Assembly: GCA_963783575.1 (NCBI GenBank) | Contig: CAWAOD010000014.1 | Span: forward strand, 32,001-96,000 | From: an uncultured Spirochaetota bacterium | Lineage (GTDB): Bacteria > Spirochaetota > Brevinematia > Brevinematales > JAOACQ01 | Direction: 5' to 3' | Length of the DNA: 64,000 nt | Position numbers and translations under genes: made by a program | Notes under the pieces: generated by a model | What the model was told of the DNA's origin: nothing | Databases searched by the model: none | The model's input: only the letters and a program-made list of their open reading frames with translations | Shown: piece by piece, positions 1 to 64,000 of the stretch | Layout: each line of letters starts with the position of its first letter | How positions within the stretch are numbered: the stretch's first letter is position 1

Positions 1-1135
1 CGGCTTTAGTGTTCCAGCCTGCGAATGAATAACCTGGGTTGACCATTCCTCCATTATTCCCCAGTACCGTAACTGATAATCCTGGTATATAATTGTTGCC
101 GTCGGTCGGGGCGCTGCCGCCACTCCCGGTAGCAATATAAGTAACGGTATATGTCGGATTTTGGGTCCATACCGCGTAAAGGTTAACATTGGCCGAACCC
201 ATAGTGAATGTCGCCCCGCCGGCGTAGCCGGTTCCAGTCCCGTCGGCTTTTGTATTCCAGCCCGCGAATGAATAACCAGTTCTAACAAGACCGTTAATAT
301 TACCAAGCGAAGTGACTGTTGCTCCTGCAAGGTAATTGTTATTATCATTCGGTACTCCTCCACTTGTCGCTCCGTTTGCAATATAAATAACATTGTAGAC
401 GTGCTTTTGGGTCCATATAGCGTAAAACGTGATGCCAGACGAACCCATCGTGAATATTGACCCGCCTGTATAAGCGGTACCTGTGCCATCGGCTTTAGTA
501 TTCCAGCCGGCAAAGTAATAACCGGGATTAACCATACCACCGTTGTTGCCCAGCACGGTGACTGATGCCCCCTGTATGTAGTTGTTACCGTCGGTAGGTG
601 CGCTTCCACTAGTCCCGGTAGCGACATAAGTAACGGTATAAGTTGGATTTTGTGTCCAAACCGCGTATAGGTTAACATTGGCTGAACCCATTGTGAATGT
701 TGATCCTCCTGCAAAAGCGCTCCCTGTCCCGTCGGCTTTAGTATTCCAGCCGATGAACGTATAACCTGTTCTCACCAGGTTTCCTGCGTTATAGGAAATA
801 GTTACTGTCGCTCCCTGCAGGTAATTGTTGTTGTCTGACGGAACACTTCCACCGGTTGCTCCGTTTGCAATATAAATAACATTGTAGACATGCTTTTGAC
901 TCCATACCGCATAGAGGTTAACGTTGGCAGAACCCATAGTGAATATTGATCCGCCTGCAAAAGAGGTTCCAGTTCCGTCGGCTTTAGTATTCCAGCCCGC
1001 GAAATAATAACCCGGGTTGACCATTCCTCCATTATTCCCCAGCACCGTGACCGATGCCCCAAGTAAGTATTTGTTACCATCCGTCGGGGCGTTTCCGCCG
1101 GTCGCTCCGTTCGTGTAATATGTTACCGTGTAAGC
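1..1135 (-). repeat. Tandem intragenic repeats alternating 243/246 bp (81/82 aa)
   Basis: The GGCTTT anchor of WNTKADG recurs at 2, 245, 491, 734 and 980; alternate units resemble each other most. Confidence 0.85.
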
Positions 1136-2452
1136 GGAAATAATATAGCTGTTAGTGACGGTATCCGAATCATTATAGCCTGTTCGTACGGCCTTTGCCA
1201 TTACTGTTGTATTGGAAGAGATAAAGACGGTATTCGACTGGCTGGAATTCCAGGTGTTCCCGCTGTCTATAGACCAGAGAATCGCGGATCCGGCAGTAGG
1301 GCATGAAAACGACAGGTTGAAAGGAGCGGCATAACTGCCCCCGGGAACGCTGAAAATGGGGTTCGCTGTTTTTCCTGCTGTTGAATAAGCGTAAACGGCC
1401 ATGTGGGAAGTCGTCCAATTTGATATATATGCCCTTGCGCTGATGATGTTGGTTCCCGGTAGCGTGAATACTTCGTAATAAAGCGTTGAGAGCATATTAG
1501 GGGTCGAACCGTCCAGGGTATAATAAATACTCGCGCCGGACGAAGCGCAGTCGATAGAAATATATTTTCCGTTTATATTGTCGATCAACGTGAAGACCGG
1601 ATCACAGACCACTCCCGTAACAGTGAAAGACTGGGTTATGATAGCTGAATTTGTCAGGCCGCTTTTAATTGCTATAGCCTTTATGACCATCGTTCCCGCC
1701 GAAATAGGTATGGCTGCGGAATAAGCCTTGGAAGTTGCCGTTGGGGTGGATCCATTGGTAGTATAACGGACTGTGGCACCGGAAGTCTGGCTTTTCAGCT
1801 GTACGCTTATATTGGTATTGTAAAACCCAGCAACGGGGCTGAAACCCGGTTCTCCGGCATTCCCGGGTGAAGGCGCCGGCTGAAAATAATAAGTTGCCTT
1901 AATGACCCTGGAATCACCCATACCGCTTGTAACCGCAATCGCCTGGACTGTCACGGTTCCGTTCGAAAGAGCCAGGGTTCCCAGTACCGGTGAAGAAGCC
2001 GTAGGTATTGTGCCATTTGTAGTGTAGTGGATAACTGCTCCGGTGGTAGTGCTCTTTATCTGTATTGTCTTAGGAACGCTGTAAGTGCCCTCGACCGGGT
2101 TGAAGATCGGATCAACTGTATACTGCTGGGAGGAAAGCACCAAAGCTTTCATCTGGCTTAAACTTCCGGATATCGTACCTGTTTTTGCAAGCGTTTTGTT
2201 CGATAAGCTATCAGGCACAACGGGATATCCCCAGAAATAAACCTCGCCGACCCAGTTAGCTGAATCGTCTGCCCAGAACGGGCTGGTATTGGTATATACA
2301 TCTGTACTTGATGAAAAACCGCTCGAATCGACAGAGGGTGAATTCGGGGTACTATTGGGTGAATGATTAAAAAGCTGGCAGCTCGACAATATCACAAAGA
2401 TCGCACAGGTCAAAATTAAAGCGGTAAAAACAAAGGAAAATTTTAATTTCAT
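1..2452 (-). CDS. Large surface lipoprotein with chitobiase/Fn3-associated domains and InlB B-type (Listeria-Bacteroides) repeats; 3' end runs off the window
   Basis: Absent from the ORF track because there is no stop in the window. Manual translation from ATG 2452 (GGAGG RBS) gives MKLKFSFVFTALILTCAIFVILSSC (lipobox), about 4 domains of type P.F.P..G.Y...I.YTTNG..P, then repeats YTVTY..NGATGG..P...GYYFAGWNTKADGTG...NLYAVW. Confidence 0.85.
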   Translation of the reverse strand, partial: MKLKFSFVFTALILTCAIFVILSSCQLFNHSPNSTPNSPSVDSSGFSSSTDVYTNTSPFWADDSANWVGEVYFWGYPVVPDSLSNKTLAKTGTISGSLSQMKALVLSSQQYTVDPIFNPVEGTYSVPKTIQIKSTTTGAVIHYTTNGTIPTASSPVLGTLALSNGTVTVQAIAVTSGMGDSRVIKATYYFQPAPSPGNAGEPGFSPVAGFYNTNISVQLKSQTSGATVRYTTNGSTPTATSKAYSAAIPISAGTMVIKAIAIKSGLTNSAIITQSFTVTGVVCDPVFTLIDNINGKYISIDCASSGASIYYTLDGSTPNMLSTLYYEVFTLPGTNIISARAYISNWTTSHMAVYAYSTAGKTANPIFSVPGGSYAAPFNLSFSCPTAGSAILWSIDSGNTWNSSQSNTVFISSNTTVMAKAVRTGYNDSDTVTNSYIISAYTVTYYTNGATGGNAPTDGNKYLLGASVTVLGNNGGMVNPGYYFAGWNTKADGTGTSFAGGSIFTMGSANVNLYAVWSQKHVYNVIYIANGATGGSVPSDNNNYLQGATVTISYNAGNLVRTGYTFIGWNTKADGTGSAFAGGSTFTMGSANVNLYAVWTQNPTYTVTYVATGTSGSAPTDGNNYIQGASVTVLGNNGGMVNPGYYFAGWNTKADGTGTAYTGGSIFTMGSSGITFYAIWTQKHVYNVIYIANGATSGGVPNDNNNYLAGATVTSLGNINGLVRTGYSFAGWNTKADGTGTGYAGGATFTMGSANVNLYAVWTQNPTYTVTYIATGSGGSAPTDGNNYIPGLSVTVLGNNGGMVNPGYSFAGWNTKA

Positions 2453-2633
2453 AAACAATCCTCCCGATAATTTTTATTATGGAAAAGTTATAAAACAATA
2501 TTTATTTTTTGTCAAAAATTTAATTGATAATCATTTCATAATTCTTAACCCCAACCAATAAAAAGACTTCAAAAGAATTTTACTGGTGCGGTCTGGTATT
2601 AAAACTGTATATGCTGTAATTAGCGGAAATGGT

Positions 2634-2688
2634 GATTTTTGTTGTTATTGAACAGGTTATATTGAAGTCCATGGATTTTTGTTGTTAT
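2634..2688. promoter_or_regulatory. 15-bp direct repeat, possible regulator binding sites between divergent genes
   Basis: GATTTTTGTTGTTAT at 2634 and 2674 (40-bp spacing). Confidence 0.4.
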
Positions 2689-2800
2689 CAATGTATTCCT
2701 TCTAGAAATATCAGAATAATTTTGCAATTTTTATGACTCTCTAATATCCTATTCTTGGTTGGAATTATAGAAATTCATATCAATAATAATAGGAGGCGCT

Positions 2801-4060
2801 GTGACCAACGGCGAAGTAAAATTATATCCCTCTAGATGGGTTGCTCTTATCGCTTTCATGTTGATCAATGTAATGGTACAGATCCTCTGGATCTGCTATG
2901 CACCTGTGGCATCCCTGGCCGCGCATGCTTACGGAGTCAAGCGTGAAGATATCGATCTTCTCGCCAACCTGTTCATGATCATCTATCTGCCCGTGGCGAT
3001 CCCGGCTGCATGGGCCATCGACCATTTCGGCTTTAAAAAAGCGGTCGGATTCGGCGCAGCCCTCATGGCTGTTTTCGGCCTGCTCCGCGCCTTTTTCCCG
3101 ACCAATTATTCGATGGCGCTAATCAGCGCAATCGGTATATCCATCGGACAGCCATTCCTGTTGAACGCATTCACAAAAATGGCCACACTCTGGTTTCCCC
3201 AGAAACAGCGTGCCACGATAACCGGGCTTCTTTTCTTATCCCTGTTCCTCGGCATCGGACTGGGAGAAACATTGAGTCCGACATTGGTTCAAAATTTTAA
3301 ATTTCAAGGTATGCAGATGATCTATGGCGTGACAACTTTGATAATGGTAATTATTTTTCTGTTTTTTACTAAATCGAAGCCGCTTACTGCTGCCAGTCCT
3401 CCAGGAGAAGAGGTCCGTGCTCTTGTATTCGACGGATTAAAACAGATGTTGAAACAGAAGGACGTCTATTTTCTTTGCCTCGCTCTTTTTATCTGTAGCG
3501 GGATTGTCAATGGCGTTTTCACACTGATTGATGGCATTGGATCAGAGAAAATACTAACAACCCAACAGAGCGTCACCTTAACTGCTGTTCTGCTCATCGG
3601 CGGCATTGTCGGGAGCATTGTTTTGCCGGCCATTTCCGATGCTATCCGGAGGCGCAAACCTATCATTGTTACTGGAGTCTTGTTGTCTTTTCCGGCCACA
3701 ATCGCGTTGGTATTGTCCAAAGGCTTTTATCCGGAGATTTTTATTTTCTTTATTTTGGGATTCTGCGTTACAGGCTTAACTCCCGTAGCTTACCAATATG
3801 GAGCTGAGATCACGCATCCTGCTCCTGAGGGTACCAGTAATGGAATCTTCGCATTGATCGTTCAGGCATCCGGATTCCTTATCGTCCTGATGGACGGCCT
3901 GAAATCATCGTTTCACAACTCTTATCTGCCATCACTGTTCGGACTTGCGGTCCTTGCAGGTATCAGCGGGATCATCCTTCTATTCATCCGCGAATCACCG
4001 GAGATGCGCAGAAGGCAGGCTGCTCATAAGGTAAAAGTATTGAGTCCGTCCGAAAAGTGA
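2801..4060 (+). CDS. MFS transporter
   Basis: 419 aa, about 12 hydrophobic segments, motif-A-like AIDHFGFKK and ISDAIRRRK, AGGAGG RBS. Confidence 0.9.
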   Translation: MTNGEVKLYPSRWVALIAFMLINVMVQILWICYAPVASLAAHAYGVKREDIDLLANLFMIIYLPVAIPAAWAIDHFGFKKAVGFGAALMAVFGLLRAFFPTNYSMALISAIGISIGQPFLLNAFTKMATLWFPQKQRATITGLLFLSLFLGIGLGETLSPTLVQNFKFQGMQMIYGVTTLIMVIIFLFFTKSKPLTAASPPGEEVRALVFDGLKQMLKQKDVYFLCLALFICSGIVNGVFTLIDGIGSEKILTTQQSVTLTAVLLIGGIVGSIVLPAISDAIRRRKPIIVTGVLLSFPATIALVLSKGFYPEIFIFFILGFCVTGLTPVAYQYGAEITHPAPEGTSNGIFALIVQASGFLIVLMDGLKSSFHNSYLPSLFGLAVLAGISGIILLFIRESPEMRRRQAAHKVKVLSPSEK

Positions 4061-4125
4061 AATATTCGATCACATTACAATGTGCTCTTCCTAATTTTTA
4101 AATTTAAGCTTTTAAAATAAACATC

Positions 4126-4146
4126 CCCGAGGCATAGCCTCGGGGA
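4126..4146. repeat. GC-rich palindrome (REP-like element or terminator)
   Basis: CCCCGAGGC-ATA-GCCTCGGGG perfect 9-bp stem between convergent genes. Confidence 0.5.
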
Positions 4147-4516
4147 ATTAAAACCGTAGAGATTAAAATATTTTTAAGTTATATTTATGTACTTTTAGTG
4201 CAAAGTATTTAGTGTGGAAGTTGAGCCTAGAATAACTTTTAAAATAGCAGTTCCAGCTTTTACCTCTTATCCTGATTCAAATTAAAATCAGATAGGCAGT
4301 TTATTCAGTCAGTTGAGTATTTTGAAAAAAGTATGTGGATTCTTTTTAGTGATATTGATGAAGAAATTTAGTTAATAATAAAACTAAACATTGCGAACAA
4401 GAACTTATTCTTAAAGAAGTGCATCACGGTATAAAAACAATATGAAAACTATTAACAGCTTTCATAGATTTTCATGCTAAATCATTAAATGAGCCTTTTG
4501 CTATCGAGGCATTTCA

Positions 4517-4801
4517 TTATTCTAAATTTTCTATATAATGTTTAATTTGAGCATACGACCAGTGCAGTTGATCAATTAAATACAGTATAATCGGAATAGC
4601 TTCATCATTAACCCCAAAAATTTCTTTTAAATCTTTAATAAGCAATATTCTTGAGATATCTTCACTGTCTAAAAGTGCTTTTTTGATATCAACAGGGAGA
4701 ATCCACTCTCTTTCAATGCAATTAATTATGAAAATTTCATTAACTTCATATTGTTCGATAATTTCTTTAATCTCAAATATCTTTTTACTTTCCATATTCA
4801 T
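4517..4801 (-). CDS. cbpM: Chaperone modulator CbpM-like (MerR-type HTH)
   Basis: 94 aa directly downstream of the DnaJ-class gene; LKEIFGVNDEAIPIILYLIDQL motif. Confidence 0.75.
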   Translation of the reverse strand: MNMESKKIFEIKEIIEQYEVNEIFIINCIEREWILPVDIKKALLDSEDISRILLIKDLKEIFGVNDEAIPIILYLIDQLHWSYAQIKHYIENLE

Positions 4802-4811
4802 CTCTCCTGGT

Positions 4812-5708
4812 TTACACTATTTTTCTAGGATTATATGGATGTTTTCTGCTCCAGTTTTTTATAAATTCATTGAATTCAGTATCGGTTTTTTCCGGCAGCG
4901 ATACCTTGATAATAACTATCTGGTCACCCCGGATTTTACTCATTACTTTAAGCATTCCTTTGCCCTTTACGCGGAATTTTGCCCCGGTATTCGTACCCGG
5001 AGGGATAATAATTGTGACTGAACCGTCAATTGTTGGAACCATAATTTTTGAGCCATTGACTGCCTCGTCAAGGCTTAACGAAATTTCGATTTCAAGATTA
5101 CTTCCGTTTATTTTGAAGATTTCGGAGGGCCTGATTGATATCTCGATATAAGCATCTCCCGGTTTGCCAGTGCCAATTCCCGGCCCGCCCCGGTCTTTAA
5201 TCCGCAATTTGTCTTTATCATGAATACCGGCTGGTATTTTAATCTTTAATTTATTACCATCAGACAAAATGATTTCTTTCTCACCTCCAATTATGGCATC
5301 CTTCAGGTCTATCATTAAACTATAGAGGTGATCCTGTCCGGGTAAATTCATATTACCGGCATTCCCTTTATAATTTGAGAAAAATGACTTAAAAAGTTCC
5401 TCCGTATCTGCATCAAAATGATTTGCATAGCGTCCTTTACCATTCTGAAAATTACTGTAAAATGGCCTTCCGCTGTCCGAAGCTTCAGTGAACTGCTCAT
5501 CATATAAACCTTTCTCGAATTTTTCACGTGCTTCTTTATTCTCAATTAATTTATATGCAAAGTTAAGCTCTTTAAATTTTGCTTCCCCTTCATTCTTATT
5601 GGGATTTAAGTCGGGATGATACTTTTTTGCGAGTATTCTATATACCTTTTTTATTTCTTCATCTGATGCATTTTTTGATACACCAAGAACTTCATATGGA
5701 TCTTTCAT
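4812..5708 (-). CDS. cbpA: DnaJ-class chaperone CbpA (J domain + DnaJ_C, no zinc finger)
   Basis: [10 protein letters not shown]...KYHPDLN (HPD motif), C-terminal DnaJ_C; start placed at ATG 5708 after GGAG. Confidence 0.85.
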
Positions 5709-5992
5709 AGTTGCTCCATTAAATAGTTTTCCTAAACCTTTTTTTACAATCAACTTTTCTTTAAAGTTTTTAAGCTGGTTTTAATGCCTAATAGGAAATT
5801 ACTAATAGTAAAATTTCCCGTCCGGTTAAATTGTACTTAGGGAAGGAAAATACCGTAAATTTCACCTTGACTGAAAAAATATAATAAAAATAATAAAAAA
5901 TTTCAAGTACAATTAATAAATAATGAATCCTCAAAACCAAAAGATACCGGCAATTCTTTAAATACTTCAACTTGATATAGTATATACAAGTT

Positions 5993-8900
5993 TTACCTAT
6001 CTCCAATTATGATTTCTATATAATGTTCATTATGGTCATCATTTAACATTACACTCCGGTCTTCCTGTTCCACACCATCCTCAATAACACGAATCCCTTT
6101 GCCTGGATTTATTTGATGAAATGTCAGATGGTATACTGTTTCCCTAAAACGGTAATGAACTTTGAATTGTAACCATTCGGCAGGCAAACATGGCTTAAAT
6201 GACAATTTATTCACCTTCAGATCAAACCCAAGAACAGATTCAATAATTAATCTGTACATCCATGAGGCAGAACCGGTATACCAGGTCCAGCCTCCCTGTC
6301 CGATATGGGGCTTTGCACTATAAATATCCGCAGCCATAACAAAGGGCTCTACCCGGTAAATTCCGATCTTCTCCTGAGTTGAACCATGATTGACCGGATT
6401 GATCATTGAAAGCAATTCCTTTACTTTTTGTGTTTCTCCCATCCTTGCGAAAGCCATGACGGCCCATATAGCCGCATGAGTATATTGTCCGCCGTTTTCT
6501 CTGACGCCTGGAACATATCCCTTGATATATCCCGGTTCCTGGTTCGACTTATCAAATGGAGGGTCAAGCAGCAGAATCAGATCCTTTTCCGGATGAATCA
6601 ACCTGTCTTCAAGTGACCGCATAGCCTGTTTTGCTTTTTCGGGAGGCGCTATTCCCGACAGGACAGACCAGCTTTGTGCTATAGAGTCGATCTGGCATTC
6701 CTGATTTTGAATGGAACCCAGAGGAGTACCATCATCAAAAAAAGCCCTGCGGTACCATTCTCCATCCCAGAGATGGGTCTCGATATTCTGTTTTAAGTGT
6801 TCCTCTTCTAAAGCGCACTCTGCGGCAAAAGGCTTATCACTATTTATCCGGGCCAACGGAACGAATTGTTCCAGGACATAACAGAGGAAGAATGCCAGCC
6901 AGCCGCTCTCACCTTTACCTTTCGACCCTACCAGATTCATTCCGTCATTCCAGTCTCCGCTGCCCATCAAAGGCAGGCCATGCGGGCCATTCCGAAAAGC
7001 ATGCCGAATAGCCCTCTTGCAATGTTCATATAACGGAGCCTTCTCTTCAGACCTTACAGGAAGATCATAATAAGAATCTTCACCGGGGTTGAGAAGACGG
7101 CCTTCAAGGAATGGAATGGGTTCATCAAGAACTCCTGTATCTCCTGTCCGGACAACATAAGTACTGACAGCCAAGGGGAGCCAGAGATAATCATCTGATA
7201 TCAGTGTGCGTATGCCGCGTCCCTGAGGCGGATGCCACCAGTGCTGTACATCTCCCTCCAGGAATTGCCTGGAAGCGCAAAGCAGCAGGTGTTCCCGGAT
7301 AATACCGGGTTCGGCATAAACCAGGGCCATTACATCCTGCAGCTGATCCCTGAAACCGAAAGCTCCGCCGGACTGATAAAAGCCGCTTCAGCCCAGAGGC
7401 GCGCCGCCATAGTTTGATAAACCAGCCATCCGTTTGTTATCATATTCAAAGCCGGGTCGGGGGTTTCAACATTAATTGCACCCAGGGTATGATTCCAATA
7501 TTCCCAGACCATATCCCGGGCCTGGTATGCGGGCAGCGAACCGCGGAATTTCATTACAAGATTCCGTGCATCTTCAATATCCTTGCCGACTCCGAGAATG
7601 AATACAATCTCTTTTTCCTGTCCCGGCTCCAGCTCAAAAAACGCCTGTATTGACGCTGCGGGATCAGGCCGCTTCCGATTCTGCCTGAAAGCCTGACCCG
7701 GTGCATTGCCGCCGGGTCAGCCAGTGTACCGTTACGTCCTATAAATTCTGTTCTATCGCATGTAATACTGCGCCTGGCTTCATTTACTTCCAGAAATACT
7801 ACCCGGCCTGAGAATTCTGCATTATAGGGATTAACCGCAAAGATAGCCCCGGTCATGGGATCCATCTCTGTTCTGATATGCATCTGGTTATTGGACCTGT
7901 TTTCTCCCAGTACCAATTCCAGAAATGCAGTTGCCGATAACCTGCGTGTGATATTGGAGTCATTGCGTATCTTTAAAAGCCAGAATTTGACCGGCGCCTC
8001 CACATCAACATATATCCACAATTCCGACTTCAGGTCATAGACCGAGTATTCAAAAACACTGTATCCAAACCCGTGACGGTTAAGATAATCGTTTGATCCA
8101 GGGGCTGGCAGTGGTGTTGGAGACCAGAATCGTCCAGAGTTCTCATCCCTCAGGTACAATGCCTCTCCGCTGATGTCGCTAACCGGATCGTTATACCAGG
8201 GTGTAAGTCTGTACTCATGAGCATTTTCGAACCATGTATATCCTCCGCTTTGCGAAATCACAGAACCGAAATTCCTGTTTGCTATTATATTAACCCAGGG
8301 CATTGGGGTAGGTAAGCCGGGTTTGATCTGGATGATATATTCCCTGCCGTCATGGGTAAAACCGCCCCAGCCGTTAAAAAAGAGCAGATTTTCCTGTTTG
8401 AAGTTTTCTACACCTGATGAAACCCTTTCTTCACGGTTAACAACTAGTTTAGGAACATTTATCTCATTATGGATGGCATGCTGTATCTGATCCGCCAGTG
8501 TACCGCCGCTGTCGGTGAATATAACGCGTGCGGCCGTCTGCATCAAGATACGGTCTTCCTCCGCCATTTGCTCCGAGTGGCGAAGGAATATACCACCCGG
8601 TCTGTCAAAGGTTGAGGCTTCAGGCCCTGCGGAAATAAGACCGACAATCAGGTCATTGAGAGTTTGTCTATAGCCGGACCAGTCTTCATTCCATATAACC
8701 AGATCGGCTTTTAACCCCTTCAAGCGCCAGTATGCATGGGCCTGCAAAAGTTTGGCAGCCAGTTCGATCTTTGACTGATCACCAATCCGCAGCAGTACAA
8801 TGGGTAAATCCCCGGAAATACCGTAAGCCCACAAACCGGATTGGCCTCTTTTGTTTTTCATCATAATGGCAGGGTTAACCCTGTGGTTCGGATTGGTATA

Positions 8901-11900
8901 AAGAATTGAGCCGGCCAGACTGCTATATAATTGGGCATCGGCTTCTGTTATGTTCAATTGCAGAAGTGCTACTTTTCCATGTACCTGTGCCAGATCAAAA
9001 ACTCTGTCCGCAAGGCGGCGGTCCCTATATTTTTCAATCAACACCAGAGCCTCTTCACGTGTCTCAGCCATACCCGTGATAAATCCTGCTGTAATTGTTT
9101 CCCCCGGATTAAGGATCTGCTTGCAGCGTATGGAGACTATTGGATCCAGTACCGGTCCGGCTGTTCCGGAAAGAGGCCCGGCTTCTATAAAGGCCAGGGG
9201 ATTGTTGGCAGTCCGGCATCGTCCGATAAAGTTCAACCGATCTGTTTCAAAGGAAACTTCAGACGGAACATGTTCATTAATAACGAGAAGATGAAACATC
9301 CATGGCGGTTTTTCTTCCGGAGACCTGGGTCTTCGGCTGCAAAGAATTGCATAATAATCCTGAATGATCTCCGTTTGAACGAATAAATTGGAGAAAGCAG
9401 GATGAGCGGTTTCCTCAGATGGCTTGATTAAGACTACCTCAGCATAACTGGTTATTTCGATTGTTCGCGGTTTTACTGTAAAATTGCTCAGGCTGATACG
9501 CCTGTGTTCAATATCGTCTTCCGGCGAAACAGCAATTTCTGTGTAGGTATCTATACCCTGGTCCCTGCGCCGGAATTCAGCACGGGATTGTAAAAAGATG
9601 ACCTCGTAATTCTTCGGTTCAGTGAGTGCAGGCTGATATGCCGATGACCAAAGGTTTTCACCGGAGATATCATTGATGTAAATGAATGATCCGTAATGAT
9701 CTCTTGTTTGATCTTCGCTCCAGCGTGTGACTGAAAGATCGCGCCATCGGCTGTAACCGCCTCCTGCATTAGTTATCATTACATGATAATGCCCGTTGGA
9801 GAGCAGATGGACTTCAGGATATGGCGTAAATGGCGTATTAAAAATGCGGAGTAAATCTTCCTGTCCCGGAGATTCAGTTCGCGTTCTGTAGTGTTCCGAT
9901 GGCTGCAGAAGAAACGGGGCGACTTTCGGAACCCTTTCCTGAAGTAAAAGAACTGTGTTTTGAAATAGTGGATCGGATTTAAACCGTTTTATCATCAGAT
10001 TATCCGTAAAATAATTTACCAGGGAAAGAAAACTCATACCCTGGTGATGCGCCATGAATGACCGGATCAGGGCCTGGGGTTCTTCAGGAGACAACCGGCC
10101 CGGTGTGTAATCAATCGCCTCATAAAAACCATACCTGCCTTCGAATCCGTTTACTGTCAGCTTTTGCATATTGGAACAGGCTTCATCGGGTCTAATTAAC
10201 AAGGCCAGCGCTGAAGCATATGGCGCAATAACCAGGTCATTTTCCAATCCGCGTTTGAAACCCAGGCCAGGTACGCCAAAAGACCTGTATTGAAAGTTTA
10301 AGCCTGCATCTGTCATGTTTTCAGCAGATTCCGAAATACCCCATGGTACCCCCTGCATTCTGCCATAAACAATCTGGTAATCCACAATAGCCCGGCAGGT
10401 TTGACCAAGCAGAGTATTTTCAAATCCCGGCATGATCAGCTGCGGCATAAGGTATTCAAACATAGAACCGCCCCAGGAGAGAAGTATTGTTTTGCCTTTC
10501 CAGATTGTGACCAGGCGGCCCAGGGAAAACCAGTGTTCCACAGGCAGTTTGCCCTGAGCAATCCCGATGAAACTGGACAGTCTTGACTCGGACGCGAGTA
10601 GATCATAAAAACTGTCATCCCGTCTATGTTTGCTGACATCATAACCGATACTCAGCAAATTTCGTGAAGGGTCATATAGAAAATCATAGTCCTGGTCTGC
10701 CAGATTTTGACATTGTGCAGCCATCTTTTCCAGTTGTTTGATACGTTCCTGGGCCCTGTGGCTTCCCTGCCTTATCTGATATTCCAGTTTAAGAAGCGTG
10801 CCGGACTCCGCTGAGCCTGTCGAAGTGCCTGCCCCATATAATTCCTCACAGTCTTGCGATGATTTCTTTTCCAGCCCTTCTCCAAAAGACGGGTTAAAAT
10901 TTTTAATTTCTTTTTCAATAGAAGGCAGAAGTTCATTCAATTTCGCGATTTGAATCAATGATTGATTGATGTCTAGCTTCCGCAAACTCTTCAAACCGGT
11001 TCCCTCTCCATAATCGCCCATTGCCAGCCAGGGAGCCAGGAAAATCAAATCTTCCTGCTGACCGGCGCATTGACCCTCAACTGCCTGGAACCACCAATCC
11101 GATTCGGGACTGCTTTTATCTTTTGCCAGGACGTGCAGTTCATGTATTTGAATAATGATATCGTTTAAATATTTTAAGGTTTTGGAAAGCCCTGCCGGGC
11201 GCTGTTCAAGTTCCAGAATGTTTTCCATAAAATGATCCAGATGTTCCGCCAGAACAGACTTTTTGTTCAGGATTTTATCCGGTACAGGAATAAGCAGGTC
11301 ATAAAGTACATACATCGCATCGATTAATCCACTGAAAAATCGCTTTTGAAAGATTGGTTTATCTTTAAGTTCAAGCAGTCCGGACCTCAGGGTCAGTAAA
11401 TATCCCACGAGATTACCGCTGTCCACGGTAGAAATATACTGCGGTGGCAAAGGCTGAAGGCTTCGCGTATCGTACCAGTTAAAAAAATGTCCGTGGAATC
11501 TGGACATTCCTTCCATAGTCCTGAATGTTTTTTTGGTTTTATCGATAAATTGACCGGCTGACAGGTAACCAAGATCATAAGCGCCCATATTCGACAAAAG
11601 CATCAAACCGATATTAGTGGGGGAAGTCCTGTGCGCTGATATTTCCCTGGGTTCTTCCTGGTAATTATCAACCGGGAGCCAGTTTTCCCCGGGACCTGCG
11701 AAAGTTTCAAAATATCTCCAGGTTTTACGGCTAATTTTCCGCAGGAATCCAGTCTGCTTAACTGTCAAACTTACTTTTCGCCGGGGCATAGGTCTGCTGA
11801 TCCACCATGTTAGAATGGGGGAAAAAAACCAAAGCCCGGTCAAAACCCATGCATTCAGTATTCCTGTTTGTTTTTGTATGAAAAAAACGAAGCCCAATAA

Positions 11901-14766
11901 AAGAGCGAATAGGGGAACGGTAAACATCTGCCGATAAGAGCTTAACCAGTTACTCCTGGATGTCTTCCATCCTTCAGATGGTTTCCATTCAAGCAGTTTA
12001 TTCCGGGAAATCATCATCCTCCAGAATGTTCGGATGATTGCATCGAGATTGATAAAGGCTTCATAAGGAAGTACAACCAGCATAAATAAGGCTTTGAAGA
12101 GATGAAGCCCCAATTCCTCAGCCACAGATTTTAAATGCAGATGAAGCGGAAACCTTAAGGGAATCATGGACGCATGCCGGAAGGTCCCGGGAATAATGGG
12201 GACAATAATTATACCCGCGGCTGAGGCAAGCCCAAACCAGGATGGTTGAAGGAATAGCCAGCCGAGTATGATCAGAAGCAATAATCCTTCGGGGAAAATA
12301 CTTCGCCTGAGATTATCGAATATTTTCCACCTTGATAGTAAAGACATTGGATTTTTCTGTAATTTCTTTTTGAACCCGGGGACACGGGGAAATAGCCATG
12401 CCGCGATCTGCCAATCACCTCTTATCCAGCGGTGACGTCTGGAGATATCATCGCTGAAGCGTTCCGGAAATTCGTCGATCAGCTGGACATCGCTGACCAT
12501 GCCGGACCTGCAGTAATTACCTTCAAGCAGATCATGACTCAGAATTTGGTTTTCAGGTAAACGGTCAGCCATGATCAACGCGAACATATCGATATCATAA
12601 ATTCCTTTGCCGATAAACGAACCTTCTCCGAATAAATCCTGATAAACATCAGATACTGCGCGTGTATAAGGATCGATTCCCGAATCGCTCCCGAAGATAC
12701 GGGAATACCATGATGTGCGCTCTGAGGGCAAACTTGAAACAACCCTCGGTTGCAGGATTGTATATCCGGCTGTGACTCTCTGTTTAACCGGATCGTAGAT
12801 GGGTGCATTCAGCGGATGTGCCATGGTTTCAATCAAATGTCTTGCCGAATCACGGGGAAGCTCTGTATCTGCATCAAGAGTAATGACATATTTTACTTTA
12901 GCCAGCATAGACGGATCGCCTTCAACAAGAAGCTCAGGCCTTTCATGGGAACGCAGTACTTTATTGAGTGCTTCAAGTTTTCCCCTTTTCCGTTCATACC
13001 CCATCCAGACTTTTTCTTCCGGATTCCATTGCCGGTTCCTGTGAAAGAGTAAAAAGGGCTTATTGCTATTGTGACCATATTTATCATTGAGATTCTTTAT
13101 ACCTGTTTTTACTATTTCCAGTAAATGTTTATCTTCTGGCATAAATGATGCGGACGCATCCTTGAAATCCGTTAGAAGACTCAAGTAAAGGTTATCTGCC
13201 CTGTTCGACAGAAAACAAACTTCCATTTTATTGATGAGATCATTTATTTCGTGTTCATTGGAGAGCATAGCAGGCACTGTGATCAGTGTGCAAAATTCTT
13301 TTGGAATTCCACTGGAAAAATCCATTCTGGGCAAGAGAGAAGGCTGTGTGAACAGGGTTGACGCCCAGTTAACCAAAGCTATTACCATCTGACTGATAAC
13401 AAGAAGCAGGAGAAGAGCAGTCAAAATTAAATTTCCTGTGCCGGCCGGATGGATCATCCATAATATAGTATAAGTGAGGCTGCAAGTTATAATAAATATT
13501 GAGCCCAGATAATATAACAAAGGTGTTTTTTTAAAAATTTTAGTTAGTATGTCCCTGACAGTCCGGCGCATTTTAACGGACTTTTCAAGCAGAGAGCGTT
13601 TATTACCGGCCAGGTAAAAGCCGACATGGGCTGTCTTGTCTTGCTTTTCCATACTCTGTACAGCCAGATCGATCGCCCGGGCTGCCGCTTCCTCCTCAGA
13701 CAAACGGCTTTTTCTGGCAATCTTCTCGATAATATGTCTGTAATTGTCCCGGGTCGTAAAATCCATTTTATTATAGACACCGGCCGGATCGCTGCCGAGA
13801 ATATGTTCCACACGGCTCATAGCTTCGACAAAATTCTTCCAGTTGATAGCCGTTAACAGTCTTAAGCTGCCGATACTGTTGCTGATAGAAATCTGGTTTA
13901 TTGCCTGGTGACGGTTTTCCAGGTGTACCTGCCGTTCTATAGTCTGGCCTTGTTCAGACAGACGCTGTTCAATCCAGGTAAGGGGAAGGATCATAGCCGG
14001 GTTTTTACTCTGCAGTTTACGGACTAATTCTGCCACAAAAGTGCTGCTCATAGGTAGTTTAGCCCTAACCATATCTGCCATATCGAGGATAATATTTTTA
14101 GGATCTTTATACGCTGTCTCAAGCATCCGGTCGGCCCAGAAACCGGCCAGATTACTGTCCCTCCTGCTTGCGGTAATACGAGTAGCAACCCGCCTTAAAT
14201 TCTCGATCAAAGCAAGGCGTAACATAATCGGAATGGCCCATAATTCTCCCAATTTCAAAGATATCACTTTCTGATATGAGGCGACAATACTGCTGAGATT
14301 TCCTTCATCTACGCGTCCTTCCACATGGGAGATCAGCTCCCGGACAATATCGTAAACCCTGGGCAAACCTGCCGAAGGGCCGGAACGGAGACGGGGCAGT
14401 TCCCGGCTGTAACTTTTGGGAAGGTGATTCCTTGTTATCAAGACTTGTTCCTCGATCAAATAGAAATTATCCAGGAGCCATATCTCGGCAGGGGACATGC
14501 TTTCTTTTGCTTGCTCTCCGGTGTTTAATAGTTCGTATGTTTCAGTCAGTATCTTTTCGTTTTCGGTCAACCTGGCCAGCAATTTATCCCTACCTGTCCG
14601 GTGATCCAATTCGATGCATCCGGGCTAAGGCTTCGCCTTGTTTTCCCAGCTGGTCAATACTTAATTGGTCAGCGAGTAAAGGATATTCCAGGTTGTTTTC
14701 TACGGAGCGGCCGGTCAGCTCAATGTGTTCATTGAAATGAAGAAGCCATCGGCTGATTAAATTCAT
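5993..14766 (-). pseudogene. ndvB: Cyclic beta-1,2-glucan synthase (GT84 + glucoamylase-like + GH94), split by three single-base frameshifts (real or assembly errors)
   Basis: Four consecutive ORFs with Cgs motifs: [67 protein letters not shown]. Frame joins at ~14605, ~7665 (GLDPAAS) and ~7390 ([18 protein letters not shown]). Confidence 0.9.
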
Positions 14767-15121
14767 TTTCAAAATTATTTTACCTTCCTTGTTCAACTGA
14801 TAGGGAAACATAAAATTCCAACTAAATAATTTTAACCGGGAACTGAATTTATTGATAGGTTTTAACATTTTGAACATATGGAATACAAATATCTCGCAAT
14901 TTGTTGTATCTTTAGGAAGTTCAAGGTTTTCAGGGTTGTATGAAGATTGCCGGTTAGAAAATTCGGCATTTTTTATTTTCATCTTTTTATTGATATTTTA
15001 TATATCACTGATTATAATTTTTTTATCAATGGTTTTAAAACTCGCAGGGTTTAGCTGTTGTATTTGGGGCAACTGCATAGTAAAAAATAAGATGGCTGTT
15101 TATTTTTATTTCGGAGCACTT

Positions 15122-15685
15122 ATGAAAATTAAAGAAAAAGTGATAATTGCGAAGTCTCATGCTGTTTTATTATCAGTAATGATGCTTATTTTGGGATATA
15201 CGAACCCAAGGGTTGTCTCAGGACAAACTTTGGCGGCGACAAACGGTACTCCTCGAGTACTCCAAAATGGGATATACTCTGTACTTGGCAGTGCACCAAC
15301 GCTTGAACAGGCGAGAATCGAAGGTGTTCAACACGTTGTCCTGGCCTTCGACAAAAAAAAGTACACAGATTTAAATCAGGATGAATCCCCGTTCTATGTG
15401 GCCATAGACCCCTGTTCCTATGTTCCTTTAGTCATAGAAGGAACGCCGCAGGTAAAAAAAGATGACCGGGGAAAGGGTATTTTGTTTGTATCCCTGAAAG
15501 AAGAGAATGCGAAAAAACTGGAGGAATTTACCCGCGCGCATCTCGGGGGCCGAGTCGCAACTATTGTCGATGGGGAGATTATTTCAATGAACAAAATACG
15601 AGCTGTTATCATTGGAGGGAAGTTTCAGATGACTCGCTGCAATGACAATGCCTGTGAGATAATACGTGCAAAGCTTATTAAATGA
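15122..15685 (+). CDS. Secreted SecDF P1 head-subdomain-like protein
   Basis: AKKLEEFTRAHLGGRVATIVDGEIIS..I...IIGGKFQM motif; ATG after GGAG. Confidence 0.7.
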   Translation: MKIKEKVIIAKSHAVLLSVMMLILGYTNPRVVSGQTLAATNGTPRVLQNGIYSVLGSAPTLEQARIEGVQHVVLAFDKKKYTDLNQDESPFYVAIDPCSYVPLVIEGTPQVKKDDRGKGILFVSLKEENAKKLEEFTRAHLGGRVATIVDGEIISMNKIRAVIIGGKFQMTRCNDNACEIIRAKLIK

Positions 15686-15740
15686 AAAGGCAAAATTGAA
15701 ACCGGCGCTGGTTTGGGGAACCCGTCCCTAATTGTTCATA

Positions 15741-16877
15741 TTAAAATCCATTAATATAGCATCGAACCGGCAGGTCATTTGGAAAAGCTGCAAGGCATTT
15801 ATTACAGCTTATACATGATACCCTGCTGACTTTTTTCTCTTTGATATGTTTGACCAGGAAAGGTTCATGTATAAAAGGGCGGCACATTGATATAAAATCG
15901 GTATATCCTCTGTCAACAGCCTCCTCCATTGAAGCAACCTCTCTCCATCCACCCACGGAGAAAAGCCTGCCGGAATTAAAATACGGCTTAATAAAGCGGG
16001 TATCATCTGAGTTATATCCTTCATAAATTTCGTATTTACTATCCATCTCTTTCAGGACCGATTCAAAATGAGGATATTTTAAAAATAGCTCTTTAAACGG
16101 AACATTCCCCCTGCACATATTATATGGAGAAATGTAGGTTCCACAACTTACCTCTATCCCGTCAATATTCATCTCCGAGAGCCGCGAAGCATATTCTGCA
16201 GCCAATGGAGGTGTAATACCCTCCGAAGGAGTGTAATCATTCGAGTTCAGTTTAACCAGGATTGCCATATTCCGAGGGATAACTCTTTTTATGCCTTTGA
16301 TAATCTCTCCTAGAAACCTGAACCTGTTATCAACAGAATCACCCCACGAATCTTTGCGGTTGTTGAAATAAGGCGACAGGAACTCATTGATCAGATACCC
16401 GTGAGCGGCGTGGAGCTGTATCCCGTCAGCTCCGGCTTCAGCTGCCCGGAGTGAGGCATTAACAAATGATTCGATGATTTCTTGTATCATATTTTTAGAA
16501 AAAGGATCATCAGATGAAGGACCCTGAGGCTGCCGGCCTATTACATCACCCGCAGCCTGAACGCCTGCGTGACCAAGCTGAAATATAATTTTACTATCAT
16601 GTTGATGTACGGTTTCAACCAGTTTTTTTAGACCCGGGATCATACTGTCATTATGGATGCCGGTCTGTTTTTCCCTAGTACGCCCAAGCGGATGAACATA
16701 CATATGGCTTGATATTATCAGCCCGGTTTCACCTTTGGCGATTTGATCAAATTTGCGTATTATACTTTCGGTAACTTCCCCTGCATAAAATGCCATATTG
16801 TCTTCGCAAGCGGAACAGACAAATCGGTTTTTGATCTGAAGTGGACCTATGTTTTGCGGTGTAAATAAAATCGACAT
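15741..16877 (-). CDS. NADH:flavin oxidoreductase (Old Yellow Enzyme family)
   Basis: LFTP...IKNRFV, FQLGHAG, DGIQLHAAHGYLINEFLSP, C-terminal CISCNKC. Confidence 0.92.
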   Translation of the reverse strand: MSILFTPQNIGPLQIKNRFVCSACEDNMAFYAGEVTESIIRKFDQIAKGETGLIISSHMYVHPLGRTREKQTGIHNDSMIPGLKKLVETVHQHDSKIIFQLGHAGVQAAGDVIGRQPQGPSSDDPFSKNMIQEIIESFVNASLRAAEAGADGIQLHAAHGYLINEFLSPYFNNRKDSWGDSVDNRFRFLGEIIKGIKRVIPRNMAILVKLNSNDYTPSEGITPPLAAEYASRLSEMNIDGIEVSCGTYISPYNMCRGNVPFKELFLKYPHFESVLKEMDSKYEIYEGYNSDDTRFIKPYFNSGRLFSVGGWREVASMEEAVDRGYTDFISMCRPFIHEPFLVKHIKEKKVSRVSCISCNKCLAAFPNDLPVRCYINGF

Positions 16878-17059
16878 TAAACACCTCCTCCATAAATAAA
16901 ATATTTTTATATTCCATTAAATATGTTAAAATTAACTGCCGCTTTTTTTAGCTCATTTAATAAAACTGCGATGAATAATTATAGCAGACTGAGATTTATT
17001 AGTCTTGAATAAACCTGCTATATATTATTTATAAAAATATTATATGATCAGGAATATAC

Positions 17060-17866
17060 ATGATGACTATTCAAACGCTTAATAGACGCAATAAAAATCC
17101 TGAGGGATATGCTTACTGGTTTTTTCAGTCATTGCTTTTATTTAATTCGATTAAGGCTGAGATGCATCACCATTGGCAAATGGAAATATATATCGGATTA
17201 GAAGGTGATTTTAAAATGAATTTCGGTGATGGATGGGGGGTGTACCGGGCTGTTATTATAGAATCAAATCATCCTCACCAGTTTTACGGATCAAGCGGTT
17301 GGTGTGCACTGTTATTGCTAGATCAGACCGGTAAAATCGGAAAATATTTGAGAAATGAGATATTATGCGGGAATAAATTTCAGGAACTGGATATGGAACC
17401 GATCAATCCATATATCGATGTACTTCTCAATTATTGCGGCCACCCTGTTTCTTGCAGTGAAGCAGAAGTGCTATTTAACAATATACTCCGCGCTATTACC
17501 TGTAACGCAGTAACCATAGAACCGTTAAATCAGAGAGTGATTGATATAATTAGAATACTGAGAAAACTGCCGGGAAAAAAAATAAAAGCTGCGGACCTGG
17601 CAAAAAGCATTAATCTTTCAGAAAGCCGCCTTGCCCATATATTCAAGGAAGAAACCGGTGTGCCGGTTCGGCAATTTCTTTTATGGCTGAGACTTAATGA
17701 TGCTGTTAAACTAATTACGAATGGTGCATCATATACTGATGCGGCTTATGATGCCGGATTTGCCGATGCTGCACATCTTACCAGGTCATATAAAAAAATG
17801 TTCGGACTTACTCTTTCTCATGCAGTAAATAAATCTAAAAATGTAGAGTTTATAACATATTTTTAA
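17060..17866 (+). CDS. AraC family transcriptional regulator
   Basis: LSESRLAHIFKEETG and AGFADAAHLTRSYKKMFG double HTH; divergent from the OYE gene. Confidence 0.92.
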   Translation: MMTIQTLNRRNKNPEGYAYWFFQSLLLFNSIKAEMHHHWQMEIYIGLEGDFKMNFGDGWGVYRAVIIESNHPHQFYGSSGWCALLLLDQTGKIGKYLRNEILCGNKFQELDMEPINPYIDVLLNYCGHPVSCSEAEVLFNNILRAITCNAVTIEPLNQRVIDIIRILRKLPGKKIKAADLAKSINLSESRLAHIFKEETGVPVRQFLLWLRLNDAVKLITNGASYTDAAYDAGFADAAHLTRSYKKMFGLTLSHAVNKSKNVEFITYF

Positions 17867-17935
17867 TCACTGATTATTGCCAAACAGTATTTGCTGGCCG
17901 CGATAGTTCTAAATCATTTTTTCAGGGAGGTTACT

Positions 17936-18505
17936 ATGAACTGTTTTCATGACTTTTCCGCCCCGCTCTGGGGAATATTCGCCGGAAACCTGCTGCTGCT
18001 GTTCTGCAGCCTGTTTTACCTTGCCTGGTGGGTAGTCTCCTATAGCCCGAATTCATCCGGCGGCACGACCGGCGGGTTCTTCATCACAGCCGCTTTTATT
18101 ACAGGAATTGCCGCTATTATGATCATGGCTGGCGGGATCAATTCGTTACCCGGGAAAGGATTACCGGTAAGGTACATCCTGCTGGGAGCCATTGTTCTTT
18201 TTGTCGTCCTTCTCACGGTCACGCAGGTCGTTTTCAGACGCACAGTGACATCGGAACTCATGATCATATGCATCTGGGCGGCCGTGGAATGTTCCGCTAT
18301 CGCCGTGTTGCAGGGAAGCGGCCGTTTCGGAACAGGAAGGGCTGTCATCCTTGCGCTTATTGTCGGGTTTGCTACAATTATCGGCTTGGTCTGCTATATT
18401 CTGCATTACCGCCTTGATGAAACGGCGCAATACTGGAACGGGATCATTCCTCTGACGGCTGATGCAATTGTGATGGCGGTGTTTCTGGCTGTTATGGCAG
18501 TGTAA
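17936..18505 (+). CDS. Hypothetical integral membrane protein
   Basis: About 6 hydrophobic segments; GGAGG RBS before ATG 17936. Confidence 0.7.
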   Translation: MNCFHDFSAPLWGIFAGNLLLLFCSLFYLAWWVVSYSPNSSGGTTGGFFITAAFITGIAAIMIMAGGINSLPGKGLPVRYILLGAIVLFVVLLTVTQVVFRRTVTSELMIICIWAAVECSAIAVLQGSGRFGTGRAVILALIVGFATIIGLVCYILHYRLDETAQYWNGIIPLTADAIVMAVFLAVMAV

Positions 18506-18942
18506 GAGGACTAGAAACTTCTGCTGATTGGAAAAATTACCTGCCTTAACGGGTTGACGAATATAGCGGCGCATCATTTAACGGTATCATTTGAGGGCCA
18601 CAAAAGCACGCTTTGGGAGAGCAATCCGGAGGAGATTTCTTAAAGGCGCAAGTTATGCGAGCATGGTTGAAGCAGTCTTTGAGACTTTTTTTATTTTTTT
18701 TACAAAAAAAGTATGCTGGAAATTAAGGAGGTGCTTTATTGAGTTTTTATCTACCTATAATTATAATTTTTCAAATCAGGTATTTGACTACCATTTTATA
18801 GTAAAGTATGATAATATTCAATATGTGTACTTGATAAACTATTTATTTTTATTAAAATTTATAATAAAATAATTGCTACATAACTTCTATATGTAGTTTT
18901 TAATTAAAGATATTTCATTTAATTAATCAAAAGAGGTAAGAA

Positions 18943-20016
18943 ATGCTTAAATCTTTTAAGGTGGAAAATTTTAAATGCTTTAAAAATCTTGCGCTCGATG
19001 ATCTTCGGAGGTTCAATATTATTGCTGGTACAAATGCTGCTGGTAAAACCACTTTGCTCGAAGCAATCGAGATTATGCTTGTTGCTAGTCCTGAACGCCT
19101 ACCCTGGCTGAATAATTTTCGCAATATTCCAACATTTATTCCACCAAATTCTACAGCAGAACAATTTAGGCAGCAATTTGCAGGGTTCTTCCATGGATTT
19201 CAAGACGAAATGCCAATTACAATGAAAGCAGAGGACTCCAGCCAGAGAAATGCAACATTATCTATTTATTTTGACCAAAAGAGAGCTATTAGTGTTCAAC
19301 CTAATATTGGTTTTCAACAGGTTCCTTCAGTTCCACCGATAACAGTAGTACCATTAGCATTTGAGAGAATCGATTTCCTAGGAAATAAGAATACACTTGT
19401 TGCAACCTTACAGCCTACTGGTCAGCCATTTTATGAACCAGGAAAAACAATGGGAATCCCTTCTTGTTTTATTACAGGTACTTACTTTCCACAGGAAAAT
19501 GCTACATGGTTATCAGATTTAAGAGTGAATAAACACGACAAAGTTGTTATCGATGCATTACATCAACATTTTCCATTTATACAAGATGTTAGCCCAGAAA
19601 CAACACCTACGGGAATTTCACTTGTATACGCTGATATCCCTTCTCTTCCAAAGAAAATACCCTTGTCTGCAGTTTCTGCGGGAATCAGCAGAATCTTTAC
19701 CTTTATGTTGGCGGTGATTGAATATGGAGGTGGAGTTTTACTTATAGATGAAATTGAAAATGGTATTTTTTATGATCAATACCAACTTGTCTGGAAAAGC
19801 TTAATTGATCTCGCTAAGCAAAATGACACTCAATTGTTTATTTCTACGCATAGTTATGAGTTTTTGCAGGCCATACTTCCCACAATGAAGGACAACGAGA
19901 ACGATTTTACATTACTTCGAGTTGAAAAGGAAAATGGAACTTCGAGTATTTCATCATTTATTGGAAAGGAAATGGAAGCAGCTTTAGCTAAGGGAGCAGA
20001 GATACGATCGGCTTAG
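18943..20016 (+). CDS. ABC-class AAA ATPase (AAA_15/AAA_21-like), soluble
   Basis: VENFKCF, Walker A GTNAAGKT, signature SAGI, Walker B LLIDEIENG, STHS; no TM segments. Confidence 0.88.
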   Translation: MLKSFKVENFKCFKNLALDDLRRFNIIAGTNAAGKTTLLEAIEIMLVASPERLPWLNNFRNIPTFIPPNSTAEQFRQQFAGFFHGFQDEMPITMKAEDSSQRNATLSIYFDQKRAISVQPNIGFQQVPSVPPITVVPLAFERIDFLGNKNTLVATLQPTGQPFYEPGKTMGIPSCFITGTYFPQENATWLSDLRVNKHDKVVIDALHQHFPFIQDVSPETTPTGISLVYADIPSLPKKIPLSAVSAGISRIFTFMLAVIEYGGGVLLIDEIENGIFYDQYQLVWKSLIDLAKQNDTQLFISTHSYEFLQAILPTMKDNENDFTLLRVEKENGTSSISSFIGKEMEAALAKGAEIRSA

Positions 20017-20025
20017 AGGTGTGTC

Positions 20026-20691
20026 ATGTTGGGTAGATTTACCAAATCACGCCTTTTGATATGTGAAGGAGATGACGATAAGGGATTTCTGGAAACTCTC
20101 ATTAAAGATCGTGGTTTACCTGATTTTCAAGTTTGCCATGCAGCGGAATGTAATGAAAAAAGAGTAGGAGGAAAATCTGGTTTTGAGCATGCTCTTACCG
20201 GTTTCTCGGCTATTACAGGTTTCTCTACTATTTTAAAGGCAATTCTTATTGTTACGGATAATGATACCGCTGATTCGTTCGATAAAGTTTGTAGTGCCCT
20301 AACTAAGAACTTGCTCCAGAATAACTTTAGTGCGCCCAGTAAACCTGATTCTGTTGGATCAATCCATACAAAACCATTGGCAATTCTTATGATTCCCCGC
20401 AATGAAATTGGAGATTTAGAAAAAATATGTCTTCCAGCTATTCACAAGAAGTGGCCGAAATCATCAGGATGCGTTGAATCTTTTCTTAAATGTACAGGGG
20501 CGGATAAGTGGAGAAAACCTTCTAGCATTAATAAAGCTCGTGCTAGGGCGGCTGCAGTTGGTTTCAACGAGGAAGACCCATTTAAAGGCATAGGTCATTT
20601 GTTCAGGCAAGGTACGCTTTCTACTAAAAATGCCTGCTTTGATGAAATTACAGAATTTCTCAAAAATTTCGATAAAATGTGTGGTATATAG
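20026..20691 (+). CDS. TOPRIM-like protein (DUF3226-type), partner of the ATPase
   Basis: LLICEGDDD, IVTDND (DxD), GDLEKICL motifs; 9 bp downstream of the ATPase. Confidence 0.7.
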   Translation: MLGRFTKSRLLICEGDDDKGFLETLIKDRGLPDFQVCHAAECNEKRVGGKSGFEHALTGFSAITGFSTILKAILIVTDNDTADSFDKVCSALTKNLLQNNFSAPSKPDSVGSIHTKPLAILMIPRNEIGDLEKICLPAIHKKWPKSSGCVESFLKCTGADKWRKPSSINKARARAAAVGFNEEDPFKGIGHLFRQGTLSTKNACFDEITEFLKNFDKMCGI

Positions 20692-21215
20692 TTTATATTA
20701 ATTCCGCTGGAACAATGTATTTAATTAATTGAAATTTAATTCCTAATTTCGGAGACATTTTAATCGACAATTCTTTTCGAGAGCATATCTATAATATCCG
20801 CCAAGCGTAATTACTTCAAATAACACATTATTTTTATTAAAACGGATGTTTCGGGTTAGGAGAACCGAAAAACAGTTATAACTTAATATTATATAATCAG
20901 TTACGTATTCCAGGCAGTTTTCGGTTAGAGCCTGCCGACATGGACTGCGGCATTCTGAAAGAGTTATAAACTACTTTGCAAATTCAATAAATATGAATTA
21001 TATAATATTTTTGGAATAATAAAATATTAATATTCGCTTACTGGATATAGAAATAGAAAGATATTAAGATAGGAGAACACAAATATATCGTAATTCTATG
21101 TTCTGCAAAGAATAATAAATCTTAGAAAAATTTTTAACTGACAATTTAAAACATTATATTTTCAAAATAATATTCCTTTGACGGAATTAAAGATATTTAT
21201 TGAAATTAAATTAAA

Positions 21216-21239
21216 GAGGCCATCGTTATTGATGGCCTC
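21216..21239 (-). terminator. Intrinsic terminator of the LRR lipoprotein genes
   Basis: GAGGCCATC-GTTATT-GATGGCCTC hairpin just past the stop at 21253. Confidence 0.7.
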
Positions 21240-21252
21240 CTAATTAATAAAA

Positions 21253-21984
21253 TTAATATTGGAGGGGATAGGCAAGAACAGTTATATTGTTACTTTCATT
21301 CCAAGGGCCCTTTTTTAAATAATTGCCCCATCCATTGCCATTAGTCGATGTGTAGGTTATTGAGTTAGTAAAATTTATCGGCCATACGAAAAGCCGTATA
21401 AAAGAATTACAATCGTAAAAAGTATAAGCATTAACCAGCGGTGGGTTAGGGTTTAATGATGTTACAGCAACCAGATTGATACAACTTCCGAACGTAAATT
21501 CACTCATAATTGATAATTGGTTGCCAAGGGTCACATAAACCAGATTTGGGCAATTCTCAAAAGCCATATACCCTATATTAGTGACGCTGTTGGGGATAGT
21601 CACGTAAGTTATATTGGTTTTATCACCGAATGCGTAGTTAGCTATATAAACAACGGGATAGCCGTTAATTGTTGGTGGTATGCTGATTTGGTTACTCATA
21701 AAGAATTGTGAAAAATATAATTCTGAAAACCCTGTGACTGTACAATTCCCATTATTTATAGTATAGGTAAACCAGGAAGCCGGACTGGGCGGAAGGGGCT
21801 GTGGAATGTAGTAGAAGGATAATGTAAGGTTTTTGGATACGCTCCCCGAAGACTCCGATACAGAGGAGCTTCCTCCCCCGCCGCTTGAATTTGATGGTGC
21901 CACCGAACAGCTTGATAAAAAGGCGATTGTGAATAAACCGATCAGCATTGCAGATACACAAAAGATACTTTTTCTTTTCTTCAT
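21253..21984 (-). CDS. BspA-type leucine-rich repeat (LRR_5) lipoprotein, paralog A
   Basis: Lipobox FLSSC, Ser/Gly linker, IPPTINGYPV, VTIPNSVTNIGYMAFENCPNL. Confidence 0.85.
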   Translation of the reverse strand: MKKRKSIFCVSAMLIGLFTIAFLSSCSVAPSNSSGGGGSSSVSESSGSVSKNLTLSFYYIPQPLPPSPASWFTYTINNGNCTVTGFSELYFSQFFMSNQISIPPTINGYPVVYIANYAFGDKTNITYVTIPNSVTNIGYMAFENCPNLVYVTLGNQLSIMSEFTFGSCINLVAVTSLNPNPPLVNAYTFYDCNSFIRLFVWPINFTNSITYTSTNGNGWGNYLKKGPWNESNNITVLAYPLQY

Positions 21985-22237
21985 AGAAACCCCCTTAAAA
22001 TATAATTTCATTTTATTCATACTTTGTTTATCTCCTATTATTTATTCCTAAGCTTTTAAATATGCATCAAACATATATCTTCCGATTATTGTTTAAACCG
22101 TTGATTAAGAAGATAACGTTGAAGCAATGCTGGAAACCGGGGAAACAATAATCGTGAAGGAAGATTAGCTGTTGCTACAATCTCTTATGGTTCCATTTTT
22201 CTTCACATTTCCTGCTCCTTGATATGCTGAAGCGCAG

Positions 22238-22954
22238 TTATCGGAAAAAGAGAACTGATATATTGGAAGTTAGATTCCAATAACCAATTTGTAAATATGG
22301 ACCCCATGCATTATTTGCCTCGTAACGTGATTTTATTAAAATCCCACCCACCCAAATTCCAAGCAATTTATTACAATTCCTAAATGTATCAAAAAGAACA
22401 TGCGGCGGGTTAAGGTTTAATGACAATACAGATGTCAGTATACTGCAATCCCCGAATGCAAATTCACTGATAGATGAAACTTTATTGCCAAGGGTCACAT
22501 ACCGCAGGTTTGGGCAGTCCTCAAAAGCCATATACCCGATATTGGTGACGCTGTCTGGAATAGTCACGAAAGTTATATTGGTTAAATCAGCGAATGCAAC
22601 GTACCCTATGCTAACTACGGGATGACCGTTTATAGCTGAAGGTATGCTGATTACGTTACTCATAAAGAATTGTGAAAAATATTCTTGTGAAAACCCTGTA
22701 ACAGTGATATTTCCATTATCTGTAATAAATGTAAACCAGGAAGAGGGACTTGGTGGCTGTGGCAGTGGTTGTGGAATGGGGTAGTATACTATAAGGTTTT
22801 TTGATACGTTCCCCGAAAAATCAGATACAGAGGAATTTCCTCCCCCGCCGCTTGAATTAGACGGCTCCGAAGAGCAGCTTGATAAACAGGCTGCGGTTAA
22901 AAACAAACAGATCAACATTAAAGATGTACAAAAGATACTTACTTTGTTCTTCAT
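22238..22954 (-). CDS. BspA-type LRR lipoprotein, paralog B
   Basis: CLSSC lipobox, VTIPDSVTNIGYMAFEDCPNL; clearly homologous to paralog A. Confidence 0.85.
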   Translation of the reverse strand: MKNKVSIFCTSLMLICLFLTAACLSSCSSEPSNSSGGGGNSSVSDFSGNVSKNLIVYYPIPQPLPQPPSPSSWFTFITDNGNITVTGFSQEYFSQFFMSNVISIPSAINGHPVVSIGYVAFADLTNITFVTIPDSVTNIGYMAFEDCPNLRYVTLGNKVSSISEFAFGDCSILTSVLSLNLNPPHVLFDTFRNCNKLLGIWVGGILIKSRYEANNAWGPYLQIGYWNLTSNISVLFFR

Positions 22955-23059
22955 AAAAGCTCTCCTTAAATATATTTCCATATTATTCATACTTTGGTTA
23001 CTTCCTATATTATTACCATCACCTTATTAACTGGAAAATAACAGTCCTCAATGCCTTGT

Positions 23060-23252
23060 CTCCTTGCTGTGATATAATTAAGCTCGAGTATGCCGACCAT
23101 CCGCCTGAATTACGAAGTTACACTTCCAGCAAGTACACGGATTGAGATTAAACTAGAGCAATGATAAAAAATGCTTATTCCGTTTGCCGAAGGAATAACT
23201 GTGTTGATATTCACATTTGTTAGAAGCCCGCAATATTCGAATGCATATTTAA
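23060..23252 (-). pseudogene. C-terminal relic of a third BspA-type LRR gene
   Basis: Manual translation KYAFEYCGLLTNVNINTVIPS...IFYHCSSLISIRVLAGSVTS*, then GGWSAYSSLIISQ in another frame, resembling an LRR_5 C-terminal cap. Confidence 0.55.
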
Positions 23253-23279
23253 TATTATAAAGGATATTTACAGGGTAGA

Positions 23280-23389
23280 TATCCTACGGAAAGTATGAAA
23301 GTGGAGTTTGAAAAGTATGATTTTGATATATCTTTTCCTGATAAAGAGATATAATTAACAATCAACCTGTTTTATATAAAAAAGTATGA
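23280..23389 (-). promoter_or_regulatory. ~107-bp upstream element, copy 1, with TCATACTTT boxes
   Basis: Closely similar to 25175-25281; AAAGTATGA at 23290, 23312 and 23381. Confidence 0.7.
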
Positions 23390-23816
23390 TACGCTTTAAA
23401 AAACGGCGGGAGAATTTCTTCCCCCGCTGCCTAATAGAAAAATAATCTTAAGCTGCAAAGCACCTATCCTTAGACCGGTTCAATGAGGCTTTAAAGGATA
23501 CATTTCAATTAAAATAAGATGGAATTACCTCATCCATAAGGTTTGCCTGAGAATGTTATTCAATCCATCCAGGGGCAATAAGCCTTTATTCACCAGCCGC
23601 ATTCCTAAGCTCTGGGGCGAAAACTGGCTTTTTAGGTATACGGCGCGTATGAGATTTTTATGAGGAGTCTTCTATTTTGAAGTCAGTAGCACTGAATTTG
23701 GTATTGGTGTAAACGTATCATCATTGACACTGCCGCCCGGGCATTGTTCTTATAATAAGTACAGCTTAACCTAAGAGTCAGGAACGGCGGTGATTAGCGC
23801 AAGCCAAAAATGAAAA

Positions 23817-23852
23817 AGCGGCCCAATAATTCTATGATTTTTTGGGCCGCTC
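23817..23852 (-). terminator. Hairpin downstream of the beta-helix lipoprotein gene
   Basis: AGCGGCCCAA...TTGGGCCGCT stem with a T-run on the minus strand. Confidence 0.6.
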
Positions 23853-23885
23853 CGAGATGATTCATTTCCGTATTACGGTCTTTTA

Positions 23886-24977
23886 TTAAATCTGCTGCGC
23901 ACCGCCGGTATGTAATATTTCGAAAGCGGGGGTTATATTATAAATATTTTGAGGTACCCCCGTAATTACTTGTGTCCAATAATTATTTTCCGCATAGATA
24001 TCAACACCGACCTCCGAAGAAGTGAGAACCATTTCATAACCGACATTTGAGACAAATTTATTGCCTCCCGGGGAATAACCAGACCTTCCAAAGTCCGGCA
24101 TACAATCAGATTTAGTAGTATATACAAGTTGAATCACGGTACCTATGCAATTGTTTTTCATCGTGTTATAACTGAAGGTAGTGTTTCCTAATATCCCATT
24201 GTTGCCGAATCTCGGACTGGTCCATATGCCGTAATAGAATCCCTCAATATTATTATTTACGACGGATCCGCTGTTTCCCGAACCGATGACAATTCCATAG
24301 TCAAGCAGGTTAGCGCCTATCGGGTTATTAATAAATTCAATATTGTACAATCTATTGTAAGTGATTTGAACATTCTCATCAAGGCTTGCAACAGCACATG
24401 TCGGGATTAATGCGCCATTCGCGAAATACCTTGCTCTAACGGGAATCTGGAATCCGGAAATCTCGGCGTCAGTATGCAGAAGAACGCATGTCTGAAAATT
24501 ACTGATGTTGGCTATTTCACCGCTGGGCTGGCCTTCAGTATCTTTAATAATGGTAACCGCACCCTTATCATAACCGCCATGGGTACTTATAGTACCGATG
24601 AGATGAACATTAGCGGGTACTTCAATCGGCGCGTAGGTCTCACCCGACGTTGCCTTTGAGTAGGTACCCGATAAAACATGGAGGATGGCGCCCGGACCAT
24701 TATAATCGTAGGGTTTATCACCGTTCAATACCTTTTTAATGGCGGCAGAAATCGATTTGAATGGCTGGGTACTGGTTCCCGGGTTTGAGTCGTTTCCGTT
24801 AATCTGGCTGACATAATAAATCGGCTGCGTTTTGCGCTTAATTTGCATTGCAGCACCTGTGCTGCTCTGCACATCACTTAAATTCCCCTTATTTTTGTCA
24901 TCTAAACTCAGATTTGAGCAGCCAAAAACTGAGAAGAGAGCAAAAATAACCAAAACCCCTAGAAATTTCGTATTCAT
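23886..24977 (-). CDS. Lipoprotein with DUF1565 / pectin-lyase-like beta-helix domain
   Basis: Lipobox VFGC; YYVSQINGNDSNPGTSTQPFKSISAAI motif; beta-helix-like repeats. Confidence 0.75.
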   Translation of the reverse strand: MNTKFLGVLVIFALFSVFGCSNLSLDDKNKGNLSDVQSSTGAAMQIKRKTQPIYYVSQINGNDSNPGTSTQPFKSISAAIKKVLNGDKPYDYNGPGAILHVLSGTYSKATSGETYAPIEVPANVHLIGTISTHGGYDKGAVTIIKDTEGQPSGEIANISNFQTCVLLHTDAEISGFQIPVRARYFANGALIPTCAVASLDENVQITYNRLYNIEFINNPIGANLLDYGIVIGSGNSGSVVNNNIEGFYYGIWTSPRFGNNGILGNTTFSYNTMKNNCIGTVIQLVYTTKSDCMPDFGRSGYSPGGNKFVSNVGYEMVLTSSEVGVDIYAENNYWTQVITGVPQNIYNITPAFEILHTGGAQQI

Positions 24978-25174
24978 GCGAATACCTCCTAAATTTAAGA
25001 TTCATTTTCATACATTTCACATAATATTATACTGGAGGGGGTTACTTTTTCTAAAAATAAAAATATTTTCATTTAATTCCGTAGAGAAAGTAATTGTCTA
25101 CTCTGGAGAGACTAAAACATCAGCATACAGTATAAAATCTAATATAATAGTATAAAAGATTTTTGCAGAATAGG

Positions 25175-25281
25175 TATCCTGCGGAAAGTATGAAAGTGGG
25201 GTTTGAAAAGTATGATTTTGACATAATCTTTTCTGATAAAGAAATACAATTAATAAAACAGACTGTTTATATAAAAAAGTA
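25175..25281 (-). promoter_or_regulatory. ~107-bp upstream element, copy 2
   Basis: TATCCT.CGGAAAGTATGAAAGTGG.GTTTGAAAAGTATGATTTTGA... shared with 23280-23389. Confidence 0.7.
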
Positions 25282-25313
25282 GTAGAAGAAATTAATAACC
25301 ACGGCAGGAAAAA

Positions 25314-27794
25314 CTATTTCCCGGTGAAGTCGGCCATAATTTTAAATAGCAGGATTTCATAACCGCATTTTTCCACGATTTCAGTTTTAACAAGTTCGAT
25401 GAGTTCTTTCTTTGATGAAATTCCCATTTTATTATAGATATTCTGCTGATGGGTTTTAACTGTAGTTTCGGAGATAAAAAGCAGTTCTCCTGTTTCCTTA
25501 ATAGAATACCCCTGGAGCATTTTAGCCGTAACTTCGCTTTCCCTATCCGACAAGCCATATCTTTCATAGAAATTGTTTCCGGGTTGTAAAGTTTTTCCCA
25601 GCAGGGGATTCAAATCCATAAAAGCAAGGCGGATGGCATTACTTTCCCCATTTTCGGCGGCTGAAGTCAGTTTTAAAAGCGCCGTAAATTCGCTTCCGTC
25701 TTTTCGTTTCAACCGGTACAGGGCTATTTCTTCAGTTTCTGACGCTGTTTTTTTTGTAAGGTTATTTTCAAATCTTTTGTTCTCTTTTTGACTTAAAAAA
25801 TTATAAATCGACGGATTCTTATTGATTTCATTTTCATATAGATGGAACAATTCAAGCCCGGTTCGGTTCATGTAGACAATTCTGCCATCTGGTTTAATTT
25901 CAGCAATACCGGACGCCGAAAATTCTGCAATATCCCGGAATCTCGCCTCGCTTAAACGCAGCTCTTCGACTTTCAGAATCAAGTGATCCCGGAGCCGCTT
26001 CATCGCTATCTGCGACTTTACCCTTGATTTCAATTCATTTCCCGAAAAAGGTTTGATGATGTAATCTACAGCCCCGGCATCCAGACCTTTAAGCTTATCC
26101 GTTTCAGATGATTTTGCGGTAAGGAAAATTATGGGTATGCTTTTTGAAGTCCCCCGGATAGTGCGAAGCATTTCCAAACCATCCATCTCAGGCATCATAA
26201 TATCGGCAAGCACCAGATCCGGTTTTTTATCATAAAAGACCTGCAAGCCCTCCCTGCCGTTTTTAGCTTCAAGAATCCGGAATTCATTACCAAAATTTTC
26301 CCGGATATAAAGACGCATATCCGCATTATCATCAACAATTAAAACCGTATCCCCGGAAACGGATTCTTTCAGAGAATCGGCTTCATCAGTTTTTTTAAAA
26401 CCAGGCGCATCCGTAAAATCCGATAGAATGTAATAGCTGGATTCACTATTTTCATTTAAGCCCGGCAATTCAATTTCTTCCGGTGGAATTTTATCATCAA
26501 CAGGAAGAATAATTGAAAAGCTTGAACCCATACCAGGTTTACTTTTCAGCAAAACCGATCCTCCCTGAATTTCAACCATTTCTCTGGTTAAAGCCAGACC
26601 GATTCCGGTACCTTCATACTTCCGGTTTGCCGAAGAATCTACCTGATAAAACCTATGAAATATAAGTTTTTGTTGATCGTTCGGAATACCTATCCCGGTA
26701 TCTTTTATAATAATACTGAAAGCTCCATTGACGGAAGACGGATAATCCAATTGCACTACGATTGAACCTCCCTCAGGAGTGAATTTCAAAGCATTGGAAA
26801 GAAGATTTAAAATCGATTTTTCCGTTAAATTTCTATCTATCGCCGTTTTAAGGCCTTCCGTTTCATCAAAAAAAGCGATAGTCAAACCTCTGTACTTTGC
26901 CGCCGATTCAACCGAAGATATGATCAGTCTTAAAAATTCCGGTAAATCTGTCATTTGCTTCCGGGCGACCATCTTACCGGATTCAATCCGGGTAAAATCA
27001 AGAAGCTGGTTGATAAGCTTCAGAAGACGATTTCCGTTTCTAAGCATAGTTTCAAAGACAGGGCTATCTGAAGGAATATTATTTCCATATGTTCCGTGAA
27101 TAATTGATTCAACAGGCCCCAGAATAAGTGTCAGCGGGGTTCGAAGCTCGTGAGACACATTTGAAAAAAACTCCGTTTTCAGACGGTCCAACTCTTTCAA
27201 TTTTACATTGGCGTTTTCTAGTTCCTCCGATTTTTCATTGATCTTTTTTAAAGCCAGTTCATAGCTGTTCATAATAATGTTGATTACAAGGAATAGAAGA
27301 AAACTCAATAACACAAAAGTCGATACCATGTCTATCAATTTATCCAGCGGTGATTGATATGGAATAATCCATTCAGGTTTGAAATTTTGTAAAAGGGCTA
27401 ATGCAACCATATTGGCAATATAGATAAAAAGAATGATCAATCGTTCCTTTTTATTAACAAGCATTTCAAAATAACAAAAGCCAATCATAAATAAAAGAGG
27501 GGGACTGCCATTATAACCTGCATTATTGAACCAATTTATATTAAATGTTAATAACAGTGACGCTAATCCTACCCATATCAGTCTCCGGTAATATTTATTT
27601 AATATCAGTAGAACTATAAATATCAGACTCATACCAAGTGTAGTCACAAACGTAAAAAGCGTTGCTTTAATGACTATATTGATTATATCGCCTATAATGC
27701 AATTGATCGCACCCATAAGGCATAAAAAATTATAAATCCTGTTTTGCAGGCTTTGATTTTCAGCATCCCAGAAGTATTTGATCAATTTTTTCAC
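25314..27794 (-). CDS. Membrane hybrid sensor histidine kinase-receiver-PAS-LuxR HTH
   Basis: N-terminal TM segments, H-box SHELRTPL, NLLSNALKF, DTGIGI, GTGIGL, REC (IVDDN, ADIMMP), PAS, HTH LSDRESEV...ISETTVKTH. Confidence 0.92.
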   Translation of the reverse strand: MKKLIKYFWDAENQSLQNRIYNFLCLMGAINCIIGDIINIVIKATLFTFVTTLGMSLIFIVLLILNKYYRRLIWVGLASLLLTFNINWFNNAGYNGSPPLLFMIGFCYFEMLVNKKERLIILFIYIANMVALALLQNFKPEWIIPYQSPLDKLIDMVSTFVLLSFLLFLVINIIMNSYELALKKINEKSEELENANVKLKELDRLKTEFFSNVSHELRTPLTLILGPVESIIHGTYGNNIPSDSPVFETMLRNGNRLLKLINQLLDFTRIESGKMVARKQMTDLPEFLRLIISSVESAAKYRGLTIAFFDETEGLKTAIDRNLTEKSILNLLSNALKFTPEGGSIVVQLDYPSSVNGAFSIIIKDTGIGIPNDQQKLIFHRFYQVDSSANRKYEGTGIGLALTREMVEIQGGSVLLKSKPGMGSSFSIILPVDDKIPPEEIELPGLNENSESSYYILSDFTDAPGFKKTDEADSLKESVSGDTVLIVDDNADMRLYIRENFGNEFRILEAKNGREGLQVFYDKKPDLVLADIMMPEMDGLEMLRTIRGTSKSIPIIFLTAKSSETDKLKGLDAGAVDYIIKPFSGNELKSRVKSQIAMKRLRDHLILKVEELRLSEARFRDIAEFSASGIAEIKPDGRIVYMNRTGLELFHLYENEINKNPSIYNFLSQKENKRFENNLTKKTASETEEIALYRLKRKDGSEFTALLKLTSAAENGESNAIRLAFMDLNPLLGKTLQPGNNFYERYGLSDRESEVTAKMLQGYSIKETGELLFISETTVKTHQQNIYNKMGISSKKELIELVKTEIVEKCGYEILLFKIMADFTGK

Positions 27795-28232
27795 AAATAA
27801 TTTACCTGTTTTTATTATAGTTTTTTTTCATTTGTTTTGGGATATATTTAATTAAATTCTGTTCATATCTATCATAATCCATATTTATTAATTCTTTTCA
27901 GCTTGAAATATCCAGTTTTTATCTGAAAGTTTAGTTGTGTGGCAAATTGGCAGGATTGAGCACTAAATATTTTAATTATCTGCGGAATTTTGGAAATGAA
28001 AAATCGCAAATTCCGATACCTTCATAATTTCAAAACTACCCATAAATTCATAATTTTAATCAGAAAATAAACAAAAATCAAATAATCAAATCATTTTACT
28101 CCCTATCTTTACCTGATGATAAATTAAATAAGAAGGGTTTTGTGAAAAGTAAAAAAACTGAAGGCAGAAATATGGTGGCATTCATCCACAATCACAAGAC
28201 CATATTCGGAAGAACAGCACTTACTAAATAAA

Positions 28233-28265
28233 GTCACACTATTTTTACCGATTGTCACACATTTT
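28233..28265. promoter_or_regulatory. Direct repeat, possible operator
   Basis: GTCACAC(T)ATTTT twice at 21-bp spacing in the divergent promoter region. Confidence 0.35.
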
Positions 28266-28434
28266 ACTTAACATTTATTTTTATGCCTGTTTTTTCAAAA
28301 ATTTGTGCATTATTGGAGCACGGATTATAATTTTTCTATGAGTCCAGTTATAAATGCTATTTATAGTAAGTTATGAAGTTGAAAAAAAATGGGAATGGTT
28401 AGAAACAGGATCGATATTTCGGCTTGAGGTTATT

Positions 28435-30912
28435 ATGAGGAATAGTCAGGTATTTCACGAAAATTACAGAACTTTCGGTGTTTTAATAAATCAAATTGAA
28501 GGACGTTACCAATCTCTTCTATTAGAAGGATTCCGTCGTTTTGCCGAAGAAAATAATACAAATATCATTTTTTTCACAGGCAGAGCCTTAAAATCACCTT
28601 ACCCGCAAGAGAATGAGTACAATATAATTTATAAATTGGCAGAAAGCAGGCGATTAGATGGTATTATAATTGCGGCTGGAACTATAGGAAACTACATGTC
28701 AAATAAGGAAATACAAGAATTTTGCAGTAATTATTCCCCGCTGCCGGTAGTTTCCATATCTCGTAAAATACCTGGAATACCAAGCGTTTTTTCTGATAAT
28801 AAATCCGCTATGGAAACGTTAATAAATCATTTAATTGAAGCTCATGGATTCAAGAGAATTGCTTTTCTTAAAGGGAATAATACCAATCCGGAAGCGGAAG
28901 AAAGATATCAGGGATATCTGGAAGCCCTTTCTGCTCAGAATATTTCAATTATACCTGATCTGATTTATCAGGGTGATTTCAGTTACCAGGCCGGAGAAAA
29001 TTTTATACATAACCTTTTAAAGATGAAGCAAATTCCTTTTGAAGCTTTGGCTTGTGCTAATGACGAAATGGCTTTAGCGATATGCCAGAAATTCTCCTCA
29101 ATAGGAATAATGATTCCGCGTGATATTGTTGTAACAGGTTTTGATGATATATCGGAGGTACAGCAGATGATACCCCCGCTTACAACTATACATCAGCCAA
29201 TATTTGAAGAAGCCCGCAAAGCTTGTACTCTGCTAAACCAGATTATCAATGGAGAAAAAGTACCGGAGGAAACAATAATTCCGTCTAAACTCATTATTCG
29301 GGAATCTTGCGGTTGTTATCACCTCCCATTCCAATCCCTGCGTTTGAAAATCCAATTTTCTGAATTAAATGAGCAGATAGAAAAGAAATCTACTAGTAAG
29401 GAGCAGATTAATCTTGTAGAAAACCAGATTTCTGAAATCCGCGAAAATATTCAAATGGAAATTATTAAAGCAACTTCTCCTGACCCCATTGATAAAAAAG
29501 AAATTTTGTCAATATCCGGTATTTTGATAGATACTTTACTTTTGGATTTAAAAACACAAAAGAGTCCGGCCAGTTTTATTTACCTTCTAAATGAATTTAT
29601 ATCGCGCCAGAATTTATGGACTGAAGGGATTCAATCCTGGCAACTAATCCTATCTGTAATAAGGGCGCATTTTCTTGCCCTTATTACAGATCCCAGATTA
29701 AGATATTTTATTGAAGACGTCTTTCAGAATGCTCAAGCCATAGCTGCTCAGCAAACGATTCACAGGGAAATAATCCGTTCACAGGAACTAATGAATAATT
29801 TTTTAAATCTTAGAAACATAATTCGGGATATCCATATAGAGTTCGAGCTGGACATGCTTATTGAAAAGCTAAGACAATGCCTGCCGGTTTTTCGTATCCC
29901 GGGATTTTATATTGTCTTATATCCTGAAGCTGGTTCTCTATCAGATTTACCAGAAGAGTTGATATTGGCACTCGGATTAAGTGAAACGAATTTCAATAAT
30001 AATATCCCAGCAAATTTATGTTTTTCAACCTCTCAGATTCTTCCAGATGTTGTCGTAAAGTCCTCACATTTATACCGCATTGCTATCCTGCCTCTTTTTT
30101 GCCGGAGTATTCATTTTGGTTTCATTGCAATCGAATTTTCTCAAATTGAAGAAATAATTATGGATTTTATAAGCGAACAGATCAGTCTTGCTTTATACAC
30201 TATAAAACTCTTTCAGGATAGGAAGAAAGCAAATGAAAAACGTGAAGCTGCTATTGCCGAACTTCGTTCAAGTGAATCGCGCTTTCGAAATATGGCGCTT
30301 TTTCTGCCTACAATTATTATTGAAACTGATATTAATAACAAAATCCTCTTTATGAATCAATCTGGAAAAGACTTGCTATTTTCGGAGAAGGATACTAAAA
30401 CTGACTTTGCGACAGATTTAATATTTCAAGAGGATCGGGATAGAATTCTGAAGCTTCTTGATCAGATCCGGGATTCGAAAACTCTTACCAGGACCGAATT
30501 CAGAATGATTAACAAGAATAAATCGCCTGTCACTATGCTGGTACATCTGATTCCCATACAGGATGAAAAAGGAATATTGACAGGACTACGCTGGAATGTT
30601 ATTGATGCTAAACCACTGATGATTTCCGCAATTTATCCGGATGAATCATTCTATGACAAATATCGTATTACTAATAGGGCAAAAGAAGTCATGCTTCTTA
30701 TACTCCAGGGCTGTAAGATAAAAGAAATTGCTTCACGATTATTCATTACTGAAAGCACGGTCAAGGGTCATATGGGTTATATTTATAACCACCTGGGAGT
30801 CAAAAACAAGGCCGAAATGATTCATTTCTTAGAAAATTACCAGTTAGAACATCTTGGATACCAATCATTTGTTTTTTCACTTTTAAATGATTTTTCCGGC
30901 CGTTCGGAATAA
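28435..30912 (+). CDS. One-component regulator: LacI/GalR-type sugar-binding domain + PAS + LuxR HTH
   Basis: RIAFLKG, CANDEMA, VTGFDD, PLTTIHQP, IIRESCG (LacI effector domain with no N-terminal HTH); C-terminal ITESTVKGH LuxR HTH. Confidence 0.88.
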   Translation: MRNSQVFHENYRTFGVLINQIEGRYQSLLLEGFRRFAEENNTNIIFFTGRALKSPYPQENEYNIIYKLAESRRLDGIIIAAGTIGNYMSNKEIQEFCSNYSPLPVVSISRKIPGIPSVFSDNKSAMETLINHLIEAHGFKRIAFLKGNNTNPEAEERYQGYLEALSAQNISIIPDLIYQGDFSYQAGENFIHNLLKMKQIPFEALACANDEMALAICQKFSSIGIMIPRDIVVTGFDDISEVQQMIPPLTTIHQPIFEEARKACTLLNQIINGEKVPEETIIPSKLIIRESCGCYHLPFQSLRLKIQFSELNEQIEKKSTSKEQINLVENQISEIRENIQMEIIKATSPDPIDKKEILSISGILIDTLLLDLKTQKSPASFIYLLNEFISRQNLWTEGIQSWQLILSVIRAHFLALITDPRLRYFIEDVFQNAQAIAAQQTIHREIIRSQELMNNFLNLRNIIRDIHIEFELDMLIEKLRQCLPVFRIPGFYIVLYPEAGSLSDLPEELILALGLSETNFNNNIPANLCFSTSQILPDVVVKSSHLYRIAILPLFCRSIHFGFIAIEFSQIEEIIMDFISEQISLALYTIKLFQDRKKANEKREAAIAELRSSESRFRNMALFLPTIIIETDINNKILFMNQSGKDLLFSEKDTKTDFATDLIFQEDRDRILKLLDQIRDSKTLTRTEFRMINKNKSPVTMLVHLIPIQDEKGILTGLRWNVIDAKPLMISAIYPDESFYDKYRITNRAKEVMLLILQGCKIKEIASRLFITESTVKGHMGYIYNHLGVKNKAEMIHFLENYQLEHLGYQSFVFSLLNDFSGRSE

Positions 30913-30934
30913 CACAAAACGATTATAAAATAAC

Positions 30935-31073
30935 AGTACTTCAGGTTTGTTTTTATGTAGCATTTAAATCCTTTTATAAAAGCCAACGATTATTAATCTG
31001 ATTTTATGAAGTATTTTATTCCTTTCAATATTATCCATACCTAAGGTCGCCTGTAATTCCACACTACAGGTTC
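30935..31073 (+). promoter_or_regulatory. Putative three-box operator upstream of the GH26 operon
   Basis: AGTACTTCAGGTTTG (30935), CATACCTAAGGTCGCC (31036), CACACTACAGGTTC (31060); same layout as 38847-38986. Confidence 0.55.
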
Positions 31074-31176
31074 TTTAAATCTGTGATTACGAGCCTTAAA
31101 ATCTATGGATCAGAAAAATGAATAATAATTAAAATTCAAATAACCTAATTACATATTTTATCTTAAGAGTACCAAT

Positions 31177-32205
31177 ATGAAGCGTTTATTAAAGTTATTT
31201 TTAGTGGTTTTTTTGATGTTAATTGAATTTTTATGTTTTTGTTTTCCGGATTCTCCGCCGGTACAAATACAAGGACAAAAAAAGGAAATTTTCTGGGGTC
31301 TGTTTACTGAAGAGTTGCGGACTAATCTGAAATTACTGGATAAAATGGATTCTATGTATGGGAAAAAGCCTTTAATGATAATGTGGTATACAGATTGGCG
31401 CGCTGATTTTCCTGATCCTTACTGCACTATTCTGAATAGAAAGGGTTATATGCCCCACATAGTCTGGGAACCTTGGTATGCAGGCGATCAGAATTCTATA
31501 AACCTAAACGATATACTTGGAGGAAAATGGGATACATATATTAAAAAATGGGGTAAAGATGCCGGTGAATACGGTAAACCTGTAATGGTAAGATGGGGTC
31601 ATGAAATGAATGGCAACTGGTATCCCTGGAGTGGCTCAAAGAATGGAAATTCATCTGAAATATATATTAAAGCTTATCGATATGTTCACGATTTGGTCGT
31701 TGGAGCTGGAGGGACAAATATAATTTGGATATGGTCTCCTAATTGTGATAGTGTTCCTGGCGATTCTTTTAATCAGACAAAATTATATTATCCTGGCGAC
31801 AATTACGTTGATTGGGTTGGCATCGACGGATATAATTGGGGAACTTCACAATCCTGGTCAAGCTGGAAAAGCTTTGATGATATTTTTTCTAATTCTATTG
31901 ATGAAATTAATTCTTTTGCTCCAGGCAAACCTATTATGATTGGGGAAGTAGGGTGCAGTTCCTCAGGAGGGAAAAAAACGGTATGGATAAATGATTATTT
32001 TTCTTCCTTAAAAAATAAATATCCTGCAGTCAGGGCCTGGGTATGGTTTGATATAAGAAAGGAGACTGATTGGCGTTTTGACTCTGATTCTGAAAGCCTT
32101 GATGCTTTTAAGAGTGGTATTTCGGATCAAATTTATTCGACTAATCTTGATTTATTAGAAACCTTCAATCGAAAATTTTTAATTCAAAAAAATGAGCAGC
32201 AATAA
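31177..32205 (+). CDS. Glycoside hydrolase family 26 (beta-mannanase-like), secreted
   Basis: RWGHEMNGNWYPW, YYPGDNYVDWVGIDGYN, KPIMIGEVG. Confidence 0.9.
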   Translation: MKRLLKLFLVVFLMLIEFLCFCFPDSPPVQIQGQKKEIFWGLFTEELRTNLKLLDKMDSMYGKKPLMIMWYTDWRADFPDPYCTILNRKGYMPHIVWEPWYAGDQNSINLNDILGGKWDTYIKKWGKDAGEYGKPVMVRWGHEMNGNWYPWSGSKNGNSSEIYIKAYRYVHDLVVGAGGTNIIWIWSPNCDSVPGDSFNQTKLYYPGDNYVDWVGIDGYNWGTSQSWSSWKSFDDIFSNSIDEINSFAPGKPIMIGEVGCSSSGGKKTVWINDYFSSLKNKYPAVRAWVWFDIRKETDWRFDSDSESLDAFKSGISDQIYSTNLDLLETFNRKFLIQKNEQQ

Positions 32206-32285
32206 AATGTTTTCAGCTATATTAGTCATTTCGAACTTGAGTTTTAAAACCGCCCTAAACATTTTATTCAAAATGGAGGAATATA

Positions 32286-33374
32286 ATGAAATTATGCGGT
32301 GTTAACATTGGCGGACTATTTTCTCAGAATAAAGATTTTTCAGATCAATTTATCGACCAATTTATTACAAATGAAGACATTAAAATGATTTCAGAATGGG
32401 GATTCAATTTGATCCGCCTGTCTGTTGATTATAATTACTTGGAAGACGGTTCAGCATCATTTAAAAATAATCAAAGAAAAATAAATAAGATTGACCGGAT
32501 TATTCAATGGGCGGGAAATTATAATATTCATGTAATTCTAGATTTCCATAACGTTCCAGGTTTTACTTTTGAATGGAACCTTTTAAATAAAAATGATATC
32601 TGGGATAAAAATTCCTTGAACAGGAAGATGTTCTTGGATTTTTGGGAATTCTTTTCGGAGCATTATAAAGACTACGATAATATCATCTATGAACTTTTAA
32701 ACGAGCCTGCCGCACCAGATAATAATGATTGGATGAAACTTGCGGAGGAAACTATTCATGTGATAAGAATAAATGATCCGCATCATTTTATCGTTGTTGA
32801 ATCCAACAACTGGGGAAAAACTGAAACTTTTACAGAATTGAAGAAGTTCGAAGACAATAAAATCATTTATAGCTTTCATTTTTATGAACCTCTTCTTATC
32901 ACTCATCAATTAGCTCCTTGGACACCGTTTTTTAAATTTTACAAAATGAAGCTAAGTTATCCCGGTTCAATAATTCCCCTGGATAAAGAAGTGACTGAAG
33001 AAATAAAAAATGAAAATTTTTATTACAATGATTACCTAAAGTTAATTAATAGTTTCTGGGATAAAGAAGCCCTTCAATTATTAATGAAACCGGTTTTTGA
33101 CTTTAAAAAAAAGTATGACGTACCAGTCCTTTGCGGAGAATTTGGCTGTTATGTAATGGCGGATCCTAAAACAAGGCAAAACTGGCTGGAGGATATAATT
33201 TCTATTTTCAGAGAAAACGATATCAGCTATTCATACTGGACATATAAAAACATGGATTTTGGAATCTATGATTTCACTGATCTATATCTGGATAACCCAA
33301 ATTATGATCCGGCAAGCCGTCTTGACATTGATACTCTTAAAATTTTACAGAGTGGAATCAATATTGAGATCTAA
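32286..33374 (+). CDS. Glycoside hydrolase family 5, no signal peptide
   Basis: GVNIGG, ILDFH, YELLNEP, SFHFYEP, CGEFG. Confidence 0.9.
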   Translation: MKLCGVNIGGLFSQNKDFSDQFIDQFITNEDIKMISEWGFNLIRLSVDYNYLEDGSASFKNNQRKINKIDRIIQWAGNYNIHVILDFHNVPGFTFEWNLLNKNDIWDKNSLNRKMFLDFWEFFSEHYKDYDNIIYELLNEPAAPDNNDWMKLAEETIHVIRINDPHHFIVVESNNWGKTETFTELKKFEDNKIIYSFHFYEPLLITHQLAPWTPFFKFYKMKLSYPGSIIPLDKEVTEEIKNENFYYNDYLKLINSFWDKEALQLLMKPVFDFKKKYDVPVLCGEFGCYVMADPKTRQNWLEDIISIFRENDISYSYWTYKNMDFGIYDFTDLYLDNPNYDPASRLDIDTLKILQSGINIEI

Positions 33375-33572
33375 ATATTGCTTAATGTGGTATATATGAT
33401 AGGGCAAAGTTTATCTTTATTACGGAATGAGGCTTTAATATTACTTTTTTTTATTGTTGAAAGTTCAGTACTTTTTTTTTGTGTTGCGGATCAAAGGAAA
33501 ATAAGCAATATTTTCTTTAGAACTTAATTGATGTTGATTAAAATAAAAAAATATTTTGAAAGGAGTGTAAGT

Positions 33573-34877
33573 ATGAGGAAAAAAAGCTTGTTAGCAGTTC
33601 TTTTGGCTCTTACTGCTGTCACGTTGATTACGAGTGTTTCCTTCTCGGAAGTGAAACCTTACAATGGAGAAAAAGTGCATCTCACTGTTGCCGTATTTCC
33701 AAGTCTTGATATTGCTTACAATGCTCTTCTGCCAGAATTTAGCAAAGCATATCCCAACATTACCGTGGAGGTAAAGTCTCTCGGTTATGGCGACCATCAC
33801 AACAACCTTATCACAGTTATTGCAGCTGGCAAGGGCGCTCCCGATGTAGCTGCTATTGAAATCGGATATATTGCTCAGCTTGGTGCCGGCGGCGGTTTTG
33901 AAAATCTTCTTAAGCTACCTTATAATGCCGTCCAGTATAAGAAAGACTTTACACCCTACAAATGGGCTCAGGCGTCTACAGGGCCCAATGAACTTATCGC
34001 TCTTCCTGTAGATATAGCTCCCGGATGCGCATTCATATATCAACCTACCTGGGCATCTAAAAAGGTCGATATCAACAGCATCAAGACAATGGATGATTTA
34101 TTTGCTGCTGGAAAGAAGCTCACATTTGATTCTAAAGGTGATGGGGTAATCGACCATTGGTTACTTTCTCATGCCCAGTACATTTTCAACATGATCTTCT
34201 ATTCCGACAGTCAGAGATATTTTGACAAAGAAGGAAAACCAGCTCTCAATACTCCCAGAATCAAAACCGCTTTTACCTGGGCAAAGAAATTCAGAGACGC
34301 CGGACTTGATGCCAAGATAAGCGACTGGTCGAACGAATGGTTTGCTATGTTTCAAAAAGGCACAGCAGCCTATGTTCCTTCAGGCGCCTGGCTTGCCGGA
34401 CATTTAAAGACCTGGATCGCAACTAATCAGAGTGGCAATTACAGGGTTGCTTTGCTGCCATCTATTAACAAAGGTGAAAAAAGGATGATGCTTAATCAGG
34501 GTGGGTCTTTCCTTGCTATTCCTTCCCAGATTCCAGATGTTAATAAAGCGGCTGCCTGGGAATTCATCAAGTTTGCTTGTACCAGAGTCAATTCCCAGAT
34601 CATCTCTTTTGAAAAAGCAGACGCTTTTCCAGCCTGGATGCCTGCCTGGAAGGATGAGGGTTTCTCAGAGGGAGTAGAGTATCTCGGCGGACAGAAAGCC
34701 AGGATGATTTGGATCGATATTGCAAAAGCTATTCCTGAAGTTTATGTCAATCCCAAGGATAGTCTTGCCCAGAATATTCTACAAACGGCCCTGTTCGATG
34801 TTCTTGATGGAAAGAAAGGAATCGACGCAGCTTTAGCTGAAGCTCAGAAAGAGCTTGAAACAAAGATGGAACAATAA
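33573..34877 (+). CDS. Carbohydrate ABC transporter substrate-binding protein
   Basis: Signal peptide, AGKGAPDVAAIE, NQGGSFLAIP. Confidence 0.9.
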   Translation: MRKKSLLAVLLALTAVTLITSVSFSEVKPYNGEKVHLTVAVFPSLDIAYNALLPEFSKAYPNITVEVKSLGYGDHHNNLITVIAAGKGAPDVAAIEIGYIAQLGAGGGFENLLKLPYNAVQYKKDFTPYKWAQASTGPNELIALPVDIAPGCAFIYQPTWASKKVDINSIKTMDDLFAAGKKLTFDSKGDGVIDHWLLSHAQYIFNMIFYSDSQRYFDKEGKPALNTPRIKTAFTWAKKFRDAGLDAKISDWSNEWFAMFQKGTAAYVPSGAWLAGHLKTWIATNQSGNYRVALLPSINKGEKRMMLNQGGSFLAIPSQIPDVNKAAAWEFIKFACTRVNSQIISFEKADAFPAWMPAWKDEGFSEGVEYLGGQKARMIWIDIAKAIPEVYVNPKDSLAQNILQTALFDVLDGKKGIDAALAEAQKELETKMEQ

Positions 34878-34887
34878 TTTAAACAAA

Positions 34888-34922
34888 AAAAGGGTTTGCG
34901 GGACAATCACGCGAACCCTTTT
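34888..34922 (+). terminator. Intercistronic hairpin after the substrate-binding gene
   Basis: AAAAGGGTTTGCG...CGCGAACCCTTTT. Confidence 0.55.
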
Positions 34923-34951
34923 AATTAAAATATCTCCGGAGGTTAATAACA

Positions 34952-35923
34952 ATGGAAAGAAATAAAGCTGCAGAAATAAAAAACTATGGTGGATGGGTAA
35001 CTTTCGCAAGAAAATCCGCTCCCTACGTCTTTATTGCCCCTTTTTTTATTTCATTCTGCATTTTTTCCATTTATCCGATCTGCTATTCTTTTTATCTGAG
35101 TCTTGTTAAATGGAACGGTTCGGCGGGAGTCAAAATGATTTTCGTTGGTTTTCGTAATTACTATAATCTTCTGATGAAAGATTCGCTGTTCTGGAAATCC
35201 TTATTAAATACGATGGTTATGGCAGTTATTGTTACAATCCCACAGCATTCTTTTGCTCTCTTTTTCGCTTTTATATTGAATCAAGCTATTATCAGATTCA
35301 AGAATTTCTTCAAGGCAATTCTTTTTATGCCTTATGTGACATCTACTATCGCCATCGGCATTGTATTCGGTGTTATTTATGGCAGAACATACGGTTTATT
35401 GAATTGGGGGCTTATTTCACTGGATAAATTGAGTATTTTTCATAACTTATTTAACACTTCGCTGTTAAATACTTCCCTGCCTATCTACTGGATCCGCGAT
35501 TTTTGCTGGTGGGCCATTTCTTCGATCGCCGTCTGGCAGTGGACAGGATGGAATGCAATTATATATTTCGCCGGTTTACAGGCCATTCCGAACAATCTTT
35601 ATGAAGCGGCCCGAATTGATGGTGCAGGTTGGGGCCAGGTCTTTTTCAATATCACTCTTCCCCTGCTCCGTCCAATCATATTCTTTGCGACCACTTTGAC
35701 GATCATAGGCCAGATACAGTTCTTCAATGAACCTATGATCCTTGCCGGGGGTGTAGATGGGATGTCAGTCCTATCTAATGCCAGTATGACTCTTGCTGTC
35801 TATCTTTATGCACATGCATTCAAGTGGGGAAGTTTCGGCACAGCAGCCGCACTTTCCTATATTATGTTTGTGTTCATCATTATCCTAACCTTTATCAACA
35901 GAAGATTACTGAAAGAAAAATAA
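34952..35923 (+). CDS. Carbohydrate ABC transporter permease
   Basis: EAA motif LYEAARIDGA, TM segments. Confidence 0.93.
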   Translation: MERNKAAEIKNYGGWVTFARKSAPYVFIAPFFISFCIFSIYPICYSFYLSLVKWNGSAGVKMIFVGFRNYYNLLMKDSLFWKSLLNTMVMAVIVTIPQHSFALFFAFILNQAIIRFKNFFKAILFMPYVTSTIAIGIVFGVIYGRTYGLLNWGLISLDKLSIFHNLFNTSLLNTSLPIYWIRDFCWWAISSIAVWQWTGWNAIIYFAGLQAIPNNLYEAARIDGAGWGQVFFNITLPLLRPIIFFATTLTIIGQIQFFNEPMILAGGVDGMSVLSNASMTLAVYLYAHAFKWGSFGTAAALSYIMFVFIIILTFINRRLLKEK

Positions 35924-35938
35924 AAGAGGTTTTTCCAT

Positions 35939-36853
35939 ATGTCTAACATTAAACAATCACATAATTTAAAAATCAGGAAAGAAGAATATGAAAATAGTCA
36001 TCTCAAAATAAAACCTGTGAAGGCGTTTTTCATAAAACTATTATTATATTTTCCTTTAATTATATGGGCGTTTATCACAATCTATCCTTTCTGGTATATG
36101 ATTGTTGTGGCTGGTAAAAGCCAAGCTCAGATCTTCTCATTTCCCCCTCCTATGACAATAGATAAAGATTATATAAATCAATTTATCAATAACTATAAGA
36201 ATCTAATTACCAGAATACCGTTTTGGCGTAATGTTTGGAACACCTTTTATATTGCCTCCATGTCCACATTGCTGTCCATTTTCTTCTGTTCTCTGGGCGG
36301 ATTTGGTTTTGCAATGTACAAATTCAAAGGAAAAAATATACTTTTCACTATAATGCTAATAACCTTAATGATTCCTCCATGGATCGGAATTGTTCCCTAT
36401 TTCCTGATGATGAAGACCTTTGGCTGGTACAATACCGCAAAGGCCATCTATATCCCCGGCATTGCCAATGCATTCGGTGTCTTTATGATGAGCCAGTATA
36501 TCGAAGCATCCATACCGATAGATCTTATCGAGGCAGCCCGCATGGACGGATGCTCAGAATTCAACATCTACTGGAAAATTGTTTTCCCTCTAATTACCCC
36601 GGTGATCGGTTCTTTCAGCATTATCACCTTCCTGGGCACATGGAATAATTTCATGGGGCCTCTTGTTATATTCAACTCCAAAGAAACTTACACCATTCCG
36701 GTCGCCTTGAATGCCTTGAAAGGGCTGCAAAATGTTGATTACGGCGCCATTATGGCCGGTACCTGCATTTCTGTTTTACCGATAATTGTTGTGTTCATCG
36801 TTATGTCCAAGCTTATTATCTCAAAGGTTACAGAAGGTGCTTTAAAAGGTTGA
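35939..36853 (+). CDS. Carbohydrate ABC transporter permease
   Basis: LIEAARMDGC, FLGTWNNF. Confidence 0.93.
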   Translation: MSNIKQSHNLKIRKEEYENSHLKIKPVKAFFIKLLLYFPLIIWAFITIYPFWYMIVVAGKSQAQIFSFPPPMTIDKDYINQFINNYKNLITRIPFWRNVWNTFYIASMSTLLSIFFCSLGGFGFAMYKFKGKNILFTIMLITLMIPPWIGIVPYFLMMKTFGWYNTAKAIYIPGIANAFGVFMMSQYIEASIPIDLIEAARMDGCSEFNIYWKIVFPLITPVIGSFSIITFLGTWNNFMGPLVIFNSKETYTIPVALNALKGLQNVDYGAIMAGTCISVLPIIVVFIVMSKLIISKVTEGALKG

Positions 36854-36907
36854 AAAATTTATAACCAAATGAAAAGATATTAAAATAATTATGCGGGAGA
36901 TTGTTTT

Positions 36908-38197
36908 ATGTTCAAATTAAAAGAACTGTTTTTCCTATTTTATATTTTTATATTTATTTTTATTGGATATCAATTCTGCAGAGCACAAAGCTATCAGATC
37001 AAAGTTGATTTTTCACAGAAAACTGTAAAAATTAAACCGGAATCTATACGTGGTGTCAATGTAAACAATGCTATGCAGATAGCCCTTATAAAAGATAAAA
37101 TAAGGCTTCTAAATATCCCGACAATTACTTATCCGGCAGGCAATGCTGCTGACGAACAGGATGAGAACAGTCAGGACAATATGAGTTTTTTCTCACTCCA
37201 GCAAGGCATGCTTGGCAATCCTTTTACTTTTGTCCAGATAAGAGTATTTAACGGCACCGTTGAAGGGGCCCTCAAATCAATAAAAATTGCCGAATCTAAC
37301 CAGGTACGCGTAGACGTTTGGAGTATCGGAAATGAACCTGACCTATATTACAGGAATGCGACTCCAGATTGGACATTAGATAAATACAATCGGGTTTTTC
37401 GTGAAATTGTCTCTGTTATGAGGAAAGATTATCCTGATATTAAGGTAGCTGGTCCAATGACCAGTAATCCTAATGATGATTGGATTAGAAGTTTTATTAA
37501 AGAAAATGGAGATCTTGTTGATGTTTTAGCCTGGCACTGGTATCCCACAGATGGAACATGGGACAATGATAAAGCAATAGCCACTGCACCTATGATTACT
37601 AATCAAATAAACACTTACAGGAAATGGTTGAAGGATCCTTTGTATAATCCAAAAGGCTATCAAAGAGATATTAAGCTTGCTTTGACTGAATATGCAATTC
37701 ACTGGAATACACCTAAAGCAACCCAACTGGCAGATATGACTGGTGCGGTCTGGACAGCGGAAGTGTTAGGTTACATGGCTCAGGAGCAGATTGATTACTC
37801 TCATTATTTCTGTCTTGGAACTTATGGGGGCCATTCTATTTTTGAACCCGTTTCATATTTCAGGAGACCTATTTATTACGTTTTTATGTTTTATAGTACT
37901 CATTTTGGGAACCAGATGGTTTCCACAATTTCTGAAGACAGCGATGTCAAGGTTTTTGCATCTACTGGGGAGAATGCCAGTAAATATCTCATTGCCATAA
38001 ACGATAGTGAAACAAATGCCAAGGAACTTTCAATATTGTTGGGTGGAATTCCGGAAAAAATAAAAAAAGTAAAAGGCTATCTTCTTTCTAAAGAATCCAA
38101 CGGTAAGGATATTGATTCCGGAAAGTTCAACTTGTCAGGGGATAAGCTTTTAATTGATATACCGGCCTTATCAATAGAGGCTTTTGATATTGAATAA
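36908..38197 (+). CDS. Secreted clan GH-A glycoside hydrolase (family uncertain; GH39/44/51/79-like)
   Basis: WSIGNEPD acid/base motif, WHWYP, LALTEY nucleophile motif, C-terminal beta domain. Confidence 0.7.
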   Translation: MFKLKELFFLFYIFIFIFIGYQFCRAQSYQIKVDFSQKTVKIKPESIRGVNVNNAMQIALIKDKIRLLNIPTITYPAGNAADEQDENSQDNMSFFSLQQGMLGNPFTFVQIRVFNGTVEGALKSIKIAESNQVRVDVWSIGNEPDLYYRNATPDWTLDKYNRVFREIVSVMRKDYPDIKVAGPMTSNPNDDWIRSFIKENGDLVDVLAWHWYPTDGTWDNDKAIATAPMITNQINTYRKWLKDPLYNPKGYQRDIKLALTEYAIHWNTPKATQLADMTGAVWTAEVLGYMAQEQIDYSHYFCLGTYGGHSIFEPVSYFRRPIYYVFMFYSTHFGNQMVSTISEDSDVKVFASTGENASKYLIAINDSETNAKELSILLGGIPEKIKKVKGYLLSKESNGKDIDSGKFNLSGDKLLIDIPALSIEAFDIE

Positions 38198-38315
38198 AAG
38201 GTATGTATAGCCGTATTTATACTTATGTGCTTCCTTGTTGAGCCAAAGGCTTGAAGGTTAAATAAAATTGTCATTTAATGAGAGAAACAATAAAAATATT
38301 TGAGGAGTTAATAAA

Positions 38316-38615
38316 ATGGGCTCAATAAGTATGATGATTTCATTTATGGGCATGATAGTTACATTTTTATGTTTTATTTTTGATATTAAAAATATTCCCC
38401 AGGAATTTCTCGATTTGAAAATACCAGTTCTATCCGCAACCCTTCCCCTATTAATGATTTTACTTGTTATAGTTACAATTCTCGGTATAATAGCGTATAT
38501 CAGGGATTCAAAAAGGGATCATGCCCTTACATCTATTGTCATATCCCTGTTTTTGTTGTTAGTAAATCTTAATAATATAATTATTACATTTCAAATTCTG
38601 GATAAGTTAAAATAG
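38316..38615 (+). CDS. Small hypothetical membrane protein
   Basis: 99 aa, 3 hydrophobic segments, GAGGAG RBS. Confidence 0.55.
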   Translation: MGSISMMISFMGMIVTFLCFIFDIKNIPQEFLDLKIPVLSATLPLLMILLVIVTILGIIAYIRDSKRDHALTSIVISLFLLLVNLNNIIITFQILDKLK

Positions 38616-38846
38616 GGTATTTTTCTGGTTGATAATTTTGCAGGCGTTACTCGAGATTGCCCTGCGTTTGGTATATCGTAATGGAAAGACACCGGATTGT
38701 GCCTGCTCGACAAGATTAGCCGCTTTAAGGCTCGAAGCCATCGCATAGCTGATAAAGTTAAACGCACGCTCGGTCGAAGTTATTGCATTTTTAATGGTCA
38801 GCTTAACCATCCCTTATTGTTCTATTGAGAGCTATATCTTTAAAAT

Positions 38847-38986
38847 CATACTAAAGGTTGCCTATTGAAAAATTCTTCTTCATTATAATAAATGAGATTT
38901 AAATATATTTATTTTGCATAAATAAAAATTGAACCTATCTTCAAGAACCATACTAAAGGTTGCCTGAAAAACCATACTTGACGGCC
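38847..38986 (+). promoter_or_regulatory. Putative three-box operator upstream of the CBM lipoprotein gene
   Basis: CATACTAAAGGTTGCC identical at 38847 and 38949, third CATACTTGACGGCC at 38973. Confidence 0.65.
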
Positions 38987-39072
38987 TTCTAATATAAAAG
39001 ACAATTAATTAAAATTTTAGTGTTTGTAAGTTGAATCTGTAAAAAAATAAATTCATTTTAGGAGATGTTGTC

Positions 39073-39729
39073 ATGAAGACTATTAAGAATTTAAGTTTGA
39101 TTGCACTTGTTGTTACGGCGATATTTTTATTCGCCGCTTGTGGCGGCTCTGTAACAAGTAAGAGCACAGTAAAGCAGGAAAAGCCTGCAGAAAAAAAGTC
39201 TGCTGTTGCAAATACCGAGGTCAATGGTAATCTCATTAAAAACGGGACTTTTAATGGTTTGACAGATATAAAAAAATTAGCCGGCTACGAAGTTGTTGGT
39301 TTGAGTTTGCTTGAAAAAATCGAACAAATAGGTTATTGGCATGTGCTTTGTGGAGCAAACGGCGATGGTAAAGCTGATGTTGTTAACGGTGGATGCAAAA
39401 TTACAATATTTGCTCCAGGCACGGAGGTCTATGGTGTTCAGTTGTCACAGCTTCCATTAATGATGGAAAAAGGAAAAAATTATAAAGTGAGTTTTGAAGC
39501 CTGTGCCGATGATCCCAGGAGTATTGTAGTCAGGATAGGTATTGTAGGGAACGGCTGGGCCCCTTATTCCGGCGATCAAAAGATCAACATAACTACAGAA
39601 ATGAAAAACTATTCCTTTACCTTTACCATGAATCATCCGACGGATGAAAAAGCCCGTCTGGACTTCAATGTTGGCCTTTCCATGGCATCAGTTACCATTA
39701 GTAATGTAGTTGTAATGAAAGTCGACTGA
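39073..39729 (+). CDS. Lipoprotein with carbohydrate-binding module (CBM4/9-like)
   Basis: Lipobox FAAC; NLIKNGTF, VQLSQ, GKNYKVSFEA, ARLDFNVG. Confidence 0.8.
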   Translation: MKTIKNLSLIALVVTAIFLFAACGGSVTSKSTVKQEKPAEKKSAVANTEVNGNLIKNGTFNGLTDIKKLAGYEVVGLSLLEKIEQIGYWHVLCGANGDGKADVVNGGCKITIFAPGTEVYGVQLSQLPLMMEKGKNYKVSFEACADDPRSIVVRIGIVGNGWAPYSGDQKINITTEMKNYSFTFTMNHPTDEKARLDFNVGLSMASVTISNVVVMKVD

Positions 39730-39934
39730 TATAACTGGGATTTTTTCCCTCTGTTAAAGCTAAACCAGATTTTTTTAATTTGAGGACAGGTTTCTTATTT
39801 TCAGTCTCTCTAAGGAATCTTTCCTTAAAGATTTTGCTTACCAGTTTTTTATTATAATCAAATAGCTTCAGTGTAGTTTTTTGTAAGTAGTAGAATTCAA
39901 TATTTTTCCCTTCAATCATCCGCTTGTAATGATC

Positions 39935-40190
39935 CCAAACTGAGCGATTTTTCTATCAAAAAACCTGCTAATAAAATGGGGTAAGGAAATGGTTGCAGCC
40001 ATCCTTACCCCAAAATAATAAGCATTGGGTGCTAAAGCTGGTAAACTATGTCAGAAAAAAAAGGAAATCGCAAAAATCAGAAAAATATCCTTCGGCAGAA
40101 CTCAGGAACCAAGATTCAGGAAATCGGAGTCACTCATGATTCCTTAACAGGACGCGGGGTATTAGCATTCGATAAGAATTTAGGCAAAAA
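39935..40190 (+). mobile_element. Possible internally deleted IS1380-like relic
   Basis: ORF 40048 contains IGVTHDSLTGRGVLA, resembling IS1380 transposase N-termini, then breaks off near ATAAGAATTTAGG; boundaries are uncertain. Confidence 0.3.
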
Positions 40191-40445
40191 ATTTCAGCTT
40201 GAAAGAAAAAGTGCGATAGCTAAAATATAAATCAATAATTCTTCCAATAAAAGGTAAAAAAAAGGGGAAATAAATCCCCCCTTGGTAATGGTCAATCTTC
40301 AGACTGGAAATGTCAAGAGTTTTTCCCATATCTGCGCTCGGGTAATTTCCCACCCCTTCCACAAGAGTATTTCCCATATGCTTCACAAGAGTTTTCCCCA
40401 TACCTTCCACGTGAGTATTTCCCATAGTGAGGAGGCAAAGAATGG

Positions 40446-41195
40446 TTACTCAACCTCCTTATTCAAATTTTGTATTCTGTAAGATTCTCCGCTCAAGTTA
40501 TAAATATTTGAATGATGTAAAAGCCTATCCAGAAGAGCGGTTGTCATAATCGGGTCTCCCATCATTTCAGCCCAATCCTGAAATCCCTTATTCGATGTTA
40601 TCACAATTGATGTCTTTTCATACAATTCACTTACAAGACTAAAGAATAGATTTGCCTCCTTCTTTTCGATAGGTGTGTAACCTATCTCATCAATGATTAA
40701 TAAGTGTGACTTCATCATCCGGTTCAGCCTGAAAGCAGAGCTTCTCTGGATGTCCGCCGTTTTCAGAAACTTAATGAGAGTAGTCATCCTTTCAAAGCAG
40801 ACAATATATCCCTTTTCAACTGCCCGGATTCCGATACTAATTGCCAGATGCGTTTTCCCCAGCCCCGGAGACCCAAAGAACAACAGGTTATGATGATTAT
40901 CAATCCAGCAGAAATCCAATAGCTGTGAAACATCCATTTTAGATATTCCATTCACTTTTTCAAAATTAAAACCTTCCACATCTTTGCGGACCGGGAAGTG
41001 TGCTCCTGCCATATTCCGCTGAAAACGTTTTTCCACTCTATAATTCAATTCCAGAGAAAGCAGCCTCTGCAGAAAACTCAGATAAGACTCTTTTGCCTTT
41101 TCAGCCTCACCAATTTCCTCATCAATCCGTTTTATCATACCCTTCAACCCGAGAGTTGTAAGCGCAGTTATGATTTGTTCTCTTATCTTCAACAT
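40446..41195 (-). CDS. istB: IS21 helper ATPase IstB
   Basis: GSPGLGKTHLA, LLIIDEIGY, ITSNK, ALLDRLLHH, GESYR. Confidence 0.95.
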   Translation of the reverse strand: MLKIREQIITALTTLGLKGMIKRIDEEIGEAEKAKESYLSFLQRLLSLELNYRVEKRFQRNMAGAHFPVRKDVEGFNFEKVNGISKMDVSQLLDFCWIDNHHNLLFFGSPGLGKTHLAISIGIRAVEKGYIVCFERMTTLIKFLKTADIQRSSAFRLNRMMKSHLLIIDEIGYTPIEKKEANLFFSLVSELYEKTSIVITSNKGFQDWAEMMGDPIMTTALLDRLLHHSNIYNLSGESYRIQNLNKEVE

Positions 41196-42751
41196 TGCCG
41201 GCCCCCGATGGAGTCACAGAAACTCTGGTATTTCCCGATGTCTGATTTAGCTACTTCAAGATAGTGTTCAGGATTCACTGAAGGCCTGACAATCTTTTCA
41301 ACATTCAAGGGTATTTCTGCCTTTTCTGTTATAAAACAGTTCAGGTAATTATCCCACAAATCCTTCATGGAATAACTATCACTCTCCAGGCAGTTTGAGA
41401 TCGCTTGTGTAAGCTTCCCGGTATCAATTATCTTGTCCCTGAAGTATTTTCTTCCGGAAAGACATTGGTCCCTTACATAACGATTGAACTTCCTGAAATT
41501 ACATTCAAGAAAATCCTTCCAGCCGGGAATATCAAAGTACCCGCTTACTTCTTCTTTCAATAACTGCACACTCTTTCCCATTTCCCGGATCATTGCCCTG
41601 TTGGTTACAATCTGCCCCGGAATCACTGAAAGCCGGTATTCGGCGATTTGCTCTCCCGTTATCCTGTCAAAGACAAAAAGCCGACTGCCCGTCTTGTAGA
41701 TGTCCACCGAACCGTTCCTGTATTTTTCGGGAATATCATACTGGCTTGCATCAACTGCGATCCGGCATTTATCGCTTACACTGCGCTCTTCCCTTGCTCC
41801 TATCCTGTCTTTACGGAATATCGAATTCCTGACAGATTGGAGATATGGTCTTTCCGTTTCAATCTCTATCAGTGGTATTTTCATTGTAGCCTGGGATATT
41901 CTCCCGTTGGCTTTTCTTTCCAGCCATTTCATCAGGCTTTCTTCCGCTTCCATTAAACTGTTGAACTCCCGGACTGAGAAGAAACCGTGCTTGATGAATT
42001 TGACTACGTTTTCAATCTTTCCCTTACTTTCCGGGTCAGCAGGTCGGCACACATACATTTTAAGACCCATTTCCCCGATGAAATACTGAAAGTCTTTCGT
42101 GTAGATGATATCGCCTGAGTTCTCACTCGCAACCATCGTGCAGTCCTGATCGATGACAAGTTCATGCGGTATCCCGCCCATATATGCGAAACAGTCCAAC
42201 AGATGATTGATCAGGTCTTCTGTCCGGAATGGCCTCTCCTGGAGGGCCGCATACTTAAAACGACTGGCGGATAACACCGCGGCAAATATGTAATACCTTC
42301 TGCCATATCTGTCGGTATATTGACCGAAATCAAGCTGGAGCTGCTTTCCATATGGCATGTCAGGCACTTTTGTGTAATACCGTCGCTTTTCATTCAAGGT
42401 AAGCTGCCCGCTTTCAATCAGGTAATGTACGAAATTCCTCATCGTATTTTCATTCGCCGGTAGTTTGCCTTTTACCTCCAATAAATAGTCATACAAAGCA
42501 GACATATTCAGCCGGATGTAATCATTCTTTGCATATACTTTCAATATATCTGTTTTTATTCCTTCGAATTCTTTTTCACGGAAAGAGAATTCCATCAGGC
42601 TTTTCTGGTATTCAGCATCGTTCATAGTCCAATATTTCCGGACTGTCTTAATATCTATTGACAGTTCCCGGGATACACCATTTTTACTTTTCCCCAAAAG
42701 TTTCAGTTTTTTTATGTCCTGATACATAATATTTTTCACCATTCCTGCCAT
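41189..42751 (-). CDS. istA: IS21 transposase IstA
   Basis: N-terminal HTH, QLDFG, LVIDQ, SKGKIEN (DDE triad). Confidence 0.95.
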   Translation of the reverse strand: MAGMVKNIMYQDIKKLKLLGKSKNGVSRELSIDIKTVRKYWTMNDAEYQKSLMEFSFREKEFEGIKTDILKVYAKNDYIRLNMSALYDYLLEVKGKLPANENTMRNFVHYLIESGQLTLNEKRRYYTKVPDMPYGKQLQLDFGQYTDRYGRRYYIFAAVLSASRFKYAALQERPFRTEDLINHLLDCFAYMGGIPHELVIDQDCTMVASENSGDIIYTKDFQYFIGEMGLKMYVCRPADPESKGKIENVVKFIKHGFFSVREFNSLMEAEESLMKWLERKANGRISQATMKIPLIEIETERPYLQSVRNSIFRKDRIGAREERSVSDKCRIAVDASQYDIPEKYRNGSVDIYKTGSRLFVFDRITGEQIAEYRLSVIPGQIVTNRAMIREMGKSVQLLKEEVSGYFDIPGWKDFLECNFRKFNRYVRDQCLSGRKYFRDKIIDTGKLTQAISNCLESDSYSMKDLWDNYLNCFITEKAEIPLNVEKIVRPSVNPEHYLEVAKSDIGKYQSFCDSIGGRQC

Positions 42752-42866
42752 CCTTTAATGAATTTTCATTAAAGGTAATCTTCAAGCTTCTCTATGGGAA
42801 ATCTGTTTGTGACAGGTATGGGAATTTCATTTATTGCTACCCTGGTAAATTAGTTTATCATTTCCA

Positions 42867-43035
42867 CAGACTGTTTGTTTTTCCCTGAAAGGCAGTTTAT
42901 AATCACACCAACTAATACGCCCACAGCTCCGTTTATATACTTGAGTGGTGGGCAAAGATTGTCGATGATTGTCTCGCTTGCTTCATGAAGCCCTTCCAGT
43001 ACTGTTTGACCAACTTCCATTAAATCAAAGCCCAT
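42867..43035 (-). CDS. Small hydrophobic protein whose last codons are interrupted by IS21
   Basis: GGAGG RBS; removing the IS restores ...GKNKQSED* followed by a hairpin and T-run at ~40256-40283. Confidence 0.6.
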
Positions 43036-43062
43036 AAATATTACCTCCGGGTTCTTCTTAGA

Positions 43063-43395
43063 ATGACCGATATTACGGCAAAAACCGCACTTGCGGTTGT
43101 GATTCAGGACGTGATTAATGGAAAAATGCGAAATGAAGATTATTCCGATGGACTATGGAAAAATATTATGTTACATCAGAAAGAATTTCAGACTTATTTA
43201 AAAAATCTCGGTAATTTTGTTGCGTTGACATTTGTAGAACATAGCAATGAAGACAACCAGCGCAGCTATCATTATCGAATAGAATTCAAAAAGGCTATTT
43301 TGCTCCAAAACTTTGTATTTGATGATAATAACAAAGTGTCATATCTCCAGTCAGAGGATGATTTAGTGATAACTCATTCAGGTTCCAATAAGTAA
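43063..43395 (+). CDS. Hypothetical protein, possibly a 5'-truncated fragment
   Basis: 110-aa ORF with protein-like composition, no clear RBS. Confidence 0.4.
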   Translation: MTDITAKTALAVVIQDVINGKMRNEDYSDGLWKNIMLHQKEFQTYLKNLGNFVALTFVEHSNEDNQRSYHYRIEFKKAILLQNFVFDDNNKVSYLQSEDDLVITHSGSNK

Positions 43396-43572
43396 CTGTT
43401 TTATTCTTATTAAGTTAAGGATTATTGATGAAGAAAGATTGGGGAATGGGAAATGATACTATAAATACTTTGTTTAAATTTACACAAAGTAAATAATGAT
43501 TTAGAGACAATTTTATATTTCATTACCTTACTTGTCGATATTATTGTGTTCTGATTTTAATAAGAAGGGTTT

Positions 43573-43737
43573 ATGAACATATCATCAATCACAACAAGTA
43601 CTGCAATTGATATGGGTGATTTATTGAAGGACATAAATGATATTTCAAACCAATTTCAGGATAAACTTATTAATGTTAATATAAAAGAAGAATTAATTGA
43701 CGAAAACCTTGGCCAAACGATTAATATGATGGCTTAA
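43573..43737 (+). CDS. Small acidic protein, YjfB/putative motility protein-like
   Basis: 54 aa, MNISSITTS...ENLGQTINMMA*; below the ORF-track cutoff. Confidence 0.45.
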   Translation: MNISSITTSTAIDMGDLLKDINDISNQFQDKLINVNIKEELIDENLGQTINMMA

Positions 43738-44091
43738 TAAAGAGAGTTGTAATTGATAACTATTCGAATAGAAGAGTAATATTGAATTCCTAAAGGCCCA
43801 AAATTTTAATTCATCCTATCTTCTTTTAGTAACAAACCATTCATTATCGCGGTTTATTTTATTCAGGTTTCGGCTCATCCAATCGCCGGTCAAAAACAAC
43901 ATTTTATCAGGATTATTATTCTTTGTGAAAAATAATTTAATTATAAAATCAAATGCCATTGATAAACCGCCTTTTTATGTAACCGATTATTATATCTTGT
44001 TTGTCTGGTTTAAACATAATTTGGAGAGGAATTTACTTTGTTCAAAATTGGACAAGGTCAAAAAGCTGAAAAGACATAATTTAAGAGAAAT

Positions 44092-44892
44092 TTACTTGCA
44101 CATTGAAAATAAGTCATTTAATTCTTTTAGTTGCTCATTTTCTGTTTGTAATCGCCATCTATTAGTATCAATTGTCGTAGAAAAGTTCCATGAATTCACT
44201 AATAGGGCATCCATAAAAAGTGGGTTAATTGAACCAAATAAATAATACCTAGAATGAACGTTAGGATCATTAACAACATTAAGAAGCAATTCTAATACTT
44301 TAGGGGTTATACTATTTTTTTGTATCCATCCAGATACTTCAATTTTATTTATCCAATTAGAATCAGAAATATCTAAAAAATCCATATCTCTGATTGGTAT
44401 TGAAATCATATTATTTTTAGTTTCATTAAGTTTTTGAAAGAAAAAATTCCTTCTTGCATTATCATATTTAGCATAATATTCATTAAGAGTAATTACTTTT
44501 AACTTTCTATTACTGTCTAATTGATTCCAAAATACTTTTATCTGTTGAAGTGTTAAAACAGAATTAGGATCTAATAGATTAATACTATTATTAAACATCC
44601 AATTTGCATGAGATGATTTTACTCCAAATGAAATAACTTTATTATTATCTATTATTTGAAATTGCTGGTTTTTAATTTTTTTCTTTGCTAATTCACTATT
44701 AATATAATCAACTATCTTATTAAAAAAATAATTTTGATCTTTTGAAGAAAAATATGTTTTAATAAATTTCAAATCTTTTAAAGCATGATCCACATCTGAG
44801 CTTCTATACAAAATAAGAGAAAATAAAATTATTATTGATACAATAGATATATTAAAAGATATTCTTTTGGCCTCTTCAAATAAACTTTTCAT
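44092..44892 (-). CDS. Hypothetical protein with N-terminal TM segment, possibly truncated
   Basis: 266-aa ORF, very AT-rich, GAAGGA RBS. Confidence 0.55.
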   Translation of the reverse strand: MKSLFEEAKRISFNISIVSIIILFSLILYRSSDVDHALKDLKFIKTYFSSKDQNYFFNKIVDYINSELAKKKIKNQQFQIIDNNKVISFGVKSSHANWMFNNSINLLDPNSVLTLQQIKVFWNQLDSNRKLKVITLNEYYAKYDNARRNFFFQKLNETKNNMISIPIRDMDFLDISDSNWINKIEVSGWIQKNSITPKVLELLLNVVNDPNVHSRYYLFGSINPLFMDALLVNSWNFSTTIDTNRWRLQTENEQLKELNDLFSMCK

Positions 44893-44931
44893 ATTATTTC
44901 CTTCACATATTTTAAAACTAATGATAAATCA

Positions 44932-45264
44932 TTATTTTTTTCCTTTCTCCTCCATAATCCGCTTCACCACCTCTTTCAACGTTTCATCTGCCTGATAATC
45001 ACTTTTATTGGTAAGTACCTGCTTTAGCATTCTTCTCCCAGAACTTTTCTTCAATTCTTTTTCACGCAATAGCGCTTCTTTAAAAGAATCAAAACATTCC
45101 AGATAAAACAAGCGAACCGGTTTATATTTTTTTGTCCAATTGGCTCCTCTGCCGGATAAATGCTGATTCCAGCGGTTGATTACATCCTCAGTCTGTCCGA
45201 TATATACAGATTTATTCTCACACTCAATAGCATAAACAAACCAATGCTTATTTTCAGTGGGCAC
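44932..45264 (-). CDS. GIY-YIG nuclease family protein
   Basis: FVYAIEC...VYIGQTED...RWNQH..G.GA.WTK...E..LK. Confidence 0.85.
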   Translation of the reverse strand: MPTENKHWFVYAIECENKSVYIGQTEDVINRWNQHLSGRGANWTKKYKPVRLFYLECFDSFKEALLREKELKKSSGRRMLKQVLTNKSDYQADETLKEVVKRIMEEKGKK

Positions 45265-45269
45265 TATTT

Positions 45270-45462
45270 TTAATCCTTGATTTTTTTATTGTAGTTTTCT
45301 AACTTTTGCTTTTCTTCTAAAATACATTTAAGGAGTTTTTCAGCAGTTTCATCATTCGGGGCTGGTTCTAATTCAATTTCTTTCCACAATTTTAATTTCC
45401 TCTTCAGCCAGTCTATACAGTTCATAAACCAGCTTATCTATTTTATTATCCGGAAATTCCAT
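45270..45462 (-). pseudogene. Fragments of restriction-modification genes
   Basis: IDKLVYELYRLAEEEIKIVE (like type IIG C-termini) and PNDETAEKLLKCILEEK (like HsdS C-termini). Confidence 0.5.
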
Positions 45463-45998
45463 AAATTAATTCCAAATGATTTTTAATGATTGATTATACA
45501 TCTAACGTTTCTTTCTGGCAAGACATAAAATTAATTTATAATGATAGTTTTTCAAACTTCCCTTATAGCCCTACTTTTTCATTAAGATTATTTTATACAC
45601 AAACTATGTTTCCAGTGACTATAAGACAAGAAAAACATAAAATTGAGGGTTAGGGGAATTATAAAATTCAAATACTGGATTTGACTTTCCCTTATTAAAA
45701 TTATAAGAATTTTCACCAGGAGATTTTATGGAGTCCCGTTATATTGAATACAATGGCAAGTAATACCAGGTGCAAATTAGTAAAGTATCACATGGCTATG
45801 TTACTGAAATTTTGGATAATGATAATATTCTCACTTCTTTCAATTCTAGGAAACCAGCTACAGATGAAGTGATTAATGGGACACTTGAAACTAAAATCTA
45901 AGATGGGTAATGAGAAGGAAGGGGATTAGATAATTTACTCATGGCGGGAAATTTGTTTTGTTTTTCACGTTGTTGTGATGTTTGCAAAAACATATTCA

Positions 45999-46826
45999 TC
46001 ATAATATTTCTTTTATAAAATTTTCTAAATTATAAGTTTTACATTTTATTGTAACCAGGAAATTATATAAGTTTTCAACTTGCTTAATTTTTTTATCATT
46101 TTTCATTCTATTAATTAAATTGAATCTTTCATTATCCAAAATAGCATAATCATAATAGGGTATATAAGTTAGATGCCAATAATCTCCTAAATCAGAATCT
46201 TTTGCTTTTTTATTTTGAATATAATATTCATAAAATATTGATATAGTTACAATATTACGAGATTTAAAACATTCTTCTATTATATTATCTTTATTCCTAT
46301 ATTTATCTATAAACCATTTATGATATATATATAAATCTTTTATTAAATTAGTTTTAAGATATAACCAAGTTTGAAAAACTGAGTATTTACCATCTTTCTC
46401 GGGCAAAAATTTTTTCTTTTCATTAATTATGTCACTCAAAATTTCTTTACTATATATTCTATATTCATTTTCAAATTCAGATATTTTATCATTAAAATTG
46501 ATTTCAAAATCTTTTTTAACAATCCATTTATTATTTCCTAATTGAGAAGAATGCAAAGCAACAGGTAACTCAATCTCATTTGGATAATTATCTACTTCTT
46601 CTTTAAATAACACATCAATATTTTTTGTAATAACAAATGGAATTGAAACAAAAAAATCTAATATATTACCCCAACTTGATTTCCATTTATAAATTTCTAT
46701 TAAAACAAGAATATTTATTGCTAACGTTAATTTATTAGAATCAATGAAATCAATAACTTTATTTCTAAATTCACTATTTTGGGTTATCTTTGCTAAAGCA
46801 AAAGTATCAATAAAAATAAAATTCAT
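45999..46826 (-). CDS. PIN-domain-like hypothetical protein
   Basis: IFIDTF N-terminal strand, LIEI, late DSDLGD acidic motif. Confidence 0.5.
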   Translation of the reverse strand: MNFIFIDTFALAKITQNSEFRNKVIDFIDSNKLTLAINILVLIEIYKWKSSWGNILDFFVSIPFVITKNIDVLFKEEVDNYPNEIELPVALHSSQLGNNKWIVKKDFEINFNDKISEFENEYRIYSKEILSDIINEKKKFLPEKDGKYSVFQTWLYLKTNLIKDLYIYHKWFIDKYRNKDNIIEECFKSRNIVTISIFYEYYIQNKKAKDSDLGDYWHLTYIPYYDYAILDNERFNLINRMKNDKKIKQVENLYNFLVTIKCKTYNLENFIKEIL

Positions 46827-46923
46827 TACTTTTCCTTAAATATGCAGTTGTTTTCTGAATTGTTCACACAACAAAATGGTCAGAATGGATTGATGAAGCA
46901 ATAAAATAATAACTTTATTATAA

Positions 46924-47428
46924 TTATAATTGTTTTCTAAGTATTAACTTAGGAATAAATTTACCATTATTATCATTATAAACAATAATTAGAAATCTAT
47001 CACTACTATTTCCTAAGATATAACTATTTATAGATTGTTCAAAATTATTAAATAGGACTTCTATTTCTTCTTTTATTTTTGTTTGACATATCATTATTCT
47101 TTTTTCTGCATTTGATAAAAGTAATTTTTCGAAGTCATATTTTATTGCAGGCCAATTCATTTCCCATTCAGATTCTAAAGTTAATGAAACTGTTATTAAT
47201 CTTTCATTCAAATCATTTTTATACCATACTAAATCATATAACCACCCTGGGGAAAATCCAGGAGTTGCACAGACACTATAACCTAATCCTTCACCCAATT
47301 CTCCCTATTATTTCTTTAATTTTATTAGTCCATATTTTATTACTTCTCCAACTGTTCTGATGTGCTTGTGTGGAAAACTCATTTAATGAATCAACGATTC
47401 TTTGTTCAATATCATCTAAATTTATCAT
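46924..47428 (-). pseudogene. Possible PD-(D/E)xK nuclease-like gene with one frameshift near 47303
   Basis: AGGAGG + ATG 47428 (MINLDDIEQRIV) joins ORF 46924-47298 with one base removed; WLYDLVWY...LESEW. Confidence 0.5.
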
Positions 47429-47488
47429 ATAAACCTCCTACTTATTATATTTTTTCTATTGAGTAATTCGTCAACTTTATTACTATCT

Positions 47489-47511
47489 GGGAAATTAGTT
47501 TATCATTTCCA
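47489..47511. mobile_element. Solo IS21-like end 1
   Basis: AAATTAGTTTATCATTTCCA identical to the last 20 bp of the IS (to 42866). Confidence 0.7.
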
Positions 47512-47543
47512 ATTAGGAGCACAGCTTGTAGCGGTTGTTAGAT
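47512..47543 (-). other. Truncated attC-like site
   Basis: Minus strand ATCTAAC-AACCG-CTACAAGC just after the stop, fitting the R''-spacer-L'' layout; abuts an IS21-like end. Confidence 0.55.
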
Positions 47544-47559
47544 TACATTGGCCGTTGTT

Positions 47560-48438
47560 TTATTCATTTTTTTTTAATTCACTAAAATACTTTTTATTTA
47601 TTTCATAAATTTTTAGAAATTTACTATAATTACCTAAATCTGAATATACTTTCAACTTATCAATATCTTCTTTTTTATATTTTATCATAATATTTGTGAT
47701 CATAAAAATTGTCATAATTAAAGAAAATAATAGTGTAACAAAGAGTAAAATAACTCCCTTTATGGATAGCATTGATTGATAATTTAGAATATTTGGATTA
47801 TTATTATCTACGGGTAAAAGGCATAAAGGAAAAATAACACCTATATAAAATAGAATCAATATAATTATAATTGACCAAAATATCAATATAGATGATTGAG
47901 GATTTATCTTTATTTCATTTATAAAATTATTGATTAATTGTATGTTCTGACTAATCTCTATTATAAGATTATTTATTGATTCTTTTTCTTCATTTATTTC
48001 GTTAGTATTTAGCATTGACAAATGAGGAAATGAAGTAGGTATAAGACTCCCAAACATTGCTTTTTTTTCTTGTGTTTTTTTATAATTTTTTATTCGTGAG
48101 TCAATTTCATGAAGAATTTCGACTCTATCATCGAATAAAGAGAATTTTAATGAGTTATAATATTCCAAACTACTTTTTTTTATTCCATTCTTTTCTAAAT
48201 TATCATTTAGTTCTTCAAATTCTCTTTTTCTAATATTATTATTGTACCAAGTAAAATATCTGTTATTAATCTTTTCTTTTAAACTTTTAGAATTTAAAAT
48301 AAATTCAGATAATTTATCATTATTAACTTTATAAATAGCTTGATTTGAAATAATTTTTGTTATAATGAATGATCCTATTAAACCAACAATTGCCGCTATT
48401 GATTGTGATAATGAACTATAAAGCCAATTCCAATCCAT
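47560..48438 (-). CDS. Hypothetical membrane protein in a cassette-like unit
   Basis: 3 TM segments; flanked by GTTAGATG and ATCTAAC core sites. Confidence 0.65.
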   Translation of the reverse strand: MDWNWLYSSLSQSIAAIVGLIGSFIITKIISNQAIYKVNNDKLSEFILNSKSLKEKINNRYFTWYNNNIRKREFEELNDNLEKNGIKKSSLEYYNSLKFSLFDDRVEILHEIDSRIKNYKKTQEKKAMFGSLIPTSFPHLSMLNTNEINEEKESINNLIIEISQNIQLINNFINEIKINPQSSILIFWSIIIILILFYIGVIFPLCLLPVDNNNPNILNYQSMLSIKGVILLFVTLLFSLIMTIFMITNIMIKYKKEDIDKLKVYSDLGNYSKFLKIYEINKKYFSELKKNE

Positions 48439-48756
48439 AATTACCTCAAATAAAAAAAAACTAGGGCATAATGTCATCTAACTCGATTTATTGAAGTTTG
48501 TATATCCCGGAAAATTATGGGTAATATTCGAACTTATTATATTACATTTAATAACCTTATTATTACAATGTAGTTTATTTAAATTTTTTATAATCAATCA
48601 AGAACTATTTTTATTAATAGGTTATAGTGTATAACGTTCTTATAATATACCCTTTCAAAAATTAAGTCAAGCGAAAAAACTAGGAACAACACTTATTACT
48701 TTTTAATCTAATAAGCTAGACTAATATTTAAACTTTGGAAGAGACAAATAGGGAAT

Positions 48757-49581
48757 TTAGTTTATTATTTCTAATTGTTCAACATTATTTTTTCTCTGGA
48801 AAATCTCCTTTTCTATGGAACCTGCTACTATATCAATTTCTGTTTTATTTACTTTAATTTCTTCTTCCAGGGTTGAAATCTTTTTAAAAACATACTGAGA
48901 AATAGTTTCTCTAATCTCTGGTGTCATGTTCATAAACCGAAAAGCACAAAAATTCTCCTGGTAGGACACAACAATACCATTAATAAATATATTTTTTCCA
49001 TCTAAAATGAATTGAATGTTTTTAACTTCTAAGCCAACTATTAATGAATCAACTGGGAATATCCCGATTAATTTGGCTGCAACACCGCCAATACTTATAT
49101 CTTTTATCTGGCCTATAATCAACTTCGAATTATTTGGTGAGCGAAATTTCATTCCAATATTATCATCTATTGATATTCGAACAAACTTCCTTTCAGGCGG
49201 AACGCCAAGAACTTTTTGATATGTATTTATAATATATTTGTAAATAAAATCTTCAGAGGAATCATTCTTAATAAATCCTATAATGCCGCATTGAATTGCA
49301 GATATAATGTCATTTTTATCTATAGAACCTATGTGAAGAATTACAGTTGTTTTATTCACTAATTCAGATGAATGCTTTTTAATTTGCCTCACTAGTTCAA
49401 AGACAGTTGCAAAATTCTCTTGTATAGCATCCAAAATTACTATTTCGGGATTGAGTTGCAAGATTTTGTTGTTTATATTTTCAGGCCGTACCGTGTGAAA
49501 TAGATTTATTCCTGATGGTATCAATGCATTGACAAATGTATTTCTAGTATAGTATGACTGTGTGTATATTAAAACATTCAT
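48757..49581 (-). CDS. Receiver-like + PilZ domain protein, paralog 1
   Basis: ERKFVR (RxxxR) and DISIGG c-di-GMP motifs; N-terminal REC-like fold. Confidence 0.85.
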   Translation of the reverse strand: MNVLIYTQSYYTRNTFVNALIPSGINLFHTVRPENINNKILQLNPEIVILDAIQENFATVFELVRQIKKHSSELVNKTTVILHIGSIDKNDIISAIQCGIIGFIKNDSSEDFIYKYIINTYQKVLGVPPERKFVRISIDDNIGMKFRSPNNSKLIIGQIKDISIGGVAAKLIGIFPVDSLIVGLEVKNIQFILDGKNIFINGIVVSYQENFCAFRFMNMTPEIRETISQYVFKKISTLEEEIKVNKTEIDIVAGSIEKEIFQRKNNVEQLEIIN

Positions 49582-49699
49582 ACTTTATCCAATCCTTATA
49601 TTTCCACTATTAAATTATTATAACACAATTGATTTGAAAACGTATCACCCATGAGGGGTGATATTGGCAAAAAATTTCTTTAATAAAAGATAAGGGTTG

Positions 49700-49767
49700 T
49701 ATGGAAATTTTATTTGTGACGGGTATGGGAAAATTGCTTGTAACTACCCTGGGGTTTATCATTTCCA
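49700..49767. mobile_element. Solo IS21-like end 2
   Basis: TTTGTGAC.GGTATGGGAA...CTACCCTGG..GTTTATCATTTCCA aligns to 42793-42866. Confidence 0.75.
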
Positions 49768-49831
49768 CTATTTTCCTGGGGAATCCATAATTCTTTATTT
49801 CCGGGATAGCACAATTTTATTTATCTTCTGA

Positions 49832-50659
49832 CTATACAATAGAATCTTGTTCATCATTATTTTGGCCCTGGGGATTTTCCTTTTCTCCAGAAACAGCAGT
49901 ATCGATGGTTTCTGTCTTACTTACTTTAATCTCTTCTTCAATAAGCGCAATCTTCTTAAAAATATACTGAGAAATGGTTTCTTTAATCTCGGATGACATA
50001 CCAACAAAAAGAAAAGCACAAAATTTCTTCTGATAAGCTACGATAACGCCATCAATAAATATGTCTTTCCCATCTAAAATAAATTGCATATTCTTAATTT
50101 CTGAACCAACTGTAAAAGAATCCTGCGGAAATGTTCCAATCAATTCGACAGCGATACCGCCAAGACTGATATCTTTTACTTGACCAATAATCAACTGTGA
50201 ATTATTCGGCGAGCGAAATTTAATTCCAATACTATCATTATGGTCGATTATTACTCGAACATATTTCCTTTCAGGCGGAACCCCTAGAACTTTTTGATAG
50301 GTGTCCATAATATATTTATAAACAAAATCTTCTGTGGAATTACTTTTAATAAATCCAATAACGCTGCACTGAATAGCAGATGTTATATCTTGTTTATCAA
50401 TAGAACCTATTAGAAGAATTATAGCTGTCTTTTTTACTTCTTCAGAGGAATGTTTTTTTATTTGTTTCACGAGTTCAAATACTGTAGCAAAATCATCATG
50501 TATCACTTCAAGAATTACTATTTCTGGGGAGTGCTGTAAAATTTTATTATTGAGATTTTCAGGTCGTTCTTCATGATATAAATTTATTCCAGCTGATAAT
50601 AATGCATTAACAAAAATGTTTCTGACATAGTATGACTGTGTGTATATTAAAACATTCAT
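49832..50659 (-). CDS. Receiver-like + PilZ domain protein, paralog 2
   Basis: ERKYVR and DISLGG; similar to paralog 1 over its full length. Confidence 0.85.
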   Translation of the reverse strand: MNVLIYTQSYYVRNIFVNALLSAGINLYHEERPENLNNKILQHSPEIVILEVIHDDFATVFELVKQIKKHSSEEVKKTAIILLIGSIDKQDITSAIQCSVIGFIKSNSTEDFVYKYIMDTYQKVLGVPPERKYVRVIIDHNDSIGIKFRSPNNSQLIIGQVKDISLGGIAVELIGTFPQDSFTVGSEIKNMQFILDGKDIFIDGVIVAYQKKFCAFLFVGMSSEIKETISQYIFKKIALIEEEIKVSKTETIDTAVSGEKENPQGQNNDEQDSIV

Positions 50660-50734
50660 ATTTTATCCAATCAATATTTTACCTATTAATTCAGATATAA
50701 GTCAATAGAAATCACATAATTATAATTGTATTAT

Positions 50735-50868
50735 TTGGGAATTTCAATATTCTTACTATTGGTAATACTACCATAGGGGCTATGGGAAAAACACTCGTAA
50801 TATGTTGGGCTTGGAGTAGGGCGGAAATTTATTTGGAAGCAAGGGTGGTATTTAGTTTATTATTTACA
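50735..50868. mobile_element. Degenerate solo IS21-like end 3
   Basis: TGGGAATTTCA, TATGGGAAA and GGTATTTAGTTTATTATTTACA resemble the IS end and its subterminal repeats. Confidence 0.5.
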
Positions 50869-51009
50869 ATAATCTAGTTGATTTTAATTTGCCAAAGTTT
50901 AATGGTAACTAGGGTAATATTAGGTGCTTTTGTTAAGGGAATAGAACAGATATACCTTATTGAACAGTTATATGATGTATTGGTGCCTATATTGGAAAAT
51001 AACTCTATT

Positions 51010-51582
51010 TTAATAAATAAAAGGTATTAATCGCTTTGTTTTATTCATATATTCAATATATTTTGAACCAAAATGTTCTATTAGTGCTTTTTCTTCAGCA
51101 TATATTCGGTAACTTATTGAAATAAAAGTTGGAATTATCATAATACAAATACAAATCCAATTATTCATGGCTATACCGCTGCCTGATAAAGCTAATAAAC
51201 TCCCTAAATATGCAGGATGTCTGATAAATTTATATATGCCTCTGTCATATATTTTATGGTTCTGAACAATGGTTACAGAATATGTAAATTGTCCCTTTAA
51301 TGTTAATATGGCACTAATTCTAATAATAATTCCCAATATAATAAAGAATAATCCAAATATCAACAGATAAATCGGATTTCGAAATAATATTCCATAATGT
51401 TGATTAAAGTAAATATTAAATGAAATAACATATCCTAATCCAATAGATACATTAAATAAGATTAGACTTCCCTTATCTTTATTCTTTTCAACTTTTGAAC
51501 TAATTTGTCTTTTAATACCATTAATTAATTCAAATATTCCCCAAGATAAGGCTACCACAGGAACAATATATTTCTCTAACAT
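51010..51582 (-). CDS. Isoprenylcysteine carboxyl methyltransferase family membrane protein
   Basis: GIYKFIRHPAYLG, RIYAEEKAL...FG..Y..Y...RLIPFIY. Confidence 0.9.
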   Translation of the reverse strand: MLEKYIVPVVALSWGIFELINGIKRQISSKVEKNKDKGSLILFNVSIGLGYVISFNIYFNQHYGILFRNPIYLLIFGLFFIILGIIIRISAILTLKGQFTYSVTIVQNHKIYDRGIYKFIRHPAYLGSLLALSGSGIAMNNWICICIMIIPTFISISYRIYAEEKALIEHFGSKYIEYMNKTKRLIPFIY

Positions 51583-51640
51583 AAAGACTAACTCCTTTAT
51601 TGCATTTTTATATTAATCGAAAATATTTTTTTATTTTAAA

Positions 51641-51703
51641 CTTGCCAACGGTCCGACTTCAGAAAATGGGTAGCACTTTTTCTAAAGGTTTGATGTTGCT
51701 GGC
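51641..51703 (-). other. attC-like imperfect palindrome
   Basis: Minus strand CCAGCAAC...GTTGGCAAG, ~60-nt imperfect stem with bulges, between two minus-strand ORFs. Confidence 0.45.
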
Positions 51704-51843
51704 TGCTGTACAAATTAAAAAACTTAAATCTTCTATTTTAGCAATATTTTGAACTATTATCGGTTTAAACCCTAATGCTTTCCAGGTATTTTCAGCATCC
51801 ATTATTTTGAAATTGACATTAAAATTCATTTTTTAATTCCTTT

Positions 51844-52359
51844 TTAAAGAGCTATCCAGTATCTTTGCTTAATTTTGTCTCCTTCAGTAACTTCATTTTC
51901 AAGAACACCTCCGTTAGCTATTATTGTTTTAGCTGAAGCGATGTTATCATTATCACAAGTAATAAGAATTTTTTTTATATTCATTTCAAAACATTTTCTT
52001 AATGCCAGATTTAGCATTATCTTTGCATATCCCTTCTTACGTTCTGATGGGCGGATTCCATATCCTATATGCCCTCCATAGTTGAACAGATAGTCATTTA
52101 ATATATGACGTATTTGTATTCCTCCTATTATTTATCCAAAATCATTTATCATAAAATACGAGCTTGCAGTGACCAAATCAGAAGGACAGGTTTCCTTTTT
52201 TTGAAAAGATAAGACATAATTCAACCGCGTTTTATAATCCTTATCTAATTGATTTATAAAACCCGGAACAATTTTTTCACCAGAATTCTTAAACTCATTA
52301 ATATAATCATTAAATGAAGATTCCATTTCTAATTCTGGGAAGACGAGCTTAAAACCCAT
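51844..52359 (-). pseudogene. GNAT acetyltransferase with in-frame TAA at 52132-52134
   Basis: Same frame continues IIGGIQIRH...GGHIGYGIRPSERKKGYA...RYWIAL*. Confidence 0.8.
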
Positions 52360-52573
52360 ATGATTTTATACCTCTTTATTACTAATTATTCTATTTATCC
52401 TTGGTTGGAACTTTTATCCAAATTTCAATAATTGTCTTTCATCAATAGGATATTATCCCACAATTAATCCAACAATCCAAAATAACAAAAATATCATTCA
52501 GAACCACCTCCAATCTTATTATTTCCCTTTATTATCAAAATTCCCTTGAGTCTGGCAAAGCTGTAAAAAGGGA

Positions 52574-53265
52574 AAGCAGGCAAAGCAAGGGGGAAATAAC
52601 AAATATCTATTATAATGGAAAATTCCGATTTATATACCTGTTTATATTGAACTAATAAAATAGATAACCATAATTATAAAGATAAAAATATTTGAAACCA
52701 GAGTAATTTTTTCATTAAACTCTTTCGGTTTATTTATAATATGCTGGATTCCAGCAAACCCTAAAAAAAGACCTCCCAAAAGAGCCCTACTATTCTCCAT
52801 GAAGGAACAAATATTGAAATTATTCCTACCAGCCCCATACTAATATTTGCAAAGCCTAATTCCTTAATAATGACGTAGCTTTCTGTCGTCTTCATATTAA
52901 AAATATTAATAGCTGTATATGAAGGAGAAATTGACTGCCTCAAACCTGCCGTAAAAAGTCTTATCCCAACCCAAAAAACAAACCATTTGCCAATTAAAGA
53001 CATAATTCCTTGATTACTTTTAGTTAACAATATTTCTAAAACAATAGAAATTATTGGCAGCATCAGCATTAACATAATTACGGAAAATAAGTAAAAATTG
53101 AAAGATCTTCTTTTCGTATTAACCATATATAACTCCATTTTACCAAATTTACAAAAAGATACAACCTTTATAATATAAATGGTATAGTTATTTGAAAGTC
53201 AATAACATAACTTTTATAAGTTCTTCCGGTTATCTCATAAGTTAAGCAGGCAAAGCAAGGGGGAA
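52574..53265. repeat. Perfect 22-bp direct repeat pair
   Basis: AAGCAGGCAAAGCAAGGGGGAA at 52574-52595 and 53244-53265. Confidence 0.75.
52642..53138 (-). pseudogene. Membrane protein (DUF6790-like), frameshifted near 52785
   Basis: KWFVFWVGIRLFTAGLRQ, ELGFAN; alternate frame continues GGLFLGFAGIQH. Confidence 0.6.
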
Positions 53266-53268
53266 GAG

Positions 53269-53699
53269 CTACTTACTATTATTGAAATAGCCCTGTGTCC
53301 TCTGTAGATTGAGAATATCATTCTGTTTTATAATAGATAAAACCATTTCTTCTCTGGGTTTGAAATTATCAGCAAGTTCAAATTCATTAATATGCTTCAA
53401 TAATGTGCCGTCTTTATGCTCAAAAAATGTTTTAATAGATAATTGATATACAAAAGAGTTAACGGCGGTCTTCTTATTAAGACTATTGTGAAATTTTCTG
53501 GAATGATAACTATCTCTAATTCCACATCACCCGATGGCGTTCCTCTCGATATAGTATGAATCAATCTTTCATTTTGGAATAATATTTCCTGTGTTACAGC
53601 TATTGGGTCAATCTTCTTCATAAAATCCACTTTTGAAATTTCATTAAAAGCCTTTTCTCTGGAGCAGTTCAAAATTATTTCTTCATTTATCTTAGGCAT
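53269..53699 (-). pseudogene. SRPBCC/START-like protein, frameshifted
   Basis: MPKINEEIILNCSREKAF N-terminus; coding-like sequence continues in another frame to 53269. Confidence 0.45.
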
Positions 53700-53729
53700 A
53701 ATGGCTTCTCCTTATTATTAGTTATTTTA

Positions 53730-54197
53730 TCAATAATTCAATGATAAAACTTTTCTAAGAGCAGGAACGGGAAGTCCCGATTTTTCAACCAAAACCTTAA
53801 GCTCTCCAGCAAGAAAGTTCATTTCATCAGGTGCTTGAGAAACATGATAGACCCCGCCAATTTCTAATAATTTTGTTTTCAGCAAAATTCGTAAAATTCC
53901 AACTATAATGAAACGAGGAATAATATAAACGATATTTGTTTCTTTAAGAAATATTCTATATCCGAGAGCCTTGATAACAGAATATGATTCCCGTGTTGCG
54001 TCCACCATAAGTTTTAAGTCTTCGGTAGATTTGGCCAATTCTCGTACATTCAATTTATATTTCATAACCAATAGGGCTATTCCAGCCTTGTATAATTCAG
54101 TAGCGCATGCACAACCATTTACACCAGCGCCTATCACAAGTATTCTTGCATTATCGGTTTTTATTATATGAATCCTAATAAAAATATAATTGAGCAT
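53730..54197 (-). pseudogene. Internally deleted ketopantoate-reductase-like gene
   Basis: Rossmann start RILVIGAGVNG joined almost directly to a C-terminal segment (APDEMNFL...SGLPVPAL). Confidence 0.55.
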
Positions 54198-54270
54198 ATG
54201 TATTTTTTCTTTTTGCGACTAATTGTTGTTCAAATTTAGACAAAATTAACTTATTAAACTGGCAATTGGC

Positions 54271-54314
54271 AATTAAATGGCACTTCTTCAAAAATGAGCA
54301 AGTGCCATTTAATT
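54271..54314. terminator. Long perfect hairpin downstream of the SDR gene
   Basis: AATTAAATGGCACTT-N14-AAGTGCCATTTAATT. Confidence 0.5.
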
Positions 54315-54370
54315 TTATTGTAAACATTCAACTTGTTATTGTGTATCGTGGTTTGCTAATTATAATGTTT

Positions 54371-55090
54371 TTATTTTATTCTCATACCTCCGTCACACTC
54401 AATAACAGTTCCTGTCATATAAGTATTTTCAAGAAGTAATAAAATTGCTTGAGCTATATCTTCTGGCTGCCCAATACGACCTACTGGAGTATTGGCTGCA
54501 ATTTGAGCAAACATTTCTTCACGTTGTTCTTTAGTCCATGTATCCCACCATGAAGTCTCGATTATACCAGGAGAAACAGCATTTATACGCATTGGTTTGA
54601 TTTCCAGTGCTAAAGTTGGAATCATAGACTCTAATGCACCATTAATAGCCGCAAGACCACTGGTACCAGCAAAAGAACTGCGTGCTGAACCAGCAGTAAC
54701 AAGTACTATTGATCCATTATCTCTAAGTGTTTCTAAACCAAATTGAATAGCCATAAAATAAGTAAAAAATTTTGCATTAAAAGCCTCTTTTAATAATTCA
54801 CTATTCAAATTTTTAAAGGGTCCACCTCCACCTTTCCCGCTGATTGATAACACTAAATGGTCAAAATTTCCTAAATTCTTGTAAAAATTTTTTAATGCTT
54901 CAGATGATATTGCGTCAACAATGACTCCTTTTGTTGTGCTAGGTAATTCAGCAATAGCACTCTTTAATTTTTCTGGATTTCTTCCGGTAATTACTACTAT
55001 TGCTCCAGCAGAAGTAATTAGTTTTGCCGTTGCTAATCCAATTCCTGATGTCCCTCCCATAATTACAACTTTTTGGTTTTTTAAACTCAT
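54371..55090 (-). CDS. Short-chain dehydrogenase/reductase
   Basis: GGTSGIG, RINAVSPG, CDGG. Confidence 0.92.
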   Translation of the reverse strand: MSLKNQKVVIMGGTSGIGLATAKLITSAGAIVVITGRNPEKLKSAIAELPSTTKGVIVDAISSEALKNFYKNLGNFDHLVLSISGKGGGGPFKNLNSELLKEAFNAKFFTYFMAIQFGLETLRDNGSIVLVTAGSARSSFAGTSGLAAINGALESMIPTLALEIKPMRINAVSPGIIETSWWDTWTKEQREEMFAQIAANTPVGRIGQPEDIAQAILLLLENTYMTGTVIECDGGMRIK

Positions 55091-55204
55091 AACTATGCCT
55101 CCAAAATTAAATTATTGACATTATAACTCATATAGACTATAATTACAAGTATGCACTTTTATGTAAGTTAGTATATAATATATACCTTAATTAAGGAGAA
55201 AATT

Positions 55205-55534
55205 ATGAAAGAATTCATTTGTTCATTAGATACTGCTATGTATATGATTGGTGGAAAATGGAAATTATTTATAATCTGGAACTTAAAAGATGAAAAAAAA
55301 AGGTTCAACCAACTATTAAAAATTATTCCCAATATAACTCAAAAAATGCTTACTCAACAGTTAAGAGAATTAGAAAGAGATAATATTGTTAACAGGAAAT
55401 TATACCCTCAGATACCACCAAAAGTTGAATACAGTTTATCTGAAATTGGAAAGAAGCTTATTCCTATTATAACAAGCCTTTGTTTATGGGCATACGAGAC
55501 TGCTGATATTAATAATTTTAAAATTAATAATTAA
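55205..55534 (+). CDS. HxlR-family winged-helix regulator
   Basis: IGGKWK, ITQKMLTQQLRELE, PPKVEYSLS; divergent from the SDR gene. Confidence 0.92.
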   Translation: MKEFICSLDTAMYMIGGKWKLFIIWNLKDEKKRFNQLLKIIPNITQKMLTQQLRELERDNIVNRKLYPQIPPKVEYSLSEIGKKLIPIITSLCLWAYETADINNFKINN

Positions 55535-55745
55535 TTTAATATAACGAAATAATTACAAATTTTGTCATATAAATCTTGTTAGATGCAATAGTATCTATTA
55601 TATTTGTAGAATTTGATTAATTGAAGTAAATTAATGATTGATAAGTTTCACAAAGTAAATTATTTAAATTTATTTTCTAATTCTTGATACAAATATCTAG
55701 ACTTCATCTATCACTAATGATTTTATCAATAATAAAGATTAGATA

Positions 55746-56918
55746 TTAACTTTTTAATATATTCATACCCTGTTCAGTTATTTTAAGAATATTGTCCTTT
55801 ACCAGTAGTTTATTTTCAAAAAGTTTCTCGATACAATTTTCAACCGCTTTTTTTAAACCTCTATTATTATTAATTCCGAATCCCTTCAAAAATATATTCT
55901 GGCTTGTATCCAGTTTTGAATATGCTAATTTCTTTAGATTGTCTACAGAGGCAAATTCATTATCCTTAATGAGTGTAAGCAGAAATCTGGTATATTGATT
56001 AACTTTAAACCTTTCATAGATTCCGAAACGGTATTTGGAAAGGTCAATTTCTTCTGAATTTGTGCTTTTAATAATATCAATTATTAATTCAACAGCACTT
56101 TTACAGATAATTAAAGCAACAACTAAACCCACAAAAATATCAAGCCACACAAATTTTAATACAGCCGCGGTGAGACCTATTAAAACACCAATCGCAGTAA
56201 TTACATGATTCCTTGAATCAATTGATTGAGTTAATAATGGAGATGAGTGTGTCCTTATACCCACAAAACGCTGATAAAAAAACAATAATCCGCATAATAC
56301 TGCTGAAATAAGCGCCGCTAAAAAAGTAAATTTGCTTATCTCAAGTTTTCCAGGTTGAAATATCCTTATTATCGCTTCGAAAAGAGTAATAGTACCAGTA
56401 ATTACAATAAAAAAGACCAATATATAGTTGGTAATCTTTTCTTTTTTAGTCCGAATACCAATCAAGACAATTAGGCTTGCAATAAAATCGGCCAGGGTAT
56501 CCAGAGAATCATTTAAAAGACCTATACTTCCCGATATAATTGCGGCAGGAAACTTTATGCATGCCAGAACAATATGTGTTATTAAAGTTAATTTGGAAAC
56601 CAGAGTAGGTGATAATATTTTCACAAAAAACTTTTTACTTTGATTCATTTGCTTATATAGAAATTGTGCTTCCGCCATTCCTTTATCGGTTAACTGATAT
56701 TTATCTCCCTGTTTAATAACCCAATTCATACCTTCGAGTTCTTCAATTTTTTCTTTAATCCATTCAGAAAAGGTTTTGTTTGATTTTTTCATTACTGTCT
56801 TATTGAAACTAAGAAAACCAAATCTTATGCCTATTTCATTAAAGTATCTCTCTATATCTGATAAACTGCCAGATCCATTGATTAATGAAATTGCAACTAC
56901 ACGGTTTTCATCACTCAT
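55746..56918 (-). CDS. Cation diffusion facilitator family transporter with extra terminal domains
   Basis: Six TM segments, GSIGLLNDSLDTLAD, SSPLLTQSIDSRNH, WLDIFVGL. Confidence 0.8.
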   Translation of the reverse strand: MSDENRVVAISLINGSGSLSDIERYFNEIGIRFGFLSFNKTVMKKSNKTFSEWIKEKIEELEGMNWVIKQGDKYQLTDKGMAEAQFLYKQMNQSKKFFVKILSPTLVSKLTLITHIVLACIKFPAAIISGSIGLLNDSLDTLADFIASLIVLIGIRTKKEKITNYILVFFIVITGTITLFEAIIRIFQPGKLEISKFTFLAALISAVLCGLLFFYQRFVGIRTHSSPLLTQSIDSRNHVITAIGVLIGLTAAVLKFVWLDIFVGLVVALIICKSAVELIIDIIKSTNSEEIDLSKYRFGIYERFKVNQYTRFLLTLIKDNEFASVDNLKKLAYSKLDTSQNIFLKGFGINNNRGLKKAVENCIEKLFENKLLVKDNILKITEQGMNILKS

Positions 56919-57063
56919 AATAGAGAACTCCTGATAGCTTGGACTGTAAAAATATATTAAAACTGATAGGATAAATTATAATAAACCGAAATAAAAACCA
57001 CAAAAAACAATTATTAATAAGTATTGAAATCAAGATAAGAAAAATAACTAAATATTGATTGAA

Positions 57064-57113
57064 ATGGGAAAAATTGTTTTTCATTACCCTTGTAAATTAG
57101 TCATACATTTCTA
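57064..57113. mobile_element. Degenerate solo IS21-like end 4
   Basis: ATGGGAA...TACCCTTGTAAATTAGTCATACATTTCTA versus IS ATGGGAA...TACCCTGGTAAATTAGTTTATCATTTCCA. Confidence 0.6.
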
Positions 57114-57135
57114 TTGATGCTGGCGTAGAAGACAA

Positions 57136-57741
57136 TTATTTATCATTATTAAAATTTTCATACAATCTCATAATTAATTGATTTGAAAAAATAAAAAATA
57201 GAGGAACTATTACAATAATAATGTATGAAACTAACATTGATATAAAAGTAAAGATAATTGAAAGTGAATATAAAACAATTGGTGATAGATGAATAATTAT
57301 AACGATGTTTCGAGCTCTCTTTGAAATTTCTTTAGAATTTTCTTTTAACGATGTAGAATATATCCAAAAAATAGTACCAGTAATATTTACACAAGATAAA
57401 CTTATTGCATATCAGCATATTACAAATTGATTAAATGGGTATTCTCCTAGCATACCAGTGGGATATGGGAGAAAGCAAATAAACATAAGAGTAAATAAAT
57501 TAAGCCAAAGAGCTGTTCGATTAATTTTTTTTATAGGATCCATCATACTATGATGAGCAACCCAATACATTCCAATTATTATAAAGCTAAGAACGAAAGC
57601 AAGAAGTTTAGGAAATTGATTTATTGATGCTTGTAAGATTTTATCTGGTGATACAATAGGGATTTTTAGTTCAAAAATTAATATTGTAATTGCTATTGCA
57701 AATACTCCATCACTAAAAGCTTCCATACGTGATTTATTCAT
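57136..57741 (-). pseudogene. TMEM175-family potassium channel with in-frame TGA at 57412-57414
   Basis: RMEAFSDGVFAIAITIL signature; same frame continues to a stop at 57136. Confidence 0.85.
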
Positions 57742-58254
57742 TATTATTCCTCAATATAAATATTTTGGTCCGACCTTTATCTTTCAACTACCCATTATCA
57801 ACTTTCTAAAACTTTATGATTCCTAAAATAGTACTACCAGCACCAATGACAACAATAATTACTCCTAAATTATTTCATTATAAATCTAAATGTAAAAGTA
57901 TTCAAGTTCAATATATCCAGTATGGCAGGTCAGACTTAATTGAATAAATAATAAAAACAGAGGGTACCAGATGTCAGACTTAGGGGATTATTATTTGTGA
58001 AAATATTTTATTTTCACAATAAAGTGTGGGAAATTATTCAAAATTATAATGATTTCATGACAATTATGGTTGAAAATTTATTATTAATTTGCCCTTCATT
58101 GCACGTTTGCTGCCATAGGGTCATAAAAGGGTGGATTATCGATTACATATCTGATATTGAATTAAGAATGAAGTTATTTCAGGTTCAGGAACAGTTAAAA
58201 TAACGAATTATACCAATAGCAAATTAGTAGGAGAATTGTATTGGCTCAAATACC

Positions 58255-59489
58255 TCACATCCCGTAATAATAATTCGAGATTACCAGGAGTGCCGGCTTA
58301 ATGATTATCTGTCCTGAAGGGTCGGCGATTATCAGGAATTGCGAAAGCCGCCACTTCTCATAGCTGAAGTTATCGTTATACGTAATTGAATTCTCGATCA
58401 GCACCCTTGGGTCGTATCCCGCTACCATGCCAGCAAAGCTGTTCGTAAAATACTGAAAGAATTTATCGTAAGCGTTGGCCTGGTTCTGGTAGTCCCAGGG
58501 GATGCTTGACAACTCCGCTTCCGTCATATTAAAAATGCTGTTGTCCCAGCCGGCCTGAAGTATATTTGTCGTAGCCAGGAAGACGAACTCCTCGAAGAAT
58601 ATTTTTTTCCCGTATTGCATGACCAACGGCGATAGCATTGAGTACATGTCGTATCCCGGAAATCCAGGGCCGCTATACTCAACGTTTGAATAGAGATAAT
58701 TGGCGGTGTAATCCGCGAACATTCCAGGAAGGCCGGGCCAAGTCGGGTAGAAACTGAGACCGATAAAATCGAGAGCGTCCCAGAAGCCGACAGTGCGAAA
58801 GTCGCTTGGGATAGTCTGATAGAGGCGCACCGATGCGCCATAGGTGAGTTTGCCTGAAAAAATCGTTCGGATTCCGGCGATGATGCCCCTCCATGTGGAA
58901 TCGTTCACACCCCCGGTCAATCCGTCGGCTTCCGTACCGACAGAAAAGATGCTCACCCCATTAGTCTGTGCCATTTGAGCGAAAGAATTCAACTGTGCAG
59001 TGTAGTCAGTAAAGAAATTGCTGATATTAAAGGTCGGATAGGGGGGGAGCTGTAATCGGCAACATTTCCGACACTGGTCGGACCTCCCGGAGCCAGGGGA
59101 TTATAGATCGATGTCATCGGCTTGATCATGACATTAAGATTCTTTTGACTAATAAGTCTGATCACTGGAATAAGATGTTCCGGATGAATGGAGATGTCAC
59201 TACCATAGATCGGCGCAGAATTGAGGTAGTGTCCATTCGTATCGAAGGGAATGTTGTAGGCTATACAGATCGTGTTTGCGCCGCTCGCTTTGGCCAGATC
59301 AATGAGCTTGCCGATGACATTTAGGTTCGATAAACGGTCTCTGGACCACGCATCCAGAACAATGGACTTAACCATTGTTCCTGACTGGGAAATTGTATTG
59401 GTTCCCAGTGAAGAACCTTTATTCATTGAGGGCTGTGGAAAACAACCGGCATATAAAACAGCCAGGAATAGAATTAAAACTTGTTTCAT
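58255..59489 (-). pseudogene. GH113-like glycoside hydrolase lipoprotein, frameshifted at a G7 tract
   Basis: LYAGC lipobox, VMIKP, FSVGTE, WRGIIAGIRTIFSGKLTYGA, FWDALDFIG; one extra base at 59041-59047 fuses the two ORFs. Confidence 0.7.
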
Positions 59490-60147
59490 AATTACTTCCA
59501 ATCTTAGAATGTCTCTGAGAGTAAATATTTATATAAAGCATGGCAAAGCATATTAATTACTGAAGAAGTTTCATTCTAAAGAGAACTATTTTGAATATGC
59601 AAGCCGAATTCTTTTATATAATTAAAAAAAACCCGGAATCGGTATATAAGCTGTGTTATTTTTTAAGCATAATTGACCATGGCGAGAAAAATGCCTCTGT
59701 CATTTTAATCAAAATAATTTAAATAATGTAAAATGTTAATTTTTTTCTTTTCATCATATTTTACCAAATCGGGGATTTTATTATATTCCTCCATAAAAAA
59801 CTCCAATTTAAGTTATTAATAAGAAAAAATTAAAATCCCACTGGCAGAAATTCTAATCTGCAAGTTAAATATTGTCAAAAAAGGTGTCACTTTCAAAATT
59901 CCCTGTGAGCTTAAGAACGATGGATTGGAAACTTAGTTATAACTTCATAGGTTATTTAGGAAATGAATTTTCTTCTCAATCATATCGCTTTACAAAACCC
60001 GCATAAATGGCGATTTAATATACAATAAATACTTTATTTAGTTGAAATAATTGGAAATAACCGTTATAATCATGTTTTATTATACTGTGTTTTCCAATCG
60101 TAAGGAAACTTGTTATAATAATTGTTTATTGGTTAAAATAAGAATTT

Positions 60148-61916
60148 ATGGCATTTAAATGGATCTGGTCTTATCTGAAGAACTACCGGTTCAGGCCCCA
60201 ATCGGGCTTCTGATGGCCCTGGTTGTCTCGATTTTAAATATGGTCAATCCCTATTTGTCGGGAATCATTGTTGACAGAGTCATAATCGGCGGACAGAGGA
60301 ATCTATTGACCGTCATACTGTCCGTGATGATCGGCGTAACGGTGGTAAAGTCGCTGATGCGTTATACCTATCAATTGATCTATGAAACAATTTCACAATC
60401 CATAATTTTAAAAATACGCAGGAATCTTTATGCCAAGGTCCAGGAACTGGATTTTGATTTTTTTGACCGTACCAAGACCGGGGACATCATGACAAGGATG
60501 ACCGGCGATATAGACGCCGTCAGGCATTTCGTCGCTTGGGTGATTTATATGGTCTTTGAAAACGCCTCCGTATTTATCCTAGCCATGGCAATGCTTTTTA
60601 TCATCAATTATAAACTTGCCTTGCTGATGGCCGCTGTAACACCGTTAATAGGTTTTTTTACTTACAAATTCGCGGGGGCTGTCAAACCGACATTTATGGC
60701 GATCCGGAACCAGTTTTCCAGGCTGAATACCGTTGTCCAGGAGAATATCAGCGGAAACCGTGTCATTAAAGCCTTTGCTCGCGAGGATTATGAGATCGAG
60801 AAGTTTTCAAAGGAGAATTATGATTATTATCAGAAAAATATCGAGTCTGCAAAAGTCTGGGAAAGATATCTGCCTGTTCTCGATTCGCTCGCCGGTATTC
60901 TGACTATAGTTTTATTGCTGGCAGGGGGCATAATGGTGATCCGGAAAACATTGACACTGGGAGAACTGGTCACATTCAGCAGCTTTATCTGGGCTCTAAA
61001 CAATCCGATGCGTATGGCCGGGTGGCTTGTAAACGATATCCAGCGCTTTGCCGCCTCGGGGGAAAAGATCATCGACCTGCTTAAAACGGAACCCGGGATA
61101 AAAAACGACGCCGGCTATCAGATTAAAGAGCCAATCCGGGGCGAGGTGATTTTCAAAGATGTTTCATTCAGTTACCGGGATGAGCCTGTACTTGAAAATA
61201 TATCATTTAAAGCAGTTCCAGGCCAGACCATCGCGATCATCGGAGCGACGGGTTCCGGCAAGTCCACGCTAATCAGCCTGATCTGCAGATTTTATGACTG
61301 TGATAAGGGTGAAATCCTGATTGACGGCAAACTAATCCGGAACATTGATCTGAAAACCCTCCGTAATCATATTTCCGTGGCTATGCAGGATATATTCCTG
61401 TTTTCAGACACGATTGAGGGAAACATTGCTTACGGTGTTCCGGAGGCGAGCGATGACGATGTGAAATGGGCGGCCGGGGTCGCGGAAGCGGATGATTTCA
61501 TCGATGATTTTCCGGAAGGCTACGATACCATCATCGGTGAACGGGGAGTGGGTCTTTCAGGCGGCCAGAAGCAGAGGATAGCCCTTGCCCGGGCGATATT
61601 GAAAAATCCGTCAATACTGATACTGGACGATACGACATCCAGCGTGGATATGGAAACGGAACACAGGATACACAACACCCTGCGTTCCTATTACCGTGAT
61701 AAAACCACTTTTATCATAGCACATAGGATTTCTTCGGTAAAGAACGCCGACCAGATATTGGTTCTGGACGGTGGAAGAATAATTGAACACGGGAGGCATG
61801 AGGAATTGATCGGGAAAAAGGGTTATTATTACCAGGTTTATATCAGCCAATACGGTGACTTTGATAATATCTACTCTAGCAGCACTGTTTTGGAAGGTAC
61901 CTATGGCAAGGAATAA
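60148..61916 (+). CDS. ABC exporter, fused permease/ATPase subunit 1 (probable frameshift near 60197)
   Basis: GATGSGKS, LSGGQKQR, degenerate Walker B ILDDT; ATG 60148 gives MAFKWIWSYLKNYRFR in a different frame from ORF 60159. Confidence 0.9.
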
Positions 61917-63699
61917 ATTCGATATAGATGAGGAACTGGAATCGAAGTTCAATATCCATCATTTTATACGTTTAGTAGGTTATATCAGGCCGTTTTTAGT
62001 TCCCATCATAATCACTGTTTTACTAATGCTGATAGCCAGCGCTGCTGCTCTGACCGGGCCTTATTTAATGAAGGTCGCCATTGATGACAAGATTCCGGGG
62101 GGCGATATCAAAGGCCTGATAGAAATCTCTTCGCTTTTTTTATTTTTACTGATTGTCAGCGGTGTGTGCCTCTTATTCCGGATTCGCATGATGACACATG
62201 TGGGGCAGAGCGTCATAAAAAACATCCGTTACGATCTGTTCACGCATCTCCAGAAACTGCCTTTCAACTACTACGATTCCAGACCGCATGGCAAAATACT
62301 GGTGAGGGTGGTGAATTATGTAAATTCGCTCTCCGACCTTCTCTCAAATGGAATGATCAATCTTGTAACGGACCTTTTCAGCCTGTTCGTAATAGTGGTT
62401 TTTATGCTTCTGATCGATGTTCACCTGACCCTTGTCAGCCTGGCCGGACTTCCGGTATTAATCGCCATCACTATGATACTGAAGAATATGAACCGCGAGG
62501 CCTGGCAGGCTGTCAGCAGAAAGCAGTCCAATCTAAACGCCTATATTCATGAATCCATCACTGGCGTCAAGGTTATACAATCCTTTGCGAGGGAAGAGGA
62601 AAATCACAGAATATTTAAAAAGCTTCAAATGGAATACCGTAAAAAATGGATGAAGGCAGTTGCGATTAATTTCGCGCTATGGCCGTTTATCGAAAATATT
62701 TCAGTTCTGGTTGTATCCCTTGTTTACATGGTTGGAATAAGCTGGCTGGATAAAGGGATTACGGTCGGCATCCTGGTCGCATTTATAGGCTACATTTGGA
62801 GGTTCTGGCAGCCGATTCAAAACATCGGTAATTTCTACAACCAGATCGTAATAGCCGCCGCTTATCTGGAGCGGATTTTTGAGACCATGGATGAGGACGT
62901 TCTTGTGAAGGACCGTCCGGATGCGCCAGAGATGCCCCTGATCCGGGGGAATGTCGAGTTCAGCCATATCGATTTTGCTTATGAATCCGGCCAGCCGGTG
63001 CTCCGTGACATCAGCTTTACCGTAAATCAGGGGGAATCCATCGCCCTGGTCGGGCCTACAGGCGCCGGCAAAACAACCGTAGTGAATCTTCTCAGCCGTT
63101 TTTATGAAACGGAAACGGGAAGAATTTTGATCGATGGAATGGAGATCAAGTCATCGACATTGAAATCTCTCAGGAAGCAAATGGGAATCATGCTTCAGGA
63201 TACCTTTCTGTTTTCCGGGACTATTATGGACAATATACGTTACAGCCGTCTGGATGCAACGGATGAGCAAGTAATGGAAGCGGCGAAGGGAGTCTGCGCG
63301 CACGATTTTATAATAAAAATGAGGGATGGCTACCAAACCCAGATCAATGAAAGGGGAACAAGACTTTCCGCCGGGCAGAAACAGCTGATCTCATTCGCCA
63401 GGTCGCTTCTGGCCGATCCGCGAATCCTGATCCTGGATGAGGCCACATCCAGTATAGATACACAGACAGAAATGGCCCTGCAAAAAGGCCTCGCGAGGCT
63501 TCTGGCCGGGAGGACTTCTTTCATTATTGCACACAGGCTTTCGACTATAAAGAACTCCGACCGGATTTTTTATATCGACCATGGAAAGATCATTGAAGAG
63601 GGGAATCATCAGGAATTGATCGGAAGAAAGGGAGCTTATTACAAACTTTACCAGTCACAATACAGCTTTTTGGGTTCAAGTGCAAAAATCAAAAAATGA
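61903..63699 (+). CDS. ABC exporter, fused permease/ATPase subunit 2 (heterodimer partner)
   Basis: GPTGAGKT, LSAGQKQL, ILDEATS, IAHRLST. Confidence 0.93.
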   Translation: MARNKFDIDEELESKFNIHHFIRLVGYIRPFLVPIIITVLLMLIASAAALTGPYLMKVAIDDKIPGGDIKGLIEISSLFLFLLIVSGVCLLFRIRMMTHVGQSVIKNIRYDLFTHLQKLPFNYYDSRPHGKILVRVVNYVNSLSDLLSNGMINLVTDLFSLFVIVVFMLLIDVHLTLVSLAGLPVLIAITMILKNMNREAWQAVSRKQSNLNAYIHESITGVKVIQSFAREEENHRIFKKLQMEYRKKWMKAVAINFALWPFIENISVLVVSLVYMVGISWLDKGITVGILVAFIGYIWRFWQPIQNIGNFYNQIVIAAAYLERIFETMDEDVLVKDRPDAPEMPLIRGNVEFSHIDFAYESGQPVLRDISFTVNQGESIALVGPTGAGKTTVVNLLSRFYETETGRILIDGMEIKSSTLKSLRKQMGIMLQDTFLFSGTIMDNIRYSRLDATDEQVMEAAKGVCAHDFIIKMRDGYQTQINERGTRLSAGQKQLISFARSLLADPRILILDEATSSIDTQTEMALQKGLARLLAGRTSFIIAHRLSTIKNSDRIFYIDHGKIIEEGNHQELIGRKGAYYKLYQSQYSFLGSSAKIKK

Positions 63700-64000
63700 G
63701 CATTTTAAAGACTCAGAATATTGATTGTTTGCAACGCTACCAATATTTTTTCGATATTAACTTAACCCTGAATGTTGTTCCATTACCTATTTTGTTTCAA
63801 CTTTAATAACACCATTATGTTTTTTGATTATCTCATAACACAAAAGAATGAATTTTACTGTTTTTCAGTCTTTCTTAGACTGGAAAGAGATGGAAATTAT
63901 GTTGACATGTCCTGATAAGGTTGATAAAATATTGGCAGAATGCATTGGGAGCTTACATTTTTGGAGTTTCAATATGCTTATGGGAAATCTTGAATAAATA

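Follow-up and report, generated by a model that had tools for sequence, protein, structure and literature searches.

In IS26 translocatable-unit arrays and in ISEcp1 one-ended capture, unrelated genes are separated by direct repeats of an IS sequence. Integron cassette arrays and CALINs consist of co-oriented single-gene units with a repeat past each stop codon and are reshuffled between genomes. Solitary IS ends can also arise by decay. In the cited account of ISApl1 (IS30 family; mcr-1, Tn6330), what persists of the decayed element is 42 or 90 bp from a single end, at microhomology joints, and these structures were first read as one-ended transposition before being shown to be decay products (PMC5821093). 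Passages on a strand-switch model of IS loss put ISApl1 deletions usually near one IS length (10.1101/2023.06.07.543989). Excision enhanced by IEE (10.1101/2023.06.07.543989) and the insertion-deletion-excision model (PMC8860574) involve, as far as these sources are cited here, circle-forming IS families and a genome-encoded AEP primase-helicase; incomplete IS sequence stays behind at joints, and flanking DNA lost together with the IS can unite genes. The cases they describe in those passages are IS3, IS1 and IS30 members, with IS21 named only as circle-forming. Within the IS21 family, excerpts on IS5376 describe istA-istB, a CA terminus, repeats spaced by about 23-24 bp and a 5-bp duplication, with structure-based target choice by IstB and no clear target specificity in vitro (PMC10122671, PMC11208146).

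An intact IS21 element and five left-end remnants

We analysed a window of 64,000 nucleotides from G000, the 4.9-Mb genome of an uncultured spirochaete. It carries an intact IS21-family element of 2562 bp on the minus strand (40305-42866), flanked by the 5-bp target duplication CAGAC (40300-40304 and 42867-42871). The element has a DDE transposase gene, istA (41189-42751, minus), followed by an AAA+ helper gene, istB (40446-41195, minus). IstB scored 253.9 bits against NF038214 (cut-off 200); IstA matched rve above its cut-off and gave 147.5 bits on NF033546, under that model's cut-off of 160. The ends (TG...CA), the multiple internal repeats and the 5-bp duplication are of IS21 type and resemble those described for IS5376. 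The left (istA-proximal) end (42793-42866, minus) comprises a TG tip and three repeats at 24-bp spacing. Target duplications of 5 bp flanked 11 of the 15 genomic IS21 copies, and intact copies followed no rule of orientation, with 5 of 15 pointing the same way as the closest ORF on their left side.

Beyond this element, from 43 to 58 kb, lies an AT-rich array (28% GC) of mostly co-oriented accessory genes. Here the original prediction had placed four copies of the left end, with tips at 47511, 49767, 50868 and 57113, and had described them as solitary, intergenic and in one orientation. All four are real, as judged by nhmmer, matrices, the duplication around the last of them, and decoys, and every remnant is on the minus strand like the left end of the intact element. 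The count was incomplete, as a fifth (48749-48773) had been missed, and this one is not intergenic.

The first remnant, s47 (47475-47511, minus), is 37 nt long, has one complete repeat and no target duplication, and its tip lies 48 nt past the stop codon of a 305-aa orphan gene. It is identical to the IS21 left end at 24 of 25 positions from 47487 to 47511 (nhmmer E 0.002 and 0.0004); the predicted 20/20 match was placed at 47489-47511, and the identical stretch is in fact 47492-47511. The added remnant, s48 (48749-48773, minus), consists of 25 nt with one repeat and a TA tip. It scored 23.9 bits, rank 2 among non-IS sites genome-wide, and its nearest match is a metagenomic IS21 left end (21/24). 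The stop codon of PilZ-A (48757-49581, minus) falls inside s48, which cuts the PilZ-A tail; at its tip, s48 marks a real junction. PilZ-A and PilZ-B (49832-50659, minus) are tandem PilZ-domain paralogues, 76.7% identical in DNA. Remnant s49 (49699-49767, minus), 64 nt past the PilZ-B stop codon, has three repeats, a 6-bp deletion in repeat 1 and no duplication; it is 73-76% identical to the left end (E 8e-10), and its nearest variant is C8/G001.

The remaining two remnants have duplications of their own. Remnant s50 (50727-50868, minus) spans 142 nt as TGTA...TACA between copies of ATTAT (50722-50726 and 50869-50873). Its inner repeats matched the right-end model at E 0.003 and its tip is left-end-like, scoring 18.8 bits on a left-end matrix of 24 nt, where decoys reached at most 18.6; the sequence is strongly diverged. 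Remnant s57 (57060-57113, minus) is 54 nt long, with two left-end repeats, a TA tip and TTTCA, which resembles the far tip; owing to these 5 nt it is not strictly a solitary end. It lies 22 nt past the read-through stop codon of a TMEM175 gene and is bounded by a perfect 5-bp duplication, ATCAA (57055-57059 and 57114-57118), with a probable 3-nt overlap, CAT, at the joint. By itself s57 is weak (E 2, E 0.12 and absent at E<=5 in three separate model searches). Because s50 and s57 are closed by CA and a perfect 5-bp duplication, their flanks were contiguous before insertion. Despite their duplications, these two differ from MITEs: each occurs once and retains no more than 4-7 nt of the far tip.

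By chance, CA together with an exact 5-mer would occur within 15 nt with a probability of 0.0022 per site, and of 5e-5 at two or more of five sites; this criterion was chosen post hoc, and without the CA condition the chance was 0.016. ATTAT is a common 5-mer here (chance 0.008 with CA, 0.10 without). Model R1 placed its four top non-IS matches in G000 inside a 9.7-kb part of the window (150 of 1522 candidates scored). In the other nhmmer searches, a reversed-genome decoy reached a best E of 1.0-1.1. Five remnants lie within 10 kb and only one elsewhere in the genome, and the shared orientation of all five and the intact IS21 has a chance of about 1/32. Mapped genome-wide, then, the ends are clustered and co-oriented, not scattered in both orientations. 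The exact left-end pattern occurred at 7 genome and 6 metagenome loci in the collections; the 10 inspected of these 13 comprised 1 intact IS21, 2 contig-edge ends and 7 apparent chance matches, with no remnant cluster. A look-up of 46900-51000 returned no sequencing run. In the literature searched, which included few subscription papers, we found no report of IS21 end clusters, of IS21 in attC or of the CTTTGCCT repeat described below.

The remnants as probable decay scars

We consider that the remnants are probably decay scars of the ISApl1 type in an AT-rich accessory array. IS21-family elements would have inserted between array genes several times, and each would have been lost by a deletion that started 25-140 nt inside its left end and was closed at a short microhomology, either at the element's far tip or in the flank beyond it. 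A deletion ending at the far tip would let the 5-bp duplication survive (s50, s57); one running into the flank would remove the duplication and some neighbouring DNA (s47, s48, s49), including the PilZ-A tail at s48. The elements may have been lost when copy-out aborted and switched strands, a mechanism put forward for ISApl1 and IEE. If synthesis were primed from flanking DNA beside the attacked end, that end would be preserved; with the right end as the usual donor, this would explain why the left end is retained. The intact element would be a later, independent insertion.

A comparable, fresh scar of 22 nt lies at C10:79041. It is a piece of the right end of the present IS21, inside an attC-like repeat, joined at a 9-nt microhomology, AGTTTTTCC, as judged against an empty site derived from 11 other aligned copies. 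Here it is the right end that was kept, so retention of the left end is no strict rule. For the window remnants there was no empty site, as no close relative holds the locus; in a same-genus genome (G001, 57% complete) the flanking gene was not recovered.

About 65 kb away, C14:154318-156807 encodes an 829-aa AEP-TOTE plus ResIII/DEAD protein. It matched PF22548 at 336.5 bits, together with ResIII and DEAD, which is the IEE architecture of an AEP primase fused to an SF2 helicase. From its domain architecture we label it a putative IEE-like primase-helicase. With the IEE cases cited above, this genome thus has in common a circle-forming IS family, an AEP primase-helicase gene and incomplete IS sequence at joints.

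The short single-end pieces (25-142 bp here) and the microhomology joint at C10:79041 resemble ISApl1 decay. Unlike ISApl1, the locus involves the IS21 family, multi-repeat ends, a 5-bp duplication and five scars in one array, and it has no composite transposon, resistance gene or empty sites. The remnants also vary in length (25, 37, 54, about 70-90 and 142 nt), unlike the ISApl1 deletions in the cited passages. A model of 24-bp register shifts failed to fit these lengths and was rejected. Against decay scars, three of the five remnants have no duplication, and the clustering and common orientation are partly unexplained by the decay model.

A second, IS481-like family is represented by 3'-end-only remnants at at least 7 sites on both strands, with no 5' end. 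One such piece lies at 57871-57910 on the plus strand (the intact element is in G011), and a weaker tip-like motif was seen at 51649.

Two unlikely readings: one-ended capture and selected truncation

The original prediction proposed that the ends may be joints at which one-ended IS21 events had added gene modules; in an extended form, the intact IS could still be mobile as a composite reaching from its right end to a remnant tip. We regard this as unlikely. The clustering and single orientation of the ends, tips 0-141 nt downstream of stop codons, and the true junction at s48 agree with it, as do left-left or right-right end pairs integrated by IS21 in vitro in the cited part of PMC10122671 and the suggestion, in that of PMC5821093, that retained ISApl1 ends may still mobilise mcr-1. 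However, the duplications of s50 and s57 already largely refute it for both. No duplication links the right end at 40305 to any tip, and none of the 5-mers just outside the five tips matches the flank of the right end. A functional donor end has, in the excerpt of PMC10122671, a terminal TG/CA and the two complete repeats that IstA needs; as read from sequence, none of the remnants appears to qualify, since s47 and s48 have one repeat, s48 and s57 have TA in place of TG, s49 has its 6-bp deletion and s50 is diverged. In addition, the remnants resemble, and would derive from, several IS21 variants. Self-BLAST of 42.9-60.2 kb returned no passenger copy beside an IS21 end, and no IS21 composite with a passenger gene occurs elsewhere in the genome. 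The intact repeated IS, IS-plus-passenger duplication and moved passenger copy of IS26 arrays or ISEcp1 capture are likewise missing here.

Of 18 tabulated ends of segments shared with relatives, none was at a remnant tip and the nearest was 55 nt away, so the expectation that module boundaries would coincide with the tips failed. What survives of the accretion idea is the clustering, the co-orientation and the s48 junction. Some remnants (s48) do mark deletion joints, but they do not record one-end capture of new genes, and one-ended gene accretion is not supported.

It is also improbable, in our view, that random truncations with no relation to one another produced the remnants and that selection retained them, for example as promoter elements for the next gene. 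A sigma-70-like site upstream of PilZ-B (50719-50747, minus; 11/12, a consensus match only) has its predicted -35 inside s50 and its -10 across the duplication and flank. In G011 an IS21 left end with 70 nt of istA is an ordinary truncation, and the two IS21-end-like remnants of G006 are co-oriented with downstream genes. However, for the gene downstream of s48 a promoter match lies clear of the remnant, and for s47 and s57 the same was judged by eye only; promoter matches are common here (135 found, 106 expected). Random truncation should also leave istA pieces and right ends, and none were seen; 42.9-60.2 kb held no remnant of istA or istB. The decay-scar reading would extend ISApl1/IEE-type decay to the IS21 family, and it cautions against taking solo IS ends in one orientation as proof of one-ended gene capture.

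A second repeat at gene ends

The sharpest shared 3' ends (52578 and 53248) coincide with a different repeat. Its long type (52532-52595, minus), a CTTTGCCT core followed by TTTTGATAA, stands after a DUF6790 gene; its short type (53239-53273, minus), GCTCTTCCCCC..CTTTGCCTGC, stands after a frameshifted gene of unknown family. The DUF6790 module (52578-53142, minus) is 94.7% identical to one in G008, a second module (53248-53700, minus) is 89.5% identical to one in G010, and in both homology stops at CTTTGCCT. An ICMT-family gene (51010-51582, minus) is followed here by s50, and its G008 homologue by the second repeat. Relatives carry genes ending at CTTTGCCT in other orders, and within 60 kb of the relative G006 as many as 38 units, all in one orientation, are joined by the repeat. 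Tyrosine recombinases are encoded near the arrays of G006 (C2:1841-1849 kb) and G008 (C1:825-833 kb). The long type has a TTGATA-N17-TAGAAT promoter match.

These arrays share the layout of integrons and CALINs but differ in having no AAC/GTT boxes, no folding better than shuffles (z -0.6 to +1.7) and no IntI above cut-off: integron integrase TIGR02249 passed in none of five genomes (in G006, which is 94% complete, the top score was 87.8 bits against 265). Y1 transposase PF01797 and reverse transcriptase PF00078 had no match in G006, which has the largest CTTTGCCT arrays, and the second repeat had no useful match in plasmids. We tentatively suggest that the array may have been built, not by IS21, but by an undescribed cassette system of this family of Brevinematales, in which single genes are exchanged with their 3' ends at the C-rich joint CTTTGCCT, long joints supply the promoter of the next gene, tens of units accumulate without integron integrase or attC, and IS21 later scarred the joints, as at attC sites elsewhere in the genome.

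Insertion into attC-like sites

The IS21 of this genome often inserts into attC-like sites, unlike IS5376 as described in vitro: three firm and one partial of 15 insertions were inside such sites, and one more was 8 bp outside. Together with an integrase-like gene at C5:457 kb beside an attC-like array, other such clusters in the genome, and a left-arm-like TCTAAC at the start of the s47 flank, this could indicate a decayed integron-type cassette cluster, in which IS21 targeted attC sites, and an element's loss each time removed the site and left a stub where the joint had been. We think this doubtful. On the left-arm matrix derived from this genome, the s47 flank reached only 8.9 bits, where decoys went up to 22.2. 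The attC model used here had no match on C14. Insertions inside attC are oppositely oriented, with the right end towards the 5' arm, and s50 and s57 lost no flank yet have no attC. As an attC arm, the s47 flank was rejected: it was absent from 150 other genomes, viral contigs and plasmids. The empty site on C13 has no full attC fold (z +2.1), and a truncated site on C9 gave z -0.9. Our own generic attC finder missed the known attC-like sites of the genome, and its results were not used.

The insertions into attC-like sites and the CTTTGCCT arrays matter more than the scars. An IS21 that prefers attC-like hairpins, and in a single orientation, would offer a natural test of structure-based targeting by IstB, and a route for cassette arrays to lose recombination sites. 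Should a dedicated recombinase have built them, the arrays with CTTTGCCT joints would represent a gene-cassette platform invisible to attC-based tools.

Rfam had no match in 40.0-60.2 kb, and PADLOC gave only one weak match on five array proteins. A palindrome, TATCACCC..GGGTGATA (49643-49663), occurs at 8 intergenic sites in the genome, adjoining TATTATAA, and is probably an operator and not a mobile end.

IS21 end remnants in the array

The window covers C14:32001-96000 of the source genome G000 (4.9 Mb in 18 contigs, 89.85% complete, 4.91% contaminated). Its intact IS21 (40305-42866, with a CAGAC duplication) is one of 15 copies in that genome, 11 of which have a 5-bp duplication. The IS end was also found in relatives (Brevinematales or uncultured Spirochaetota). 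We searched the whole genome with end models trained only on intact elements or their unbroken ends. Outside IS copies, left-end (istA-proximal) remnants at 49767 (E 8e-10) and 47511 (E 0.002) and one further right-end-model match (E 0.85) scored above every decoy, as did 50804 (right-end model, E 0.003) and C10:79041 (E 0.1); the best decoys reached E 1.1 with the left-end model and 12 with the right-end model, and 57111 had an E of 2 in the same search. A five-variant sequence-only model gave 49767, 47511, 57111 and 48771 as its top four non-IS matches among the 150 of 1522 candidates that were scored, and in a ranking by a 24-nt tip matrix 47511 came first (34.7), 48773 second (23.9) and 50868 fourth (18.8; decoy maximum 18.6). 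The recurrence of IS21 ends in one orientation is thus confirmed and extended to five remnants within 9.7 kb, all on the - strand.

Two remnants retain a 5-bp target duplication: s57 (57060-57113) holds two left-end repeats and TTTCA bracketed by ATCAA on both sides, and s50 (50727-50868) runs TGTA...TACA between two copies of ATTAT. CA plus an exact outer 5-mer within 15 nt has a frequency of 0.0022 at random positions of the array region, giving P 5e-5 for two of five (0.016 when CA is not required) under a criterion picked post hoc with the sequence already seen, and ATTAT is a common 5-mer. No target duplication accompanies s47 (47475-47511), s48 (48749-48773) or s49 (49699-49767). The tandem PilZ-domain paralogues PilZ-A and PilZ-B can be aligned as far as 1 nt away from the s48 tip; s48 itself contains the stop codon of PilZ-A. 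From the upstream stop codon to the tip the distance is 48 nt for s47, 0 for s48, 64 for s49, 141 for s50 and 22 for s57. The nearest variant of s49 is the C8/G001 variant (G001, a same-genus genome) and the nearest match of s48 is a metagenomic IS21. No istA or istB remnants were found in the array region.

The GC content of this region is 28%, and only 5 of 482 non-overlapping 10-kb windows fall below 30%. Several array genes contain frameshifts or a premature stop, which may be sequencing errors. Gene names such as GNAT-like and ketopantoate-reductase-like are presumed resemblances and carry no weight as evidence.

Origin of the remnants

Most likely, the remnants are separate IS21 insertions later lost by microhomology-guided deletion. 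IS21 copies would have inserted separately into a dispensable AT-rich array and then been lost through deletions guided by microhomology. In a published strand-switch model, synthesis begins in flanking DNA next to the attacked end, then jumps to a short match on the other side (10.1101/2023.06.07.543989). Such a switch would retain part of one end, its landing site deciding whether the duplication stays or goes; we infer that the right end would be the usual donor. ISApl1, an IS30-family element, offers a precedent: its single-ended structures turned out to be decay products, some of which retain a 42- or 90-bp piece of one end (PMC5821093). IstA is reported to require two complete repeats (PMC10122671), so s47 and s48 would be poor donors.

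A scar elsewhere in the genome bears on this loss. A 250-bp attC-like repeat contains, at C10:79041, 22 nt of the current IS21 right end; compared with 11 other aligned repeat copies, 13 nt of IS tip stand in place of 17 nt, joined at a 9-nt microhomology. With its empty site known, this case therefore indicates that deletions leaving an end stub remove IS21 from G000. Of an IS481-like element that is intact in genome G011, G000 retains the 3' end only, at seven or more sites on both strands, some of them duplicates of one remnant. An 829-aa AEP-TOTE/SF2-helicase protein, similar in domain architecture to the IS-excision enhancer (IEE), is encoded ~65 kb from the array (C14:154318-156807, L148), and its primase domain had a match in three of the five genomes searched.

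The loss mechanism accounts neither for the concentration in one locus nor for the shared orientation. No orientation rule was seen among intact IS21 copies, and a published survey reports no IS family with a bias in Spirochaeta (PMC3971601). Two IS21-end-like remnants in the relative G006 are likewise co-oriented with downstream genes.

Several side observations concern these elements. The G006 remnants (C1:620617, L036; C2:1868066, L040) show 24-bp periodicity, and one adjoins a joint-like piece; G011:C5:267769 (L042) holds an IS21 left end and the start of istA. The IS481-like 3' ends lie at 51649 and 57871-57910 in the window and at C4:5059, C5:364224, 367692 and 482560, and C9:122383, 394810 and 397199; the flanks of the intact G011 element look attC-like. 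IEE-like genes also occur in G006, which has two of comparable length, and in G011, where the frame is shorter.

IS21 and attC-like sites

At C5:457 kb, G000 carries an integrase-like gene with a frameshift, which scores 100.5 bits against TIGR02249 (cut-off 265); a co-oriented attC-like array of 250-bp repeats follows it (C5:457-482 kb). IS21 lies inside attC-like sites at C4:18071 (the empty site folds at z -4.4), at C9:124998 and in the recombined pair C5:112693/C10:73162; at C13:210469 only the left arm of such a site is present, and at C5:464883 the element is 8 bp outside one. For at least 3 of 15 copies in attC-like sites, P is 1.6e-6, 0.009 or 0.057 if sites make up 0.15%, 3% or 6% of the target. 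Read by eye, the right end faces the 5' arm in the inside insertions and the C10 stub. The s47 flank resembles an attC left arm, with a score not above decoy level. Several orphan attC-like clusters occur in G000 (C4, C9, C10, C12, C13, C16). The IS21 copies at C5:110132 and C10:70600 have no duplications and CCCTG flanks swapped between them, which points to recombination between copies.

Ends of shared modules

The original prediction read the IS21 ends as possible joints of a gene-accretion array built by one-ended events, which is partly supported at best. Single array genes occur in relatives in other contexts, and none of 18 tabulated shared-segment ends (excluding short, IS-end and duplicate rows) coincides with a remnant tip. 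The two closest modules terminate instead at a second repeat, with core CTTTGCCT, at 52578 (94.7% to G008) and 53248 (89.5% to G010). In five more pairs, among G006, G008, G010 and G000:C8, the end falls between 1 nt before and 5 nt after the core, and many more-diverged pairs end near the stop codon rather than at the core.

In G006:C1:690-750 kb, models trained on those same loci found 38 second repeats, all 38 on the gene strand (reversed decoy, 0) and 30 at most 53 nt from a stop codon. Genome-wide match counts for two models were 26 and 50 (G006), 3 and 15 (G008), 1 and 4 (G010) and 1 and 5 (G000), and G011 had no match. A strict pattern was found in 3 of 301 phylum genomes, namely G000, G006 and one with a single match. 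The long type of the repeat has terminal TTGATA-N17-TAGAAT, and its folding is no better than that of shuffles. Profile searches of G006 returned no IntI above cut-off, Y1 transposase or reverse transcriptase. The candidate mechanisms for these arrays are site-specific exchange and homologous recombination between terminator-like repeats. The attC preference of IS21 and the CTTTGCCT-joint arrays are leads worth pursuing.

Co-oriented single-gene arrays joined by CTTTGCCT occur at G006:C1:581-750 kb and C2:1854-1860 kb (L035, L018, L012, L013, L024), G008:C1:815-818 kb (L009), G010:C4 (L020) and G000:C8:34326-35160; the same modules occur there in differing orders, and no integron integrase was found.

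Other features of the window

Just beyond the IS21 right end, at 39934-39991, lies a single end of a further multicopy IS (1710 bp, ~12 copies), which we take to be IS1380-like. An intergenic palindrome, TATCACCC..GGGTGATA, adjoins TATTATAA at 49643-49663 and seven other sites and is probably the operator of a putative regulator. A cation-efflux (CDF) protein (55746-56918) has extra N- and C-terminal regions without a Pfam family. An AAA ATPase and DUF3226 pair (18943-20691) matches PADLOC AbiLi/PDC-M38 models and is a candidate defence system. Tandem BspA-like leucine-rich-repeat paralogues lie at 21253-22990, and direct repeats of 246/489 bp at 1-1099.
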